The notes: generated by a model not told the origin, from the sequence alone. A DNA stretch of 64,000 nt from Rhodothermales bacterium (GCA_963665975.1 OY762508.1:715067-779066); one strand, 5' to 3'; numbered from the stretch's first letter, positions 1-64,000 are shown. Numbers and translations: made by a program.

Positions 1-9
1 GCACTCCTC

Positions 10-855
10 TTGCAGCATTTGCGTGACCAAATCCACGGATCGGTGCGCGTATTTTTTCAGCCAAACGAAGAAGGCACTCCCAGCGGATCGGTGCCGATGA
101 TTAAGGCTGGTGTGCTTGAGGGCCTGGAAGCCGTTTACTGTATTCATGCCGATCCCACGCTCGACGTCGGCGTCTACGGCCTCATTACCGGGCCCGTCAC
201 GGCCTCCTCTGATCGATTGCGCGCGTGCATTCGTGCGAAACGCACCGGGCACTCAGCGAGGCCCCACCAGGCCAAGGACACCATTTGGATCGCCAACCTG
301 CTCCTGAACCAATTCTACCAGTACATTGGCCGCATCACCGATGCGCGCAATGGGGCCGTGCTGACCGTGTGCATGTTCAAGGGTGGTATCACCCACAATG
401 TCATTCCCTCAGAAGTGACGTTCGAAGGAACGCTGCGATGCCTGAACCGCGATGACCGGACAAACCTGAAAGCTCTCATGCGCCAGACGGCCGAACAGCT
501 GGCTGCACTACATGGAGTGTCGATTGATCTTGAGTTTACCAGCAGCATGTCATCTGTATTGAACGACCAGAGGCTCGTTCAAAACGTACGCAATACCATT
601 GAACAGTTGTTCGGGCCAGAAGCCTCGTTTGATATTCCTGTCCCAAGCATGGGATCGGAGGATTTTGCCCACTATCTGGAATACCTGCCCGGCATGCTCG
701 CGCGCGTCGGCACCGCCTCAGGCATCTGGTCGCGCCTCCCGTTGCATGACAACCAGTTCGACCTGGACGATGCCTGCCTGCAACCAGCGGTGAGACTAAT
801 GAGTCAGGCACTCATGAATCACCTGCGCCTAGGGATACTGCAGGAACGCGCCTGA
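10..855 (+). CDS. M20 family amidohydrolase (5'-truncated by window edge)
   Basis: Motifs FQPNEEG, GHSARPH, NVIP, MGSEDFA and LH near the C-terminus, typical of M20D amidohydrolases; the frame is open to the window start. Confidence 0.9.
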   Translation: MQHLRDQIHGSVRVFFQPNEEGTPSGSVPMIKAGVLEGLEAVYCIHADPTLDVGVYGLITGPVTASSDRLRACIRAKRTGHSARPHQAKDTIWIANLLLNQFYQYIGRITDARNGAVLTVCMFKGGITHNVIPSEVTFEGTLRCLNRDDRTNLKALMRQTAEQLAALHGVSIDLEFTSSMSSVLNDQRLVQNVRNTIEQLFGPEASFDIPVPSMGSEDFAHYLEYLPGMLARVGTASGIWSRLPLHDNQFDLDDACLQPAVRLMSQALMNHLRLGILQERA

Positions 856-995
856 TCCTGGTGCTGTGCGCGTGGAACAGCGCCAGAGTGCTGTTGTTGG
901 CATTGTTAGACGCAATTTCGGCAGTCTGCTGGAACAGCAGATAGTAGCCTGTGTAGCATGCAACGAAGCACTTTCAAGAGCTCGGGACCAATACC

Positions 996-1349
996 ATGCC
1001 GGAAGACACCGTTGCCCGTCCAACGCCGGTGCTGCTCAGCCCACGTGCGGCGGAAGAGGTGAGGAAAATCCTGACCGAGCAACCGATCCCGGAAGGATAC
1101 GGCCTTCGCATCGGTGTGCGCGGCGGAGGCTGCTCAGGAATGAGCTATATCCTGGGTTTCGACAAACTGCGCGAACACGACCTGACGTTCGATTATGACG
1201 GCATCGCCCTCTATATTGACAAGCGCCACGGACTCTACCTGATGGGTACGACCATCGATTACCACGTAGGGCTCAATGCGCGCGGGTTCACCTTCACCAA
1301 CCCCAACGCCACGCAGACATGCGGGTGCGGGTCCAGCTTCGCGGCGTAA
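996..1349 (+). CDS. iscA: Iron-sulfur cluster assembly accessory protein (HesB/IscA family)
   Basis: GGGCSGMSY and C-terminal CGCGSSF motifs. Confidence 0.93.
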   Translation: MPEDTVARPTPVLLSPRAAEEVRKILTEQPIPEGYGLRIGVRGGGCSGMSYILGFDKLREHDLTFDYDGIALYIDKRHGLYLMGTTIDYHVGLNARGFTFTNPNATQTCGCGSSFAA

Positions 1350-1382
1350 TACGCCATCACGGGTTCAGCTTACGGAGTAAGC

Positions 1383-3935
1383 ATGGAAGGCAACTTTTCA
1401 AATCGGGTGCGGGACGTAATCTCGTACAGCCGCGATGAAGCCATCCGGCTCGGGCACGACTATATAGGCACCGAGCACCTGTTGCTGGGAATTATACGGG
1501 AAGGGGAAGGCATCGCCGTCAAGATCCTGCGCAATCTGGGATGCGACTTACAGCGCCTCAAGAAAGCTATTGAGGATACCGTGCGCAGCACGGGCGGCAC
1601 GCTAACGGTCGGCAATATTCCGCTGACCAAACAGGCGGAAAAGGTCCTCAAGATCACCTATCTCGAAGCAAAACTCTACAAGAACGATGTCATCGGAACG
1701 GAGCACCTGCTGCTTAGCCTGCTTCGGGATGACGAAAATATCGCCGCACAGATTCTGCAACAAGGCTACTCCATCACCTACGACGCCATGCGTGCGGAGT
1801 TGGATGCCATCCTGAGTGGCAAATCCACCCCACGAGGAGGCAGCGGTGAAAGCGGGCGCACAACATCGAGGCAGTCGCGCGATCCCGGCAAGTCCGACAA
1901 GGGCAAGACCCCCGTCCTGGACAACTTCGGGCGCGACCTGACGCGACTGGCGGACGAAGGAAAGCTGGATCCGGTGATCGGCCGCCAGCGCGAAATCGAA
2001 CGTGTGGCGCAGGTGTTGAGTCGCCGCAAGAAGAACAATCCTGTGCTCATCGGAGAGCCTGGGGTAGGCAAGACCGCTATCGCTGAAGGTCTGGCCATGC
2101 GCATCATACAGCGCAAGGTGTCGCGCGTGCTGCATGGCAAGCGCATCGTAACACTGGACCTCGCCGCACTTGTTGCAGGCACCAAGTACCGGGGACAGTT
2201 CGAGGAGCGTATGAAGGCCGTCATGAACGAGTTGGAAAAGAATCCAAACGTGATTCTGTTCATCGACGAATTGCATACGATTGTCGGGGCGGGCGGAGCT
2301 TCCGGGTCTCTCGACGCCTCGAACATGTTCAAGCCGGCCCTGGCGCGTGGCGACATTCAGTGCATCGGGGCCACCACACTGGATGAGTATCGGCAGTACA
2401 TCGAAAAGGATGGCGCCCTGGATCGCAGGTTCCAGAAAATAATGGTGGATCCGTCAACACCGGAAGAAACCACCGAAATACTCTTCAAAATCAAAGACCG
2501 TTACGAAGACCACCATAACGTAGCGTATACCGATGAAGCGCTGAATCTCGCGGTTCACCTCTCCGTACGGTATATCTCGGACCGGTACCTGCCTGATAAA
2601 GCCATCGATGTGATCGATGAGGCCGGTGCCCGCGTCCATCTTAGCAATATCCGCGTGCCTCAAGTGATCATCGAACTGGAAGACCAGATCGAACAGACAC
2701 GCGATAAGAAGACCTTCGTCGTCAAGAGCCAGCGCTTCGAAGAAGCAGCCCGGCTGCGTGACAGAGAAAAGAAACTCCAGGGAAAACTGGCCGCCGAGAA
2801 ACGCTCTTGGGAGGCCAAAGCCGAAAACGAAGTACATAACGTCACCGAGCGGGATATCGCGCAAGTAGTGGCGATGATGACCGGCATCCCGGTTGACAAG
2901 ATTTCGGAGCCCGAGCAGCAGAAGCTGCTCGAAATGGAAGCCGTTCTGCAGGAGCGCGTGATCGGGCAGGATGAGCCCATCACAAAGTTGGCCAGAGCCA
3001 TCCGTAGAACCCGCGCCGGACTCAAGGATCCCGGACGACCTATCGGATCCTTCATCTTCCTCGGCCCGACAGGCGTTGGCAAAACCGAACTCGCCAAGGT
3101 GCTCACCGAGTACCTGTTCGACTCGCAAGATGCACTCGTTCGCCTCGATATGAGCGAGTACATGGAGAAATTCTCGGTGAGCCGCCTGGTAGGCGCACCG
3201 CCCGGATATGTCGGCTATGAAGAAGGCGGGCAGCTGACCGAAAAGGTTCGCCGCAAACCATACTCGGTAGTCCTGCTGGACGAAATCGAGAAAGCACACC
3301 CTGATGTCTTCAACATCCTGCTACAGGTATTGGATGACGGAATCCTGACCGACGGCCTTGGTCGCCGCGTGGACTTCCGGAACACGATCATCATCATGAC
3401 GAGCAACATCGGGGCGCGCGATATCAAAAACATCGGCAAGGGAATCGGCTTCTCGCAGTCCGAGCAGGGGTATAACTATAAGGTGATGAAGAACATGGTG
3501 GAGGATGCCCTGAAGCGCGTCTTTAACCCGGAATTCCTCAACCGTGTCGATGATGTAATCGTCTTCCATGCCCTGGAGGAACGCCATATTTTCCAAATCA
3601 TCGATCTTATGGCCTCTGACCTGTTTGGTAGGGTCGAAGAGTTGGGAATATCGATTGACATGCAGGCCTCGGCGAAAGATTTTCTCGTACGCAAGGGCTT
3701 CGATGCAAAATTCGGAGCGCGACCCCTCCGTCGAGCTATTCAAAAGTATATGGAAGACCCCATGGCCGAGGCCATCCTGGGCGAGCATCTGACAGAGGGC
3801 GACAGCATTGTCATCAAGTACGATGCCAATAGCGAGGCAGCGGAGCTGATGGTGGAAATCAAGAAACGAGTCGTAGAGAAAACCGTGCCTGCCGAAGCCA
3901 AGGCCACGGCAGAAGAAGAGAGCGAAGAACAATAA
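1383..3935 (+). CDS. clpC: ATP-dependent Clp protease ATP-binding subunit ClpC
   Basis: Two Clp N repeats (GTEHLLL), two AAA+ modules (GEPGVGKT, GPTGVGKT), UVR-like middle region, GAPPGYVGYEEGG. Confidence 0.96.
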   Translation: MEGNFSNRVRDVISYSRDEAIRLGHDYIGTEHLLLGIIREGEGIAVKILRNLGCDLQRLKKAIEDTVRSTGGTLTVGNIPLTKQAEKVLKITYLEAKLYKNDVIGTEHLLLSLLRDDENIAAQILQQGYSITYDAMRAELDAILSGKSTPRGGSGESGRTTSRQSRDPGKSDKGKTPVLDNFGRDLTRLADEGKLDPVIGRQREIERVAQVLSRRKKNNPVLIGEPGVGKTAIAEGLAMRIIQRKVSRVLHGKRIVTLDLAALVAGTKYRGQFEERMKAVMNELEKNPNVILFIDELHTIVGAGGASGSLDASNMFKPALARGDIQCIGATTLDEYRQYIEKDGALDRRFQKIMVDPSTPEETTEILFKIKDRYEDHHNVAYTDEALNLAVHLSVRYISDRYLPDKAIDVIDEAGARVHLSNIRVPQVIIELEDQIEQTRDKKTFVVKSQRFEEAARLRDREKKLQGKLAAEKRSWEAKAENEVHNVTERDIAQVVAMMTGIPVDKISEPEQQKLLEMEAVLQERVIGQDEPITKLARAIRRTRAGLKDPGRPIGSFIFLGPTGVGKTELAKVLTEYLFDSQDALVRLDMSEYMEKFSVSRLVGAPPGYVGYEEGGQLTEKVRRKPYSVVLLDEIEKAHPDVFNILLQVLDDGILTDGLGRRVDFRNTIIIMTSNIGARDIKNIGKGIGFSQSEQGYNYKVMKNMVEDALKRVFNPEFLNRVDDVIVFHALEERHIFQIIDLMASDLFGRVEELGISIDMQASAKDFLVRKGFDAKFGARPLRRAIQKYMEDPMAEAILGEHLTEGDSIVIKYDANSEAAELMVEIKKRVVEKTVPAEAKATAEEESEEQ

Positions 3936-4073
3936 ACGCTGTTGAGCCGGCCACACCGTTACTACGGGCCACAATACCATTGTTGCATGGGATCCTCCGC
4001 ATCATGGTGCGCCGTCGCACTAACGAGGATCAGACGGCACATGGCACGCTCTTGAACCCAGCGCGCACCTCGC

Positions 4074-5168
4074 ATGATCGAACGCCTTGCCATCATTGGA
4101 TTGGGACTGATCGGAGGATCGCTAGCGCTCGCCTGGAAGCGTAATCGTAGCGATCTAACGCTCATCGGCTTCGACAGACCGGAAGTACAGGAGGCTGCGC
4201 TCGCGCGACAGATGGTGGATCACACGGCGTCATCTCCGGCGGCGGCAGCCGCACAGGCCGATTTGGTGGTGCTGGCAACGCCGCTTGACGCCATGGCCGA
4301 GCTACTCAAGGACATAGCTCCTCACCTGCGCCCTGGCGCCGTGGTGACCGACGTTGGATCCGTAAAAATGCCCGTCATGTCAGCCGCACAGGCAGCACTG
4401 GGGCCCTCCAATCCGTTTATCGGCGGACATCCAATGGCGGGGTCGGAACGCGGCGGCCTGTCAAGCGCCGACGCATTCCTGTTTGAAAACGCGACCTACG
4501 TGTTGTGCCCGGCGGCAGGCAACAGCGTTGTCAACCACAAGGATTTCCTGCAAGTCATCGAGGCGACCGGCGCTCGCATCCTGCTCCTGGATGCGAATCG
4601 ACATGACACGATTGCCGCCTGTACGAGCCATCTGCCCCAACTCGTCGCAACAACCCTCATGAATGTCACTGCACAACGGCTCGACGATGACCAGGCTTTG
4701 CTACAACTGGCGGCGGGCGGGTTCCGGGATATGACGCGCATCGCGTCCTCACCCTATGCACTATGGCGACCAATCCTTGAGGCTAACCAGGACTGCGTGG
4801 TGGCGACACTGAACGACTTCATGCAGACCCTGCAGCACATTATCGATTGCATAACAGAGGGCGATCAGGATGCGATTGGCGAAGCCTTTGCTCGCGCAAG
4901 TGAGTTGCGAGACACGATTCCGAAAGACTCCAAAGGCTTCCTCCACCCTCTCGCCGACGTATTCGTGTACGCGGAAGACCGCCCCGGCACACTCACGCAC
5001 ATCACGAATACGTTGTTTGACAGTGGCATCAACATCAAGGACATCGAACTGCTGAAGATTCGTGAGGGAACCGGCGGCGCTTTCCGGATCAGCTTCGTGG
5101 ATGACCAAGCCGCGGAAAATGCGGTCACCGTACTCATGGAGGCTGGGTGTCGCGCCCATCGACTCTAA
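4074..5168 (+). CDS. tyrA: Prephenate/arogenate dehydrogenase with C-terminal ACT domain
   Basis: GLGLIGGS Rossmann motif, DVGSVK, GGHPMAGSE, SHLPQ, GGFRDMTRIA, ACT-like DRPGTL. Confidence 0.92.
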   Translation: MIERLAIIGLGLIGGSLALAWKRNRSDLTLIGFDRPEVQEAALARQMVDHTASSPAAAAAQADLVVLATPLDAMAELLKDIAPHLRPGAVVTDVGSVKMPVMSAAQAALGPSNPFIGGHPMAGSERGGLSSADAFLFENATYVLCPAAGNSVVNHKDFLQVIEATGARILLLDANRHDTIAACTSHLPQLVATTLMNVTAQRLDDDQALLQLAAGGFRDMTRIASSPYALWRPILEANQDCVVATLNDFMQTLQHIIDCITEGDQDAIGEAFARASELRDTIPKDSKGFLHPLADVFVYAEDRPGTLTHITNTLFDSGINIKDIELLKIREGTGGAFRISFVDDQAAENAVTVLMEAGCRAHRL

Positions 5169-5201
5169 TCCACACACTACACTCCAGGCAAACAATCGCA
5201 T

Positions 5202-6317
5202 ATGGACGGCTCGACTTCCCAAAAGACGCCCCTGTATGTCCGACATGTGGAAATGGGTGCCCGCATGACGGATTTTGCCGGCTTTAGCATGCCCCTACAG
5301 TATTCCAGGATCGTAGAAGAACACCTGGCTGTCCGCAATCTTGCCGGCCTCTTCGATGTCAGCCACATGGGAGAGGTGTTTGTCCAGGGACCGAGGGCCT
5401 TCGCCTTTGTACAAAACCTTGTCACCAATAACGTAGCGAAGCTCGAAGACGGAAAAGCCCTCTACACGGTGATGTGCCGACCTGCCGGGGGCATTATTGA
5501 CGATCTCCTCGTATATCGGCTGCGCGAGGACACATTTATCCTAGTCATCAATGCCTCGAATATCGAAAAAGACTTCGCATGGATGCAGGAGAATAATCCC
5601 ATGGGCGCCAACCTCCACAACACGTCGAAGCACATTGCGCTAATGGCGCTGCAGGGACCACGCACGTTCGATATTGCCGCACAGATCACGGACCTGCCAC
5701 TGCAAAACCTTCCGTATTACCGGTTCCTGCGACCCCCCTCGGGAACCTTCCTGGGATGCGACAAAGTGATTCTGTCTCGCACCGGATATACCGGTGAAAT
5801 CGGCCTCGAAATCTATGTCGAAGCGGAAAGTGCATTGAGAGTATGGGATGCCATATTGGATGCGGGCGCGGATGCCGGCTTGAAGCCGTGCGGCCTTGGG
5901 GCACGCGATACGCTGCGCCTGGAAGCCGGCTTCTGTCTTTACGGACGTGACCTTGACGAGCAGACGAATCCCTATGAAGCACGCCTTGGATGGCTGACTA
6001 AACTGGACAAGGGCCCATTCATCGGCAGAGACGCGCTACGCACGATCAAAGAGCAAGGCACCCGGCGCATACTCGTCGGTTTCGTAATGGAAGGGCGCGG
6101 CATTCCCCGATCCGGGCACCCACTCGAAACAACCACTGGAGAAGAAATCGGAATCGTAACCAGTGGATCGCAGTCGCCGATACTGCAACGCGGTATCGGG
6201 CTCGGTTACGTCCAAAACGATAAGGATCTTTGTACACCCGGAGCAAGCATCCAAGTCCGTGTGCGCAACCGCGCCATCCCCGCCCGCATAGTCAAGCCGC
6301 CCTTCCACAAAAGCTGA
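5202..6317 (+). CDS. gcvT: Glycine cleavage system aminomethyltransferase T
   Basis: LFDVSHMGE, SRTGYTGE, GLGARDTLRLEAG. Confidence 0.96.
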   Translation: MDGSTSQKTPLYVRHVEMGARMTDFAGFSMPLQYSRIVEEHLAVRNLAGLFDVSHMGEVFVQGPRAFAFVQNLVTNNVAKLEDGKALYTVMCRPAGGIIDDLLVYRLREDTFILVINASNIEKDFAWMQENNPMGANLHNTSKHIALMALQGPRTFDIAAQITDLPLQNLPYYRFLRPPSGTFLGCDKVILSRTGYTGEIGLEIYVEAESALRVWDAILDAGADAGLKPCGLGARDTLRLEAGFCLYGRDLDEQTNPYEARLGWLTKLDKGPFIGRDALRTIKEQGTRRILVGFVMEGRGIPRSGHPLETTTGEEIGIVTSGSQSPILQRGIGLGYVQNDKDLCTPGASIQVRVRNRAIPARIVKPPFHKS

Positions 6318-6659
6318 CCACATTGTCAGCCGGATGGTCTGTTGTCAGGAATCATGGGAATTGCTGATCAAGCCATCCAGGCGGATGTTGGGTACAAGAA
6401 ACTGCCACCGGCGTAACAGTAACACCAATTTCGGAGTCAGGAAGGCCGTTTTCCAATGAGGCTCGTGCTGGTCACACCATCCAAATATTGATGCAATAGT
6501 GATCCTGGGGTCATGGTTGATGAAAATGGCTGGCGACAGAATATCCTGTCCGACCAAGGCACTCTATCCGATGCTATCAGCTGATAGACGTGGCACTTAT
6601 ATACCGAAATAACATCAACCCTCAAGAATCCCAACTAGACAAAGAACGGAAAATGTCCG

Positions 6660-9026
6660 TCATTGCCGGGCAACCCCATCTGGCGCACACGTCTTGTATC
6701 CGACTCCGTGCACGTTTAGGATATAGGTCGGTTCGGCCGCGTTATCGCCTAGCTTGTGGCGGAGCTTTTTCACGAATGTACGCACATGCCCTTTGTTGTT
6801 GGCACCTTCGTCGCCCCACAATAGGCTAATCAACTTGTCATAGGTCACTACACTCCCTGCATTAAGCGATAGCAAGCGCAATAGTTTGTACTCGGTGGAG
6901 GTCAAGTGTATCGTGCGGCCCGTGACGGTCACAAGGCGCCGGTCGTAATGAATTTCGAGATCCTTCAATACACAAGAGCCCGGCTCGGCTGACCGTCGCA
7001 GGGCCGCCTTAATTCTCGCCGTAAGCTCAGTGGGAGAAAATGGTTTGACAATGTAGTCGACGGCCCCACTTTCCAAGGCCCGTGCGATAGTCTGGTCCCT
7101 TCCGTAGCCGGATAGAAAAATGACCGGCTGATCGGCCAACTCACGAACATTCTCCATCAATGTGATGCCATCTATCCCAAGCAAAACTAAATCGAGTAGT
7201 ACCAATCCGGGTCTTTTTTCCTTTATGATTCGGGACAGCTCCCGATGGTCGCTGGAAACAATCGGGGAGTAGCCCGCTGAGGTAAGAATGTCCTGAACGT
7301 AGCGAAGCATCCTCAGATCGTCGTCCACTACGAGAATGCGTGTCCGGTTTGCAGTTGATTTTGAGACCTCCTTCGTATTCCGCCTCCATATGTTCTGGCC
7401 ACCAACAATGGATTTTTCAGCTACTGGAACCGTGAACGTGAACCGCGCACCCATACCCACACCAGCACTCTCGGCCCAGATGCGTCCGCCATGCGTCTCG
7501 ACGAGTCCCTTGCAGATGGCAAGCCCGAGACCAAATCCCCTGATTCCATGCTCCGAATTTTTTTGGAAGCCGACGTATTTCTCAAATAAGTGCGGCAGCA
7601 ATTCTGGGGACACGCCCTTGCCTTCGTCCGAGACCGAGATCGCAACGTGCATGTCATCTTGAACCGCGGTCACAACAATAGGGAACCGTGAGGACGAGTT
7701 CTTAGCCGCATTCGAGAATAGATTATTCAGCACTTGGACGATGCGGTGACTGTCGACCATTATGCGAGGCAATTCCGGCTGAAGGTTGATTCGGACGGCA
7801 TGTTGGCTTCCGCCACTCAAGAACAAAGTTCTCGCTCGTTCCACCAGGTCGAACACGTTCCACGGCTCGGGAAATACTGACAACGTACCCGTGCCGATGC
7901 GTCCGGCATCCAGGAGGTCGCTGATCAGGCTTTGCATATGATCGGCCTGCTCGTTGACGATTCGGAAAAACTGGAGCATTTCGTCTCGACCCAACGTCTC
8001 AGAATTTCCCAATACAGCGGCGGATGAACCCTTGATAGAGGTCAGTGGAGCCCGCAACTCGTGGCTTACCATACCGAGGAATTCAGTCCGCGACCGCTCG
8101 AACTCCTCCAGCGGAGCTAAGTCCTGCATGGTGACGATCAGTGAGTCTATGGTACCGTTGGGGGAATGGATCGCCGTGGCGTTGACCAGAATCTTGATTC
8201 TCCGATCGTCGCCGACTGAAAGCTCGACCGTTTCTGCACGCACCGCCTCGAAATTGCCGGAATCGAGTGTCGTAACGAGTTCAGCAAACGTAGTCTCCCG
8301 CCCATCGGACCGCCGGCATGTTATTATTCCTAGCAACTGCTCCTCTGTGTATCCCGGCACCTGTATGCCGTTGATGAGCCGCTGCGCTTCTTGATTGAAC
8401 AATTCCGGATTGCCCGTCCTGGTGTCGAAGACTACTACACCCACAGGCGACGTGTCTATCAGAGCTTCCAGGTCTGCCCGGGCTCGCCGCTCGTTACGAT
8501 GCGCGTGGGCATTGCCAATGACTATCGCCGCCTGCGAAGCAAATATCATCAGAATCTCTTCGTCCTCACTGGTAAATTCTCGCCCTTGCTGCTTGCTACT
8601 TAGAAAAAATAGGCCAACCTGCCGGCCTTGATGACGTATTGGAGTAGCCTGGAAGGCCCCTGAAGGGACCAGGTCCGCTGAAAAGCCCCGCGCACTAATG
8701 TAGGTAGGCAAGTCTGTCAAACGCAGAATCCCAGACAGCTCGCGAAAGTGTTCGAAGAGTCGCAGCCCCTCGGACCAGGCCAGCAGCTGCTGGCGCTCGT
8801 CCTCACTGAAGCCGGACATGACGAAGTCCGCAGCTTTTCCCGTCTCGCCGATGGTCGTAATAACACCGTACCGGGCACCGGTCAACTCGCGGGCATTCTC
8901 CACAATCTCTCGCAAGACAATGTCAAGTTCGAGACTTGCGCTGATGCGCAAAATGGCCGCACACAGCCGGGAAGTACACTGGCATAACGCCTCCCCTGCT
9001 TGCCTTGATTCGTCGAAATGCTTCAT
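6660..9026 (-). CDS. Soluble hybrid sensor kinase/response regulator: GAF-PAS-HisKA-HATPase-REC-OmpR-type winged helix
   Basis: VSHELRAPLTSI H-box, NNLFSNAAK N-box, DEGKG and GFGLGLAI G-boxes, REC (VVDDD...LLDL...KPFS), KdpE/OmpR-like tail LTSTEYKLL...KLRHKLGD...GVGY; no TM segment seen. Start could be 9041 (TTG). Confidence 0.88.
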   Translation of the reverse strand: MKHFDESRQAGEALCQCTSRLCAAILRISASLELDIVLREIVENARELTGARYGVITTIGETGKAADFVMSGFSEDERQQLLAWSEGLRLFEHFRELSGILRLTDLPTYISARGFSADLVPSGAFQATPIRHQGRQVGLFFLSSKQQGREFTSEDEEILMIFASQAAIVIGNAHAHRNERRARADLEALIDTSPVGVVVFDTRTGNPELFNQEAQRLINGIQVPGYTEEQLLGIITCRRSDGRETTFAELVTTLDSGNFEAVRAETVELSVGDDRRIKILVNATAIHSPNGTIDSLIVTMQDLAPLEEFERSRTEFLGMVSHELRAPLTSIKGSSAAVLGNSETLGRDEMLQFFRIVNEQADHMQSLISDLLDAGRIGTGTLSVFPEPWNVFDLVERARTLFLSGGSQHAVRINLQPELPRIMVDSHRIVQVLNNLFSNAAKNSSSRFPIVVTAVQDDMHVAISVSDEGKGVSPELLPHLFEKYVGFQKNSEHGIRGFGLGLAICKGLVETHGGRIWAESAGVGMGARFTFTVPVAEKSIVGGQNIWRRNTKEVSKSTANRTRILVVDDDLRMLRYVQDILTSAGYSPIVSSDHRELSRIIKEKRPGLVLLDLVLLGIDGITLMENVRELADQPVIFLSGYGRDQTIARALESGAVDYIVKPFSPTELTARIKAALRRSAEPGSCVLKDLEIHYDRRLVTVTGRTIHLTSTEYKLLRLLSLNAGSVVTYDKLISLLWGDEGANNKGHVRTFVKKLRHKLGDNAAEPTYILNVHGVGYKTCAPDGVARQ

Positions 9027-9270
9027 GTTCTTCACAGCCAATCGTTGTCCGAAGTTGCCTGTCCGTTGCCGTGGATTATTCGACGATGTCGTTCACCCAA
9101 ACCAAGCGATATTGGTCGCTTGGCATCGATTGACTTGAATACGTGTTCCAAATGAACACGATAATAATACGAATAATTTTCGGACGTCCACGTAAGATAC
9201 ACAATAAATCATGCAATTTGCATCCTAAGGCCTATTCCATTTCGAGGATCAAGTCATACGCAACTCCCGA

Positions 9271-9777
9271 ATGCCTTCTTGGCATGCCCCGGACGGTTAC
9301 TCTTGTGCTAACGCATGCCGGAGAGTATTGCCGTCACGGCTACCGGAGCGCCGCTTTCTGGACCCGAGCCGTCGTAGCGTCGGCACACGAGACGGAGGCT
9401 CCGCAGACGCGGACTCCCTCATTCCAAGGGTTGCCGCCGGAACACACTCCGTAAGCGCTTCCTTTGTCGGTTCTGCCACGTTGACATACACAGACATGCA
9501 CGTCAATCTTGAACCAGCCGACGCCACTGGACTCTGTTACGATCGGAATCAAGACGATCGACATGGAGAACTTCCAGATACGCACCGCCACGAATTTCAA
9601 CGGGGCATTCGCGGCAGCTTCGGGGTAGAAAATATGTATTGCCTGGACGGACTCAACCTGCGCGACACAGTCTCTGGCGGTAGCCTGACGAGCATTAATA
9701 CTACCTCCATCAAAGAAGTGGAAGTGCCGACCGATGGTTGGAACACCGAGTATGGCGGCCATGCCATTGGTCATTAA
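9271..9777 (+). pseudogene. Decayed TonB-dependent receptor N-terminus (carboxypeptidase-regulatory-like domain plus plug fragment)
   Basis: GTHSVSASFVG resembles G.Y.V.ASFVG; IRGS..VENMYCLDGLNLRD...SIKEVEVPTDGWNTEYGG resembles the plug motif IRGG...E..Y.IDG...I.E.EV..GGF.AEYG; no barrel follows. Confidence 0.7.
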
Positions 9778-10764
9778 ACGGGTCGGCAAGAGCACCACAG
9801 ACCGCATTCACGGCGTCATTCGCTCACGCATGAACTCTGCACGACTGTGTCCCTGGAGCCGTAATATCTATGGTTCCTTTGTTCCTTCTCGCGGGTTTTG
9901 CAAGAGGCTAAAGCGCCATAGATTTGCTCCCCAGCCTGCCTCCACGTCGATAGTGATCGCTGGGCAAGATATGTTGCATGTGAACTACAACACGTGCGAT
10001 TGATTCTTCATGTGAGGCAGACGTCATCCTCGTGCCGCCAACCGCGCGGAGCCGTGGTTTGCGTACGGCAATTTTCTCGAAACTGGTTGTGGCTGCCCTG
10101 ATATCAATCATCGCAAACCCGGTGACGCCTCGGTGGCTATTCCCGGCACTCGATATATGTGCGTTGAGCTTTGTCCGACAAACCAATAGTGACAGAAATA
10201 ATCGGTGCACCGCCAGCCAACATTTCTGGAGCGGAAAGAATTCTCCTGCGTCGGTCATGATCTATGCCCCGAATAGCTAAATTGGCCTGCCAACCCCAAT
10301 GCGAGAACCGATACGGCGGCGCAGAGAGTATCTACACCGGATGACCAATCCGGAAACGGTCCGAAACCGAACCGGCGGACGCATTCTCCCACCACCAGAT
10401 CCATCGTGAGAAGACTGCAGACCAACGCACTCCGCGGGTCTGAAGGCGGCTGCTTGTACGTTCGTGGAGAAACCGTTCCGCGTTCTGATGGTAACAACTT
10501 GGTCTCTCTGCGAGCAACGTTTGGTCCTGCGGCTGTGTCACCGGCTTTCCTCCCAGCCCATCACGGTCCGGGTATCAAACCATTCGATCCCGGTAGCGGG
10601 GCCGCTTTTCGACCATACCCCCGTATAGACACCCATTAACTTGACTAGTTAGTACTGGCGCGGTGATGCATCAACGTAATCTAAAGGGGACCATTGGTCA
10701 GCTCGGCGGTTAATCTCTCTTAATTGGATATTGGGCGCATCAACCCACGTAAGGAATTGTAACG

Positions 10765-13128
10765 ATGAGTTCTAAAAACGTTCGCCGTCGTCAACCTACT
10801 CGAAAGGCGGAACCACTGGCCCCCAAACGCAGGATAGAAATATTGGGCATTGTCCTGATGATGCTCGCGGTGCTGTTGTCGATCGCCATCGTGACGTATC
10901 ATCCGGACGACGATACTCTGGTAAGTGACCTCTCCATGACCCAGATCCTGATTCCGGGATCAACCCCTGGTGTCATGAATGCCCTTGGGTCGGTGGGTGC
11001 CGTGTTGGCGCAACATATTGTGCCCAACTTTTTCGGGTACTCCACGCTGCTACTGACCGGGTTCCTGTTCGTATTCGGCTACAGGGTAATGCGCCGAAAG
11101 CGGTTGCGGCCTTTGCCATTCGCCCTGTTGATGACGCTCTTTGTCCTGGTCATGGGAGCAACGCTTGCGGCACGGATCGGCGATGCAATAGGCACCGAGT
11201 GGAACCTGTATACGGGTATCCTGGGGGACCGTGCCTCGGCGTGGCTCACCCAGGTTTTTGGCTCTCTGGGCTCCTTCGTGCTACTTGCAACAATCATTAT
11301 AGTAGCCGCACTACTGGTCATGGACCGGGACATCCAGCAAACCCTGGAACGCATCGAAAAAGGAGCCACCTACCTGCGCACACGCCCGCGATCCTGGTGG
11401 GGCGCGCTCAAGACATATGCAGCAGAGGCGAACAGGGATGCACCCAAGCACCCGGTAGGGTGGAGCGATCTGGAAGACAGCCCGCCCCGGCAACCCGCAT
11501 CAGCCCCATCGCCCGCTACCACACCTGAGCCAAACACTGAAAATCCCGGGGCGCCATCACTCGAGCTCAAAGTGGTCGGACCAGTCGAGGTGGAAGAAAC
11601 TGACGACATCGGTCACGCAGAAGATGTACCGGACGAAGCCGCGCCCTATACCTTCCCGTCCATCGAACTGCTCGACGCACCTGTCGACGACTCGCCGCAT
11701 ATCGACCGCGCGGAGCTGGAAGAGAACAAGCAAATTCTGCTCGACAAGCTTGCCGTTTATAATATCGACATCACAAGCATCAACGCCGTAGTCGGACCGA
11801 CTGTCACACTTTATGAGCTTGCACCGGCGCCCGGCGTAAAGATCAGCCGCATCAAGGCGCTCGAAGATGATCTTGCCATGGCTACCGCCGCACGTGGCAT
11901 TCGGATGATCGCCCCTATTCCCGGCAAATCGGTGGTCGGCATCGAAATTCCCAATCGGGTCCGCGAACTCGTCCGGCTGCGCTCCATTATCGGAACGACG
12001 ACTTTTCGTGACGCCCATATGCAATTGCCGGTGGCGCTGGGGAAAACGGTGGAAGGCGAAGTATTCCTGCAAGACCTCACCAAGATGCCCCATCTCCTGA
12101 TCGCGGGAGCAACGGGATCAGGGAAGTCGGTAGGGCTGAACACGCTAATTGCAGGGCTCCTGTACGCATGCCATCCATCACAACTCAAGTTCGTGATGAT
12201 CGATCCGAAAAAGATCGAATTGCAACAATACCGCGAATTGCGTGAGCACTACCTGGCCATTCCCGAAAACAGCGAGGAAGCCATCATCACCGATGTCGCC
12301 GATGCCCTGGGCATACTCAAGGGTTGTGAGCGGGAGATGGAAGAACGTTACGAGCTATTGTCCGACGCCAAGGTGCGCAGTGTCAAGGACTACAATAATG
12401 GTTTCCAGGCCGGCCGACTCGACGAGGAAAAGGGCCACCGACACCTGCCCTATATCGTCGTCATTGTGGATGAACTGGCGGACCTCATGATGACAGCAGG
12501 CAAGGATATAGAAGCTCCTATCGCGCGCCTCGCGCAGATGGCCCGCGCCGTCGGCATCCACCTGGTGCTGGCCACGCAACGCCCGTCTGTGGACGTTATC
12601 ACAGGCCTTATCAAGGCCAATTTCCCGTCCCGCGTAGCCTTCCAGGTCGCCTCCAAGATTGACGCCCGTACGATTTTGGACCAGAACGGCGCCGAAAGCC
12701 TCGTCGGAAACGGCGACATGCTCTATATGAGCGGCAGTCGCCTGCTGCGCCTGCAAGGACCCTTTGTTTCCGTCGACGAAGTCGACCGGATCATGGAATG
12801 CATCAGGGAGCAGCCAGGCCCCGGACCATACCTGTTGCCGCCTCTGGAAGACCCGCCCGGAATCGATGTTGGCGCCACCGATGCCGGCCATGGCAACACG
12901 GAGTTCGACGATCTCTTTGACGAAGCCGCACGCATTATCGTCCGAAGCCAGCAAGGATCGGTTTCCCTGCTCCAGCGCAAGCTGTCCGTGGGCTACACCC
13001 GCGCTGCCCGCATTGTCGATCAACTTGAAGAAGCCGGGGTCGTTGGAGCATTCATGGGCTCGAAGGCCCGTGAAGTCCTTGTCCCCGATGAACTGGCGCT
13101 CGAAGCCTTCCTGGAAGACCGGGCATAG
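10765..13128 (+). CDS. ftsK: DNA translocase FtsK/SpoIIIE
   Basis: N-terminal TM helices, PHLLIAGATGSGKS, VDELADLMM, ATQRPSVDVITG, gamma domain LQRKLSVGYTRAAR. Confidence 0.97.
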   Translation: MSSKNVRRRQPTRKAEPLAPKRRIEILGIVLMMLAVLLSIAIVTYHPDDDTLVSDLSMTQILIPGSTPGVMNALGSVGAVLAQHIVPNFFGYSTLLLTGFLFVFGYRVMRRKRLRPLPFALLMTLFVLVMGATLAARIGDAIGTEWNLYTGILGDRASAWLTQVFGSLGSFVLLATIIIVAALLVMDRDIQQTLERIEKGATYLRTRPRSWWGALKTYAAEANRDAPKHPVGWSDLEDSPPRQPASAPSPATTPEPNTENPGAPSLELKVVGPVEVEETDDIGHAEDVPDEAAPYTFPSIELLDAPVDDSPHIDRAELEENKQILLDKLAVYNIDITSINAVVGPTVTLYELAPAPGVKISRIKALEDDLAMATAARGIRMIAPIPGKSVVGIEIPNRVRELVRLRSIIGTTTFRDAHMQLPVALGKTVEGEVFLQDLTKMPHLLIAGATGSGKSVGLNTLIAGLLYACHPSQLKFVMIDPKKIELQQYRELREHYLAIPENSEEAIITDVADALGILKGCEREMEERYELLSDAKVRSVKDYNNGFQAGRLDEEKGHRHLPYIVVIVDELADLMMTAGKDIEAPIARLAQMARAVGIHLVLATQRPSVDVITGLIKANFPSRVAFQVASKIDARTILDQNGAESLVGNGDMLYMSGSRLLRLQGPFVSVDEVDRIMECIREQPGPGPYLLPPLEDPPGIDVGATDAGHGNTEFDDLFDEAARIIVRSQQGSVSLLQRKLSVGYTRAARIVDQLEEAGVVGAFMGSKAREVLVPDELALEAFLEDRA

Positions 13129-13212
13129 ACCGGGCCCGAACTGCTACCCGGCATCGGCAGCCAACCCTTTCACAACGCCATTCATTACACCCAACGACCG
13201 ATCCTTATCACC

Positions 13213-13722
13213 ATGTCCGACAACCCACTTGTAGGAATTATCATGGGCAGTGACTCAGATCTGCCCGTCATGCGCAAGGCGGCTGACATACTTCGCTCGT
13301 TCGATGTACCATTCGAAATCCGCGTCATGTCCGCGCACCGGACACCAGAAGACGCCCACCATTATGCAACGAGCGCACACACACGCGGGCTGAAAGTGCT
13401 TATCGCCGGCGCTGGCGTGGCGGCGCATCTGGGGGGCGTGCTTGCCGCCAACACCCCCCTGCCCGTCCTGGGCGTCCCCATCAATTCAGGCGCGCTTCAG
13501 GGACTCGATGCACTGCTCGCTACCGTGCAGATGCCAAGCGGCATCCCTGTCGGCACCCTTGCCATCGACGGGTCGAAGAACGCGGCGCTGCTGGCCGTCC
13601 AGATACTTGCCACGTCCAACAACGCGCTACAGAAACGCTTCCTGGCCTACAAGGCCGACATGGTAACACAGGTGCACGCCAAGGATGCCCGCGTACAGGC
13701 AGAAATGATGGCGCATGGCTAA
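13213..13722 (+). CDS. purE: N5-carboxyaminoimidazole ribonucleotide mutase
   Basis: IMGSDSD, SAHRTP, AGAGVAAHL, QMPSGIPV. Confidence 0.97.
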   Translation: MSDNPLVGIIMGSDSDLPVMRKAADILRSFDVPFEIRVMSAHRTPEDAHHYATSAHTRGLKVLIAGAGVAAHLGGVLAANTPLPVLGVPINSGALQGLDALLATVQMPSGIPVGTLAIDGSKNAALLAVQILATSNNALQKRFLAYKADMVTQVHAKDARVQAEMMAHG

Positions 13723-13786
13723 GCCCCGTGCCGCGAGATTCGCAGGCCGCGACCGGGTTGCCCGGTCAGGCTCCGGCTACTCGCCT

Positions 13787-16240
13787 CTACTCCTCAAGGA
13801 AGAGGTCCTGCTCCCGTTCGACGGTCTTACCCGACACATTGTCCGTTACGCGCAGCACCAGCGTGTATAAACCCATCTCTTCCTCGCTGGCGTCCAGGAT
13901 CTGGTACAATGCCTCGTCCGGCTCTGTCCCGGAACCCTCATAACTCACCGCGACGCCCGGGTCGCCACCGCCGAACACTCTTCCGATAAGTCGACGTATC
14001 CCCGTCTTCTCGTCCCGGGGCGACAGGACGATTTCCACGTCATAGTCGGTGTGGCCTTCTGGCCCGGTCTCGAGGTTGTATACTTCGAAATACAGATAAA
14101 TCGGCCAGTCTGTGGCGTACACACTCCACGGAGCCGGCAGGATCGACAAATCTCCGCGGGCCACTTCGTTCGGCGATAACGGCTTGCCGTCCGATGTCGT
14201 CTCTACCCGGTACGCCAGCATGATATTACTCAGCGCCACCCGGTCTCCGCCGTAATCCGGCACCTCTATGCTCCGGCGCTGCACGGCAACCGTGTGGCCA
14301 CTTGCCGTCTCAAATTCGACAGATACATCGTGGTCGCCGGGGGGCGCCTCCATCTCTTGCGTATCCACCCACAAGTCCTGCTCTGCAAATTCCACGACCT
14401 GGTCGGTCCGCAACCCGTAAATCGTACGACGCCGCTCCACCAGGATGTCACGCTGGTCATTGACGAGAAACGTTCCCGTATTCGCCGTGATTTCAATCAT
14501 GTCCGTGGACGCGTCGTACTCGTTAATCGGTATCCCGTAATGGACATACAGATCCGTCTTGTCTTCCTCTCCCTTAAACGTGGTGACCAGGAATGGCAAC
14601 TCAATCTGACGGCCTGGAGCCGTGTATTCGTAACGCTGCGGCGTCTTCTGGATAGTCTCATTGGTTCGAATAACATAGTCGTTCTGCCACGTGGTCAACT
14701 GCGTCGCACTCAGTTCAGCCGGCGGACTGTACATGCGGTATTCTCCATTGCGAAACGGATCCTCGAAGACAAAACGAAAGGCACCATACTCCCAGATGTT
14801 ATAGGCATTCATCTCCTCGAACGCCTCGCGCGCCGTTGACAAAACAGCGCCAAAGGAAGCCGACCCCGCCACCTGTCTGCCGAAGGTGCCGCGTCCCACT
14901 TCGTCGGTGCCGGAAATTGTGCTGGCAACGGCTCCAACCAGTGCTTCGCGCGCTGAAGACACCCCATCGCTGCGTGGCATTATGACAACGTCGCTCTGCG
15001 GCGGCCCGTAGCGCGCCAGGATTTGGCCTCGCTGCGTATCCCATCCCCGTAGGTCCAGATCGGGTGACCCATACAGCAAATCGGCGTAGGTGAGACGAAA
15101 ATAATGCTCCAGCTTCCGCTCATTGTACGGCGTAAGAAACCGTGGGTCCTGGCTTGTCCAAAAGCGCGCGGCATAGGCCACAGGATCCTCCTCAAACAAC
15201 GCTTCCTCCTCGCGCCTCAGAAACAGCTCCAGATCATTGTACGCCTTCTCCTCCTCCTCGTCCATGTATTCGAACGCAGTCGAAAAACTTAGATCCGCCG
15301 CATTCATATCCCCGAGCTGATAATGCGCGAGCCCGAAATATCGCCACATATCAGAGTCTTCCGGAAAAAAGCGATACATCTGGTTAAGCATCTCAAGTGC
15401 GTCTTCGTACTCGCCCTTCAATGCAAATATCTCCATCAACTCATCATAGACCGTCCGGCGGCGCGGGTCCACTTCTATTGACTTGCGAAGATGTCCGATC
15501 GCACGCTCATATGCCCGGTCTGCCTGGCGGCTCAAATCAACGACGGGTGTACCCTGACTCTTTAGCGCCTCCACATCGAACCGGTCATTCAAGAAAACCT
15601 CGTCCGGCGATGAAGCCGCGGAAAAGCCATCAATGGGAGTACCTTCCAGGGCCTGCTGCTCGATCATTTCGTCGATCGTCGTAGTCTGGTCCCCAAAGAC
15701 TCCCTCATAACTGCCGGACTGGGTCTCCGATCGCCGGCTCCCACCGACATATCCGTAGTGCAGCATCGGCAGCATGATGGCATTCCGGTACCGCCAGAAA
15801 TCCCGAATATTTACAAGGCCCAATTCTTCATGCGCAAAGGCATTATCGGGATCAAGTTTCAGGATCCTCCTCGACAACTCTAAGCGTCTCGTCTCTTTGA
15901 TCCGCTCCGTGATAAAATTCCAGGAGTCCGTCCGGTACTGCTGCAGGCTGGCCACCATGTATTCCACGTTATCCGGCTCCAGCTCCAACGCCTTCTGAAT
16001 TGCACGACGCGCCTTGCGCTTGTCCCTTAGCGGCGTTTCGAAGTACACGCGGGCTACCAGAAAATGGGTCTCCGCATTGTCCGGCTCCTGCATCGCCAAG
16101 TAGTCGAAAATTGCGGCGGCATCCGCAAAGCGCTCCTCGCGAAATGCCTGCTTGCCATCGTCCAGCGAACCTTGTGGTATCTGCGCAAGAACCGGGAAGC
16201 CGGCGACCAAAAGAACCAGCGAAAAAAGCAGCGTTCTCAT
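13787..16240 (-). CDS. Secreted TPR-containing GWxTD-domain protein
   Basis: Signal peptide MRTLLFSLVLL..AQ, TPR-like helices, FWTSQDP..NE.KLEHYFR..YAD...GWDTQRGQILARYGPP; start moved to ATG 16240. Confidence 0.8.
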   Translation of the reverse strand: MRTLLFSLVLLVAGFPVLAQIPQGSLDDGKQAFREERFADAAAIFDYLAMQEPDNAETHFLVARVYFETPLRDKRKARRAIQKALELEPDNVEYMVASLQQYRTDSWNFITERIKETRRLELSRRILKLDPDNAFAHEELGLVNIRDFWRYRNAIMLPMLHYGYVGGSRRSETQSGSYEGVFGDQTTTIDEMIEQQALEGTPIDGFSAASSPDEVFLNDRFDVEALKSQGTPVVDLSRQADRAYERAIGHLRKSIEVDPRRRTVYDELMEIFALKGEYEDALEMLNQMYRFFPEDSDMWRYFGLAHYQLGDMNAADLSFSTAFEYMDEEEEKAYNDLELFLRREEEALFEEDPVAYAARFWTSQDPRFLTPYNERKLEHYFRLTYADLLYGSPDLDLRGWDTQRGQILARYGPPQSDVVIMPRSDGVSSAREALVGAVASTISGTDEVGRGTFGRQVAGSASFGAVLSTAREAFEEMNAYNIWEYGAFRFVFEDPFRNGEYRMYSPPAELSATQLTTWQNDYVIRTNETIQKTPQRYEYTAPGRQIELPFLVTTFKGEEDKTDLYVHYGIPINEYDASTDMIEITANTGTFLVNDQRDILVERRRTIYGLRTDQVVEFAEQDLWVDTQEMEAPPGDHDVSVEFETASGHTVAVQRRSIEVPDYGGDRVALSNIMLAYRVETTSDGKPLSPNEVARGDLSILPAPWSVYATDWPIYLYFEVYNLETGPEGHTDYDVEIVLSPRDEKTGIRRLIGRVFGGGDPGVAVSYEGSGTEPDEALYQILDASEEEMGLYTLVLRVTDNVSGKTVEREQDLFLEE

Positions 16241-16361
16241 AATTCTGTGACGGTAGGCCGAATAGACTGCGGCATCCTGTAAGGTAACATGCAAGAGCCC
16301 CATACGCTCCCACGAAATCAGCAACCGGCATAGTGCCCGGGTTAGCAGTCTCATACAGGGG

Positions 16362-17597
16362 CTAAACAGACTTCGGGCGCACTACGCGCACGAAGCGGCG
16401 CTTGCCAGCCCGGAGCACGAATGGGACCCGCTGGGCAAGATCGATTTCCAGGCGGAAGTCCGACACACGCTCGCCGTCAATGGAAACCGCTCGCTGCTGC
16501 ACGAGACGACGCGCCGCGCCATTCGATTCGGTGAGTCCTGCCTGTGTCAGCAACGTCAGTAGTCCAATGGTGGCGCCACCCTGCGGATCTGGGTGGTAAT
16601 CGGGAATCTCGTCGGGGATTTCCTTGCGTATCACCGTGCGCTCAAACTGCGTGCGCGCCTCGGTTGCGGCTTCCTCCCCGTGGTACATGCGTGCAATCGT
16701 AAACGCCAACTCGTGCTTGGCGTCACGCGGATGCTCCCTGGCCTTGACCTTGAGATCTGCGAGCGCATGGGTGTCGACGTCAGAAGCAAGTTCGAAGTAG
16801 CGATAGATGAGTTCGTCCGGAATCGACAACAATTTGCCATACATCTCTTCAGGCGCTTCTCGTATCCCTACATAATTGTCGAGCGACTTCGACATCTTTT
16901 CTGCACCGCGAAGACCCTCCAGAATCGGTAACATGATGCATACCTGCGGCTCAATGCCGACAGACTTCTGGATGGAGCGTCCTACCAGAAGATTGAATTT
17001 CTGGTCCGTACCGCCAAGTTCGATGTCGGCCTCGATGACAACGGAGTCCTGCGCTTGCGCCAAAGGATACAGTAGCTCGTGCAGGCCAATCGGGGAGTCC
17101 AGTTCGTAGCGCCTGGCGAAATCGTCCCGTGCAAGCATCTGCGCGACCGTGTATCGCTGCGCAAGCTCTACGACGTCTCGGAATGTCATCGCCCCCAACC
17201 ACTCGGAGTTGTAGACGATCTTTACCCTGTCAGCGTCCAGAATCGCCGACGCCTGCTCAAAGTATGACCGCCCATTTCGTCGGGTCTCCTCCAGCGACAA
17301 TGCGGGTCGCGTTTTGGATCGGCCGCTGGCGTCGCCGATCATGCCCGTAAAATCACCGACGATCAGAATTGCCTGATGCCCCAGATCCTGGAACTGACGC
17401 AGCTTGCGCAGCACGACCGCATGCCCAAGATGCAGATCAGGACGGCTGGGGTCACACCCCAACTTGACGGTGAGCGGCTTACCGGCCTTGGCCGACCTGG
17501 CCAGTTTCCGGGCAAGCTCCTCCTCCGGAATGATCTCTTCGACACCACGCCGAATGTGTAGCAGCTGTTCTTGTACTGGCGGAAACATGCGATTCAA
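16362..17597 (-). CDS. tyrS: Tyrosine--tRNA ligase
   Basis: HLGH and KMSKS class I motifs, GGTDQKFN, C-terminal S4 domain. Confidence 0.97.
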   Translation of the reverse strand: MNRMFPPVQEQLLHIRRGVEEIIPEEELARKLARSAKAGKPLTVKLGCDPSRPDLHLGHAVVLRKLRQFQDLGHQAILIVGDFTGMIGDASGRSKTRPALSLEETRRNGRSYFEQASAILDADRVKIVYNSEWLGAMTFRDVVELAQRYTVAQMLARDDFARRYELDSPIGLHELLYPLAQAQDSVVIEADIELGGTDQKFNLLVGRSIQKSVGIEPQVCIMLPILEGLRGAEKMSKSLDNYVGIREAPEEMYGKLLSIPDELIYRYFELASDVDTHALADLKVKAREHPRDAKHELAFTIARMYHGEEAATEARTQFERTVIRKEIPDEIPDYHPDPQGGATIGLLTLLTQAGLTESNGAARRLVQQRAVSIDGERVSDFRLEIDLAQRVPFVLRAGKRRFVRVVRPKSV

Positions 17598-18049
17598 TAC
17601 TGTTTAAGCATGCGGTCAATGCGTCGCTTGTTGTCGCGATCGGTTATCGTCGCTCGTTTGTCACGCACATGCTTGCCACGCGCAATGGCGATTTCGACCT
17701 TCGCAATACCCTTTCGAAAGTACAATTTGGTTGGGATGACCGTAAAGCCCTTCTGCTCGGTCGCCTTCTTGATCCGCAGGATTTCACGCTTGTGCAGAAG
17801 CAGCTTGCGCGGGCGCAGCGGATCGTGGTTTTCGTAACTCGCATGGCTGTAGGGCGCGATATGGGCGCTGAACAGGTATACCTCTCCTCGGTCGACCCTG
17901 CAGAAGGCGTCCACCAGGCTGGCTTTCCCTTCACGCAGCGCCTTCACCTCGGTGCCCTGCAGCGCCATGCCTGCCTCCATTCTGTCCAGGAGTTCGTACT
18001 CGCGCCGCGCCCGCCGGTTGTTCGCTATGATGGATATTGCTTCCGCCAT
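17594..18049 (-). CDS. smpB: SsrA-binding protein SmpB
   Basis: NRRA, EAGMALQGTEVK, RKLLLHKREI, DKRA. Confidence 0.97.
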   Translation of the reverse strand: MAEAISIIANNRRARREYELLDRMEAGMALQGTEVKALREGKASLVDAFCRVDRGEVYLFSAHIAPYSHASYENHDPLRPRKLLLHKREILRIKKATEQKGFTVIPTKLYFRKGIAKVEIAIARGKHVRDKRATITDRDNKRRIDRMLKQY

Positions 18050-18061
18050 GACCTCGTGGCC

Positions 18062-18874
18062 CTACAGGGAGGGTTGATCCGCCTCGTACCACGAGCCCGC
18101 CTCTGGTGTTGGCGGCGAATAGAACGTGGGATCAGCGATTTCGTTGGTTACCTTATAGTAGTACAAAAATTCGCGCAGTTTGGTCAGCCCCGCTATAGCA
18201 AGATCGTCCAGGCGGAACCGCACATCATGTGCATAGAACCCGCGCAGGACTGGCGGTGTCCTGTCTGTCCCGGCCCACGCGGCGGCCTGCCGCTCCGCTT
18301 CGGCGGCTAACGCGGTAACAGCGTCAAGAGCAGCAGCCGATGCCAACTCGCGGAGAGTCACAAACAGACCCCATACCATCGGGTACTGGGCCAGCTCATA
18401 CCACTCTCGCCCCAAATCAAGCGTAATGCCGGCCTCTGGCAACGCCGGAATGTCCCTGCCTACCAGAAGACTCGCATCTTCGGTGGCCTGTACCAAGGCA
18501 TCCAGAGACCCTTCGGGGACCGCCACAAACGCCGGAGCGAGCCCGTAATGTTCCTGAAACGAGATCCGCGCAAGCAGGGCCTCGATCGCGTCCGTACTAT
18601 GGTAGGCGACCGACTGCACGTGGCTTAGTCCACGGCGCAGCACGATGCGCGCGAAAGGATACGCCCACGTAGATACCGCCGCGCCGGGCAAGACGGCAAA
18701 GGCATCCGCGTTCCCCAGGACTACCGTGCTCGGCAGAAACGCCACGTCCACCTGTCTCTCCAGGAGCAATTGCGTGCACACCTCCCCACCAGCCCGCTCT
18801 ACTTCCAGCGCCTGGGATTTTGCAGCAGCAAACAAACAATCAGTGGGCGGAAAATCCCAGAGCGCGACGTGCAT
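18062..18874 (-). CDS. MqnA/MqnD-like substrate-binding-fold protein (futalosine menaquinone pathway-like)
   Basis: DASLLVG..., LDLGREWYELAQYPMVWGLFV resembles MqnA DLG..W...TGLP.VFA.W; start set at ATG 18874 after rplS. Confidence 0.7.
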   Translation of the reverse strand: MHVALWDFPPTDCLFAAAKSQALEVERAGGEVCTQLLLERQVDVAFLPSTVVLGNADAFAVLPGAAVSTWAYPFARIVLRRGLSHVQSVAYHSTDAIEALLARISFQEHYGLAPAFVAVPEGSLDALVQATEDASLLVGRDIPALPEAGITLDLGREWYELAQYPMVWGLFVTLRELASAAALDAVTALAAEAERQAAAWAGTDRTPPVLRGFYAHDVRFRLDDLAIAGLTKLREFLYYYKVTNEIADPTFYSPPTPEAGSWYEADQPSL

Positions 18875-18878
18875 AGGC

Positions 18879-19241
18879 CTAGCGCGTATCCCGCACGCGC
18901 TCCTTGATGCGCGCGGCCTTGCCGCGCAGCTTGCGTAGATAGTATAGTTTGGCCCGCCGCACACGGCCGCGCCGCTTGACTTCCACGGTGGCGATTTTTG
19001 GCGAGTGATACGGGAAGACCCGCTCCACACCCACTCCGTTGGAAATCTTGCGCACCATGAAGCTTTTGCTCGTCCCACCACCTCTGATGCTGATCACCAC
19101 ACCCTGGAAAATCTGGATACGCTCCTTCTGACCTTCTGTCACGCGCGCATGCACAGCTACGGTGTCTCCGGGCTCGAATGGGGGCAACTCGTTTTCTCTG
19201 AACTGTGTCGCCTCAACGAGCTTCACGATATCAGTCGACAT
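18879..19241 (-). CDS. rplS: 50S ribosomal protein L19
   Basis: [38 protein letters not shown]. Confidence 0.98.
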
Positions 19242-19938
19242 GGCGCACCTCCTCTTGTTGTGGTTTCATTGCCGCCCGTATGTCGGGCCGCCTGTTATTT
19301 GTTTTTGTCAATCGCGCTCGCTCGCGCCACTGCGCAATCCGGTCATGATCCCCGCTGCGCAGAACGCTCGGTACTTCCATTCCGCGAAAACTTGCCGGAC
19401 GCGTGTATACGGGCTCTCCCAACAGTCCATCCTGGAATGAATCCGTCAGGGCTGACGACGCATCCCGAAGAACGCCAGGCACCAGCCGGACGATCGAGTC
19501 CACCAGTACGAGAGCTGGCAGTTCTCCCCCACTCAGCACGTAGTCCCCAATGGATATCTCCCGTGTCACCAGCACATCACGCACCCGCTGGTCTACGCCC
19601 TTGTAATGGCCAGCGAGCAGTACGAGACGCCGCTTGAGCGATAATTCATTGGCAACCGCCTGCGTATACCGGTCGCCGTCCGGACTGAGAAAGATCACTT
19701 CATCAACCGAAGCAGACACTTGTAACGCCTCAATGCAGGCAAAGATCGGCTCTGGCTTCAACACCATGCCTGCAGCGCCACCATAGGCATAGTCGTCGAT
19801 CACTTGATGCTTGCCCGCAGCGTACGTACGCAGATCGTGCACACGGACCTCGATCTGCCCGGCTGCGCGGCGTAATACACTCACGTCGAGCGCATCCCGC
19901 AACTGATCTGGCAACGCTGTGAGAATATCGATCCGCAC
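19231..19938 (-). CDS. trmD: tRNA (guanine37-N1)-methyltransferase
   Basis: [38 protein letters not shown]. Confidence 0.97.
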
Positions 19939-19947
19939 GATGTCTCC

Positions 19948-20487
19948 TTAGTCCAGCAGGCCTTCAATGGGCCGCACAACCAGTCTTGCGCCCGCGACGT
20001 CCACGCGCTTGATAAACGCCGGGACGGCCGGGATGAGCGCATCGCGCCTACCGGGGCGTGCGACTACGTAAACATTCGATGCCGGCATTTCCCATACATC
20101 GCGAACGGTGCCAATCGCCACGCCATCCTCTGTCAGCACCGACAGACCAATGATGTCGTGCAGGAAGAATTCGTCTTCTTCCAGCGGCGGCAAGTCTGCA
20201 GGCCGCGCGAACACACTACTGCGGGAAAGCGCAGCCGCCTCTTCCTGGCTCGTGACGCCATGCAAACGCAAGAGCACCGTCACCCCGCGTCCGGAATGTT
20301 GCATGCGCACGCCAGCCACGCCGAAGAGCCTGGCTGATTCTGCCGTCGCGCCAACCAACACCTCTTTCAGGAGCGTGAAGCGGTTAGGGTCATCCGTTTC
20401 CGGAATTACCTTGCACTCGCCCCGAAGGCCATGTGGCTTGCCGATACGGCCTATGAGCAGGCAGCTGTCCACGTCCAGGACGTCCAT
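19948..20487 (-). CDS. rimM: 16S rRNA processing protein RimM
   Basis: GRIGKPHGLRGE, EFFLHDIIG, LIPAV; position between rpsP and trmD. Confidence 0.95.
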   Translation of the reverse strand: MDVLDVDSCLLIGRIGKPHGLRGECKVIPETDDPNRFTLLKEVLVGATAESARLFGVAGVRMQHSGRGVTVLLRLHGVTSQEEAAALSRSSVFARPADLPPLEEDEFFLHDIIGLSVLTEDGVAIGTVRDVWEMPASNVYVVARPGRRDALIPAVPAFIKRVDVAGARLVVRPIEGLLD

Positions 20488-20498
20488 GACACCATTGT

Positions 20499-21050
20499 TT
20501 ATTCAGCAGACGCGGCTTCCGCATCGGCGACCTGTACTGCGGCTTCCGGCTCCTTGCGGGCTTCCGCCGCCTTGGCGGCGGCCTCCTCTTTGGCCTTCCG
20601 TTCTTCGGCTGCCTTGCGTCGCTTTTCAGCCGCTTTGGCCTCCGTGGCTGCCACCTTCGAGGCCTCCGCCTCAAGGGACCGCCTGCGGCGCTCCGCGCCA
20701 GTCACCTTCTTGTTGCTCTCTGCCCTGTCAACATGCCGCTGGCGATGCGCAGCAACAGCCTCCTCGATTTCTTCCGCACTCTTCCCCTTGCGGCGCAGGT
20801 GGAGGCCCAGCAGAATCCCCTGCTTGCTCAGCAGGCTGCGTACGGTTTCGGTCGGCTGTGCACCAACCTCGAGCCAGTGCAACACGCGGTCTTCCTTGAG
20901 CTCGATGCGCGCTGGCTCTTCCAGCGGGCAATAGCGTCCCAGGTCCTCAATGTATCTCCCGTCACGGGGGGCGCGGACATCGGCGGCTACGACCGCCCAA
21001 ATGGGGAGCTTTTTCCGGCCCATCCGGCGCAATCTGATCTTTACGGCCAC
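20499..21050 (-). CDS. rpsP: 30S ribosomal protein S16 with Ala/Glu/Lys-rich C-terminal extension
   Basis: MAVKIRLRRMGRKK, RDGRYIE, WLEVGAQPTETV. Confidence 0.97.
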   Translation of the reverse strand: MAVKIRLRRMGRKKLPIWAVVAADVRAPRDGRYIEDLGRYCPLEEPARIELKEDRVLHWLEVGAQPTETVRSLLSKQGILLGLHLRRKGKSAEEIEEAVAAHRQRHVDRAESNKKVTGAERRRRSLEAEASKVAATEAKAAEKRRKAAEERKAKEEAAAKAAEARKEPEAAVQVADAEAASAE

Positions 21051-21085
21051 GTAATTAGTGTTTTGTGGTTGGTGTGGGCGATGGG

Positions 21086-22435
21086 TTAGCGCACGGCGCC
21101 GAGGAGTGCAGCCGGATCAACACTGCGCCCCTTACCCATCAGTTTTGTGAAGGATTTCATCATCTTGCGCATCTGCCGGAATTGCTTGAGCAGCTGATTG
21201 ACATCGCGGACTTCCAGGCCGCTGCCATACGCAATGCGACGGCGTCGGCTGCTGTTAATAATTTCCGGGCGCCTGCGCTCCTCCGGCGTCATGGACAATA
21301 TGAGGGCCTCGACATGACGGAACGAGTCTTCGTCGAGGTCATCAGCGGCCTTGCGCATGCCAGGGATCATGCCGACCACGTCGGTCAACGGCCCCATGGA
21401 CTTGATTTTCTGTAACTGCTGATAAAAATCCTCCAGGTCAAAGGATTCCTTGCGGATCTTGCGACGGAGGGTTTCAGCCTGTCGTTCGTCGTAATGCTCC
21501 TGTGCCTTCTCAACCAGCGATACGACATCACCCATACCCAGGATGCGCTGCGCCATCCGATCCGGATAGAACTGGGCAATCTGGTCAAGCTTCTCGCCAG
21601 TCGAGGCGAACTTTATCGGCTTCTTGACAATCGAGCGGATAGACAGGGCCGCACCACCACGGGAGTCACCATCCAGTTTCGTAAGAACTACGCCGTCGTA
21701 GTCCAGGCGGTCGTGGAATTCCCTGGCGGTGTTCACCGCGTCCTGCCCCGTCATGCTATCGACGACGAACAATATTTCGGTCGGCTGTACGGCATCCTTG
21801 ATCCCCTCGACCTCGGCCATCATGGCCTCGTCTACATGCAGCCGGCCCGCGGTATCGATGATGACCGTGTCACAGGCCTTCTTGCGCGCAGCACGCACAG
21901 CGCCCTGCGCCACGCCAACTGCATCCTGCACCACCGTTCCGTCCGCATTGCGCACTGCGTGTACAGGGATTCCAACCTCACCCGCCAACATCGTCAACTG
22001 ATCTACGGCCGCCGGGCGATAGACATCCGCCGCTGCAAGCAGCGGCGTGCGCCCCTGCTTACTCAGCAGGCGAGCCAACTTGGCGCAAAACGTGGTCTTT
22101 CCTGAACCTTGCAGCCCCGCCACCAGTATTACCGTTGGTGGTGAAGACGCTTGCTTTACGGACGCGGCGCTACCTCCCAGGAGCTGGACGAGCTCGTCAT
22201 AGACGATCTTGACCAGCATTTGGCCCGGCGCTACCGACGACAACACTTTTTCTCCAAGCGCCTGATCCTTGATTCGGTTGGTGAATCCGCGCGCAACCTG
22301 ATAGTTGACGTCAGCCTCCAGGAGCGCCCGACGAATCTCACCCATCGACTCAGCGATGTTGAGCTCGTTTATGCGCCCCTGGCCGGAAAGCTGCTTTAGC
22401 ACCCCCTCCAGTCTATGAGACAGACTTTCAAACAC
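21086..22435 (-). CDS. ffh: Signal recognition particle protein Ffh
   Basis: GLQGSGKTT, DTAGR, TKLDG..RGGAALS, RILGMGD, Met-rich M domain. Confidence 0.98.
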   Translation of the reverse strand: MFESLSHRLEGVLKQLSGQGRINELNIAESMGEIRRALLEADVNYQVARGFTNRIKDQALGEKVLSSVAPGQMLVKIVYDELVQLLGGSAASVKQASSPPTVILVAGLQGSGKTTFCAKLARLLSKQGRTPLLAAADVYRPAAVDQLTMLAGEVGIPVHAVRNADGTVVQDAVGVAQGAVRAARKKACDTVIIDTAGRLHVDEAMMAEVEGIKDAVQPTEILFVVDSMTGQDAVNTAREFHDRLDYDGVVLTKLDGDSRGGAALSIRSIVKKPIKFASTGEKLDQIAQFYPDRMAQRILGMGDVVSLVEKAQEHYDERQAETLRRKIRKESFDLEDFYQQLQKIKSMGPLTDVVGMIPGMRKAADDLDEDSFRHVEALILSMTPEERRRPEIINSSRRRRIAYGSGLEVRDVNQLLKQFRQMRKMMKSFTKLMGKGRSVDPAALLGAVR

Positions 22436-22549
22436 GGATAATTCCAGGTTGTCAGAATAGAACAGCTAATATACGGGAGTTTAGCTATAATAACTGCACC
22501 CGAAAATCCCTACGAGGGCTTTGCGCAGAATTTTCATCCTCATCTGTCC

Positions 22550-23200
22550 ATGCGCCGCAACACTGCCACAGATAACGTTGTGCGCCAGCAAAAAGCGACC
22601 CTGCGCCAACGCCTCAGACAATTGCGCCGAACCATTCCACCCGGCGATGCAGACGCGCATACCCGTGCGATTATTGCGCGTATGCAATCTCTTGAGGTAC
22701 TAGTACGCGCCTCGACCGTCCATACGTACTGGCCGGCGGAAAAGGCCTTGGAGATAGACCTTCGCACGCTCATCTATTGGCTGCGCGCAAGGGGCAAGCA
22801 AATTGTGTTGCCGATCGTGGAGCACTCGCCAGATGCCCCCACGATGTCGCATGCGCGATTTACAGGAATGTGCGATCTTGAGCGAAATGCCTGGGGCATT
22901 CTTGAACCCAAAAGCGGAAAACGCGTAGACCCACAGGAAATTGATGCAGTTGTCGTGCCGGCATTCGGGGCCGGACGCAACGGCCACCGCGTCGGCTATG
23001 GCAAAGGCTACTACGATGCGTTCCTGCAACACGTGAACGCACCACTGTTGTGTCCCGTGTATGCCGACTGCCTGGTGGACCATTGTCCGGCGGAACCGCA
23101 CGATGTGTGCATGGACATCCTGATTACGGAGAACGAAATTCTGTGGCCAGCTCGCGACAACGAGCAACCCAACGCGCACTCGACGAATGGGCTCGCGTAG
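22550..23200 (+). CDS. 5-formyltetrahydrofolate cyclo-ligase
   Basis: WGILEP, VVPAFG..GHRVGYGKGYYD, EPHD..MD.LITE. Confidence 0.92.
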   Translation: MRRNTATDNVVRQQKATLRQRLRQLRRTIPPGDADAHTRAIIARMQSLEVLVRASTVHTYWPAEKALEIDLRTLIYWLRARGKQIVLPIVEHSPDAPTMSHARFTGMCDLERNAWGILEPKSGKRVDPQEIDAVVVPAFGAGRNGHRVGYGKGYYDAFLQHVNAPLLCPVYADCLVDHCPAEPHDVCMDILITENEILWPARDNEQPNAHSTNGLA

Positions 23201-23219
23201 CCAATGCAATCGTCTCACC

Positions 23220-23903
23220 ATGAAAACACGCACCCGCCAGGCCCAACGCCCAGAACAGGAAGCCTACAACGAACTGAGCAACCAGGACCTCGAAGCACTG
23301 TCCGACGAAGACCTGGAAGCATTTCTGTTCGAAGAAGAAACCAAGAAGAGCCCCAATCCATTCAACTTGGCCACGATGGCAGGATTGTCCATGGTGCTGG
23401 TCGGCATCGTCTACCTGCTGGAGCAAGTCGGCCTGCTTGGCGGTATTAGTCTTGGTGGGCTCGTCGCATGGCTGCCCTGGCTGGCGGGCGTGCTCATTCT
23501 GCTGCTGGGACTTGGCCTTGTGTCCCGGCAGCCCGGCAAAAAGAAACAGAGACGCAAGGCGCGCCGCCAATCGGGCAGGACCAAACCAGCCATTGCGGAG
23601 GCGGGCCAACAGACGGCGACCGCACGCAAATCCTCCTCTTCCCGATTGCGCAAGTCTGCAGATCGCAAAATTGCCGGCGTGTGCGGAGGGCTCGGAGAAT
23701 ATTTCGGGCTGGACCCCACCATCGTGCGGGTAGCCTTTGTCGTCGGTTCCCTGATGACCTTTGCCGGCGCTCCCATCTTTCCTATAGCGTACCTCATCCT
23801 CGCATTTGCGATGTCCGCCCCGGAAAAACCGTCAAGCGCAACCCTGCCTCCAAAATCACGTAGCGAAAAGACAGACATTACCGTAACCATCATCAAAGAT
23901 TAA
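23220..23903 (+). CDS. PspC-domain membrane protein with N-terminal LiaF/LiaI-like TM hairpin
   Basis: Two N-terminal TM helices, then LRKSADRKIAGVCGGLGEYFGLDPTIVR. Confidence 0.85.
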   Translation: MKTRTRQAQRPEQEAYNELSNQDLEALSDEDLEAFLFEEETKKSPNPFNLATMAGLSMVLVGIVYLLEQVGLLGGISLGGLVAWLPWLAGVLILLLGLGLVSRQPGKKKQRRKARRQSGRTKPAIAEAGQQTATARKSSSSRLRKSADRKIAGVCGGLGEYFGLDPTIVRVAFVVGSLMTFAGAPIFPIAYLILAFAMSAPEKPSSATLPPKSRSEKTDITVTIIKD

Positions 23904-23913
23904 TGGGGACGCC

Positions 23914-24105
23914 ATGCAGCAGCGCAGACTGACCAGATCCCAACAAGACAAGAAAATCGCCGGAGTATGCGGCGGACTCGCGGAATACCTGAATATGGAT
24001 CCCACTCTCGTGCGCGTCGGCTTCGTCTGCCTTTCCGTGTTTAGCGCCGCGTTCCCGGGCATCATCATCTATATTGCACTTGCCCTGCTCGTGCCAAGTG
24101 CGTGA
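23914..24105 (+). CDS. pspC: Small PspC-domain protein
   Basis: LTRSQQDKKIAGVCGGLAEYLNMDPTLVR..IYIALALLVP. Confidence 0.88.
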   Translation: MQQRRLTRSQQDKKIAGVCGGLAEYLNMDPTLVRVGFVCLSVFSAAFPGIIIYIALALLVPSA

Positions 24106-24107
24106 GC

Positions 24108-25394
24108 TCATGCCTCCACCGTGCCAGCGATGGTGATGTGAAAGGCGTCGGGTCTGAAATGCTGTGCTACGGCATCGTGGACCTGCACTCGCGTTACGGC
24201 TGTCACTTCGTCTGGGAAACGATCAAGGTACGCCACGTCAAATCCGTGCAAGGCATGCCGATACAGCGTCCCTGCAAGACCCACAGTAGTTTCCAGACCC
24301 ACCTTGTAGGCCCCACAGATCGTTGACTTGCGGATATCCAGTTCCTCTTCTGTTGGCCCCTCTTCCACAAAGCGGCACACTTCGACCTGCGTAGCCTCAA
24401 GACCGCTATCCAGGTTTTCCCGGCTCAGCGTTACCCCTACCAACGCGTATCCGTGCAGTTGTGGGTCAACACCGGCAAGTTGGGCGTAGATGCCGTAGGT
24501 CAGCCCCATTTCTTCGCGGATCCTCTGCATCAGGCGCGCAGAGAAATTGCCGCCCAGTATCGACATGCCCATTGACAACGGAATATATGCTGTGTCTGCG
24601 CGGCGGATCTCCAGGCCGTGCCCCATGCGCACGTCAAGATTCTGTTTGTCCCGCATGGGTACGCGCGTTTGGCCTGGCCTGTCAGGCTGCACCTCCGTGG
24701 TGTATGCAACCAGCAATGCAGGCACAGCCCAATCCCCGAACGTCTCCTCTACGGCTCGCCGGGTAGCGTCGAGATCAATGTCGCCCACGCAGACGAGCAA
24801 CATGCTGCGCCCACCAAAATGGGCCGCATGATAATCACGCACCGTGTTTACGCCCAGTGCGTCCAGGCGGCGCAGGGTGTCTGTTTCCGGCTCCACATAA
24901 TGTGGATGGGTTTCACTGAAGAGCACCCGGAGCAGGGCTCGCTGCGCCTGCGCTGCCGTGTTGTCTCTGACCTGCTGGATCGCTGTAACATGGTTCGCTT
25001 TTACCTTTATAAACTCTTCCTCATCCAGGAGAGGCTCCTGCAGCGACTCCGCCGTTATTCGGAGGACGTCCGGGACATCTCTCTGGAGGGCGCGCCCCGA
25101 GAATGTTGTGCGGAGCCGACCCGATGAAAAGCTGATCAGCGCACCCCGATTTTCCAGGTCCTGGGCAATGGCGAAACGGTCCCGGCTGCGAGTGCCCTTG
25201 TCCAGAAGCGCCGCTGTCAGCATCTGGACCAACATGTCCCCCCTTTCAATGTTGGGGTTCGTAACGAAGGATCCACGCCAGGATACCACCGAATCCACCG
25301 CCGTCTTGAGCATGAGCAGACGGCATGGTCCAATAATGCTCACTTCTACGCGCGCAGAAAGCATGCTTCCCTGACCGGGCAACACCGTCTTCAT
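24108..25394 (-). CDS. M16 peptidase, non-catalytic subunit
   Basis: LLDKGT, ILGGNFSARLMQRIREEMGLTYGI; no HxxEH motif; start at ATG 25394 abutting its partner gene. Confidence 0.88.
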   Translation of the reverse strand: MKTVLPGQGSMLSARVEVSIIGPCRLLMLKTAVDSVVSWRGSFVTNPNIERGDMLVQMLTAALLDKGTRSRDRFAIAQDLENRGALISFSSGRLRTTFSGRALQRDVPDVLRITAESLQEPLLDEEEFIKVKANHVTAIQQVRDNTAAQAQRALLRVLFSETHPHYVEPETDTLRRLDALGVNTVRDYHAAHFGGRSMLLVCVGDIDLDATRRAVEETFGDWAVPALLVAYTTEVQPDRPGQTRVPMRDKQNLDVRMGHGLEIRRADTAYIPLSMGMSILGGNFSARLMQRIREEMGLTYGIYAQLAGVDPQLHGYALVGVTLSRENLDSGLEATQVEVCRFVEEGPTEEELDIRKSTICGAYKVGLETTVGLAGTLYRHALHGFDVAYLDRFPDEVTAVTRVQVHDAVAQHFRPDAFHITIAGTVEA

Positions 25395-25395
25395 A

Positions 25396-26685
25396 CTATG
25401 CCTCCGGGATGAGCCATGCTGTGGTCTGCACATGGGACGCAAGATGCGCCTGCGCGACACGCTGGACATCCTGTGCGGTAACGCGCTCCAGCCGTTCGCG
25501 GAATGTCGTAAAGAGCCTCCAGTCGCCTGCCGCGACCGCCTCGTTCAGCGGCGCTGCCATCGCAAACGACCCGTCACGGCTAAACGCCTCGGCCGCGCGC
25601 AACTGGTTGCGCACGCGCTGCAATTCTTCAACCGTTACACCCTCAGCACATACCCGGCCTATTTCCTCTACAATCGCCGCTTCGACTTCCTCGTGGGTGC
25701 GACCCGGCGACAGTATGGCCATGCATTCAAAGAGGCTGGGATCCCGTGCCGGCGTCATGCGCGCCGACACGTGCGCGGTGAGGCCCTGGTCTGTACATCG
25801 GCGGTATAATCGGCTGGACTTGCCACCGGACAACAGACCGGCCAACATGGCAAGCGCTTCGGAATCAGGATGCAGTGTTTCGGGGATCTTGAACCCGATC
25901 ATGACTGCCGCCAGATAGGCTGATGCCTGTGTGGTGAAGCGGCGCTCGCTCACCTGATCCGGCTCGCTAGCGCGCCCGATTTCCGTGCGATGGGGACAAG
26001 GCGGAACGTTACTGAATCGCTCTGCAATCAGACGCAATGCCTGCGTGGCCTCAACGTCGCCAATCACTGATATCGTGGCGCGGTCGGGCCAGTAATGCGT
26101 GTCATACAGTCGGCGCAAACCTTCTACCGTCATGGCCTCCACGTCATCTCGCCAACCAAGAGTAGGATGTCCGTATGGGTGGGAACGGTAGGCGGTGCTC
26201 CATAGCAAGCGATACATGTTCCCCAGGGGATCGTTCTCGGCGCGGTCCATTTCATTCAGGATCACCGTACGCTCGGCTTCAATATCGACTGCGTTGAGCA
26301 GTAAACCACGCATCCGGTCCGCTTCGATGTCAATGACCAATTCCATGTGCTCCACAGGCAACACCGCATAGTAATTGGTACGGTCCTTGGATGTCGTCGC
26401 ATTTACTTGCGCTCCGACGCTCTGGAGCATATCAATGACAGACGTTCCCCGACGCTTGTTATAGCGATCGGTGCCCTTGAACATGACATGTTCGAGGAAA
26501 TGCATGCCACCCGTCTCACCGGGAGCCTCATCGCCACTTCCGGCGCGGTAGGTCACCATCACCGTCACCACCGGTGCCACACCTTCCGCACACAGGAGCA
26601 CCTGCAATCCGTTTTCTCGCAGGCGGTATTCCTCAAACCCACCGGAAGTGTCTACGTGATCGTATGCCTCAACCTGCAGCGCCAT
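25396..26685 (-). CDS. M16 (pitrilysin/insulinase) zinc peptidase, catalytic subunit
   Basis: GSGDE..TGGMHFLEHVMFKGT, NATTSKDRTNY, HPYGHPTLGW. Confidence 0.93.
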   Translation of the reverse strand: MALQVEAYDHVDTSGGFEEYRLRENGLQVLLCAEGVAPVVTVMVTYRAGSGDEAPGETGGMHFLEHVMFKGTDRYNKRRGTSVIDMLQSVGAQVNATTSKDRTNYYAVLPVEHMELVIDIEADRMRGLLLNAVDIEAERTVILNEMDRAENDPLGNMYRLLWSTAYRSHPYGHPTLGWRDDVEAMTVEGLRRLYDTHYWPDRATISVIGDVEATQALRLIAERFSNVPPCPHRTEIGRASEPDQVSERRFTTQASAYLAAVMIGFKIPETLHPDSEALAMLAGLLSGGKSSRLYRRCTDQGLTAHVSARMTPARDPSLFECMAILSPGRTHEEVEAAIVEEIGRVCAEGVTVEELQRVRNQLRAAEAFSRDGSFAMAAPLNEAVAAGDWRLFTTFRERLERVTAQDVQRVAQAHLASHVQTTAWLIPEA

Positions 26686-27116
26686 GGATGCCTCTCCGCT
26701 TCTTGCCTGCCAAAAGTAAGACAAACTCCGGACATTGCTGCCCGTACTAGTGGACTTCCAGCCAATTGGCGCCCGTACGTATCGTGACGCGGGGCATCAC
26801 GGCCAACTCCAGTGCCTCCGTCATTTCTGTCTCCACCAGTTCAGAGAGCGCGTGCTCTTCGCCAGGCGGCAGTTCAAATACCAACTCGTCGTGCACCTGC
26901 AATAGCAGCGTAGCTCGGTACCCTTCCTCCTTGAGTCACCGGTGAATGCACACCATGGCGATCTTGATCATGTCGGCCTGCGTGCCTTGGATCGGCATGT
27001 TTACCGCAACACGCTCCGCCTACGCCCGTTCGGCGCCATTCCGCGAGTTGACAAGCGGCACATAGCGCTGGCGCCCAAGGAGCGTCTCCACATATACGCG
27101 GCCGCGCGCCTCCTCT
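26602..27116. repeat. Left copy of 515-bp direct repeat (M16 5' end, intergenic region, polA 3' end)
   Basis: Ungapped match to 34047-34561 (offset 7445) with 12 substitutions counted by hand. Confidence 0.95.
26747..27116 (-). pseudogene. polA: Decayed duplicate of the polA 3' end
   Basis: Copy of the last ~123 codons of polA with nonsense changes CAG>TAG (27020-27022) and CGA>TGA (26936-26938). Confidence 0.92.
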
Positions 27117-27213
27117 ATGCCAAACCTCTTCAATTCATGATTCATAAGGAGTCCCTTACAAAACACCTGTTCTGCCAGGCTTTCTAGCCAATAAAGGTAA
27201 AGATGGGTTAAAG

Positions 27214-27722
27214 CACCTGGATGCGGTACTGGATGCGACACTTGCGGCCCAGGAAGCAGCGCTCCGGGACATGACCCGGCAAGGCAGAAAGTACCCCGCG
27301 ATCTAGCACTTCATAAAGCTGCCGGGCGTGGGGCCGATCGGCCCCACGTTGTTGATACCATTATCCAGACACCTCACCGGTTTGCTACAGGGAACAGGCT
27401 CTGGCGATACTACAAACTGGCCATTGTAGATCGTAGCTCGGCAGGCAGGCCGCTGGCGCACAAGCACTTGGACAGGGCAGGCGTCAGTGAACTGAAGGCC
27501 GAAAGCTATCGCGCGCTTCATGCTGCACTGCGCTCCTCTGGTCTCAACGAGGTGTCGCGCTTCTATGAAGCATCGCTTGCCAACGCGAATCACAACACCT
27601 CGCACGCCAGGCTCAACACGCAGCGCAAGATCCTGGCCGTGATGTGGACCGTCTGGTGCAAGAACCTAGCTTACAACCCCGAACTCTTTTATCCATCAAC
27701 CCCAACCGCAGCGGCGGTGTGA
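27214..27722 (+). pseudogene. IS110-family transposase C-terminal remnant
   Basis: Manual translation: ..YPAI*HFIKLPGVGPIG / frameshift / IIQTPHRFATGNRLWRYYKLAIVDRSSAGRP..G...LK..RFYE..RKILAVMW; N-terminal DEDD domain missing. Confidence 0.82.
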
Positions 27723-27903
27723 CGTGGCGTTAAGTGCAGCGACAAGCGGCCAGTGCCCGCGGATCAGGGCCGCCGGAAGGCCCTCCACGTAGCGTTCAGG
27801 GTAGCCCCGGGGCTGCTCCATTCACAGCAACTGATAGTCGCGGAATCGTAATAGAGTATGGCACGCGCAACCGATCTGCAGGGGTTCCAATTCATATAGC
27901 CTG

Positions 27904-30900
27904 TTACTTCACCAGCATCATGCGTTTGCCGTTGAGGTAGGCATCGCCGGCCTTGAGCTGATAGAAATAAACACCTGAGGCTAGCCCCTGCGCATCAAAT
28001 CGGACAGTGTGGCTGCCTCTGGTCACTGTCTTCCCATCCAGAAGTATCGCCACCCTGCGACCCAGTGCATTGTAGACAGTGAGCGTAACCGGCTCATCGG
28101 AGGCAAGCGAAAACGCAATTGTCGTGGCCGGATTGAACGGATTGGGATAGTTCTGGTCGAGCGAGAACGTCACGGGCAACTCCGTCAGTGCATCGTCCAC
28201 GCCCGTCCATGTCGCCCGTCCAACCATGGCCACCACTTGCCACTGCGCCGGCGTATGCCACCAGCGTCCGTTTGCGTTATGCTTTGTGGACCACTGGATC
28301 TGGTTATCTCTTTTTCCCGTTTCGTCCGCGTCGTTGAGAGCCAGATTCATCGGGACCAGCCGGAGATCGGTGCCTGTAACCGGCGCCAGGACGATATCCT
28401 GCTCAGCGACATTCTGAATCGCATCCAGCGGTATGGAGACGAGCACTTTCCAGCCGATGTGGTTGCCCGATGCGTCTTCAAGCGTATCGTGCAGTGCGTT
28501 GCTTCCCGGAACGGGCACGTACGCGCCTGTTCCTGCATTACGGTAGATGGCAGCGGAGCCGTCGGCGTGCGGTACGATGCGAAAGTGGTAATCCGCATGG
28601 GCGCCTCGTTCCAAAGCTACATGTGGTGAACCGGTAAGGAGTGATCCTCCCTCCACGTCGCGCACGTCGTAGTTACCCCAGCCCATCTCTATACCGTCAT
28701 ACTGCCACGCGTCATCCGGGGACACGCTTTCTCCGGCAAGACTAATCACGTCATCGTTGACTTCGGCGTACACAAAGAGCTCGTTGCGGGTGCTCTGACC
28801 TATCCAGAACGCGCCGGATAGTTCGTCGTCACGCTCGGGAAACCGTCCGCTCTCGCCTGGGCTGCTGTGCAGCACATCCACCCGGAAAGGCTCCAGCCAC
28901 TCCGGGAATCCTTCTGCCAGGACGGGAAGGCTGAAAAAGTTGGCTCTCAGCCGTTCCGCTTCCCGATCCGTCAGCTCGACGATGGCGGGTGTAACGGGTA
29001 GTAGTGGATTGTTGACCACACCCGAACTGGCCGACACGTCCTGATTCTCCACGCCATGGGCGCTCAGGGACGTAACGGCATAATGGATCTCGTGCGGCGC
29101 TAAAGAGGGGTGCGGCACCTCCAAGCGGTGTGTGAGGGACGTCGCGGTGGCGCTTTGGGAAAAGTACTGCAGCAGAAATACGCCGTCGGCAGTTACATCG
29201 CGGATCAGATCCGTGCTTGCATACACGTTGCGCCCCCGAACGAGGGGATTGGGATCCCAGGCTATGACGTTGCCTAGCAGACTCTTGCTCACGGTAACGC
29301 CGGACATTGCCTGTACCGGTGCGTCGGCAATCGATAGGTCAAGGCCGGGCTGGCCAATGTAGACGTCGTCCACCCACACAGGGCCGCCCCCGTCGCTTTC
29401 CCACACGATGCCTAGTGCCCGCACATTGCCCCACTCGAATTCCTTCCACAGCTCCGGCCGTTCGCTCGTCTCCAGACCCCGCCCGTCGGTTGACACGCGC
29501 AAGCCAGCAGCGGTCGCGGCACCGTTGTAATGCCAATGCTGCGCCAGACCCCCCAACCTGCCCTGCGCTCGGGCATTTTCCAGATCCCGCCAGGTCGTGG
29601 GGGGAAGCGGAATAGCCAGCTCATGCCACCGTCCGTCCCGAAGCTCTTCCGGTATCCGCCAAGTAACCCGAAACGGCAAATCCGCGCTGCCGTCTTCGGC
29701 CCGGCTGTCGTCGGTCTTGTCCTCCAGCACGAGCGCGGGGCTGCCCTGGTCCCGGTCGGGCACGCGCGGATCCAACAGTAGCCGCAGATGGAGTAAGTCG
29801 CCAGAGGCTATGTTGGAGGTGAGATCCACGCCGAGATCACGCGCAAAGCGGAAGGACCGATACGGACCAGCATCGTACCGGAGCACCGTCTCTTGTGACC
29901 CGCTGCCGAAGGGGTCAGGAACGGGGCTGCCGTCAAAGGCCTCGATCCGCGTATTCGTGCCGCTGGCAAAGAAAACGAAATCGCTTCCCAGGGCCGGCCC
30001 GTACCCCGCGCCGGCCAGGAGGCCCGGCACGTCAAGCGTCCAGATGCCGCGCCCGTGCGTGGCCAGAATCACCTGGTCGTCCACCAGCTTAATCTGCCAG
30101 ACTGAGACAGCAGGCAACCCGTTGTCGGCATAATCCCAGGACTCTCCGCCATCTGTGGACTCGAACAGTCCGATCTCCGTGCCTGCCCAAATAACGTCCG
30201 GATCGTGAGGCATGACCAGCAGGTCGTATACTGCGACATCGGGAAAGCCGTTTGTGCTCTCCCCACCCGGCGAACCCGCAAATCCCGACAGGTCCCGCCA
30301 CGACTGCCCCAGGTCTGTCGTATGCAGTATTTTCGGCCGTCCGTAGGCGGAGAAAAGGACGTATGCCGTGCTGTCCTGATTCGGATGCGTGGCCAGGCCT
30401 GAAATACTCGCTTCCGGCGCGATATCCGGGACCGTTGTGGGCATAAACGTCTGGCCGCCGTCCAGGGACACATGCATGGTTCCGGTTAGCGAACCCTGAT
30501 TGTCCAATCGATTTCCCGCCCAGACGACATCCGCGCTTGCGAGGGAAACGCGCACCTTGCCAGAGCCGAATCCCCACTGCTCTTTCGGGATCGGAATAAT
30601 GTGCCAATGCGCTCCAAAGTCTTCCGACCGCCATACGCCGCGGCCGCCGATCGCAAACACGCGATCCGGCACGTCCCTTGAGTTTGACAGGACGGTCTGG
30701 AAGGGGCCGTAATCGTCCGGCTTCTCAACATGGGTAAAGCTTTTGCCGCCGTCCGTCGAGCGGGCGATTCCATTGCCCTGCGAGCCAGCCAAAACGAGCC
30801 GGACATCCCTGGCATGCCACACGGCATCGAAACCGTCGCCGCCCAAAACGTGCTCCCAGCTGTCGTCGAGTAGTGGGTCCGCATCGGAGCGCCACGTGCC

Positions 30901-32928
30901 GTTATCCTGCGTGCCGCCGATATATACGTTCTCGCCGGGCTTCTTGTCCACCCCGTAAAACTGCGAAGTGTTGTATCCGGTGGCGCCGGTGAAGGTCTCG
31001 CCGCTGTCGTCGGAAAAGTACACCCCGCCGTCGTTCGCGTTCAACAATTTGAATTCCCCGCGTGCCTCGTTCACGGGAATGAAAATGAGGTTGTGGTGAT
31101 CCACGTGCACGCAGCAGTTGGCCGGATGGCTATCGGTCTTGCCCGAAAGAAACGTAGCTTGGTCCACGGTAATGCGCAAATACGATACTGGCAGATTTTC
31201 CGGATCCCAGACGGCACCTGAAACCAGAGTGGGCACCAGGTAGTATAGCAGCTTGTTGACAAGCCCCCCGTCCCGGGCGAGACGCTCGTCCGCTACCGTG
31301 ACATTATAGGAGTATCCGTGGACGGCCACGACCTCCCAACTCAAGCTGTCTTTGGGTCCGGATACGCGAAACGGCACCAGACTGAACTCTCCGTCGTCCG
31401 CCTGGTCACGGAAGGAGACCATGAGCTGACGGTTGTTGTCGATATCCCACACCTCAAATGGGACATCGGTATAGTCCTGGTACTCGTATTCAGCAAAAGG
31501 CAGGTCGAGCTTGTTTGCCGCAGGTTTGTTACTCGTTGCCGACACGGTGTACCGGTGCGCCTTCTGGGAGCGCCCAGGGCCGAATCGGATTTCCATGGAG
31601 ACGAAGTCGTCGGGGGTAACGTCCAGCACCTCGTCAACTTCATCTCCCGTCTGGAGATAGCCAGCAGAACCCGTGCCAAAATTCCCGCCGAAGGCCCAAA
31701 AATCAAGAAACGTCCGCGTGTTATAGCGCAAAAAGTCCAACAGATACTTCTTTTCCCGGATTTCTGTACCAACGGAAGCCTCGGCCAGCCAGACCCCTCC
31801 CAGCAGCAGCCGGTCCACTTCATACGGATGGACCGCAAGCGTCTGATCGTAAAAGCCCTGAAAGCCAAGCCAGTCAGTTTTGCCGTCGATAAGTACCTTG
31901 TTCCAAGTCTGGCCACCGTCGCCGGTTCGATACAATCGGTCGTTCCCTATCCCGAATTCACCGGAGGCATAGACTACGCTCGGAGCGGAGGGGGCAATCG
32001 CCAACTCCATCCGCCTTACCGATACCGGCTCAATAAAGTCATCCAGGGAGACATCCCAGGTGCGACCGGCATCCATTGAGCGCAGAATCGCGTAGCCGTT
32101 CACCGTAGCAAACTGGACATCGAAATCATCGGGCCTTGCCCTCAGATCCTGCACTTTTCTCACTTTTAGGCCACGCTCATACCTGTACACCCGATCCCAC
32201 ACGCCACCTCCATCGGAGGTGCGAAATATCCCTTCGTTGGTCGCCACCACGACAGTCTGCGCATCGTCCGGGTCCACCACCATGCGGTTGACAAATCGGA
32301 AGGCCGAACCCTGCACGGTTGACACCAGTTGCACCCAGGTGCGACCGCGGTCGGTTGACCTGAATATGCCGGAGCCCGCTACGGCATCAACGTTACCAAA
32401 TCCCTCGCCGGTTCCCATGTAGATCACGTTCGGGTCAGAGGGCGCCATCGCAAGCGCGGTGACCGCCAGGTTGGGCAGGTGATCCGTCAGCGACTGCCAG
32501 GAGGTCCCGCCGTCGACGGTCTTCCACAGCCCCCCGGATACGGAGCCCGCAAACCAAGTCCGGTGGCTGGGATCGTCGGGATCTACGATAACAGCCCGCG
32601 TACGCCCGGGCACGTTAGCCGGCCCCCGTTCGACCCAAGCCAACTTCTTGCCCGGCTGCTTTCTGGCGGCCACGGCCCTGCCAAACGCTTCCATGCGGTA
32701 GTTCGGGGGATAGCCTGGGCCACCCTCGGCGCGGCGGATGGCCGCGTGATAGGCAAAGAACTGATCCGGATCGCCGTAGCCGGGGACTTTGTTCGACGCC
32801 CCATTGTCGTACCATGGCGGCGCAGGCTCCACGACCGGGACGGATCGTTCCGGAATGGTCAGAATAACCAGGAAGAGGACTACGAGCGCAGATATCGCGA
32901 CAAAAACAAGTTTGTTGCGTGCAATCAT
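27904..32928 (-). CDS. Large secreted BNR/VPS10-like beta-propeller protein with CBM9/DOMON-like module and T9SS C-terminal sorting domain
   Basis: N-terminal hydrophobic anchor, WVERGP.NV.GR, many S.D.G.TW Asp-box repeats, ATHGRGIW, NDAD..RDNQIQW, C-terminal FSLDQNYPNPFNPATTI...LASGVYFY. Confidence 0.88.
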   Translation of the reverse strand: MIARNKLVFVAISALVVLFLVILTIPERSVPVVEPAPPWYDNGASNKVPGYGDPDQFFAYHAAIRRAEGGPGYPPNYRMEAFGRAVAARKQPGKKLAWVERGPANVPGRTRAVIVDPDDPSHRTWFAGSVSGGLWKTVDGGTSWQSLTDHLPNLAVTALAMAPSDPNVIYMGTGEGFGNVDAVAGSGIFRSTDRGRTWVQLVSTVQGSAFRFVNRMVVDPDDAQTVVVATNEGIFRTSDGGGVWDRVYRYERGLKVRKVQDLRARPDDFDVQFATVNGYAILRSMDAGRTWDVSLDDFIEPVSVRRMELAIAPSAPSVVYASGEFGIGNDRLYRTGDGGQTWNKVLIDGKTDWLGFQGFYDQTLAVHPYEVDRLLLGGVWLAEASVGTEIREKKYLLDFLRYNTRTFLDFWAFGGNFGTGSAGYLQTGDEVDEVLDVTPDDFVSMEIRFGPGRSQKAHRYTVSATSNKPAANKLDLPFAEYEYQDYTDVPFEVWDIDNNRQLMVSFRDQADDGEFSLVPFRVSGPKDSLSWEVVAVHGYSYNVTVADERLARDGGLVNKLLYYLVPTLVSGAVWDPENLPVSYLRITVDQATFLSGKTDSHPANCCVHVDHHNLIFIPVNEARGEFKLLNANDGGVYFSDDSGETFTGATGYNTSQFYGVDKKPGENVYIGGTQDNGTWRSDADPLLDDSWEHVLGGDGFDAVWHARDVRLVLAGSQGNGIARSTDGGKSFTHVEKPDDYGPFQTVLSNSRDVPDRVFAIGGRGVWRSEDFGAHWHIIPIPKEQWGFGSGKVRVSLASADVVWAGNRLDNQGSLTGTMHVSLDGGQTFMPTTVPDIAPEASISGLATHPNQDSTAYVLFSAYGRPKILHTTDLGQSWRDLSGFAGSPGGESTNGFPDVAVYDLLVMPHDPDVIWAGTEIGLFESTDGGESWDYADNGLPAVSVWQIKLVDDQVILATHGRGIWTLDVPGLLAGAGYGPALGSDFVFFASGTNTRIEAFDGSPVPDPFGSGSQETVLRYDAGPYRSFRFARDLGVDLTSNIASGDLLHLRLLLDPRVPDRDQGSPALVLEDKTDDSRAEDGSADLPFRVTWRIPEELRDGRWHELAIPLPPTTWRDLENARAQGRLGGLAQHWHYNGAATAAGLRVSTDGRGLETSERPELWKEFEWGNVRALGIVWESDGGGPVWVDDVYIGQPGLDLSIADAPVQAMSGVTVSKSLLGNVIAWDPNPLVRGRNVYASTDLIRDVTADGVFLLQYFSQSATATSLTHRLEVPHPSLAPHEIHYAVTSLSAHGVENQDVSASSGVVNNPLLPVTPAIVELTDREAERLRANFFSLPVLAEGFPEWLEPFRVDVLHSSPGESGRFPERDDELSGAFWIGQSTRNELFVYAEVNDDVISLAGESVSPDDAWQYDGIEMGWGNYDVRDVEGGSLLTGSPHVALERGAHADYHFRIVPHADGSAAIYRNAGTGAYVPVPGSNALHDTLEDASGNHIGWKVLVSIPLDAIQNVAEQDIVLAPVTGTDLRLVPMNLALNDADETGKRDNQIQWSTKHNANGRWWHTPAQWQVVAMVGRATWTGVDDALTELPVTFSLDQNYPNPFNPATTIAFSLASDEPVTLTVYNALGRRVAILLDGKTVTRGSHTVRFDAQGLASGVYFYQLKAGDAYLNGKRMMLVK

Positions 32929-33160
32929 TGCAATCCGGTGCTGTGAAGGTGATCGTTATAAATTAAGTCAATAACTTGATTTAGGAAAGTTCCTTCCCGA
33001 CAAAATGAGTGGATTTTGCGAATGGGCGGCGCTATTTCAAAAGCGGCACCCCTCATCCTAACAACACACCCCCCTCGTCATCTAGAATTCAAGACTTTTC
33101 TCACGGTTTGTTAAAAACCTGCGTCGTTGCGTTTCATAGTTCAATTTGCGAGATTATATC

Positions 33161-33430
33161 ATGCGGATTGGGTTCGAAACGGCGTAACGCACGAAGACGA
33201 TCAAGGCCCGAGGACTAGACATGGCACGGGCGGCGGACGTGTTGACCGGCGCGACGCTGACCGTGGAGGACGACCGGCGCGACTATGGGGAGATTCGCTT
33301 CATTACCATCGGTTTTCTGGACGATGCGATGGTGGTACTGGTCTGGACGCCCCGCGACAACGCATCCAGGATCATCAGCATGAGGAAGGCCAATGAACGA
33401 GAACGACGACTCTACGGCCCTAGGTTTTGA
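33161..33430 (+). pseudogene. brnT: BrnT-family toxin with in-frame premature stop
   Basis: MRIGFETA*RTKTIKARGLDMARA...DDRRDYGEIRFITIG...RIISMRKANERE; TAA at 33185-33187. Confidence 0.85.
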
Positions 33431-33650
33431 TCCCGATACGGCACCCGACCTCTCGACGGACGGCTGGCCGGCGAGGTTTGCCAAGGCGTCCGTACGTCGT
33501 GGCCACCCCCAGAAGGCGCGACCGAAAGTATCCACCACTATCCGGTTGTCGCAGGACGTCATCGACCATTTTCGGGCTGGGGGGCGCGGTTGGCAGACAC
33601 GGATTGACCACGCCCTGCGTGACTGGATCAGGCAGCGCTACGCTGCATGA
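33393..33650 (+). CDS. brnA: BrnA-family antitoxin
   Basis: RRGHP..PKVSTTIRLSQDVIDHFRAGGRGWQTRIDHALR; overlaps the brnT 3' end. Confidence 0.9.
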   Translation: MNENDDSTALGFDPDTAPDLSTDGWPARFAKASVRRGHPQKARPKVSTTIRLSQDVIDHFRAGGRGWQTRIDHALRDWIRQRYAA

Positions 33651-34046
33651 GCAATTCTTGCAGCAGGGTGTTGCGGTAGCTAAGTCCAGAGCAAACACGT
33701 CGGCACGCTGCCAGACCAATCCACTACACGAGGCAATCGGCAATCGGCACGACTCTTCAGCGCCACCGGTCCGAGCAAATCCACGCCGCGAAGACGCAAT
33801 CGGTCTTCGAAGATGACTTGAGGAGTCGATCCACGACTTGCATCAGCACCGATTCACGCGGGGTGATTTCTACGCTTCGATCCGGAACGCTCGGTGCCAA
33901 TCGGGAGTGCACATCAGATATTGAGGCGTATGTGCGCAGGAGAATGCGTTCTCGTGTGCAGACCGGCGGTTACGCATCCGGCTGGCTTGCTTGCGTTTGC
34001 CTCATCGCTGCGACGGATCAAGGATTTCATGGCGTTGCAGGGGCGA

Positions 34047-34561
34047 CTGCAATCCGTTTTCTCGCAGGCGGTATTCCTCAAACCCACCGGAAGTGTCTAC
34101 GTGATCGTATGCCTCAACCTGCAGCGCCATGGATGCCTCTCCGCTTCTTGCCTGCCAAAAGTAAGACATACTCCGGACATTGCTGCCCGTACTAGTGGAC
34201 TTCCAGCCAATTGGCGCCCGTACGTATCGTGACGCGGGGCATCACGGCCAACTCCAGTGCCTCCGTCATTTCTGTCTCCACCAGTTCAGAGAGCGCGTGC
34301 TCTTCGCCAGGCGGCAGTTCAAATACCAACTCGTCGTGCACCTGCAATAGCAGCGTAGCCTGGTATCCTTCCTCCTTGAGTCGCCGGTGAATGCACACCA
34401 TGGCGATCTTGATCATGTCGGCCTGCGTGCCCTGGATCGGCATGTTTACCGCGACACGCTCCGCCTGCGCCCGCTCGGCGCCATTCCGCGAGTTGACAAG
34501 CGGCACATAGCGCCGGCGCCCAAGGAGCGTCTCCACATATCCGCGGCCGCGCGCCGCCTCT
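34047..34561. repeat. Right copy of 515-bp direct repeat (intact polA 3' end plus truncated M16 5' end, 28 codons)
   Basis: Match to 26602-27116; the M16 start copy at 34130 loses homology at 34046. Confidence 0.95.
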
Positions 34562-36957
34562 TTGGTCTCGTTCAGCCACCCCAAGACACCCGGATACGCG
34601 GCGTGATACTCCTGAATGAGCCGGAGTCCTTCCTGCCTGGATATGCCCAGCCTGCGGGCTAGGCCCCACGGCGACACGCCATACGGAATACCGTAATTCA
34701 CCTCCTTGGCCCGCTGGCGCTGTTCGCGCACTACTTCCTCCGGCCGTATATGGAAGATCCGTGCCGCAGTCGACGTATGGATATCCTTGCCGCTGGCGAA
34801 GTCGTTGATCAACGCTCGATCACCGCTCATGGAGGCCAGAATCCGGAGTTCGATCTGGGAATAGTCTGCCGACAACAGCATCCAGCCAGTCTGTGGAACG
34901 AACGCCTTCCGAATCCGGCTGCCCGTCGGCGTACGGCTTGGAATATTCTGAAGGTTCGGGCTCGATGAGCTAAGCCTTCCGGTCGACGCCACCGTCTGGT
35001 TAAATCGCGTATGGACGCGGCCTGTCTCCTCCAGGGTCAGGCCGGATAACACGTCGACGTACGTGTTCTTCAACTTCGCCATGTGACGCCAGGCGAGTAT
35101 TTCTACCGGCAGCCTGTGCCGGTGCGCAAGCTCCTGAAGCACGCTCTCCCTGGTGGAACGCCTGCCGGTGCGTGTTCGCGAGAGCACGGGGAGGCCCAGC
35201 CTGTCGTACAGGATCTCAGCAAGTTGCTTGCCTGAGCCAATACTAAAAGGTCCCCCGGCTTGTGCATGTATGGAGGCCTCCAGATCCTGGAGCTCGGCGG
35301 TAAGGTAGGCGGAAAGCTCCTCCAGTTCGGAGGTCCGTACACAGATGCCGGCCATCTCCATATCCGCGAGAACCGCGATTAGCGGAAACTCCGTCCGGGT
35401 TGCCAGCGAAAGAAGACCTACCCGCTCCAACTCTGCGCGAAGCACGGCGTAGAGGCGAAGTGTTACGTCCGCGTCCTCGCACGCATACGGGCCTGCCTGC
35501 TCGATGGGTACCTCGCGCATGGAGCGGGCCTCCTTGCCGCTGCCCAGGAGCGTGCTGATCGGTATTGTGCGGTAGTTCAAGTATTCCAGGCACAGCGCGT
35601 CCAGGCCGTGACGGCCGGACGACGACACCAGGTAGTGCGCCACCATCGTATCAAACATTCTGCCGGCAAGCCGCAAGCCGTTGCGCGCGAGCACTACGTA
35701 ATCGTACTTGAGATTCTGCCCGATTATCAAGCCGGGGAGAACCGGCCCCAGCACCGCAATAACGGCATCGGTGGGCATGCCGTCCGGAAGCGGAGTGGGG
35801 ATATACACACCCTGATGCGACGCCCATGAAAGGGAAATCCCCACCAATTCCGCGTGCATAGGATCTATGGACGTGGTCTCCGTGTCCAGCGCGACGCGCG
35901 TTTGCCACGCCACGTGCCGACAGACCTCCATGAGATCCTCCTCTGTCCGAATGATACGGTAGTCCACCGCCTGCGGGTCGTAGCTCTCCACAAGGGTATG
36001 CCCCTGATCGCCTGTTGGAGGCTTCGCGACGTATTCCGCCTGGCCACCGGACGTTTCAGCCTCCCGGTCGAAACGACGGATGAAACTGCGGAACTCGAGC
36101 TCCGTGAATATTGCCCGGAGCGTGTTCCAGTCTGCGCGCGCGCGCTCCAGCAGCTCCCAACCCAATTCTATTTCCACCGTGGTTCGAATGGTAACCAGCT
36201 CCCTGGAGAGCACCGCACGGTCTGCATGCAGCTGCAGGCCTTCACGCGCTCTCTTCCCCCGAATCGCATCCTTGCTTGCAAGCACGCTTTCCAGCGTGCC
36301 GTATTCACGAATCAGGCTTCCAGCCGTGATCTTGCCGATACCGGGCACTCCCGGCACATTGTCGCTCGCATCGCCTGCAAGAGCAAGAATGTCCACAAAC
36401 CGTTCAGGCGCTACGCCGTACTTGCCGCGGAACGTCTGCTCGGTGACCGGATTCAGCGCCTCGCCCCGGTATGCGGGCTTCAGGATCGATACCCGCCTGC
36501 TTAGTAACTGCTGGAAATCCTTGTCAGGAGAAACAATCACCACATCGGCGTCTTCCTGTTCGGCCCACCGTGCCACCGAGCCGATGACATCATCGGCCTC
36601 AACATTGGGTTCTTCGAACATGGCAATGCCTAGCGCGCCGAGAATAGCCTTGATCAGCGGAATGTTGGAGACGAGGTCTTCTGGCGGCGGCTCGCGATTG
36701 GCCTTGTAGTCTCCGTACATCTCCGACCGGAACGTTGCGCCTGGCCCCAGGACATCGAACACCACCGCCATGTACCGGCAGTCATGATTCTTGAGGAGCC
36801 GCAGCATGGCGTCCGTGAAACCGTAGGCCGCCGAGGTCACCATCCCTCTGGAATTCACCAGTGGTCGACTTCCAAAACTGTAGTGCGCCCGATAAACGAA
36901 CGCCATGCCGTCGATAAGATATACACACTTCGTGTGTGTCGGAGAAGCCTGGGTCAT
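34192..36957 (-). CDS. polA: DNA polymerase I
   Basis: 5'-3' exo (LIDG, EADDVIG, DKDF, GDASDN), 3'-5' exo (LDTETTS), polymerase motifs DYSQIELR, RAKEVNYG, QVHDEL. Confidence 0.98.
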   Translation of the reverse strand: MTQASPTHTKCVYLIDGMAFVYRAHYSFGSRPLVNSRGMVTSAAYGFTDAMLRLLKNHDCRYMAVVFDVLGPGATFRSEMYGDYKANREPPPEDLVSNIPLIKAILGALGIAMFEEPNVEADDVIGSVARWAEQEDADVVIVSPDKDFQQLLSRRVSILKPAYRGEALNPVTEQTFRGKYGVAPERFVDILALAGDASDNVPGVPGIGKITAGSLIREYGTLESVLASKDAIRGKRAREGLQLHADRAVLSRELVTIRTTVEIELGWELLERARADWNTLRAIFTELEFRSFIRRFDREAETSGGQAEYVAKPPTGDQGHTLVESYDPQAVDYRIIRTEEDLMEVCRHVAWQTRVALDTETTSIDPMHAELVGISLSWASHQGVYIPTPLPDGMPTDAVIAVLGPVLPGLIIGQNLKYDYVVLARNGLRLAGRMFDTMVAHYLVSSSGRHGLDALCLEYLNYRTIPISTLLGSGKEARSMREVPIEQAGPYACEDADVTLRLYAVLRAELERVGLLSLATRTEFPLIAVLADMEMAGICVRTSELEELSAYLTAELQDLEASIHAQAGGPFSIGSGKQLAEILYDRLGLPVLSRTRTGRRSTRESVLQELAHRHRLPVEILAWRHMAKLKNTYVDVLSGLTLEETGRVHTRFNQTVASTGRLSSSSPNLQNIPSRTPTGSRIRKAFVPQTGWMLLSADYSQIELRILASMSGDRALINDFASGKDIHTSTAARIFHIRPEEVVREQRQRAKEVNYGIPYGVSPWGLARRLGISRQEGLRLIQEYHAAYPGVLGWLNETKEAARGRGYVETLLGRRRYVPLVNSRNGAERAQAERVAVNMPIQGTQADMIKIAMVCIHRRLKEEGYQATLLLQVHDELVFELPPGEEHALSELVETEMTEALELAVMPRVTIRTGANWLEVH

Positions 36958-37053
36958 AGGTTGTCCGCGTGGCAATTTCTATACTGTGCACGAATCAGAG
37001 ACGCACCATCGGCGTTTGCGGCACCCGCCCTTTCCTCATCCTGACTCATCGCG

Positions 37054-38097
37054 ATGACACACAAGCCGGAGCGCATACTGGTGACCGGAGGCGCAGGATT
37101 CATCGGGTCCAACCTGCTCCTGTACATGGTGCCACGCTATCCCGGTGTGCAGTTTGTCAATCTCGACAACCTGTCCTATGCTGGCAACCTGGAAAACGTG
37201 CGCTCGCTGGAAATTGCGAAAAATTACCGGTTTGTGCGAGGTGACGTGGCCGATCGAGACCTGGTATTGCGACTGTTTTCACACCATCGTTTCACGACCG
37301 TCATCCATCTGGCGGCGGAAAGCCATGTAGACCGGTCAATCATGGCTCCGTTGACCTTTCTCCACGTAAACACCGTGGGAACGGCAACCCTTCTGGAGGC
37401 CGCCCGGCATTCCTGGGAAGACCGCGCCGATCATCCCGGGCGGTACCGGTTCTTTCACGTCTCCACCGATGAAGTATTCGGCTCCCTTGGAGAGGATGGG
37501 GTGTTTTCGGAGAATACGCCCTACGACCCGCGTTCTCCGTATTCCGCATCCAAGGCGGCCGCGGATCATTTCGTGCGGGCGTATGCCCACACCTATGGGC
37601 TGCCTATTTGCATATCCAACTGCTCGAATAATTACGGGCCATTCCAATACCCTGAAAAGCTGATTCCGGTTACGATTCAGCATGCTATCAACAAGCATCC
37701 CGTGCCCGTATATGGCAAGGGTGCCAACATACGTGACTGGCTGCATGTCACCGATCACTGCCGGGCCATCGACACGATCCTGCATCACGGTGCACCCGGC
37801 GACACCTACCTCGTAGGCGGCAACAACGAGCGCAGAAATCTGGATCTTGTGGGCACGGTACTGGACCTCGTCGACGAACAACTGGGACGCAAGCCCGGCA
37901 CAGGCCGGGATCTCATCACTTTCGTTACGGACCGCCCGGGCCACGATTATCGCTACGCGATTGATGCGACACACCTGCGCGGCACGCTGGGCTGGGAGCC
38001 CACGGTGTCTCTTGAAGAGGGCCTGCGTGATACGGTCGCCTGGTACCTCTCCCACCGGGACTGGCTCAGCCGGGTGGCAAGCCGCAGACATCCATGA
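37054..38097 (+). CDS. rfbB: dTDP-glucose 4,6-dehydratase
   Basis: TGGAGFIG, HLAAESHVDRSI, VSTDEVFG, YSASK, DRPGHDYRYA. Confidence 0.95.
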   Translation: MTHKPERILVTGGAGFIGSNLLLYMVPRYPGVQFVNLDNLSYAGNLENVRSLEIAKNYRFVRGDVADRDLVLRLFSHHRFTTVIHLAAESHVDRSIMAPLTFLHVNTVGTATLLEAARHSWEDRADHPGRYRFFHVSTDEVFGSLGEDGVFSENTPYDPRSPYSASKAAADHFVRAYAHTYGLPICISNCSNNYGPFQYPEKLIPVTIQHAINKHPVPVYGKGANIRDWLHVTDHCRAIDTILHHGAPGDTYLVGGNNERRNLDLVGTVLDLVDEQLGRKPGTGRDLITFVTDRPGHDYRYAIDATHLRGTLGWEPTVSLEEGLRDTVAWYLSHRDWLSRVASRRHP

Positions 38098-38786
38098 AGC
38101 TCCTTCTGTTCGATATCGACGGCACGCTCCTGATGACCCATGGCATCGGGCGAAGGCTCCTGGAGCGCACGCTGCACCAACTGCTATCGCGACCGGTCAC
38201 CTCGCAAGGCGTGTCCTTTTCCGGAAAAACAGACCTTCAGATCCTGCGCGAGCTCTTCCTCCTGAACGGGTGCCCTGACTCGCAGGCCCTGCGACTCATC
38301 CCAGAAGCGCTCGATCGCTACGTGGATCTGTTTCGCGCGGAAATCACACCTGCCGAGGTGTGTGTCCTGCCCGGCGTGCGCACGCTGCTGGATCGACTAA
38401 GTGTGGACGACGCAGCGCTGGTTGGCCTCCTGACCGGCAATCACCGAACCACCGCATACCTGAAACTGGGCGCAGCAGGCCTGGCCGATTATTTTCCATT
38501 CGGCGCCTTCGGCAGCGACCATGCCGACCGTGGGAGGCTGCCTGCCCTTGCAGCACGCAGAGCCGCTGCACATAACGGTCACGCCTATGCTGGCCGTAAT
38601 ATCATTATCGTCGGAGACTCCAGGCACGATATCCTGTGCGGACGTGGAGTCGGCGCATACTCTGTGGCCGTCTGTACGGGACCTACCGCGCGCGCCTCGT
38701 TGTCAAAGCACGAACCGGATCTGCTATTGGATGACCTGACCGATACCGACCTGTTCATCCGACACGCCATGGCAGCCAGAGAATGA
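38094..38786 (+). CDS. HAD-family hydrolase/phosphatase
   Basis: LFDIDGTLL, GKTD, LLTGN, GAFGSD, VGDS..D. Confidence 0.9.
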   Translation: MKLLLFDIDGTLLMTHGIGRRLLERTLHQLLSRPVTSQGVSFSGKTDLQILRELFLLNGCPDSQALRLIPEALDRYVDLFRAEITPAEVCVLPGVRTLLDRLSVDDAALVGLLTGNHRTTAYLKLGAAGLADYFPFGAFGSDHADRGRLPALAARRAAAHNGHAYAGRNIIIVGDSRHDILCGRGVGAYSVAVCTGPTARASLSKHEPDLLLDDLTDTDLFIRHAMAARE

Positions 38787-38798
38787 CCGCTATGCCGG

Positions 38799-40100
38799 TC
38801 AATTTGTTGTCGGCACCTCGTCCAGCGGGCGCGGAAACTCGCCAAACACCACGTCCGTGGTCCGATCTATTGGCAAACGTGCAAGCCGTCCGTGACGACG
38901 CACGTCCACGAGGCGATGTCCCTCCAGGAACAGGGAGTACATGCGCTCATGCAGTAAGACGTCGAGCGCATTGCCGGTCGTAAGCGTAATCGGATCCAGC
39001 CCCGCCGCAGCGCGGACCTGGTTAACATCCGCCGTGGCCGCGGCCAGATTGCCTTTGCCGACATTGGCTTCCGCTCGAATGAGCAACAGCTCCTCTCTGC
39101 GCAGAATCGGCAATGGCGCCGTTGCATTCTCCGCCACCGTCGCCACAAGCACACTGGACAGTCCGCCACCCACTACCGGGGCCGGATCGAAGTCCGGGTC
39201 ATCGGATCGGTCAAGAATTTTGGTGGCGAATCGGCGGTCGCCTGGCATTCTGCGCTCCCCATACAGAGGATGTGCGCGCAATTTGACCGCCGGCGCTGTC
39301 GGCACGGAAAAGAGCGGGTTCAGCATGTCCCCGGATCCCGTGCTATACACATGGTAGACGCCCAGGTCCATTCCGCCATCCGCGTTCACAAAGGAGTCTC
39401 CCAAGGCCGCAAGCGCAGCGTCAAAGTCATTCTGATAGATCGCCACGCGGGCTCGCAAGGCCCTGTTGAACTGCGCAAACGACGCGGGCGTGTCAAAACC
39501 TGCGAAGCCCTCCGTGAGCTGGAACGGAAATGCCGCTCCGCTCTGCGTCAATTGCGCATACCCGTCGTCAAGATATCTCTCTATCGCCGCATAGGCCTGA
39601 TCGGGACCTACGAATGGGACCGTAATGTCTGTGCTGAACTCGATCTTTATCCCGTTGTCGCCGAGATAATTCAGATTCAAGAGCAACTGGTAGCCCACAA
39701 TGGTGGATACGAAGCCGCTGGCTGCACTTTGCTCGGCGCCAGAGAGGTCGGCCGTAACCCGCTCTTGCAGGGTCAACGCATTGCCAATGGCCTGGTACCG
39801 TGCACTCCACGGACGTAGTACGACAAACCCGCCAGGGTCCAATGGACCTGTCAATAGCTCTCCCGTCCAGCGAGGATCCGCAGGGTCCAGGTTGTAGACC
39901 TCTCGCGCTAACGTGCCCATTCCTACGATATAGACGAAGAGATCCGTGCGCAAGGATCCCTCAAGGCCAGAGACCAGGCTCTGGACGGACACATCGGCGG
40001 CATTGGGCGCATTTGGATCCGTGACCTCCAGGGAATCACAGGAGGCCATTGCGAGAGTAAGCAGAATCGCCGCACACCGCAACGTCTTTTTGTTGGTCAT
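38799..40100 (-). CDS. RagB/SusD family outer-membrane lipoprotein
   Basis: Lipobox LAMASC, ALRARVAIY, RREELLLIRAEA, ERMYSLFLEGHRLVDVRR; start set at ATG 40100. Confidence 0.92.
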   Translation of the reverse strand: MTNKKTLRCAAILLTLAMASCDSLEVTDPNAPNAADVSVQSLVSGLEGSLRTDLFVYIVGMGTLAREVYNLDPADPRWTGELLTGPLDPGGFVVLRPWSARYQAIGNALTLQERVTADLSGAEQSAASGFVSTIVGYQLLLNLNYLGDNGIKIEFSTDITVPFVGPDQAYAAIERYLDDGYAQLTQSGAAFPFQLTEGFAGFDTPASFAQFNRALRARVAIYQNDFDAALAALGDSFVNADGGMDLGVYHVYSTGSGDMLNPLFSVPTAPAVKLRAHPLYGERRMPGDRRFATKILDRSDDPDFDPAPVVGGGLSSVLVATVAENATAPLPILRREELLLIRAEANVGKGNLAAATADVNQVRAAAGLDPITLTTGNALDVLLHERMYSLFLEGHRLVDVRRHGRLARLPIDRTTDVVFGEFPRPLDEVPTTN

Positions 40101-40114
40101 AGCCCCAATTAGTC

Positions 40115-43048
40115 TTATAAACCCACCGAAACCTTGAAGTAGATGCTCCGCACCGAAGGGAAGGGCATCGTGTCCACAGAGCGCCCAATGGCGACATTCC
40201 CAAATTGGCTGACCTCGGGGTCGAACCCCGAGTACTTGGTGAACATCAGCAGATTGCGGGCCGAAACTCCCACGTTCAATCTCGATATGGTGGTACCGAA
40301 CCACCCTTGCAAAAGGCTGCCCGGCACGTCGTAGGTGAGACTGACCTCGCGGAGCTTCAGGTACGTCCCATCCTCGATATAGGAACTCGCCGGACTGGGG
40401 TTGTTGAGACGATTCTGTCCGGAAGCCTCATCCAAATCCGGAGAGGTTCCACCAATGTCTGCAAGGAATCGGCCCAGGTTGATTACACGACCACCCTGTT
40501 TCCAATCCCAAAGGAAGCGAAATGTGACCTCGCGCAGGCGAATGATATTATTCCAGGACAAGTTGAAGTCCGGGTTTTCATCGCCAAATATCGTCTTATT
40601 GCCGTCAGCGTCAAGGCCGACTATCGTCGTAGGCGCCTTACCCTTCTCAATCTGGTACTGTCCCAGAGCAAGGGCAAAGCCCCCCATCTCGAATGGGTCC
40701 ACGTCGAGTCTGGTGATTTCGGACGCCGTCTTGCCGAAGTTAATGCGGACGTTCCAGCGACCATGCTTCGCAAGAACGGGCGTCACGTCGACCGACGCCT
40801 CCACCCCGAATGTCCGCATGTCCCCAGCGTTAATGAACTGCCTCGCATAACCCGAGGACGGAGGCAGGTTGTTCTCCAGAATGAGATCCCGAATATTCTG
40901 GTCGTAGTAGGTGAGCTCCACGCGCGCCCGCTCATTCAGGAAGCCAACATCAATACCAAATTCGAATTCATGGCTGATTTCGGGTTCGATATCGGGATTG
41001 CCCAATCGTCTGGGCGCAGACACGCCGCCAAAGCCGGCAATATTTTCAGGTCGAAGGGACGTGTACGTTACGCCAAAGGGCGGCAGATTTCCCGTGCTGC
41101 CGTACGCCATGCGGATCTTGAATTCGTCCGCAAACGCGAGCAGTCGCTTGAGAGCGTCATACTCTGACAACCGTACGGAGGCGGATACTTTCGGATAGAT
41201 GTGCAGCCGCTTCGGGTCTCCGATGCGGCTGCTGCGGTCCGCGCGTAGCCCGGCCGTTAGAAACACTCTTCCACCGATGTCGATTTCCTCCTGCGCATAC
41301 AGACCGCGCTCGCGCTGGAGGAGGCGATCCTGGTACCCTTCCAGGCTGGAGGCCTGATCAATATTTTCCTGCGTAGCCACCAACCCGCTCGCCACCACCG
41401 TCACGGTGTTTATGTCGCGACTCTCATACTGGAGTCCAGCAGACGTGTTGAATGACACCGTCGGACTCATCTGCCAACGGTGAACGGCGCCAAGCGCATA
41501 ATTCGTGCTCAGGCTAGTCGTTTCACCGGCAATCGATATCCCTCGCACCGCCGCGTCCTTGGACTGCTCGAACTGCAGTTCGGGAGGGGAGACAACGGCA
41601 TGCTGCAGCGAATAGAAATCCGCCCCGCCTTGTACGTTCACATCCAGAAGCATGTCCGGTCGGCGCACAATATTCCAACTCACACGACCCGAACTAATCA
41701 CCCGGTGTGTGAGCTCATTATTCTTCAGCACTTCCACCGTGTGCAAAGGATTGGAGCCGGCAGGGCCTGCCGGATAGACCCCGTTAACGGGCCGAAGATC
41801 GAGAAATGGCGGAGTAAGGGCCTGCGCAAAGCCTAGTGTGGTGCTCCCCAGATTCTCGTTGCCGGTAATGCTGCGGTCGCTTTCGGTCCGTGCGACCGAC
41901 GTATTGGTGGCAATAATCAGGCGGCGACTGAAGCGATGCTCAACGTTCACGCGGCCCGCGTACTTTCGATACCCGGTATTGCGGACGATTCCGGTTTCAT
42001 CCAGCGCCAGTCCGCTTGCGTAAAATCGTGTCTGTTCGGTGCCGCCAGATATGTCCGCGGAGGTTTCCGTAATCAGCCCGGTATTTCCATACAGCAAGTC
42101 CTCGTAGTCGATATTGCCGTTTCGAGCAAACAAGTCCCCTCCCCCAGGAGTAGCCGCCTCGGCAGTAGCCGCCGTGAACTGCCGTGTACCCATCTTCCGC
42201 AGGATCCGGTTAACACCGAATTGCTGCGTGATGTTGATGCGAGTCTTGCCTGGCCTGCCGCGCTTGGTTGTGATGATGACCACGCCATTGGTCGCCTTGG
42301 ATCCGTAAATGGCCGCCGCACTCGGCCCCTTGAGCACTTCGAGACTCTCGATGTCGTCGGGATTCACATCCGCAATACGATTCGAGGGCTGGCCCTGTGG
42401 ATTGCGGCTGCCGGCGCCTGTGGCTTTCGTAACCAGATCAATCCCGCTTTGAATTGCCGAATTGTCCAGGATCACGCCATCGACCACATACAGTGGCTGC
42501 GTGTCACCGGTAATGGTTGATGTACCGCGCAAGTTTACATATATGCCACCACCTGGCGCTCCCGTATTCTGACTGATGTACAGACCGGCGATTTTCCCGT
42601 TCAAGGCACGCTCCAACGTCTGGGCCGGCGCTGGCGTGAGGTCCTCGGCCGTCACTCGACCGACAGCATTGGCGAGATTGCTCCGCTTGACACTCGTAGC
42701 AATTCCGGTTACAACTACCTCATCAAACCCCAGCACATCCTCCTCCAACGCAACATCCACCTCTGATCCGACAGTAACGTCACGTTCTACCGACTTGAAA
42801 CCCACAAAGGAGAAGACCAGTCTTGCCTGCGTGTCGAGGATCATCACCTCATAGCCGCCGTCTAGACCCGACGCCGCGCCAATGGTCGTACCCTTGACAG
42901 AAACGCTCACTCCCGGGAGCGGCGCACCCGTAGCTGCATCCGTGACGGTACCGGTAACGGATTGAGCAGCCGCGGTAGCAGGAAATACCAACGCCACAGC
43001 TAGTAGCAGGGACAGGCCGGGATTGCCCATCGGTCGTGGTCCATGCAT
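40115..43048 (-). CDS. SusC/RagA family TonB-dependent outer-membrane transporter
   Basis: CarboxypepD_reg-like N-terminus, PLYVVDGV, DIESLEVLKGPSAAAIYGSKATNGVVIIT, YSGFDPEV, terminal beta strand. Confidence 0.95.
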   Translation of the reverse strand: MHGPRPMGNPGLSLLLAVALVFPATAAAQSVTGTVTDAATGAPLPGVSVSVKGTTIGAASGLDGGYEVMILDTQARLVFSFVGFKSVERDVTVGSEVDVALEEDVLGFDEVVVTGIATSVKRSNLANAVGRVTAEDLTPAPAQTLERALNGKIAGLYISQNTGAPGGGIYVNLRGTSTITGDTQPLYVVDGVILDNSAIQSGIDLVTKATGAGSRNPQGQPSNRIADVNPDDIESLEVLKGPSAAAIYGSKATNGVVIITTKRGRPGKTRINITQQFGVNRILRKMGTRQFTAATAEAATPGGGDLFARNGNIDYEDLLYGNTGLITETSADISGGTEQTRFYASGLALDETGIVRNTGYRKYAGRVNVEHRFSRRLIIATNTSVARTESDRSITGNENLGSTTLGFAQALTPPFLDLRPVNGVYPAGPAGSNPLHTVEVLKNNELTHRVISSGRVSWNIVRRPDMLLDVNVQGGADFYSLQHAVVSPPELQFEQSKDAAVRGISIAGETTSLSTNYALGAVHRWQMSPTVSFNTSAGLQYESRDINTVTVVASGLVATQENIDQASSLEGYQDRLLQRERGLYAQEEIDIGGRVFLTAGLRADRSSRIGDPKRLHIYPKVSASVRLSEYDALKRLLAFADEFKIRMAYGSTGNLPPFGVTYTSLRPENIAGFGGVSAPRRLGNPDIEPEISHEFEFGIDVGFLNERARVELTYYDQNIRDLILENNLPPSSGYARQFINAGDMRTFGVEASVDVTPVLAKHGRWNVRINFGKTASEITRLDVDPFEMGGFALALGQYQIEKGKAPTTIVGLDADGNKTIFGDENPDFNLSWNNIIRLREVTFRFLWDWKQGGRVINLGRFLADIGGTSPDLDEASGQNRLNNPSPASSYIEDGTYLKLREVSLTYDVPGSLLQGWFGTTISRLNVGVSARNLLMFTKYSGFDPEVSQFGNVAIGRSVDTMPFPSVRSIYFKVSVGL

Positions 43049-43251
43049 AGTTTCATTGGAAATTGAATCTCCGTTGCTACATAGCCGTCCAACAGGGCAC
43101 AGTCACAATGGAGATGGGTGCGGGTGTGTCGGGGTCTCCCAGATTCCACACGAACTATTATGAAGATAAGGTGAGCTTGCCGTTTTGCAACACGCTGGAG
43201 GATTTTTCCCAGCGCGGCTGTCCGGTATCCGGCTGATCCGTCGAAAAGCGC

Positions 43252-44439
43252 ATGATATACAGTGTAAGCAACCTCGTAGCGCAACTTCGGAATGTCCTGG
43301 AGGACAACTTTCCGGACGTTCATGTCGAGGGCGAAATCTCAGGCTTCACCCGGTCCCGCGCCGGACACCTGTATTTTGACCTCAAGGACGCGAAGACCCA
43401 GGTCAGATGCGTCATGTTTCGCACCGCAGCAGCGCGTGTCCGCTTTCCCGCTGGGGACGGACTGCACGTACGCCTTCGCGGCGCCGTGACGGTGTACGCG
43501 AACCGCGGCTCCATGCAACTGCGGGTTACCTACATGGAGTTGGTCGGCGAAGGAGCGTTGCAGAAGGCAATCGCGGCGCTCCGGCAGCAACTCGCCAGCG
43601 AGGGGCTCTTCGCCAACGACCGAAAGCGGCCCCTCCCCGCATTCCCAAACGTCATCGGCGTCGTCACCTCCGGGCACGGCGCCGCGCAACACGACATTCG
43701 CAGCATCCTGGGACGCCGGTTCCCGTTTTTGCGTGTGGTGCTGTGCCCGGTGCGCGTACAGGGTGACGGCGCCGCCGAGGAAATCGCACAGGCCATTGCC
43801 GCCTTCAATGCCCTTGCGCCGGACGATGGACGCAGGCCCGATGTTCTCATCATTGGCCGCGGCGGCGGCTCTCCGGAAGACCTGGCCGCCTTCAGTGACG
43901 AGCGCGTAGCGCGCGCCCTCTTTGCGTCCATGATTCCAACGGTCAGCGCCGTTGGGCACGAAAGCGATACCTGCATCGCAGACCTCGTCGCCGACAGGTG
44001 CGCGGCAACGCCGTCTATGGCGGCCGAAATCGTAGTGCCAGACCGGCGAAGCATCGCCCGCACCGTGCGCGAACAACAAGGCCGACTGGTACGTGGCCTG
44101 CACGGGCGCATTCGTCACCATCAGCTCCGTATCACGGGACTGGCGCATCGGTTCCGGAAGCCGCAGAATCTCGTCGAGCGCGCGGCGCAACGCCTGGACC
44201 AGGCCATACATCGTCTCACGCATAGTGGGAGCAGGATCGTGCACGATCGGCGCACGCGCCTTTTCGCGCTAAGACAGAACATGGAGGCATTCAGCCCGTC
44301 ACGCCCCCTGGAGCGCGGCTATGTGCGCGTAGAGCACGACGGAGCGCCCGTGGCACGCGCCGCGCATCTACGTGCCGGCGACCGCGTGGAGTTGTGTTTT
44401 CTTGATGCAAGCCTGCCCGCGCGTATCGAACATGCCTGA
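43252..44439 (+). CDS. xseA: Exodeoxyribonuclease VII large subunit
   Basis: GEISG..GHLYFDLKD, RGGGSPEDL, SAVGHESD, TPSMAAE, LERGY. Confidence 0.96.
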   Translation: MIYSVSNLVAQLRNVLEDNFPDVHVEGEISGFTRSRAGHLYFDLKDAKTQVRCVMFRTAAARVRFPAGDGLHVRLRGAVTVYANRGSMQLRVTYMELVGEGALQKAIAALRQQLASEGLFANDRKRPLPAFPNVIGVVTSGHGAAQHDIRSILGRRFPFLRVVLCPVRVQGDGAAEEIAQAIAAFNALAPDDGRRPDVLIIGRGGGSPEDLAAFSDERVARALFASMIPTVSAVGHESDTCIADLVADRCAATPSMAAEIVVPDRRSIARTVREQQGRLVRGLHGRIRHHQLRITGLAHRFRKPQNLVERAAQRLDQAIHRLTHSGSRIVHDRRTRLFALRQNMEAFSPSRPLERGYVRVEHDGAPVARAAHLRAGDRVELCFLDASLPARIEHA

Positions 44440-44502
44440 CTTCTGAACGTTTTGTTACGAAGTTCCATATTCTCTCGTAGTTGAACTAATGAAGGCGCCG
44501 CC

Positions 44503-45573
44503 ATGGCTGGTTCGACCAGAGATGTAACGATCAAGCTCACGCCGGAAACGCGCACGACCGTCGTTGACGTGGCGCAGCAGCTGGCCGCCGAGCATGGCGA
44601 GCGGCTTGCATCCTTCAGCAAGCTCCTCTACTGCTCTCACCACACCACGGCAGGATTCCTTGAGCAAAGCCTGTGCGCACGTATCCGGCACAGACGTGAA
44701 TCCGTCGAAGCGCTCGTGCAATCGGCCAAGAAACTCTTTCCTGAAGGCGCGGCCTACTGGCACGATCGCATGGAGATGCGGAGTGAGTTGACTGAAGAGC
44801 AGAAAGTTGTCGAACCTCTCAATGCAGACTCGCACCTGGCGTATATCGGGCTCGGGATGGAGAATTGCGTCACGTATGACAACAATCCCGATGTGCCCGT
44901 CTATTTCATAGATCTGGATGGCGTATACCAGGGAACGCACCGCCTGCGCAAGGCGACTGTCGTCGGCTTCAATTCGTCCGAAACCGTCATGGAGTGCACC
45001 CTCCGGATTCCCGTGTCGCCGCGTGTTGTGGATTCCGTAAACGTCTTTGACCCGCGAAGCGGCGTTGCGGAGCAATTGAATGAACTGCTACGGATACACA
45101 AGGTGCAACGGGGAAAGATCGAGCTCTCTCTGCCACCGACCGAGCAACACGCCGGGCTCACGATGAACGAATACGAAACGCTCCTGATGAAGCACGACCT
45201 CATGGAAGTGCTGCGCAATCCGTTTCGCTTCATGGCTCACGAAGCATCGAGTATCGTGCACAACCCGAAAGCGCTCCCTCAGATGGCAAAGGGGTACATC
45301 AAGTACGACCTGGTGCGCGTGGTTGATCAGGTAATCAAATCGCTGCATCTGAATGAATCCCTTGTCGAACGGGTGTTCGATCGGATCGCCGCAGTGTCAA
45401 ACGCCAGGCGTCTGCGCCTCAAGCGTAGTGTGACCATGCTAATCAATACGAAAGCGCAGGACCGCGAAGGCAGCATTGTCCGCGGCACCTACCAGAGCCC
45501 AATCCTGCTTCAGTGGCGACGAGCGACCGATGAGCTCCGAACGGTCAATGTCCGGCTGATCCGTCTGGAATAG
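44503..45573 (+). CDS. Uncharacterised protein with apparently duplicated YjbQ/UPF0047-like domain
   Basis: HHTTAG...HD...NADSHL in the first half; HAGLTMNE...HDL...GTYQSPILLQW...RTVNV in the second half. Confidence 0.55.
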   Translation: MAGSTRDVTIKLTPETRTTVVDVAQQLAAEHGERLASFSKLLYCSHHTTAGFLEQSLCARIRHRRESVEALVQSAKKLFPEGAAYWHDRMEMRSELTEEQKVVEPLNADSHLAYIGLGMENCVTYDNNPDVPVYFIDLDGVYQGTHRLRKATVVGFNSSETVMECTLRIPVSPRVVDSVNVFDPRSGVAEQLNELLRIHKVQRGKIELSLPPTEQHAGLTMNEYETLLMKHDLMEVLRNPFRFMAHEASSIVHNPKALPQMAKGYIKYDLVRVVDQVIKSLHLNESLVERVFDRIAAVSNARRLRLKRSVTMLINTKAQDREGSIVRGTYQSPILLQWRRATDELRTVNVRLIRLE

Positions 45574-45948
45574 GCCGCCTCACGCGCACAAGGCGGCAGG
45601 GACTCTCATTGCAAGCGAAACGCATGAGCGTTTGTAGAAAACGGGCAGGGCCTGGAGCATTGCGTCAGGACCAAGCGTGCGAGATGCCTTCCAATGCAGG
45701 CTGGTCGCTGCCCCTGGTGAACGAAGATCAATTGCGCCCGGCTGGTGGAGAGTGCCTGCGCTGCAGCGCGCTCGATCATGCCTCATCTTTTTCGGCTAAT
45801 TTCTCCGCCAGCACGTTAGACTTGAGCTAAGGCTCTACGTGCCGATCCCTGCACATCATTCCATATCCATCGTGGCCAGTCACAGGTTTATGGCTGCACG
45901 GCCATTGAATCGTGTTGTATAATGCGCGGCAACTTATGATATCCAGGC

Positions 45949-47367
45949 CTAATCCAACCACAGGTCATCGCATTTCACTGCTGGACTTTCCGAACGACCG
46001 GCTTCTGGAGTCGTCGCGAATCGACTTGACGGTGATGTGGTAGTTAGTGAATTCCAACGCGTGAGATTTGTGCGCCGCAAAGGACGCCTCACAGAATCTT
46101 CGGAAATGCCGGCTCGTAATGCTGCGAGCAATCCAGCCGCCTCCAGGTAATTGCCTGCCCGATAAAACTGACCATCCATCCATGGAAGCGCACTTAAATC
46201 GTTCTTCATAAGATTATTGTTCGCGACCTCTATGACGGTCATGCCTTGCTCCAATGCAGCAAGGGTTGGCAATCCAAGACATCCTTCAGGAATCACAAGG
46301 CACGAAATCTGCTCCGCTGTCACTACGCTGTCTTCCCGCATCGCCTCTCTATCCGTGACGATTCGCGGACTCTGTCTGAGCCCCTTGAGAGTGCATTGAA
46401 GGAACGTTGATGAAACGGCCTCCGCCGCCATTCGCGGATCCACGATACCGGGATCTGCTTCGGCAATTAAACGTGACTCGAACATTGGAGAATGTGCCGT
46501 TGGTACATCGAAAACGCTTGAGAGGGCATGTGTAAGCATCGCTTCCACTCCTCCCCATGGATTTACCATGATCCCCTCAGCGTCAAAATAGAGTTGATGA
46601 TATTCTGGCGGAACATCTATTACCGTTGACAGCGACACTGCATCATACGTACCTGAGCGCTCATCCAACAGCCTGAAGATTTCTTCAGCTCCTTCGATTC
46701 GACCAGCAGCGCGCCCGGAAGGAGAGTAATCTGCAAATAGTTTGATGGGAGGGTCAACAGCAACGACTTCAGCGCAGTTGAGTCCATACGCAGCTCTGGC
46801 CCCGCTGACCGCATTTACGGCAGCATTTACGAATAACTTGTCCGCGTGCGCATCAATGACCACAAGTACTCTGTTGGATCGAACCGGAAGAAGCCCGACA
46901 GTGCCCATCAGGAGTCGAGTTACAACACTCCCCTCAACATAAAGGCTATTCGCAGGCATCTCATTTACATCAGACGCATTTACAACATTTGGGTGTAACA
47001 CCAAGGTATCGGATACTTCAGCGAGAAGGCGAGCCACCGGTCCCGCATCTCCAGCGTGTCCGCCCAGGTCTGCTCCAATTCCTGTCGGAATCACTAAGAC
47101 GACATTAAACGCTCTACTATCGTGAACCAATCGGCGGCGAAAATCAAAAAGAGCTGCACCAGGCTTGTCAGTAGTGCTGAGACCGGCTGCCATCGTCGCA
47201 AACTCGCAATGATAGTATGACCTTCCGGTGGCTGTCACAGCAAAACGAACCGGAATCCTGTTTTCGAAGGGATGACCAACAAGAGTCTGCTGAAAATGAC
47301 TCAACAGCTCCTTGTGATTGGTGACAATCGGGATATCGAGTTGTTGTTCGATTAGTGATTGATTCAT
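45949..47367 (-). CDS. DUF3326-like protein with ~85-aa N-terminal extension
   Basis: VIPTGIGADLGGHAGDA.P.ARLLA..SD.LVLHPNVVNA, YVEG, NPWGGVEAMLTH, AHSP, VDPRMAAEAVS, LKGL..SP, NYLEAAG. Confidence 0.82.
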   Translation of the reverse strand: MNQSLIEQQLDIPIVTNHKELLSHFQQTLVGHPFENRIPVRFAVTATGRSYYHCEFATMAAGLSTTDKPGAALFDFRRRLVHDSRAFNVVLVIPTGIGADLGGHAGDAGPVARLLAEVSDTLVLHPNVVNASDVNEMPANSLYVEGSVVTRLLMGTVGLLPVRSNRVLVVIDAHADKLFVNAAVNAVSGARAAYGLNCAEVVAVDPPIKLFADYSPSGRAAGRIEGAEEIFRLLDERSGTYDAVSLSTVIDVPPEYHQLYFDAEGIMVNPWGGVEAMLTHALSSVFDVPTAHSPMFESRLIAEADPGIVDPRMAAEAVSSTFLQCTLKGLRQSPRIVTDREAMREDSVVTAEQISCLVIPEGCLGLPTLAALEQGMTVIEVANNNLMKNDLSALPWMDGQFYRAGNYLEAAGLLAALRAGISEDSVRRPLRRTNLTRWNSLTTTSPSSRFATTPEAGRSESPAVKCDDLWLD

Positions 47368-47406
47368 TTGAGCTGTACCCCGCTGCAATTCGATGATGTG
47401 TCCTGG

Positions 47407-47796
47407 TTAGCGTCGGGTGACAACAGTCGAGGTCCAGTCCGACGAGTTGAACCAACGCGCCGTGAATCGAGCTGCCGCATCCGTGTCAAAAGCTTTGCAA
47501 GAAAAGATGTTCACATAGACTGTCTCCATCAGGTCGAGTGTATGAACCACGATCGTGCTCGTCAGAATGAACTGGACTGCACTTGTGCCCTTTGTCCTGG
47601 GGTCGGTCTGCTGTTCCCCCGCGGGTACGCCAACGTCATCCCAAAAGTGCAAATCACAAGGCTCCATGTCTATCAATTCACAAAGCTCACTGAAGAACGC
47701 CTCAACACTGTCTCGCGTAAAGCGGCCGACATTGCAATTGTGAAGGTCCAGAATCAGCTCAAGCCCGTAGGGAGCGTTTTCAGTATTCGTTGCCAT
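47407..47796 (-). CDS. Pyruvoyl-dependent S-adenosylmethionine decarboxylase-like proenzyme (SpeD family)
   Basis: YGLELILDLHNC, GTSAVQFILTSTIVVHT, VYVNIFSCKAFD, C-terminal beta strand ending in RR; alternative TTG start at 47817. Confidence 0.82.
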   Translation of the reverse strand: MATNTENAPYGLELILDLHNCNVGRFTRDSVEAFFSELCELIDMEPCDLHFWDDVGVPAGEQQTDPRTKGTSAVQFILTSTIVVHTLDLMETVYVNIFSCKAFDTDAAARFTARWFNSSDWTSTVVTRR

Positions 47797-47809
47797 AATA
47801 TCGCCAGAT

Positions 47810-48478
47810 CTACTCAAACAAGACGAGCAGGTCAGGATGAATGTTGCGGTGAGACAGCCATTTGATCATGCTTCCAAACTCCCACGATGTCTTCTCCTGT
47901 AATTCTACTACTATTCTTTCAGCCCGCGGAGCGTTTGGATCTTCGTTGAGAATGTCGATGAGTAGCAGAATTATGCGCGTGAGCTCCGTACGATTCTCCA
48001 CGAGAGCGAGTCTGTTCAGATTAGCATGATCAATTGTGGTTTCACCTCGATGGGTTTCTGGCCATCGCTTTAACCCTCCTTCCCCGAATATGTAATTTAG
48101 GTGCTCTGAGATCGCGTCCTGAGCACTGTCCAGAATCTGGTGACATTCGTCCCATTTGCTACCCTTCGCATGATTGCACTTTTGGCAGGCGAGATGCAAA
48201 TTGTCCCAATCAAACGCGTACTCCGGCTGCACACTTTTGGGTCGCCTATGCTCTATATGAGAGAATGCGACTCCGATTATCCTGGATTCGCAATAGCAAC
48301 ACAGTCCGCGATACATTTTCTCCAAGGCCTCCCGGATATCGACCTTCCTGTATCGGTTAATACACTTCTTGATCTGTCTTGATTTCCCTGATGACAACGC
48401 AGCCATCAGGTCCCGCTTCCAGATTTCAGCGTTTTGGCGAAGCGATTCGGGCATTGCTGGACGGGTCACGCAGCGCAT
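47810..48478 (-). CDS. HNH endonuclease, Septu PtuB / retron-associated HNH-like
   Basis: LCCYCES...IEHRRPKS...FDWDNLHLACQKCNHAKG, TI...LNR..L..R. Confidence 0.88.
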   Translation of the reverse strand: MRCVTRPAMPESLRQNAEIWKRDLMAALSSGKSRQIKKCINRYRKVDIREALEKMYRGLCCYCESRIIGVAFSHIEHRRPKSVQPEYAFDWDNLHLACQKCNHAKGSKWDECHQILDSAQDAISEHLNYIFGEGGLKRWPETHRGETTIDHANLNRLALVENRTELTRIILLLIDILNEDPNAPRAERIVVELQEKTSWEFGSMIKWLSHRNIHPDLLVLFE

Positions 48479-49702
48479 CTAGGAATTGTTTTGTGAGGAC
48501 TTTCGAGCAAACTGAACAAGATTCTCGAGCTCTGTTGCAAGCTGAACTGGATCGGTATCAGGCATGTTGCCCATCTGCTCCCGAAGACGTTTGAAGTCTT
48601 CTTCTTCCTCGTCCGAGAATTTGCGGCCGTGCAGGCGCTTGTTATCCAATTGCTGGAATTCTAACAATCTCTTTGCAAATGCTTCCGCTCGGGAGGTTGG
48701 TAGCCCCATCCTTATATAAACCTCCTCGGCGCGCCAGCCAAAGGGAAACACCTCTTCATAGTCACCATCATTCAGTTTATACACTTTAATATTCTTGCAG
48801 CCCGACGCCACGAGTGGCGAATGAGTGGTTGCGATAAATTGTACGCCGGGAAAGCTCTCCGTTAGCAATTGCATGATATTGCGCTGCCAACGGGGATGGA
48901 GATGCTGCTCTATCTCATCTATAAGTACTATTCCATCAATATCGGTGAGATCGGATGGGCCGCTGAGATACCACCACGACAAGAGATCCAACACCCAAGT
49001 GACTGTAGAATGATACCCGTCTCCCACTGAGGACAAGGGGTAATGGTCCTGTTTATTCTTGATCTCTATCGCGTTATCTGCTAACTGGACACTGTCGTCG
49101 GATTCAAGTTGTAGGATACGTCGAAGAAGATCCGTTAGGGTACCGAGAATATTCGCCGAAGCAGGCTCCTTTCCGCGGGACGCCACGAGCCTGCGCATGA
49201 CCAACTCAGGGTTCTGCAATGGCCGGTCGTTTACAAATAGGGGATGCAGGGCATCCACGGCAAGGTAGTAGTCGTAATCTTCGGTGCCATGTACGCGTAT
49301 GCCAGGCCCATAACCGGTAGTAAAGATTCGGTCCCATGGAAACTTGTCCGGTTTAAGCGGTAACCGTTGTCCGTTTTCTTGAAGCTGATTCAATTCTTGG
49401 TCTACGCTTTCGAACCGGTCCAGCGATCTGATCGTGGTTTCAGTCTGAAAACATCCAGTACGATCCTCCAAGTCGACCTCGATCGTTCCCTGCTCGCTTC
49501 CTCTTCGAACTGACTCGCCATAAAGATCCCGAAACAAAGCTGACGCGCTCGATTCGTCGCAGAGGCCCATTGCTAGACTGCGGAGGACGGTTGACTTACC
49601 GTCGCCGTTGTCGCCTACCAATAGCGCGGATTCCCCCTTAAGATCGAGCGTCAGTTCCTCGAAGCAGCGGATATGCTTTAAACATAGCCTCGTGACTTTC
49701 AT
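48479..49702 (-). CDS. ABC-type (AAA_21/AAA_15-like) ATPase, Septu PtuA-like
   Basis: L.LKHIRCFE, Walker A GDNGDGKST, signature-like LSSVGDGY, Walker B IVLIDEIEQHLHPRWQ, H-loop FIATTHSP. Confidence 0.9.
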   Translation of the reverse strand: MKVTRLCLKHIRCFEELTLDLKGESALLVGDNGDGKSTVLRSLAMGLCDESSASALFRDLYGESVRRGSEQGTIEVDLEDRTGCFQTETTIRSLDRFESVDQELNQLQENGQRLPLKPDKFPWDRIFTTGYGPGIRVHGTEDYDYYLAVDALHPLFVNDRPLQNPELVMRRLVASRGKEPASANILGTLTDLLRRILQLESDDSVQLADNAIEIKNKQDHYPLSSVGDGYHSTVTWVLDLLSWWYLSGPSDLTDIDGIVLIDEIEQHLHPRWQRNIMQLLTESFPGVQFIATTHSPLVASGCKNIKVYKLNDGDYEEVFPFGWRAEEVYIRMGLPTSRAEAFAKRLLEFQQLDNKRLHGRKFSDEEEEDFKRLREQMGNMPDTDPVQLATELENLVQFARKSSQNNS

Positions 49703-50031
49703 GCACCGTTCTAAATTGAGTGTTATCGATCCGGAAATGGCTCGCCTTGACGGAAGGCAAGCGCACTTAATGGGAGCAAGTTATCAAACAATTGTACAAC
49801 ATGGGCCCAATAGGTCCAGCAAATACGGACAGGTGGCGAATATTTTCCTCATACTTTTCCAATTCTGAAGCCTTCTGAACGTCATGTAGGACCCTGAATC
49901 TGATAGCGCCGGGAAAAGCATAACTCGCCGTGGAATTCGTGACCAGAACCGGCAAGGGCCTGTATCCTCCTATCTATGCGGTTTCTTATAGGGAGACTCG
50001 AAGCGGACAACTTCAGGCTGAGTACGCACTG

Positions 50032-50808
50032 TCAAATAAGGCTGCGCGACTGCCCGCCATCCACATTCAGGCATGCGCCTGTGACAAGGCTTGCCCGCTC
50101 GGAGAGAAGGAAGGTGGCCACATCGGCAATTTCTTCCGCCGCCCCGAAGCGTCCAACCGGCAGATTGGCCTGCACGAAGGCTCGCATTCCTTCCGGATCC
50201 GATTGGACGCGCCGATCCCACGACCCGCCCGGAAATCGAATCGATCCCGGCGCGATGCAATTGACGCGGATGCCTTCGCCGGCAAGCTCAATGGCCATGA
50301 TCTTGGCCGCGCTTATAAGACCTGACTTGGTCGCATTGTAGATCGAGAGTCCCTTTCCACCTGCCTCACGCCCAAAAATCGACGCCACGAACAGGATTGC
50401 TCCGCCGTGTGAGGCGCGCATGTGCGGGATCGCCGCGCGACTGCATCGTAGGTGCACCTTCAGATTCAATTCCAGGATTGCATCCCAGTCCTCCTCTGTT
50501 GTCTCGGCAAACGGCTTGCGGCGATTGCCCCCCACGTTGTTTACCAGGGCATCGATGCGTCCAAATGTCCCCGCTGCACTTTCGATAAGGCGTTCCGCAT
50601 TTCCGGTGCCCGTGATATCCAGCGGCAGCGCCAGCACTTCCGCGCCACAGGCTCTGATTTCGTCGGCTACGTGCTGCAGCCGATCCTCATTGCGGGCGCA
50701 TATCGCCAGCAGGCACCCCTCCTTTGCCAGTCCCAGGGCGATGCTCCGGCCGAGTCCGCGACTCGCACCGGTCACCACCGCTACCTTTCCATGTAACCCA
50801 AGATCCAT
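50032..50808 (-). CDS. SDR family oxidoreductase
   Basis: TGASRGLG, VNNVG, YNATK, IRVNCIAPG, VDGG. Confidence 0.93.
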   Translation of the reverse strand: MDLGLHGKVAVVTGASRGLGRSIALGLAKEGCLLAICARNEDRLQHVADEIRACGAEVLALPLDITGTGNAERLIESAAGTFGRIDALVNNVGGNRRKPFAETTEEDWDAILELNLKVHLRCSRAAIPHMRASHGGAILFVASIFGREAGGKGLSIYNATKSGLISAAKIMAIELAGEGIRVNCIAPGSIRFPGGSWDRRVQSDPEGMRAFVQANLPVGRFGAAEEIADVATFLLSERASLVTGACLNVDGGQSRSLI

Positions 50809-50921
50809 ATCCCTGTCCGAACGAACCGTAGAAACTCCCGGAAGTTAGAAAATGAAATTGTGGTAATTCCCTGTCTTTTTCAGGAAATTTGATGCATTCG
50901 CTTAGGCTCGGCACGCTTGAT

Positions 50922-51149
50922 ATGACAATACCACAACCCGACGAAGAACTGTCCTTTGAACAGGCCATGGATCGGCTCGAGGCAATTGTTCAGAAACTGG
51001 ACGATGAATCGCAGGGGCTTGCGGACGCCCTGAAGTCCTATGAAGAGGGAATGCGTCTGGCCAGGGAGTGTCTTGCACGCCTCGAGTCTGCCGAGCAACG
51101 CATTGAAGAATTACGGCTGATTCTGGCCCCGGACTCCAATGAGGCGTGA
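50922..51149 (+). CDS. xseB: Exodeoxyribonuclease VII small subunit
   Basis: SFEQAMDRLEAIVQKL...LKSYEEGMRL...L..AEQRI. Confidence 0.93.
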   Translation: MTIPQPDEELSFEQAMDRLEAIVQKLDDESQGLADALKSYEEGMRLARECLARLESAEQRIEELRLILAPDSNEA

Positions 51150-51667
51150 GTATGCTGCACAAAACCCTGTTCCCCTCCCTGCCCGACCATGCACGTCTGT
51201 GGGTGCATGCCGCAGAGCAACCCATCCCAGAGGATGCAAAGCAGGCCTGGCTCCAGCGCATGGACCGCTTTCTGACGCACTGGAAGTCACATGGACGCCC
51301 AGTGGGCGGCGGCGCCGCTGTTCTGGATGACCGATTCCTCGTAGCGTCGGGAATGCTAGCCGAGCCGGGAAAAATTTCCGGTTGCGGAATTGATGCGCTG
51401 ACGCGTGCAATTGCCGAGGAAGCGGATGCCCACGGAATCACCCTCGCATCCCCGCTTCTCATCTACTGGCGCAATGACCACGGAGTGGTGGCAAGCCTCT
51501 CGCGAGGTGCATTCCGACGGCTGGTCGCCAGCGGGGCCATCGGACCCGAAACGTCCGTTTTCGATCTGAGCCTGACTACGCTCGGGGAGTTGCGCAGTGG
51601 ATTCGAAAAACCCTTTCGATCCGCCTGGCACGCGCGGGTGTTCCGCATCCCCGTGGCCATCCCATAG
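51146..51667 (+). CDS. Conserved hypothetical protein (SGC.ID motif)
   Basis: LPDHARLW, W.SHG, SGCGID, VFD; resembles a family widespread in Bacteroidota; overlaps the xseB stop. Confidence 0.7.
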   Translation: MSMLHKTLFPSLPDHARLWVHAAEQPIPEDAKQAWLQRMDRFLTHWKSHGRPVGGGAAVLDDRFLVASGMLAEPGKISGCGIDALTRAIAEEADAHGITLASPLLIYWRNDHGVVASLSRGAFRRLVASGAIGPETSVFDLSLTTLGELRSGFEKPFRSAWHARVFRIPVAIP

Positions 51668-51675
51668 CAAGTACC

Positions 51676-52725
51676 GTGTCCTCTTTACTCAAGAAACTCA
51701 GCCGCTGGCGGGCTGAACTCGAATCCTCGCAACGAGAAATCTTGTATGCTACTGTATTTCTGCTTGGTTGGCTAGGCTTCGGGGCATTCGGGTATAGAGT
51801 GTTAGAAGGTTGGTCGCTGGTTGACGGGTTGTACATGACCTTCATCACACTAACCACTATCGGATTTGGCGAAGTATACCCCCTCTCGCTGGCGGGCCGC
51901 TGGTTCACCATCGTAATTGCATTCATCGGAATCGGCAGCGTAGCTTTCGTGGCAGCGCGCTGGGCGCGTATCCTGCTGTTGGGATATATGTTACGCCAGC
52001 GGCAAATCACGCGTAAGATCAAGAAGATGCGAGATCACTTTATCATCTGTGGATACGGGCGCGTTGGTCGCCGAATGGTGGCCAACCTCATGGCGCAAGG
52101 AAAACCGATTGTCGTGCTGGATCGCAACGACGAGCTGATTCAGGCCTTGCACGCCGAGGGAATCCCTGGCATGCTGGGAGACGCTTCCGATGAAGACACC
52201 CTGCATCAGGCCGGAATTGCGGTGGCAAAGGGTCTGATCACACTCCTGCCGACAGATAGCGCCAACGTGTTTGTGACGCTTATAGCACGCGAACTCAATC
52301 CTGATCTATTCATCCTGGCGCGCACAACGTATACGCGCAACCGACGCACACTGCTGCAGGCAGGTGCCAGCGAAGTCGTCGCGCCGTCCGATGTAGGCGC
52401 CGACCGCATGGCGCAGGTGATCCTCCGCCCCAGTGTAGATCGGTTGATGTCCCATGTGATGGAGGCGGCCGACGCCAGCCTGCTGATGGAAGAGGTGATC
52501 GTGCAGCCCGGATCGTTTCTTGCCGATAGCAGCCTTGCGAACGCCCACTTCCGGCAGAATTTCAATGCGATCGTGATCGCCGTCATTAATGGCTTCACGG
52601 GCGAAATGACGTTTAATCCAAGCCCGCATAACACAATCGGCGCCGGCGACGTGCTGGTTGTGCTTGGCAGCAAGGAGTGGATTCTCCGTGTATCGGTAGA
52701 TGGCTGTTCACCCAAGCAAGAATAA
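51676..52725 (+). CDS. Potassium channel protein with TrkA-N/TrkA-C (RCK) domains
   Basis: Selectivity filter TTIGFG, HFIICGYGRVG, GDASDE, RCK-C tail. Confidence 0.92.
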   Translation: MSSLLKKLSRWRAELESSQREILYATVFLLGWLGFGAFGYRVLEGWSLVDGLYMTFITLTTIGFGEVYPLSLAGRWFTIVIAFIGIGSVAFVAARWARILLLGYMLRQRQITRKIKKMRDHFIICGYGRVGRRMVANLMAQGKPIVVLDRNDELIQALHAEGIPGMLGDASDEDTLHQAGIAVAKGLITLLPTDSANVFVTLIARELNPDLFILARTTYTRNRRTLLQAGASEVVAPSDVGADRMAQVILRPSVDRLMSHVMEAADASLLMEEVIVQPGSFLADSSLANAHFRQNFNAIVIAVINGFTGEMTFNPSPHNTIGAGDVLVVLGSKEWILRVSVDGCSPKQE

Positions 52726-52733
52726 ACCACGTA

Positions 52734-53717
52734 ATGCGCACCACACCTACGCCGCAAAGATTCATGATCAGATGCCTCCCTGTCGCGCTCCTGCTACTCG
52801 CATTCGCCGCGCCAAGCGCAGCGCAGAGCGGATTCATTGACCAGGAAGCCGTCTCTGCGCTACTCAACATTCGGGCACTGTCGCTGGACGACATTCCGGA
52901 TGTCCACTACAACTATTACGTGCTGCAAAACAGGCGAGGCAACAATGCCATCGCACGAAACACGTTCTATAACCTGATCGGCGACGGGGACACGCAGCGC
53001 GGGCGTGCGCGGGCAGAGCTAATCCAGATGATCAACCGCCGGCTGATGCGCGACTTCCTTATCGGAGACACGATCATCGTGCCTACCACCTTTGACCTGG
53101 ACTTTCGAGCCTATACGCCGTTTCCACGCTATTATCCCGGTGGCAGGGATTTCGACAAGCTCTTCGTGATGGACAAGACAATCCAGGCGTTCGCTGCCTA
53201 CGAATATGGCGAGCTCATGCGCTGGGGAATTATCAATACGGGCAATCCGGAAGAGTCACCGACGCCCAACGGTCGCTACAATTTCAATTGGCGTGAGCCA
53301 TACCGCGTTTCATCCCTCAGCCCACCGGATGAGGACTGGGAAATGTACTGGGTCGTCAATTTCCACCAGGAACGCGGCATGCACGTCCACCAGTACGAAA
53401 TGCCGACGGGCGGCCCTACCAGTCATGGGTGCGTCCGCCTGGTCGACACCGACGCCCAATGGGTATATGAATGGGTCGACACCTGGAAGACCTCGCGCAA
53501 GGGGGACGGCCTGGCCTCTGCTCAGGGACGCCTGGTCAAACAGGGCACTACCGTCCTCGTAATCGGTACCGAACCGGCAGTCCAGCCACAACCATTCGAT
53601 CTCCGACCCCGATTCCCTGTGCTTAAGCGCGTGGAATTGCCGGCGCATCCGTACGACATCCCTCCAGGCACGAAGCAGCAGGAGCGCTTTGATCAGATCC
53701 GCAAGAATTCCCGGTAA
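52734..53717 (+). CDS. L,D-transpeptidase (YkuD family), exported
   Basis: Signal peptide, TPNGRY, HQ...SHGCVRL. Confidence 0.88.
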   Translation: MRTTPTPQRFMIRCLPVALLLLAFAAPSAAQSGFIDQEAVSALLNIRALSLDDIPDVHYNYYVLQNRRGNNAIARNTFYNLIGDGDTQRGRARAELIQMINRRLMRDFLIGDTIIVPTTFDLDFRAYTPFPRYYPGGRDFDKLFVMDKTIQAFAAYEYGELMRWGIINTGNPEESPTPNGRYNFNWREPYRVSSLSPPDEDWEMYWVVNFHQERGMHVHQYEMPTGGPTSHGCVRLVDTDAQWVYEWVDTWKTSRKGDGLASAQGRLVKQGTTVLVIGTEPAVQPQPFDLRPRFPVLKRVELPAHPYDIPPGTKQQERFDQIRKNSR

Positions 53718-53734
53718 GCCAAAGGCTGATCAGG

Positions 53735-54853
53735 CTATCGGATCAGGCTGAACATGCGGCCGAATCGCACCTGACCGAAAAAGAGGGGACTACCGTCCGA
53801 GTTCCAGGAGAAATACACCATGACTGCCTTCCCAACAACGTGATCCATGGGCACAAAGCCCCAGAACCTGCTGTCCTCCGAGTTGTCCCGGCTGTCACCC
53901 ATCACAAAATAATAGTCCTGGGAGAACGTATACGTCGCCGTTGGGGCGCCGTCTATGAGATACCCGTCAGGACTTGTGCCAGTCTGGCGCTCCTCATACC
54001 GGCTGATAACCGGCTCCAGGATCGGCCAATTTTCCTCGGTTAGCGTTACCTCCTCACCCGCCTTCGGAATCGTCAGGGGCCCGTAGTTGTCCGGTGTATA
54101 GCTCCTGCCACCTGGATACAGGTAGGACCGGTAGGCCCCGTTCGAGCGAGCAATGGCCGGCCGCACCTCCACTACATAGGGCAGCTCGCGAATCCCATCC
54201 GCAGCGTCCTTGGTGGCCAGTACCCGGAGAACGTTCGCGCTGTTGGTCGGATTGATCTGTTTCACGCCGAGCTCCCGCAAGCGGGCTCCAGACAATCGCA
54301 CGCGGTCATCCCTTTTCTCGACAAACCACTCCTGAAGCATGGTCTCCCCCAGTTGGAGCGGGTCACCGTTTACATGCACGATCTTGTCGATGACGCTAAT
54401 CATCTCTCCTGGCATGCCGACTACACGCTTGATGTAATGCATCTTGCGATCAATCGTCGCAGCTTCATCTCCTGGCCAATTAAACACGACGGCATCCCCG
54501 CGCTTGACGTCGGTGAAGCCGGGCAGCCGTGTCCACGGTAGCTCCAGTCCCTTGATATGAATCGACGTGAAGGGAATGCCGAGTGTGATGGGCGTCCGTG
54601 TGCCGTAATGGAGTTTCGACACAATGAGGTAGTCTCCGACAAGGAGACTGTTCTCCATGGACGGCGTGGGGATACGGAACAGGTCGAAGAACAGTGAGCG
54701 CACGATAACCATGACGATAATGGCGAACACCATCGCGTCCAGCCATTCACGCAAGGCGCCCTTCTTTTTCTTTGGCGGGGCATCTCCGCGCCGGCGGGCC
54801 CGCTCTGCGCGCCGCTGCTGGCGCGCCTTCTTTCTTGTCTTGGGAGTTGTCAA
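53735..54853 (-). CDS. lepB: Signal peptidase I
   Basis: IPTPSME, YIKRVVGMPG, MGDSRDNSEDSRFWGFVP. Confidence 0.96.
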   Translation of the reverse strand: MTTPKTRKKARQQRRAERARRRGDAPPKKKKGALREWLDAMVFAIIVMVIVRSLFFDLFRIPTPSMENSLLVGDYLIVSKLHYGTRTPITLGIPFTSIHIKGLELPWTRLPGFTDVKRGDAVVFNWPGDEAATIDRKMHYIKRVVGMPGEMISVIDKIVHVNGDPLQLGETMLQEWFVEKRDDRVRLSGARLRELGVKQINPTNSANVLRVLATKDAADGIRELPYVVEVRPAIARSNGAYRSYLYPGGRSYTPDNYGPLTIPKAGEEVTLTEENWPILEPVISRYEERQTGTSPDGYLIDGAPTATYTFSQDYYFVMGDSRDNSEDSRFWGFVPMDHVVGKAVMVYFSWNSDGSPLFFGQVRFGRMFSLIR

Positions 54854-55704
54854 CGGTTGCTTTGTCTAGCCGTGTCTGGCGATGAGTTCGGGTGCGGCCG
54901 CCCCGCGGAAAGGTTTGGCGCTCGAATTGGCCGGTTAAAGAAGGCCTGACCATCGAAACCCACTCTATACCACTGGTCCGACACCGAGTTGTAGTAATAA
55001 TCCGTGTAGACAGCAAATGGTTCTTCCCGCATCAAACCGCCAAGAAAAGACTGGCGCAGCGCAAAGAGGTTGTCTCGGCTGCTGTGGTCCGTGGCCACAA
55101 TAACTCCGCGGTCGAACGGACCGTTCACGTCTGTGACCATCAAAGGGATGGAATCGTTGACGACAAACCAGTATTCGAACTGGATGTAGTCCTCGGGGCG
55201 CGGACTTTTTCGGTAATCTATCTCGGCCACAGTTCTGGTCGGTGCACCAAAGCGGTGCTCCATGCGGGCGCGGATTTCCATGGTCCGCGTCGTATCCAGC
55301 AGCGTGAAATAGTTGGTGCCAAGGAAGGCCCATTTTCTTTCACCAAAGGCCTTCTGCTGCGCCAGGCGCTCCTCTCGGGGAATAACCCGCCAGGAGGAAA
55401 CATGGCCTGGCGGCAGAGAAGAAGTGAATGAATCGATGTAGTCGAATGCCTGTCGCATTATCCAGGGTCCGAGCGTATCCGCTCGCGCGGCAAGGTGCTC
55501 TACCGGCCTTGGCACCACGCGCTCCCCGACTTCCGCCAGTAATGCCCGAAACTCCAGTTGGAATTGCGCCGCCCGGTACACACTGGCTATTTCATGCATG
55601 GATACATGCGGCCGGTGCTGTGCGAATGCCGACACCGTCGGCCACCCTGCTATTCCGAAAAGCACCAGGGCAAGCGCCCATTTCCAAGACGTTGACCGAA
55701 GCAT
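54850..55704 (-). CDS. Exported hypothetical protein between lepA and lepB
   Basis: Signal peptide (MLRSTSWKWALALV..AFAQ); tight spacing to lepA and overlap with lepB. Confidence 0.75.
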   Translation of the reverse strand: MLRSTSWKWALALVLFGIAGWPTVSAFAQHRPHVSMHEIASVYRAAQFQLEFRALLAEVGERVVPRPVEHLAARADTLGPWIMRQAFDYIDSFTSSLPPGHVSSWRVIPREERLAQQKAFGERKWAFLGTNYFTLLDTTRTMEIRARMEHRFGAPTRTVAEIDYRKSPRPEDYIQFEYWFVVNDSIPLMVTDVNGPFDRGVIVATDHSSRDNLFALRQSFLGGLMREEPFAVYTDYYYNSVSDQWYRVGFDGQAFFNRPIRAPNLSAGRPHPNSSPDTARQSNR

Positions 55705-55715
55705 CGCAGCGCGTG

Positions 55716-57539
55716 TCAGTCCTCCATTGACAGAACAGCCAGAAACGCTTCCTGCGGCACCTCTATACTGCCTACATGTTTCATGCGCTTCTTGCCCTCC
55801 TTTTGTTTCTCCAGCAGCTTGCGCTTTCGCGTAATATCGCCGCCGTAGCACTTGGCCGTAACATCCTTGCGCGTCGCCTTCACCGTGGAGCGGGCAATGA
55901 CACGACTGCCTATGGCAGCCTGAATGGCCACTTCGAACATCTGCCGCGGGATGAGCTCCTTCAGTTTTGACGTAAGTTTGCGTCCCATGTCAAATGCTCG
56001 GTCGCGGTGCACGATCGTGCTCAGCGCATCGACGGCATCGCCGTTAATCAGCACGTCCAATTTTACAAGGTTACTGCGGCGGTACTCGGAAAACTCATAG
56101 TCGAACGAGGCATATCCACGACTTACACTCTTGAGCTTGTCGTAAAAGTCGAAGACAATTTCAGACAACGGCAATTCATATTCGAGGCTTACGCGCTCGG
56201 TATCCAAGTACGTCTGGTTAACGAAGATCCCCCGCCGATCCTGGCTCAACTTCATGAGATTGCCTATGTACTCTGTCGGGGTTATGATTTCAGCCTTGAC
56301 ATACGGTTCGCGTATGTGATCTTTCGAGCTGTCGGTAGGAACCTTGTTCGGGTTTTCGACGATGCGGACATCGCCGCTTGTCAGCACCACTTCATACTTG
56401 ACGTTCGGCAGTGTCGTAATGATGTCAAGATTGAACTCGCGATCCAGACGCTCCTGAACGATTTCCATGTGGAGGAGCCCAAGAAAGCCCACGCGAAACC
56501 CGAAGCCGAGCGCCACCGAAGTTTCTGGCTCGTACGTTATGGCCGCGTCATTGAGTTGCAACCGCTCGAGCGAAGCCCGCAGATCTTCAAAATCTTCGGT
56601 ACTCGCCGGGTATACGCCCGAGAACACCATCGGCTTGACTTCCCTGAAGCCCGAAATAGGCTCGGAGGCGGGGTGCCGGGCTTGCGTAATCGTGTCACCT
56701 ACGCGCGTGTCTCGCACGTCTTTTATCGAGCCGATGACATAGCCTACATCTCCCGCACAAAGCGTCTCCATCGGCTTCATGCCGAGCTGCAGAACACCGA
56801 TTTCCTCCGCCGGGTATGTGCGACCTGTGGCCATAAACAGCATCGGTTCGCGCCGCTTGAGTGTGCCCTCGAATACACGCACGTACGCCACGGCGCCCCG
56901 GTACTGATTGAAGATGGAATCAAATATCAATGCCTTCAGCGGACCGTCCGTATTGCCAGTCGGCTGCGGCACGCGCGCAATGATCGCCTCCAACACATCA
57001 CGAATTCCTTCGCCGGTCTTGGCGCTGATGCGAACAATATCTTCGGCGGGCTCTCCAAGCAATCCCTCAATAGACATGGCGACCGTGTCGGGGCGCGCAC
57101 TGGGCAGGTCCACCTTGTTCATCACGGGGATAATTTCCAGGTCACTATCGAGCGCGAGATAGAGGTTGCTAATCGTCTGCGCCTCTATGCCCTGCGCAGC
57201 ATCCACTACCAGAATCGCGCCTTCGCACGCGGTTAGCGCGCGTGACACCTCGTAGCTGAAGTCCACATGGCCAGGCGTATCAATCAGGTTCAGCGTGTAG
57301 CACTCCCCGTCGCGCGCCACATACTCCATCCGGATCGCGTGACTCTTGATGGTGATGCCCCGCTCGCGCTCCAGATCCATGGAGTCGAGCACCTGGTCCT
57401 GCATGTCTCGTTGAGCAACCGTGCCAGTAAGTTCCAGCAGCCGGTCGGCAAGCGTACTCTTGCCGTGGTCTATATGGGCAACAATACAGAAGTTGCGTAT
57501 GTGACTTAGGTCAGCGGACATCCGAGCCAACGCGCGCAT
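55716..57539 (-). CDS. lepA: Translation elongation factor 4 (LepA)
   Basis: [44 protein letters not shown]. Confidence 0.98.
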
Positions 57540-58134
57540 TTGTTACCGTTCCAGCAAGTGCTTGCCCTGTGAAGCTTGACCGTACAGCGCACAGGCTCCC
57601 CTTTGAGGCAATCCGTCGGCAAGCACCCAAGATCCCGTGAACCGTCCAAGATGCATGCCGGCGCATCCGCCTTGCCTGCCAAGCCAGTGATTCAGGCGCC
57701 GCAAGATCCTCTGTGCCCAAGATCGGTTCCCCAAACCCTCGCTTCTGTGTAACGAACACCCGTTCGCTGGCACCGACAATCCGTGCTTTCCACGAATAGT
57801 CCTGCTTCTCCCTGCGCGCGTCCCGCACCGCTCCAACTACCTTGCCAAGATTCATACTCTTCAATCGTTTGCGCGCGCTACCTAACAGAAAGGAGCATCC
57901 TCCGAAATTGCCAGTTTAACGGTGCTGCGCAGGAAATGTCCCATGAACCGGGCCACGCTGGCTGGCGTGTTGCCCGCAGCCGTCGGCCTACGTCAAGAAA
58001 AATCGACATTTAACCTCTTGGCCCTGCTTGTCGAAATCAATTCGTTTTAATTTAAGGACATTATATTCTTGTATTGTATGATATTGACTTGAATCTTGCA
58101 TATACATGGCAAACGAACAAAAAGATCATACGCC

Positions 58135-58657
58135 ATGAAAAAGCAGAAAAGCGGGACGGGAAAGTCATGCAGGGACGGCGTTTTACTTGTGGAATTGTTC
58201 CAGCAATTTCCAGACAACGACACAGTCGAGAAGGGGCTGGAGTTTGCGCGTTGGGGCGAAGAGGGGCCAGAGTGCTCGCGCTGCGACAGCTGTGAACGCG
58301 TGAGCGAGGTACAGAGACACCGATCCATGAAGTGGTATTGCAACGCGTGCCGAATAAAGTTCAGTGTACGCACGGGCATGGTGTTTTCGCACTTCAAGAT
58401 TCCGTTGCAGAAGTGGATAATCGGTATGTACCTTCAGTCAACCAACCTGAAAGGCGTGTCCAGCATGAAGCTCCACAGAGACTTGGACATTACGCACAAA
58501 TCGGCATGGTTCATGGCCACCGCTTGCGCGGGGCCATGGAAGGTGAAACAGGACTATTTGGCGAGTCTGTTGAGGTGGACGACTCGTACTTCGGCGTCAA
58601 GGAGGCCAATAAGCCCACACACAAGAAGCTGAACGCAGGATGCGGGACGATCGACAA
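58135..58657 (+). pseudogene. IS1595-family transposase remnant (frameshifted, 3'-truncated)
   Basis: Zn ribbon CSRC..CNAC.KFSVRTG, KGVSSMKLHRDL...KSAWFM, frameshift near 58515 into HRLR..VEVDDSYFG; the rest of the DDE domain is absent. Confidence 0.85.
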
Positions 58658-58826
58658 GATGCTGCAGCGGACGACGGTCTTGCTGAAGAAAGGTGAGGCC
58701 TGAACGGAGGTGACCGGGCTGCCGCTGGCTATCCGGCTCCGGGGCCTCGTAGTGTTCAAACTGCCCGGGCGGCCCAACAAAACAGCTCACTATGGCTGCC
58801 AAACCGTCGAAGTCAAGAATTCTACG

Positions 58827-59819
58827 CTATCTGCCTTGATAAGCGGGCCACCGCCACCCCTCAACGTAGAAGGTACTGCCACCCCAGTCTCCGAATACGC
58901 TGATGCTATCACTTAGAGCCGCTACAATAGGGTGGTTGCTGGTCCGGAATACGAGATTGCGGTTTGAGATATAAGCTACCTTTGTTAGGAGATCTTTGTC
59001 TGTTCGGATTTCGAAGTCGTAGTAACTGTCCGAGTTTCTGTCTTTGGCAACCCTCACTACAGCGGGACTCCCTGACGGCGATGTGCCTCCCATACCCCAT
59101 GTCATCACACCGCCACCACAGCCTTGGGACCCACTACCCCATTCCTCAATTCCATCCTCATCCATTATCGCGTAGCAGTATTCAATATCCTCATCCTCGG
59201 GAGCGTCTAACTTACACACCGCTGCAGGCTCATTACACCCGACTGAGGTAAACACTCCGTCCTCAGCCGTAGCCCCGACGTCAGGCGCGTCTTCGTCTTC
59301 ATGTCGCCAGCGTGCCAAAAAGGACGAATTGCCAGTAGCTATACGATACGTCACCTTCTCATCGACACTCTCGCCGCTATCCGATTGGCGACACGTCAGG
59401 CCTTCACTTCTATTTGATCCCATCGCAAAGTTGAAGCCGGGTGCCTTTACATTCCCCGGTCCTCCATCGATTGTGGTTGGATTCTCACAAGAATAAGCAT
59501 GCGAATTCCTTGTAATAGTCGAAGCATTCCCCAAGAGCGAAGTGATAGTGAACACCCGTGCTTGGTACCTTGGTGGAGGAATCGCCTCTGAGCAAGCCGC
59601 TATGAATAGTTCGCCGTGGCCTGTGTCCCCTCCGACAACTGTGTGACCGCAGTGGTTTAAAGCCTCATGCACCGACAAGCCCTGCATCGTGGATACCTCG
59701 TATTGCCTAGATGCCGGCTCTGTTAATGGAGCATTGTCATCGATGACTGTTGCGTCTTCGCAGGAAATGCACAGAAGCAGCAAGAGGGCAACAAGCAATC
59801 GTCCGCCTATCCTCGACAT
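58827..59819 (-). CDS. Hypothetical Cys-rich lipoprotein
   Basis: Long ORF with lipobox LLLLLCISC; no recognised domain; alternative start at 59876. Confidence 0.65.
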   Translation of the reverse strand: MSRIGGRLLVALLLLLCISCEDATVIDDNAPLTEPASRQYEVSTMQGLSVHEALNHCGHTVVGGDTGHGELFIAACSEAIPPPRYQARVFTITSLLGNASTITRNSHAYSCENPTTIDGGPGNVKAPGFNFAMGSNRSEGLTCRQSDSGESVDEKVTYRIATGNSSFLARWRHEDEDAPDVGATAEDGVFTSVGCNEPAAVCKLDAPEDEDIEYCYAIMDEDGIEEWGSGSQGCGGGVMTWGMGGTSPSGSPAVVRVAKDRNSDSYYDFEIRTDKDLLTKVAYISNRNLVFRTSNHPIVAALSDSISVFGDWGGSTFYVEGWRWPAYQGR

Positions 59820-60216
59820 TAGCGGATTATGGATTGGCAGGGGCTCGCGGCGCAAATAGTCGATCATCATATTCACGATTCAGTGTAGTTGAAGGTTTGG
59901 TATTGGTAAATGAATCTATCTGATACGAGGTTCCACTTATTCTGACAAAGGATTTCCAACTGAGCGACATGATTTTCACGCTGGCTGGGAGTCAAATCTG
60001 GAACCTTTCGAAGCACCGGAGGCTTGCTGAACTGAGCGGCCTAGCTCTACCCTGTACCCAGTAATGACACTTGACATGGTGCGGAATTGATATCTTCGGA
60101 TTATGTCCCGTTTTTGCTGTAAAAGGATCTTAATGCATATCGCATAAAAAAGGTCACCGTCTTCCGTTAGGTTTGGGCTCGAATCACCAAACCACCCTAA
60201 CGATCAACGATGACCT

Positions 60217-63200
60217 ATGACACAAATTACGTTAGACACAGATCAACTGAAAGATCTGTTTTCTGAGGACAATCCAATGCGGTTGCTGTTGGAGGAAGTT
60301 CTCAATACGGGTGCGTTAGGCTAACTGACGGCAGTACAGCGGGTGCAAGTCCCGCGTTACAAAGGTTTAACCAATCATGTATCTCCGCGAGCCGTGCATG
60401 GTCACTCATGAGGGTGGCGATGAAGCGTCGGCAGCGGTGTGCGTGGCCAGGGCTATTGAGCATCGAAAGAGACAATATCTGGGGTGCCGAGGTTCTCGGT
60501 ATGGCCAAAGGCAACACCTGTTACTCCGTGTTGGTGAGGAGGAACAGGGCCCCACGGTGTCAAAGAACCCAGGGACGCGCATACGTACTACGTCGGGACC
60601 TGAGAGATCTTCACACTGCCTTGCTGTCGTGCAAGGCCGCAAAGGGAAGGAGGCAACTCTAAAGCCGGAGACGCACAGTGTGAAGAAGTCAGATGGCGCC
60701 ATACGAGCTATGAACGCTGCGAACAAAGGGGAACTATCCCCGGCGGAGTGGCGGGAGCAAAGGGCGCCAGCCAAGGGGAAACCGGAATGTCCGCACACGC
60801 ACCAAGCGCAGGATTGGGCGCGCGTGTCACAGGGGATCGACCGGTTACGGCAATTCGTGAAACGGAAACCGAAGGAGCGTTTCACCACGCTACTGCACCA
60901 CATCAACGTGGACTCCCTTAAGGCCGCTTTCTACGCGCTTAAGCGCGATGCGGCAGCCGGGGTGGACGGCGTGACGTGGGAGGCGTATGCGGAAGGACTG
61001 GAAAGCCGTCTGGCAGACCTGTGCGACCGTGTACACAGCGGAGCATACCGGGCGACGCCGTCACGGCGAGTAGAGATACCCAAGCCGGATAGTGGTACAC
61101 GACCGCTCGGCATCGCGGCACTGGAAGACAAGATCGTCCAGAAGGCGATGGTGAAGTGCATCCTGACGCCTATTTACGAGGCGGAGTTTCACGGGTTCAG
61201 CTATGGGTTTCGGCCGGGGCGTGGCGCACATGATGCGTTAGACGCACTGGCCTATGTGATTGAGCATCGGAAGGTCAGCTTCATAGTGGACGCCGACATT
61301 CGCAAGTTCTTTGACATGGTGGATCAGGAGTGGTTACTCCGCTTTCTGAAGCATCGTATTGGAGACAAGCGCGTGATACGTCTAATCACCAAGTGGTTGA
61401 AAGCGGGCGTGATGGAGGGACATCAATGGCAGAAGAGTACGAGAGGCACACCACAGGGTGCCGTCATTTCTCCGATACTCGCCAATGTCTATCTCCATTA
61501 TGTGCTGGATCTCTGGTTTCAGGCGTGGCGCTCAACACAACAGGTGCAGGGAGAGGCATACATCATCCGCTATGCGGATGATTTCGTGGTGGGATTCCAG
61601 TACAAACGGGAGGCAAGACGCTTTCTGCGACAATTACGGGAGAGGCTCGAGAAGTTCGGGCTTAGCCTACACCCCGGCAAGACGCGCCTGTTGGAATTTG
61701 GGCGCTATGCCGAAAACAACCGCAGGAAACGGGGCTTGGGCCGCCCGGAGACGTTCGACTTTCTGGGTTTTACACATTATTGCCGTAAAGATCGGAAGGG
61801 ACGCTTCGGCCTTGGACGCAAGCCCATTGCCAAACGGATGGCCCGCTTCTTGAAGCGGGTGAAGGAAACGTTGATCCGACGCATGCATGAGGATGTGCAG
61901 GAAACGGGGCGCTGGCTGGGAAGGGTACTCAACGGATGGCTGAACTACTACGCCGTCCCGACGAGCTTTCCTTACCTGAAGCGCTGCTATCGACGCCTTA
62001 ACTGGATATGGTGCAGAGTGATGCGGCGGCGCTCACAAAAGGATCGAACCTCATGGGAGCGTCTAGCACGGTTGACCACGAAACACTGGCCTGCACTCGC
62101 CATCCGACACCCATGGCCGGACGCACGATTTACCGTCACGCACGCCGGTGCAACCCGAGGCAAGAGCCGGATGCGTTAGCGCGCACGTCCGGATCTGTGA
62201 GGGGGGCCCGGGGCAATCCGGGCCTCTACTCGATTGCTGGAAGCCGAGATGACCGAGCACCTGGGCGCTAAGCGCTACGAGCGCACAGAGAAGCGCCAGG
62301 CGTACCGCAATGGCACGCGTCAGCGGCGCTTGAGCACGCGTGTTGGAACGCTCACGTTGCGGGTGCCACAGTGCCGCGACGGATCGTTTTCGACAGAGTT
62401 GTTTAGCCGTTATCAGCGGTCCGAACAAGCGTTGGTGTTGTCCTTGATGGAGATGGTGCTTCAGGGTGTGTCTACGCGCAAGGTGACGAAGATCACTGAA
62501 GAGCTTTGTGGGACGAATTTTTCGAAGAGTACGGTCAGTCGGCTGTGTGGGGAGCTCGACGCCCGTGTGCACGCGTGGAAAGAGCGCGATCTGAGTCAGA
62601 CGCGATATCCGTTCGTACTTGTGGATGCCCTGGTGATCAAAGTGCGGCGTCAGGGGGCGGTGCGACCCACGAGCCTGCTGATTGCGATTGGGATCAATGA
62701 GACCGGCTACAGGGAGATCCTGGGGGTCGCATTGGGCGATCAGGAGTCCGAAGCGAGTTGGTCCGCTTTGTTTGGGAGTTTGAAAGAGCGGGGACTGAAG
62801 GAGGTGGACATGATTGTTTCCGATGCCAATACGGGACTGGTCAAGGCAGCCGAGCGCTATTTCCAGGGCGCGATGTGGCAACGATGCCAGGTGCATCTGA
62901 TGCGCAATGTGCTGGGCGCCACTCCCAAGGCGCATCGGGCCGAGATGATGGAGCAGACGCGTCGGCTCTTTCGAAGTGAAAGCAAGAAAGAAGCGCGAGA
63001 GATATTCCGCAGTATGGCAGCCTACTTCGAAGGCAAGGCGGACAAGGCGCTCGATATCCTGGAGGACGGTCTGGAGGAGGCGACGCAGGTGTTAGTCTTA
63101 CCCGCTCGGTACCGTCGCCGCTTACGTACCACGAACATGGTGGAGCGCTTGAACGAGGAGATTCGTCGTCGGGAGCGGGTCATACGGATCTTTCCGAACG

Positions 63201-63364
63201 AGGCTTCGGCGGTGCGTCTGGTGGGTGCGCTACTGGCGGAGTGGCACGAGAAGTGGATCAGTGGTCGGCGCTATTTCGACATGGAGGAGTACTGGGACTC
63301 GAAACAAGCTCCCGCCCTTGTTCCTTCGGGACTCGGTCGTGAGCCTGCCATCCGAGCCGCTTGA
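60217..63364 (+). CDS. IS256-family transposase, spliced join(60217..60310,62235..63364), 407 aa
   Basis: Exon 1 MTQITLD..EEVLNT-g joins exon 2 tg-LEAEMTEHLG; YRNG, GVSTRKV, VDA, VSD, QRCQVH..RN, RTTNMVERLNEEIRRR. Confidence 0.92.
60311..62234 (+). mobile_element. Group II intron (probably bacterial class E, endonuclease-minus)
   Basis: 5' GTGCG; domain V gAGCcggatgcgttagcgcgcacgtccggatc; domain VI and 3' ...ctactcgAT; EBS1-like ccgtgttg (60526-60533) pairs with exon end caatacgg. Confidence 0.93.
60824..62179 (+). CDS. ltrA: Group II intron reverse transcriptase/maturase
   Basis: AAGVDG, RPLGI, SYGFRPGRGAHDA, GTPQGAVISP, YADD, FDFLGF, GWLNYY; no HNH tail. Start placed at GTG 60824 rather than 60377. 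Confidence 0.93.
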   Translation: MSQGIDRLRQFVKRKPKERFTTLLHHINVDSLKAAFYALKRDAAAGVDGVTWEAYAEGLESRLADLCDRVHSGAYRATPSRRVEIPKPDSGTRPLGIAALEDKIVQKAMVKCILTPIYEAEFHGFSYGFRPGRGAHDALDALAYVIEHRKVSFIVDADIRKFFDMVDQEWLLRFLKHRIGDKRVIRLITKWLKAGVMEGHQWQKSTRGTPQGAVISPILANVYLHYVLDLWFQAWRSTQQVQGEAYIIRYADDFVVGFQYKREARRFLRQLRERLEKFGLSLHPGKTRLLEFGRYAENNRRKRGLGRPETFDFLGFTHYCRKDRKGRFGLGRKPIAKRMARFLKRVKETLIRRMHEDVQETGRWLGRVLNGWLNYYAVPTSFPYLKRCYRRLNWIWCRVMRRRSQKDRTSWERLARLTTKHWPALAIRHPWPDARFTVTHAGATRGKSRMR

Positions 63365-63828
63365 AGCCAACCCAACGGAAGACCAAGGGACGCTCAGACT
63401 TGACGGAGAAAGGGGTACGGGTTGCGATCCGGTCCCGCGCCCCTACCTGAGTACACATACAACTGCTTCGAACCCTGCCGATCAACCCGGGGATCGCAGC
63501 AAGGCGCATCGGAATCATCCGTGCCGCTGGCATTCCCATGCTCGCCATGCCGTTGGGGTTGCCACCATCGATGCGTACCAACCGTCTCGCTCACACCTAC
63601 GCCCGCCAGCTCATGCACAGGCTACGATAAGGGGAAGTCGGGCGCCAAGAAGGACGGAGACGGAACCCTGGAATGCGGTACATCGCACCAAAACCCGATC
63701 AAGCACAATCTTTTCGCTTACAGCGCTCTCCTGAAACCGCTACCACGTCCATTTTCCCACCAATACCTAGTTTTTTTCCCGCCAATGCCTAATTTGTGGA
63801 TGTCCAACCCCGCGTTTATAGACAACCA

Positions 63829-63946
63829 CTATTACGGCATGGAGGTGTACTGAAACTCGAAGCAAACGCAGGCTCCCTCCCTCGCCCCTTCGGGGCTCGA
63901 TCGGGAGCCTGCCGTCCGAGCCGCTTGAAGCCAAACCAACCGAAGG
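63829..63946 (+). repeat. Diverged second copy of the IS256 transposase 3' end (cf. 63271-63381)
   Basis: ctattacggcatggaggtgtactg...gagcctgccgtccgagccgcttgaagccaa matches ctatttcgacatggaggagtactg...gagcctgccatccgagccgcttgaagccaa. Confidence 0.88.
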
Positions 63947-64000
63947 CGAATTTACAGCATACTTGGGACTCAACTAACTCCTGCCACACCGAAATTGTCG

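What the first reader, a model, noticed from the sequence alone, without database searches (positions are those of the whole stretch)
45949..49702. Candidate undescribed defence system: Septu/PtuAB-like ATPase and HNH nuclease coupled to a SAM-decarboxylase-like gene and a DUF3326-like gene
Seen: four co-oriented genes with near-zero spacing. The ATPase stop (48479) abuts the HNH start (48478), the HNH stop lies 13 nt before the SpeD-like ATG (or overlaps its TTG), and the DUF3326-like gene starts 18-39 nt further on. Spot counts of a few 60-nt lines give about 40-52% GC, against about 70% in an xseA line, so the block looks acquired as a unit. Established: ABC-ATPase plus HNH pairs of this type form the Septu (PtuA/PtuB) anti-phage system, and in Ec78/Ec83-type retrons they are restrained by an RT-msDNA. 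Here no RT is linked, and two probable small-molecule enzymes follow instead. No spermidine synthase is present in the window. Inference: the SpeD-like and DUF3326-like proteins may make or consume a SAM-derived metabolite or modification that licenses or restrains the nuclease, for example by sensing SAM depletion by phage SAM lyases or by marking self. I know of no described system with this composition.
Basis: partly seen in the sequence, partly recalled or inferred. Interest (0 to 1): 0.85.

Follow-up and report, generated by a model that had tools for sequence, protein, structure and literature searches.

The report
Septu nuclease operon with polyamine enzymes
A mobile four-gene operon joins a Septu-type anti-phage ATPase and nuclease to two enzymes that probably make a polyamine, and the same combination recurs in many bacterial phyla without, as far as I could find, having been described.

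Summary
Four intact, co-oriented genes on the minus strand (PtuA 48479-49702, PtuB 47810-48478, SpeD-like 47407-47796, DUF3326 45949-47367) form a 4.46 kb low-GC insertion. It sits between two core genes that are directly adjacent in three relatives.

The link is recurrent in both directions:
- From DUF3326, 25 of 80 genome loci from about a dozen phyla carry PtuA and PtuB beside it.
- From PtuA alone, 25 of 36 informative metagenome loci carry a decarboxylase plus DUF3326, and 12 of 12 with at least 40% identity do.
- Among 40 relatives, PtuA and DUF3326 occur in the same six genomes.

An NspC-like PLP decarboxylase often replaces the SpeD-like gene, an NspC-like/DUF3326 fusion exists, and a DUF3326 protein (PavB) is needed for a triamine. 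The pair therefore looks like a polyamine-forming module. It also stands alone in most genomes and sits in phage head/packaging modules.

PtuA relatives without the module carry TIR, ROCO or STAND fusions, which fits an immune role. My best reading is a Septu variant whose nuclease depends on a polyamine module. How the two are coupled is inferred, and defence is untested.

The parts
48479..49702 (-). PtuA-like ABC-type ATPase, 407 aa
   Evidence: PADLOC PtuA1 models, E 7.5e-45 to 1e-43. Pfam AAA_21 and AAA_15. Walker A K36, Walker B D262/E263 and H269 are invariant across 18 module-linked homologues (A2). NCBIfam retron-Ec78 PtuA scores 113.6 bits against a cut-off of 500, so that cut-off is not met.
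47810..48478 (-). PtuB-like HNH nuclease, 222 aa
   Evidence: PADLOC PtuB1 PDLC00337, E 7.2e-50, residues 1-208 of 222. Pfam HNH, E 9e-8. C60, C63, H77, N93, C98, C101 and N102 are invariant in 19 homologues (A6).
47407..47796 (-). SpeD-like pyruvoyl-type decarboxylase, 129 aa from the ATG (a TTG at 47817 is an alternative start)
   Evidence: Pfam AdoMet_dc, E 2.7e-12. S80, H85 and C100 are invariant in 25 homologues. They align with the Ser/His/Cys of Thermotoga AdoMetDC (1vr7, 1tlu), but the site reads Thr-Ser rather than Glu-Ser (the PDB match is weak, E 0.06). It is the only AdoMet_dc gene in the genome.
45949..47367 (-). Long-form DUF3326 protein, 472 aa from the ATG (a TTG at 47388 is an alternative start). 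Inferred amine-forming partner of the decarboxylase.
   Evidence: PF11805, E 5.8e-88. It is 53-85% identical to homologues from many phyla. It is the only copy in the genome. A P-T-G-x-G-x-x-x-G-G-H-x-G-D motif (P94-D107) is conserved across 84 sequences (A3).
45574..50031 (.). The inserted island, 4458 bp
   Evidence: The flanking genes hyp356 (44503-45573, +) and the SDR gene (50032-50808, -) lie 10-60 nt apart in relatives G008, G002 and G004. Island GC is 51.1% against 57.8% elsewhere. No flanking repeats were found.
49703..49830 (-). Upstream non-coding stretch, a possible promoter or 5' leader of the operon
   Evidence: It can be aligned with the stretch upstream of ptuA in Rhodothermales loci L002, L003 and L004. 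The predicted consensus fold is weak, -5.9 kcal/mol. There was no Rfam match, and promoter-like sites are no more frequent than in shuffles.

Best explanation
This is a horizontally acquired four-gene operon. A dedicated lineage of Septu-type effector proteins is functionally tied to a two-enzyme small-molecule module.

The parts:
- The effector is the PtuA ABC-ATPase plus the PtuB HNH nuclease.
- The module is a decarboxylase, here a SpeD-like pyruvoyl enzyme, plus DUF3326.
- The module most likely makes a triamine-type polyamine through a carboxylated intermediate. DUF3326 would form the C-N bond, probably with NAD(P)H. The decarboxylase would then remove the carboxyl group.

The most likely role is anti-phage defence. 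The polyamine would be the ligand that restrains or tunes the nuclease, which is the part played by RT-msDNA in retron type I-A. Infection would shift the free polyamine pool, for example when phage DNA is packaged or when the phage brings its own polyamine enzymes. That shift would release PtuAB.

What is shown and what is inferred:
- Shown: the unit, its recurrence, and the asymmetric dependence. This PtuAB lineage is nearly always found with the module, while the module is often found alone.
- Inferred from context, fusions and one genetic study: the chemistry.
- Inferred without any test: defence and the direction of regulation.
For: (1) It is one unit. The block has empty sites in three relatives and uniformly low GC.

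(2) It is recurrent.
- 25 of 80 DUF3326 genome loci have PtuA and PtuB adjacent. They come from Rhodothermales, Vicinamibacterales, Binatia, Terriglobia, Actinomycetes, Phycisphaerae/Planctomycetota, Neomarinimicrobiota, Bacteroidota, Nitrospinaceae, Bdellovibrionales, Dehalococcoidales and Alphaproteobacteria.
- In the scan that used PtuA alone, 25 of 36 loci with at least 2.5 kb downstream have a decarboxylase plus DUF3326. So do 12 of 12 loci with at least 40% identity.
- Among 40 relatives, PtuA and DUF3326 are found in the same six genomes, with matching copy numbers and neighbouring coordinates.

(3) The spacing is operon-like across phyla. The gap from the PtuB stop to the decarboxylase start has a median of about 10 nt (n=46, 37 at or below 100 nt). 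The gap from the decarboxylase to DUF3326 has a median of about 4 nt (n=71). Adjacency survives rearrangement in L008, L027, L029 and L096, and it survives repeated SpeD-like/PLP swaps.

(4) The catalytic residues of all four proteins are invariant.

(5) The relatives are immune-type. I scanned 8 extended PtuA ORFs from loci where no module was seen (4 informative, 4 too short downstream to judge). 5 carry TIR_2, one of them with LRR-Roc-COR, one with COR alone and one with DUF4062. One more carries a STAND-like NTPase domain.

(6) The chemistry points to an amine or polyamine product.
- The alternative decarboxylase matches nspC at E 1e-82 to 1e-89.
- Fusions exist: NspC-like+DUF3326 (P0122, 12 member sequences), DUF3326+adenylation+carrier domains, DUF3326+amine-type N-methyltransferase, and GNAT+SpeD-like.
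- PavA (which has a PLP decarboxylase domain) and PavB (a DUF3326 protein) are both required for N-(5-aminopentyl)pentane-1,5-diamine (bioRxiv 10.64898/2026.06.12.731819, section 7).
- In loci without PtuAB, a GSP-synthase-like gene often lies beside the pair.

(7) There is a precedent. Retron Ec78 co-opts PtuAB and sequesters it (PMC12819146, abstract and Main section).
Against: - No experiment or expression data exist. No RNA run was listed.
- The module stands alone in 55 of 80 loci. It also occurs in 31 viral contigs, none with PtuAB. It clearly has a function of its own.
- PtuA and DUF3326 do not co-diverge across 39 linked loci (Mantel rho 0.04, p 0.25). PtuA and PtuB do (rho 0.37, p 0.001). 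Linkage to PtuAB needs at least 9-15 changes on the DUF3326 tree. Partners are therefore exchanged, which argues against a tight protein-protein fit.
- The window locus is not in an obvious defence island. Its neighbours are xseA, a core hypothetical gene and an SDR gene. The PADLOC scan of neighbours had no control and is uninformative.
- The fold of DUF3326 could not be obtained, so the proposed reaction rests on context only.
- The direction of coupling (restraint, activation, substrate supply) has no data behind it.
Confidence: 0.5

Rival explanations
1. This is a polyamine operon with a passenger. The decarboxylase-DUF3326 pair is ordinary, mobile polyamine biosynthesis. PtuAB is an independent Septu system, or an addiction-type module, that repeatedly settles beside it or stabilises the island. 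There is no biochemical cross-talk.
For: - The module occurs without PtuAB in 55 of 80 loci, with other neighbours: a membrane protein (c6), or a GSP-synthase-like gene with DUF350 and DUF1190.
- DUF3326 is far more conserved than PtuA or PtuB (mean pairwise identity 55%, against 37% and 29%). PtuA and DUF3326 show no co-divergence.
- The own genome lacks spermidine synthase, deoxyhypusine-synthase-type enzymes and nspC, so the island could simply supply a polyamine.
Against: - The association is close to obligatory from the PtuA side: 12 of 12 close homologues and 25 of 36 overall.
- In relatives the phyletic match is exact, six of six genomes against none of 34.
- Operon-like spacing is kept across phyla, and adjacency is kept through rearrangements and decarboxylase swaps.
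- PtuAB has no integrase that could explain site-specific landing.
- An MfnB-like gene is found only in PtuAB-bearing loci, 6 of 25 against 0 of 55.
Confidence: 0.2
2. The small-molecule module is itself the antiviral arm. It makes an unusual polyamine that disturbs phage DNA condensation or packaging or translation, or it drains a precursor. PtuAB is the sensor or switch, or a second effector.
For: - Sister PtuA proteins carry TIR domains, which are also small-molecule enzymes, fused at the N-terminus.
- Phages place their own copies of the pair among terminase, portal and head genes. That ties the product to packaging.
- All enzyme residues are conserved, so a product is made.
Against: - The same enzymes stand alone in most genomes and in phages, with the same invariant residues. 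The product is therefore probably a normal, useful polyamine rather than a poison.
- No regulatory link from PtuA to the enzymes is visible.
Confidence: 0.12
3. The SpeD-like enzyme uses SAM, and the system senses SAM depletion, for example by phage SAM lyases, or marks self with a SAM-derived group.
For: - The gene belongs to the AdoMet_dc family, with the pyruvoyl Ser, His and Cys kept.
- There is no spermidine synthase to use decarboxylated SAM in the ordinary way.
Against: - NspC-like PLP decarboxylases, which by established knowledge act on carboxy-polyamines and not on SAM, replace the SpeD-like gene. This is so in 4 of 25 PtuAB-linked genome loci and in 10 of 67 module-linked rows of the PtuA tree.
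- The NCBIfam SAM-decarboxylase equivalog scores 17.7 bits against a cut-off of 75.65.
- The site reads Thr-Ser rather than Glu-Ser.
- SpeD homologues of this size are known to have become ornithine or arginine decarboxylases (PMC10407285 and PMC9992855, passages read).
Confidence: 0.08
4. This is a modification-restriction logic. The module supplies an aminoalkyl group that marks the host's DNA or tRNA, and PtuAB cuts unmarked nucleic acid. Phage copies of the module would then be counter-measures.
For: - Phage copies lie in head/packaging modules.
- PtuAB relatives cut tRNA-Tyr or nick DNA (PMC12819146, Main section).
- Two Rhodothermales loci have type I restriction specificity genes embedded between PtuAB and the enzymes.
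Against: - No transferase, glycosylase or nucleic-acid-binding component is conserved in the cluster.
- The enzymes are the same in free-standing metabolic contexts.
- The fusions point to small-molecule chemistry.
Confidence: 0.05

Closest known systems
Septu (PtuA/PtuB; PADLOC 'Septu type I')
   Same: An ABC-type ATPase followed by an HNH nuclease, with the stop and start codons abutting. Both match PADLOC PtuA and PtuB models strongly, and the catalytic motifs are kept.
   Different: Canonical Septu is a stand-alone gene pair. This lineage is almost always followed by a decarboxylase and DUF3326, often with an MfnB-like gene upstream. Current tools would call only the pair, because the two enzymes have no PADLOC model.
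Retron type I-A (Ec78/Eco7; PADLOC 'Septu type II')
   Same: A PtuAB lineage co-opted by an accessory module encoded in the same operon. In the retron, RT-ncRNA-msDNA sequesters the toxic PtuAB (PMC12819146; PMC8565338).
   Different: There is no RT or ncRNA here. The accessory is a pair of small-molecule enzymes. The NCBIfam Ec78 PtuA and PtuB equivalog cut-offs are not met (113.6 against 500 bits, and 61.8 against 150 bits).
Carboxy(nor)spermidine dehydrogenase/decarboxylase pathway (CANSDH/CANSDC, NspC)
   Same: It is a two-gene module with a terminal decarboxylase. In 31 of 80 loci the decarboxylase is NspC-like, and an NspC-like/DUF3326 fusion exists.
   Different: DUF3326 shows no sequence relation to CANSDH. 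Pfam matches only PF11805, and there is no significant PDB relative by profile. In the window the decarboxylase is a pyruvoyl SpeD-like protein. The reaction itself is inferred.
PavABC pavettamine cluster (PavB = DUF3326)
   Same: A DUF3326 protein works with a decarboxylase-domain protein. Both are needed for a symmetric triamine intermediate (bioRxiv 10.64898/2026.06.12.731819, section 7).
   Different: PavA is a large Rieske/PLP fusion protein, PavC is a hydroxylase, and no nuclease is involved. I did not measure how similar PavB is to the window protein.
Phage- and bacteria-encoded neofunctionalised SpeD homologues (pyruvoyl ornithine/arginine decarboxylases)
   Same: They are small (about 117-130 aa) AdoMetDC-family proteins without a spermidine synthase partner, clustered with polyamine genes and also found in phages (PMC9992855 and PMC10407285; passages read).
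   Different: In the passages I read, those enzymes cluster with HSS, SpeY, SpeE or CASDH/CASDC. Neither paper was among the three that the full-text search for 'DUF3326' returned. The window protein has no tblastn match in GenBank phage records. Its substrate is unknown.

Membership tests
Septu (PtuAB) | PtuA-family ABC ATPase | tested here: met
   PADLOC PDLC00271, E 7.5e-45, with many further PtuA1 models. Walker A and B residues are invariant.
Septu (PtuAB) | An adjacent PtuB-family HNH nuclease | tested here: met
   PADLOC PDLC00337, E 7.2e-50, over its full length. Pfam HNH. The genes abut. The Cys and His/Asn residues are invariant.
Septu (PtuAB) | The two genes suffice as a stand-alone system | tested here: inconclusive
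   This lineage is linked to a decarboxylase plus DUF3326 in 12 of 12 close homologues and 25 of 36 overall. Dependence was not tested.
Septu (PtuAB) | Protection against phage | not testable with these tools
   This needs plaque assays.
Retron type I-A (Septu type II) | A reverse transcriptase and ncRNA encoded next to PtuAB | tested here: not met
   Rfam found nothing in 45300-50300 at E up to 1. The only RT in the window is a group II intron RT 10.7 kb away. The NCBIfam Ec78 PtuA and PtuB cut-offs are not met.
S-adenosylmethionine decarboxylase (SpeD, class 1) | AdoMet_dc fold family | tested here: met
   PF02675, 47.4 bits against a cut-off of 25.
S-adenosylmethionine decarboxylase (SpeD, class 1) | Equivalog-level similarity to a bona fide SAM decarboxylase | tested here: not met
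   TIGR03330, 17.7 bits against a cut-off of 75.65. No PDB match with the single sequence. The profile match has E 0.06.
S-adenosylmethionine decarboxylase (SpeD, class 1) | Self-processing Glu-Ser site plus catalytic His and Cys | tested here: inconclusive
   Ser80, His85 and Cys100 are invariant and align with the Thermotoga residues, but the site reads Thr-Ser. Processing was not tested.
S-adenosylmethionine decarboxylase (SpeD, class 1) | An aminopropyltransferase (SpeE) in the genome to use the product | tested here: not met
   PF01564 has 0 matches in a genome that is 97% complete.
DUF3326 (PF11805) | A match to the family profile over its full length | tested here: met
   295.6 bits, profile positions 2-336 of 337.
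CANSDH/CANSDC polyamine pathway | Homology of the first enzyme to carboxy(nor)spermidine dehydrogenase | tested here: not met
   Pfam matches DUF3326 only to PF11805. There is no significant PDB relative by profile. The likeness is in gene context only.
Defence-island resident | Enrichment of known defence genes among the neighbours | tested here: inconclusive
   In the window the neighbours are housekeeping genes. Of 134 neighbour ORFs from 38 system loci, 4 match type I restriction specificity subunits. The tool's summary showed little else, and no control set could be run.

The most novel reading that the evidence does not exclude
A polyamine acts as the guard ligand of an immune nuclease. 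The operon's own enzymes keep up a pool of a specific triamine that holds PtuAB silent. Phage DNA packaging, or other phage interference with polyamines, lowers the free pool and fires the nuclease. The homologous SpeD-like/DUF3326 pairs that phages carry beside their terminase and portal genes would then work as counter-defence by topping the pool up, as well as serving packaging. This would be the first bacterial immune system gated by a polyamine, and it would give DUF3326 a function.
Probability: 0.2. Interest if true: 0.9.

Novelty: new variant of a known kind. Interest (0 to 1): 0.75.

Why it matters
Septu is one of the commonest anti-phage systems, and only one accessory-controlled form of it is known, the retron type I-A. 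This finding adds a second, widespread lineage, seen in about a dozen phyla and mostly in uncultured bacteria. Here the ATPase-nuclease pair is bound to a small-molecule enzyme module instead of a reverse transcriptase.

It gives three directly testable questions:
- Does a polyamine control an immune nuclease?
- What reaction does the widely conserved but uncharacterised DUF3326 family catalyse? The context predicts a non-homologous stand-in for carboxy(nor)spermidine dehydrogenase, with a pyruvoyl SpeD-like protein standing in for NspC.
- Why do phages carry the same enzyme pair inside their packaging modules?

Annotation pipelines would at present call this locus a plain Septu and miss the two enzymes.

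Tried and rejected
- Flanking repeats or attachment sites for the island: only short, chance-like repeats were found. No tRNA gene lies in the window.
- Retron-like or riboswitch-like RNA: Rfam found nothing in 45300-50300. The stretch upstream of ptuA aligns among Rhodothermales loci, but the consensus fold is weak at -5.9 kcal/mol. I dropped this line.
- Promoter and terminator scan: counts were no higher than in shuffles.
- Fold of DUF3326: a profile search of PDB sequences gave only chance-level matches, best E 0.19. The protein Atlas, queried with the stored homologue P0020, returned only DUF3326 clusters, and nothing once that family was excluded. No fold assignment was possible.
- GenBank phage records and PLSDB plasmids: no tblastn match for DUF3326 or for the SpeD-like protein.
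- Expression: no RNA holder was listed. I did not use read laying, because contigs cannot show transcription.
- Defence-island test: this was one PADLOC scan of 134 neighbour ORFs, a random sample of the 202 eligible ORFs (150-900 aa, outside the system genes) from system loci. Its summary listed only redundant type I specificity models, matched by 4 members. The test gives no conclusion.
- Co-divergence of PtuA and DUF3326: none was found. I report this as evidence against tight co-evolution.
- Literature. None returned a description of PtuAB together with SpeD-like or DUF3326 genes. HEC-07 (bioRxiv 10.1101/2024.01.29.577857, passages read) has an AdoMetDC-like domain fused to a RelE-type RNase and is a different thing. 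Supplements were closed. The supplementary tables of PMC8565338 (genes associated with Septu) and of PMC9992855 and PMC10407285 (neighbourhoods of SpeD homologues) might mention this neighbourhood, and I could not see them.
- I considered and rejected the idea that the RT in the window serves PtuAB. It is a group II intron RT.

Full report
**What is there.** On the minus strand of the window lie four intact, co-oriented genes.
- A 407-aa ABC-type ATPase lies at 48479-49702.
- A 222-aa HNH protein lies at 47810-48478. Its ATG directly follows the ATPase stop.
- A 129-aa SpeD-like protein lies at 47407-47796. Its ATG is 13 nt after the HNH stop.
- A 472-aa DUF3326 protein lies at 45949-47367. 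An ATG is 39 nt and a TTG 18 nt after the SpeD-like stop.

The family assignments are firm.
- The first two proteins match PADLOC's PtuA and PtuB models at E 7.5e-45 and 7.2e-50.
- The third matches Pfam AdoMet_dc with 47.4 bits against a cut-off of 25.
- The fourth matches PF11805 with 295.6 bits.
- Neither enzyme matches any PADLOC model.
- The retron-Ec78 equivalog models of NCBIfam are matched far below their cut-offs.

**An acquired unit.**
- The block 45574-50031 has 51.1% GC against 57.8% for the rest of the window. That is lower than every one of 253 equally long windows elsewhere. The four genes are alike at 49.5-52.3%.
- The flanking genes are a conserved hypothetical gene (44503-45573) and a short-chain dehydrogenase gene (50032-50808). 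They lie 10-60 nt apart in three relatives that lack the block (G008, G002, G004). A fourth relative (G007) has a different 2.5 kb insert at the same junction.
- In relatives that do carry the system, it lies at other chromosomal positions.
- No flanking repeats, tRNA gene or integrase were found.

**The association is recurrent in both directions.**
- Starting from DUF3326 (alignment A1, genome-contig scan), 25 of the 80 best loci have PtuA and PtuB next to the enzyme pair. By their record titles they come from Rhodothermales, Vicinamibacterales, Binatia, Terriglobia, Actinomycetes, Phycisphaerae/Planctomycetota, Neomarinimicrobiota, Bacteroidota, Nitrospinaceae, Bdellovibrionales, Dehalococcoidales and Alphaproteobacteria.
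- Starting from PtuA alone (alignment A2, metagenome scan), 36 of 80 loci have at least 2.5 kb downstream of PtuA. Of these, 25 carry a decarboxylase plus DUF3326.
- By identity to the window's PtuA, the counts are 12 of 12 at 40% or more, 1 of 2 at 37-40%, 7 of 11 at 35-37%, and 5 of 11 below 35%. Of the 44 shorter loci, 19 still show a piece of the module.
- Among 40 relatives of the window's genome, DUF3326 and PtuA are each found in the same six genomes, all in the same family. Copy numbers match and the coordinates are neighbouring. Neither is found in the other 34 genomes.
- The spacing is operon-like throughout. The gap from the PtuB stop to the projected decarboxylase start has a median of about 10 nt (n=46, 37 at or below 100 nt). 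The gap from the decarboxylase stop to the DUF3326 start has a median of about 4 nt (n=71).
- Adjacency survives rearrangement. The enzymes come first in L008, L027 and L029, and the two halves are convergent in L096.

**The dependence is asymmetric.**
- On a tree of 102 PtuA sequences, module-linked rows fill large, deep clades. 7 of the 10 rows with no module seen in informative flanks fall into one 14-row clade.
- The enzyme pair, by contrast, occurs without PtuAB in 55 of 80 genome loci. On the DUF3326 tree, linkage to PtuAB needs at least 9-15 changes.
- Pairwise distances of PtuA and PtuB correlate (rho 0.37, p 0.001). Those of PtuA and DUF3326 do not (rho 0.04, p 0.25; 39 loci).
- So this PtuAB lineage needs the module, the module does not need PtuAB, and partners are exchanged over time. 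That fits coupling through a product better than coupling through a co-evolving protein interface. It is also the best argument for the passenger rival.

**What the enzyme pair is.**
- In 77 of 80 loci DUF3326 has a decarboxylase next to it. It is SpeD-like in 46 loci and a PLP enzyme in 31.
- The PLP enzyme matches NCBIfam nspC (carboxynorspermidine decarboxylase) at E 1e-82 to 1e-89. That is far better than its match to lysA, though below the equivalog cut-off.
- The two decarboxylase types replace each other several times on the PtuA tree.
- Fusions point the same way: an NspC-like/DUF3326 fusion (P0122, 831 aa, 12 member sequences), DUF3326 with adenylation and carrier domains (P0123), DUF3326 with an amine-type N-methyltransferase and a SET domain (P0121), and a GNAT fused to the SpeD-like domain (P0133).
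- A preprint shows that PavA, which has a PLP decarboxylase domain, and PavB, a DUF3326 protein, are both required for N-(5-aminopentyl)pentane-1,5-diamine. This is an intermediate of the polyamine pavettamine. The authors remark on a Rossmann-like fold for PavB (10.64898/2026.06.12.731819, section 7).
- The SpeD-like family keeps an invariant Ser80, His85 and Cys100. These align with the pyruvoyl-forming Ser and the catalytic His and Cys of Thermotoga AdoMetDC. The preceding Glu is replaced by Thr, and similarity to true SAM decarboxylases is low.
- The genome has no spermidine synthase, no deoxyhypusine-synthase-type enzyme, no nspC and no second AdoMet_dc gene.

My inference is that DUF3326 forms a carboxylated secondary amine, a role like that of carboxy(nor)spermidine dehydrogenase. 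The decarboxylase, whether pyruvoyl or PLP type, then converts it to a triamine. The aminocarboxypropyl group of such an intermediate resembles that of SAM (established chemistry, recalled). That would explain the recruitment of a SpeD-family protein. None of this chemistry was tested, and the fold of DUF3326 could not be obtained.

**Other partners of the module.**
- Without PtuAB, the pair is often preceded by a protein of about 400 aa with 4-5 hydrophobic segments and no Pfam family (13 loci). One locus, L027, has both this protein and PtuAB.
- In Alphaproteobacteria it is preceded by a glutathionylspermidine-synthase-like gene with DUF350 and DUF1190 (11 loci).
- A gene of the 4-HFC-P synthase (MfnB) family lies directly upstream of ptuA, either co-directional or divergent. 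It is present in 6 of 25 PtuAB-linked genome loci and in 0 of 55 loci without PtuAB. In the metagenome set it is present in 11 of 24 module loci with enough upstream sequence.
- The window's genome has no such gene. The system therefore has four-gene and five-gene forms.

**The immune setting.** I scanned 8 extended PtuA open frames from loci where no module was seen. 4 of these loci were informative and 4 were too short downstream to judge.
- 5 carry an N-terminal TIR_2 domain. One of these has LRR-Roc-COR in front, one has COR alone, and one has DUF4062.
- One carries a STAND-like NTPase domain, one a cold-shock domain, and one nothing extra.

These are hallmark conflict-system architectures. 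They place this branch of PtuA among immune proteins with interchangeable accessory parts. Patchy distribution (6 of 24 genomes of the family, 0 of 16 in other families of the order), transfer across phyla and insertion into a variable junction agree with that. The catalytic residues of PtuA and PtuB are invariant across the lineage.

**Phages carry the same enzyme pair.**
- A scan of viral contigs with the DUF3326 alignment found 31 loci. 29 have the SpeD-like gene beside a short-form DUF3326 of about 330 aa, and none has PtuA or PtuB.
- PHROGs matches show that these are real phages, with the pair inside head and packaging modules. It lies between the large terminase and the portal gene (L195), directly after a portal gene (L191), a few genes after a portal gene (L203), before a tail-fibre gene (L201), and before a head-morphogenesis gene (L194).
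- The phage proteins keep most of the invariant residues, including Ser80, His85 and Cys100 in 26 of 26.
- Phage-encoded SpeD homologues acting as pyruvoyl ornithine or arginine decarboxylases are published (PMC9992855, PMC10407285; passages read). Neither paper was among the three that the full-text search for 'DUF3326' returned.

**How it most likely works.** The steps that are shown are these: the operon is a unit, the PtuAB lineage is bound to the module, the module is an enzyme pair with conserved active-site residues, and the same pair is used by phages. The steps that are inferred are these:
- The product is a triamine-type polyamine.
- PtuAB is an anti-phage effector, as in Septu and retron Ec78, where the accessory part sequesters a toxic PtuAB (PMC12819146).
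- The product restrains or tunes PtuAB, and infection is sensed as a change in the polyamine pool.

I put about 0.9 on the four genes being a functional unit and about 0.7 on an amine or polyamine product. I put about 0.6 on a defence role and about 0.3 on restraint by the product specifically. Each is set out with its evidence in its own section.

**Novelty.** PADLOC's own survey of genes associated with Septu reports only the RT-linked type II (PMC8565338, passages read). Searches for DUF3326, for Septu or PtuA with polyamine or decarboxylase terms, and for SAM decarboxylase with anti-phage terms returned no description of this architecture. Supplements could not be read. I rate it a new variant of a known kind. 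It is a Septu lineage with a dedicated small-molecule module, and it comes with a specific, testable proposal for the function of DUF3326.

**Limits.** No expression data exist. The defence-island test lacks a control. ORF starts in the comparative loci come from a simple caller of my own, so intergenic distances are approximate. The loci sampled are the best matches to the window's proteins, not a random sample of genomes.

Noticed in passing
window 60346-62179 (+): This is a group II intron. Rfam RF02005 matches 60346-60569 with 159 bits, and a 600-aa RT ORF runs 60377-62179. RVT_1 has 13 matches in the genome, several of them near-identical in score, so the intron family is multi-copy.
   Followed up: partly
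L181 (G007:C46) 3910-6447, the junction equivalent to window 45574-50031: A relative has a different 2.5 kb insert at the same junction between hyp356 and the SDR gene. It holds a 573-aa PKD-domain protein and a 195-aa ORF. The junction looks like a variable spot.
   Followed up: partly
L216 (G013:C1:1093500-1105000) about 6056-9668: In one relative ptuA is split by an insertion of about 2.3 kb. Residues 76-407 and residues 1-133 lie apart, while PtuB, the SpeD-like gene and DUF3326 stay intact. There is no Rfam match in the locus, and I did not identify the insert.
   Followed up: partly
L185-L215 (viral contigs), e.g. L195 2660-7031: Phages carry the pair of a SpeD-like gene and a short-form DUF3326 inside their head/packaging modules. 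In L195 the order is terminase, the pair, then portal. No GenBank phage record matches, so this is seen only in uncultured viral contigs.
   Followed up: yes
L122, L136, L153, L155, L158 (metagenome loci): These PtuA homologues are fused at the N-terminus to TIR_2. L122 also has LRR-Roc-COR, L155 has COR domains, and L158 has DUF4062. In each locus except L153 a PtuB hit follows PtuA. These fused ATPases may be an unexplored Septu variant of their own.
   Followed up: partly
L018 and L037 (Rhodothermales genome loci), between PtuB and the SpeD-like gene: These are second, more divergent copies of the system in two genomes. 3-4 kb are embedded between PtuAB and the enzyme pair, including ORFs that match type I restriction specificity subunits.
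   Followed up: partly
L006, L009, L023-L025, L027, L030, L038, L039, L042, L044, L050, L064: A conserved protein of about 400 aa lies directly upstream of the enzyme pair where PtuAB is missing. It has no Pfam or NCBIfam family and 4-5 hydrophobic segments. In L027 it occurs together with PtuAB.
   Followed up: partly
L007, L012-L014, L017, L034, L082, L085, L088, L090, L091, L101, L108, L113-L116 and others: A gene of the MfnB/4-HFC-P synthase family lies immediately upstream of ptuA, either co-directional or divergent with a gap of about 140 nt. It is found only in PtuAB-bearing loci and is absent from the window's genome.
   Followed up: partly
P0125 (380 aa, one sequence on a 2.9 kb contig): This predicted protein has a PtuB-like part (residues 48-206) joined to a SpeD-like part (252-379). 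It is either a natural fusion or a frameshift or assembly artefact.
   Followed up: no
L111 1684-7366: This locus has a tandem duplication of the module. The order is PtuA, PtuB, DUF3326, SpeD-like, DUF3326.
   Followed up: no
L088, L091, L108, L151, downstream of DUF3326: A 273-aa ORF is conserved there. It has a weak, sub-threshold match to nucleoside 2-deoxyribosyltransferase (E 2e-4).
   Followed up: no
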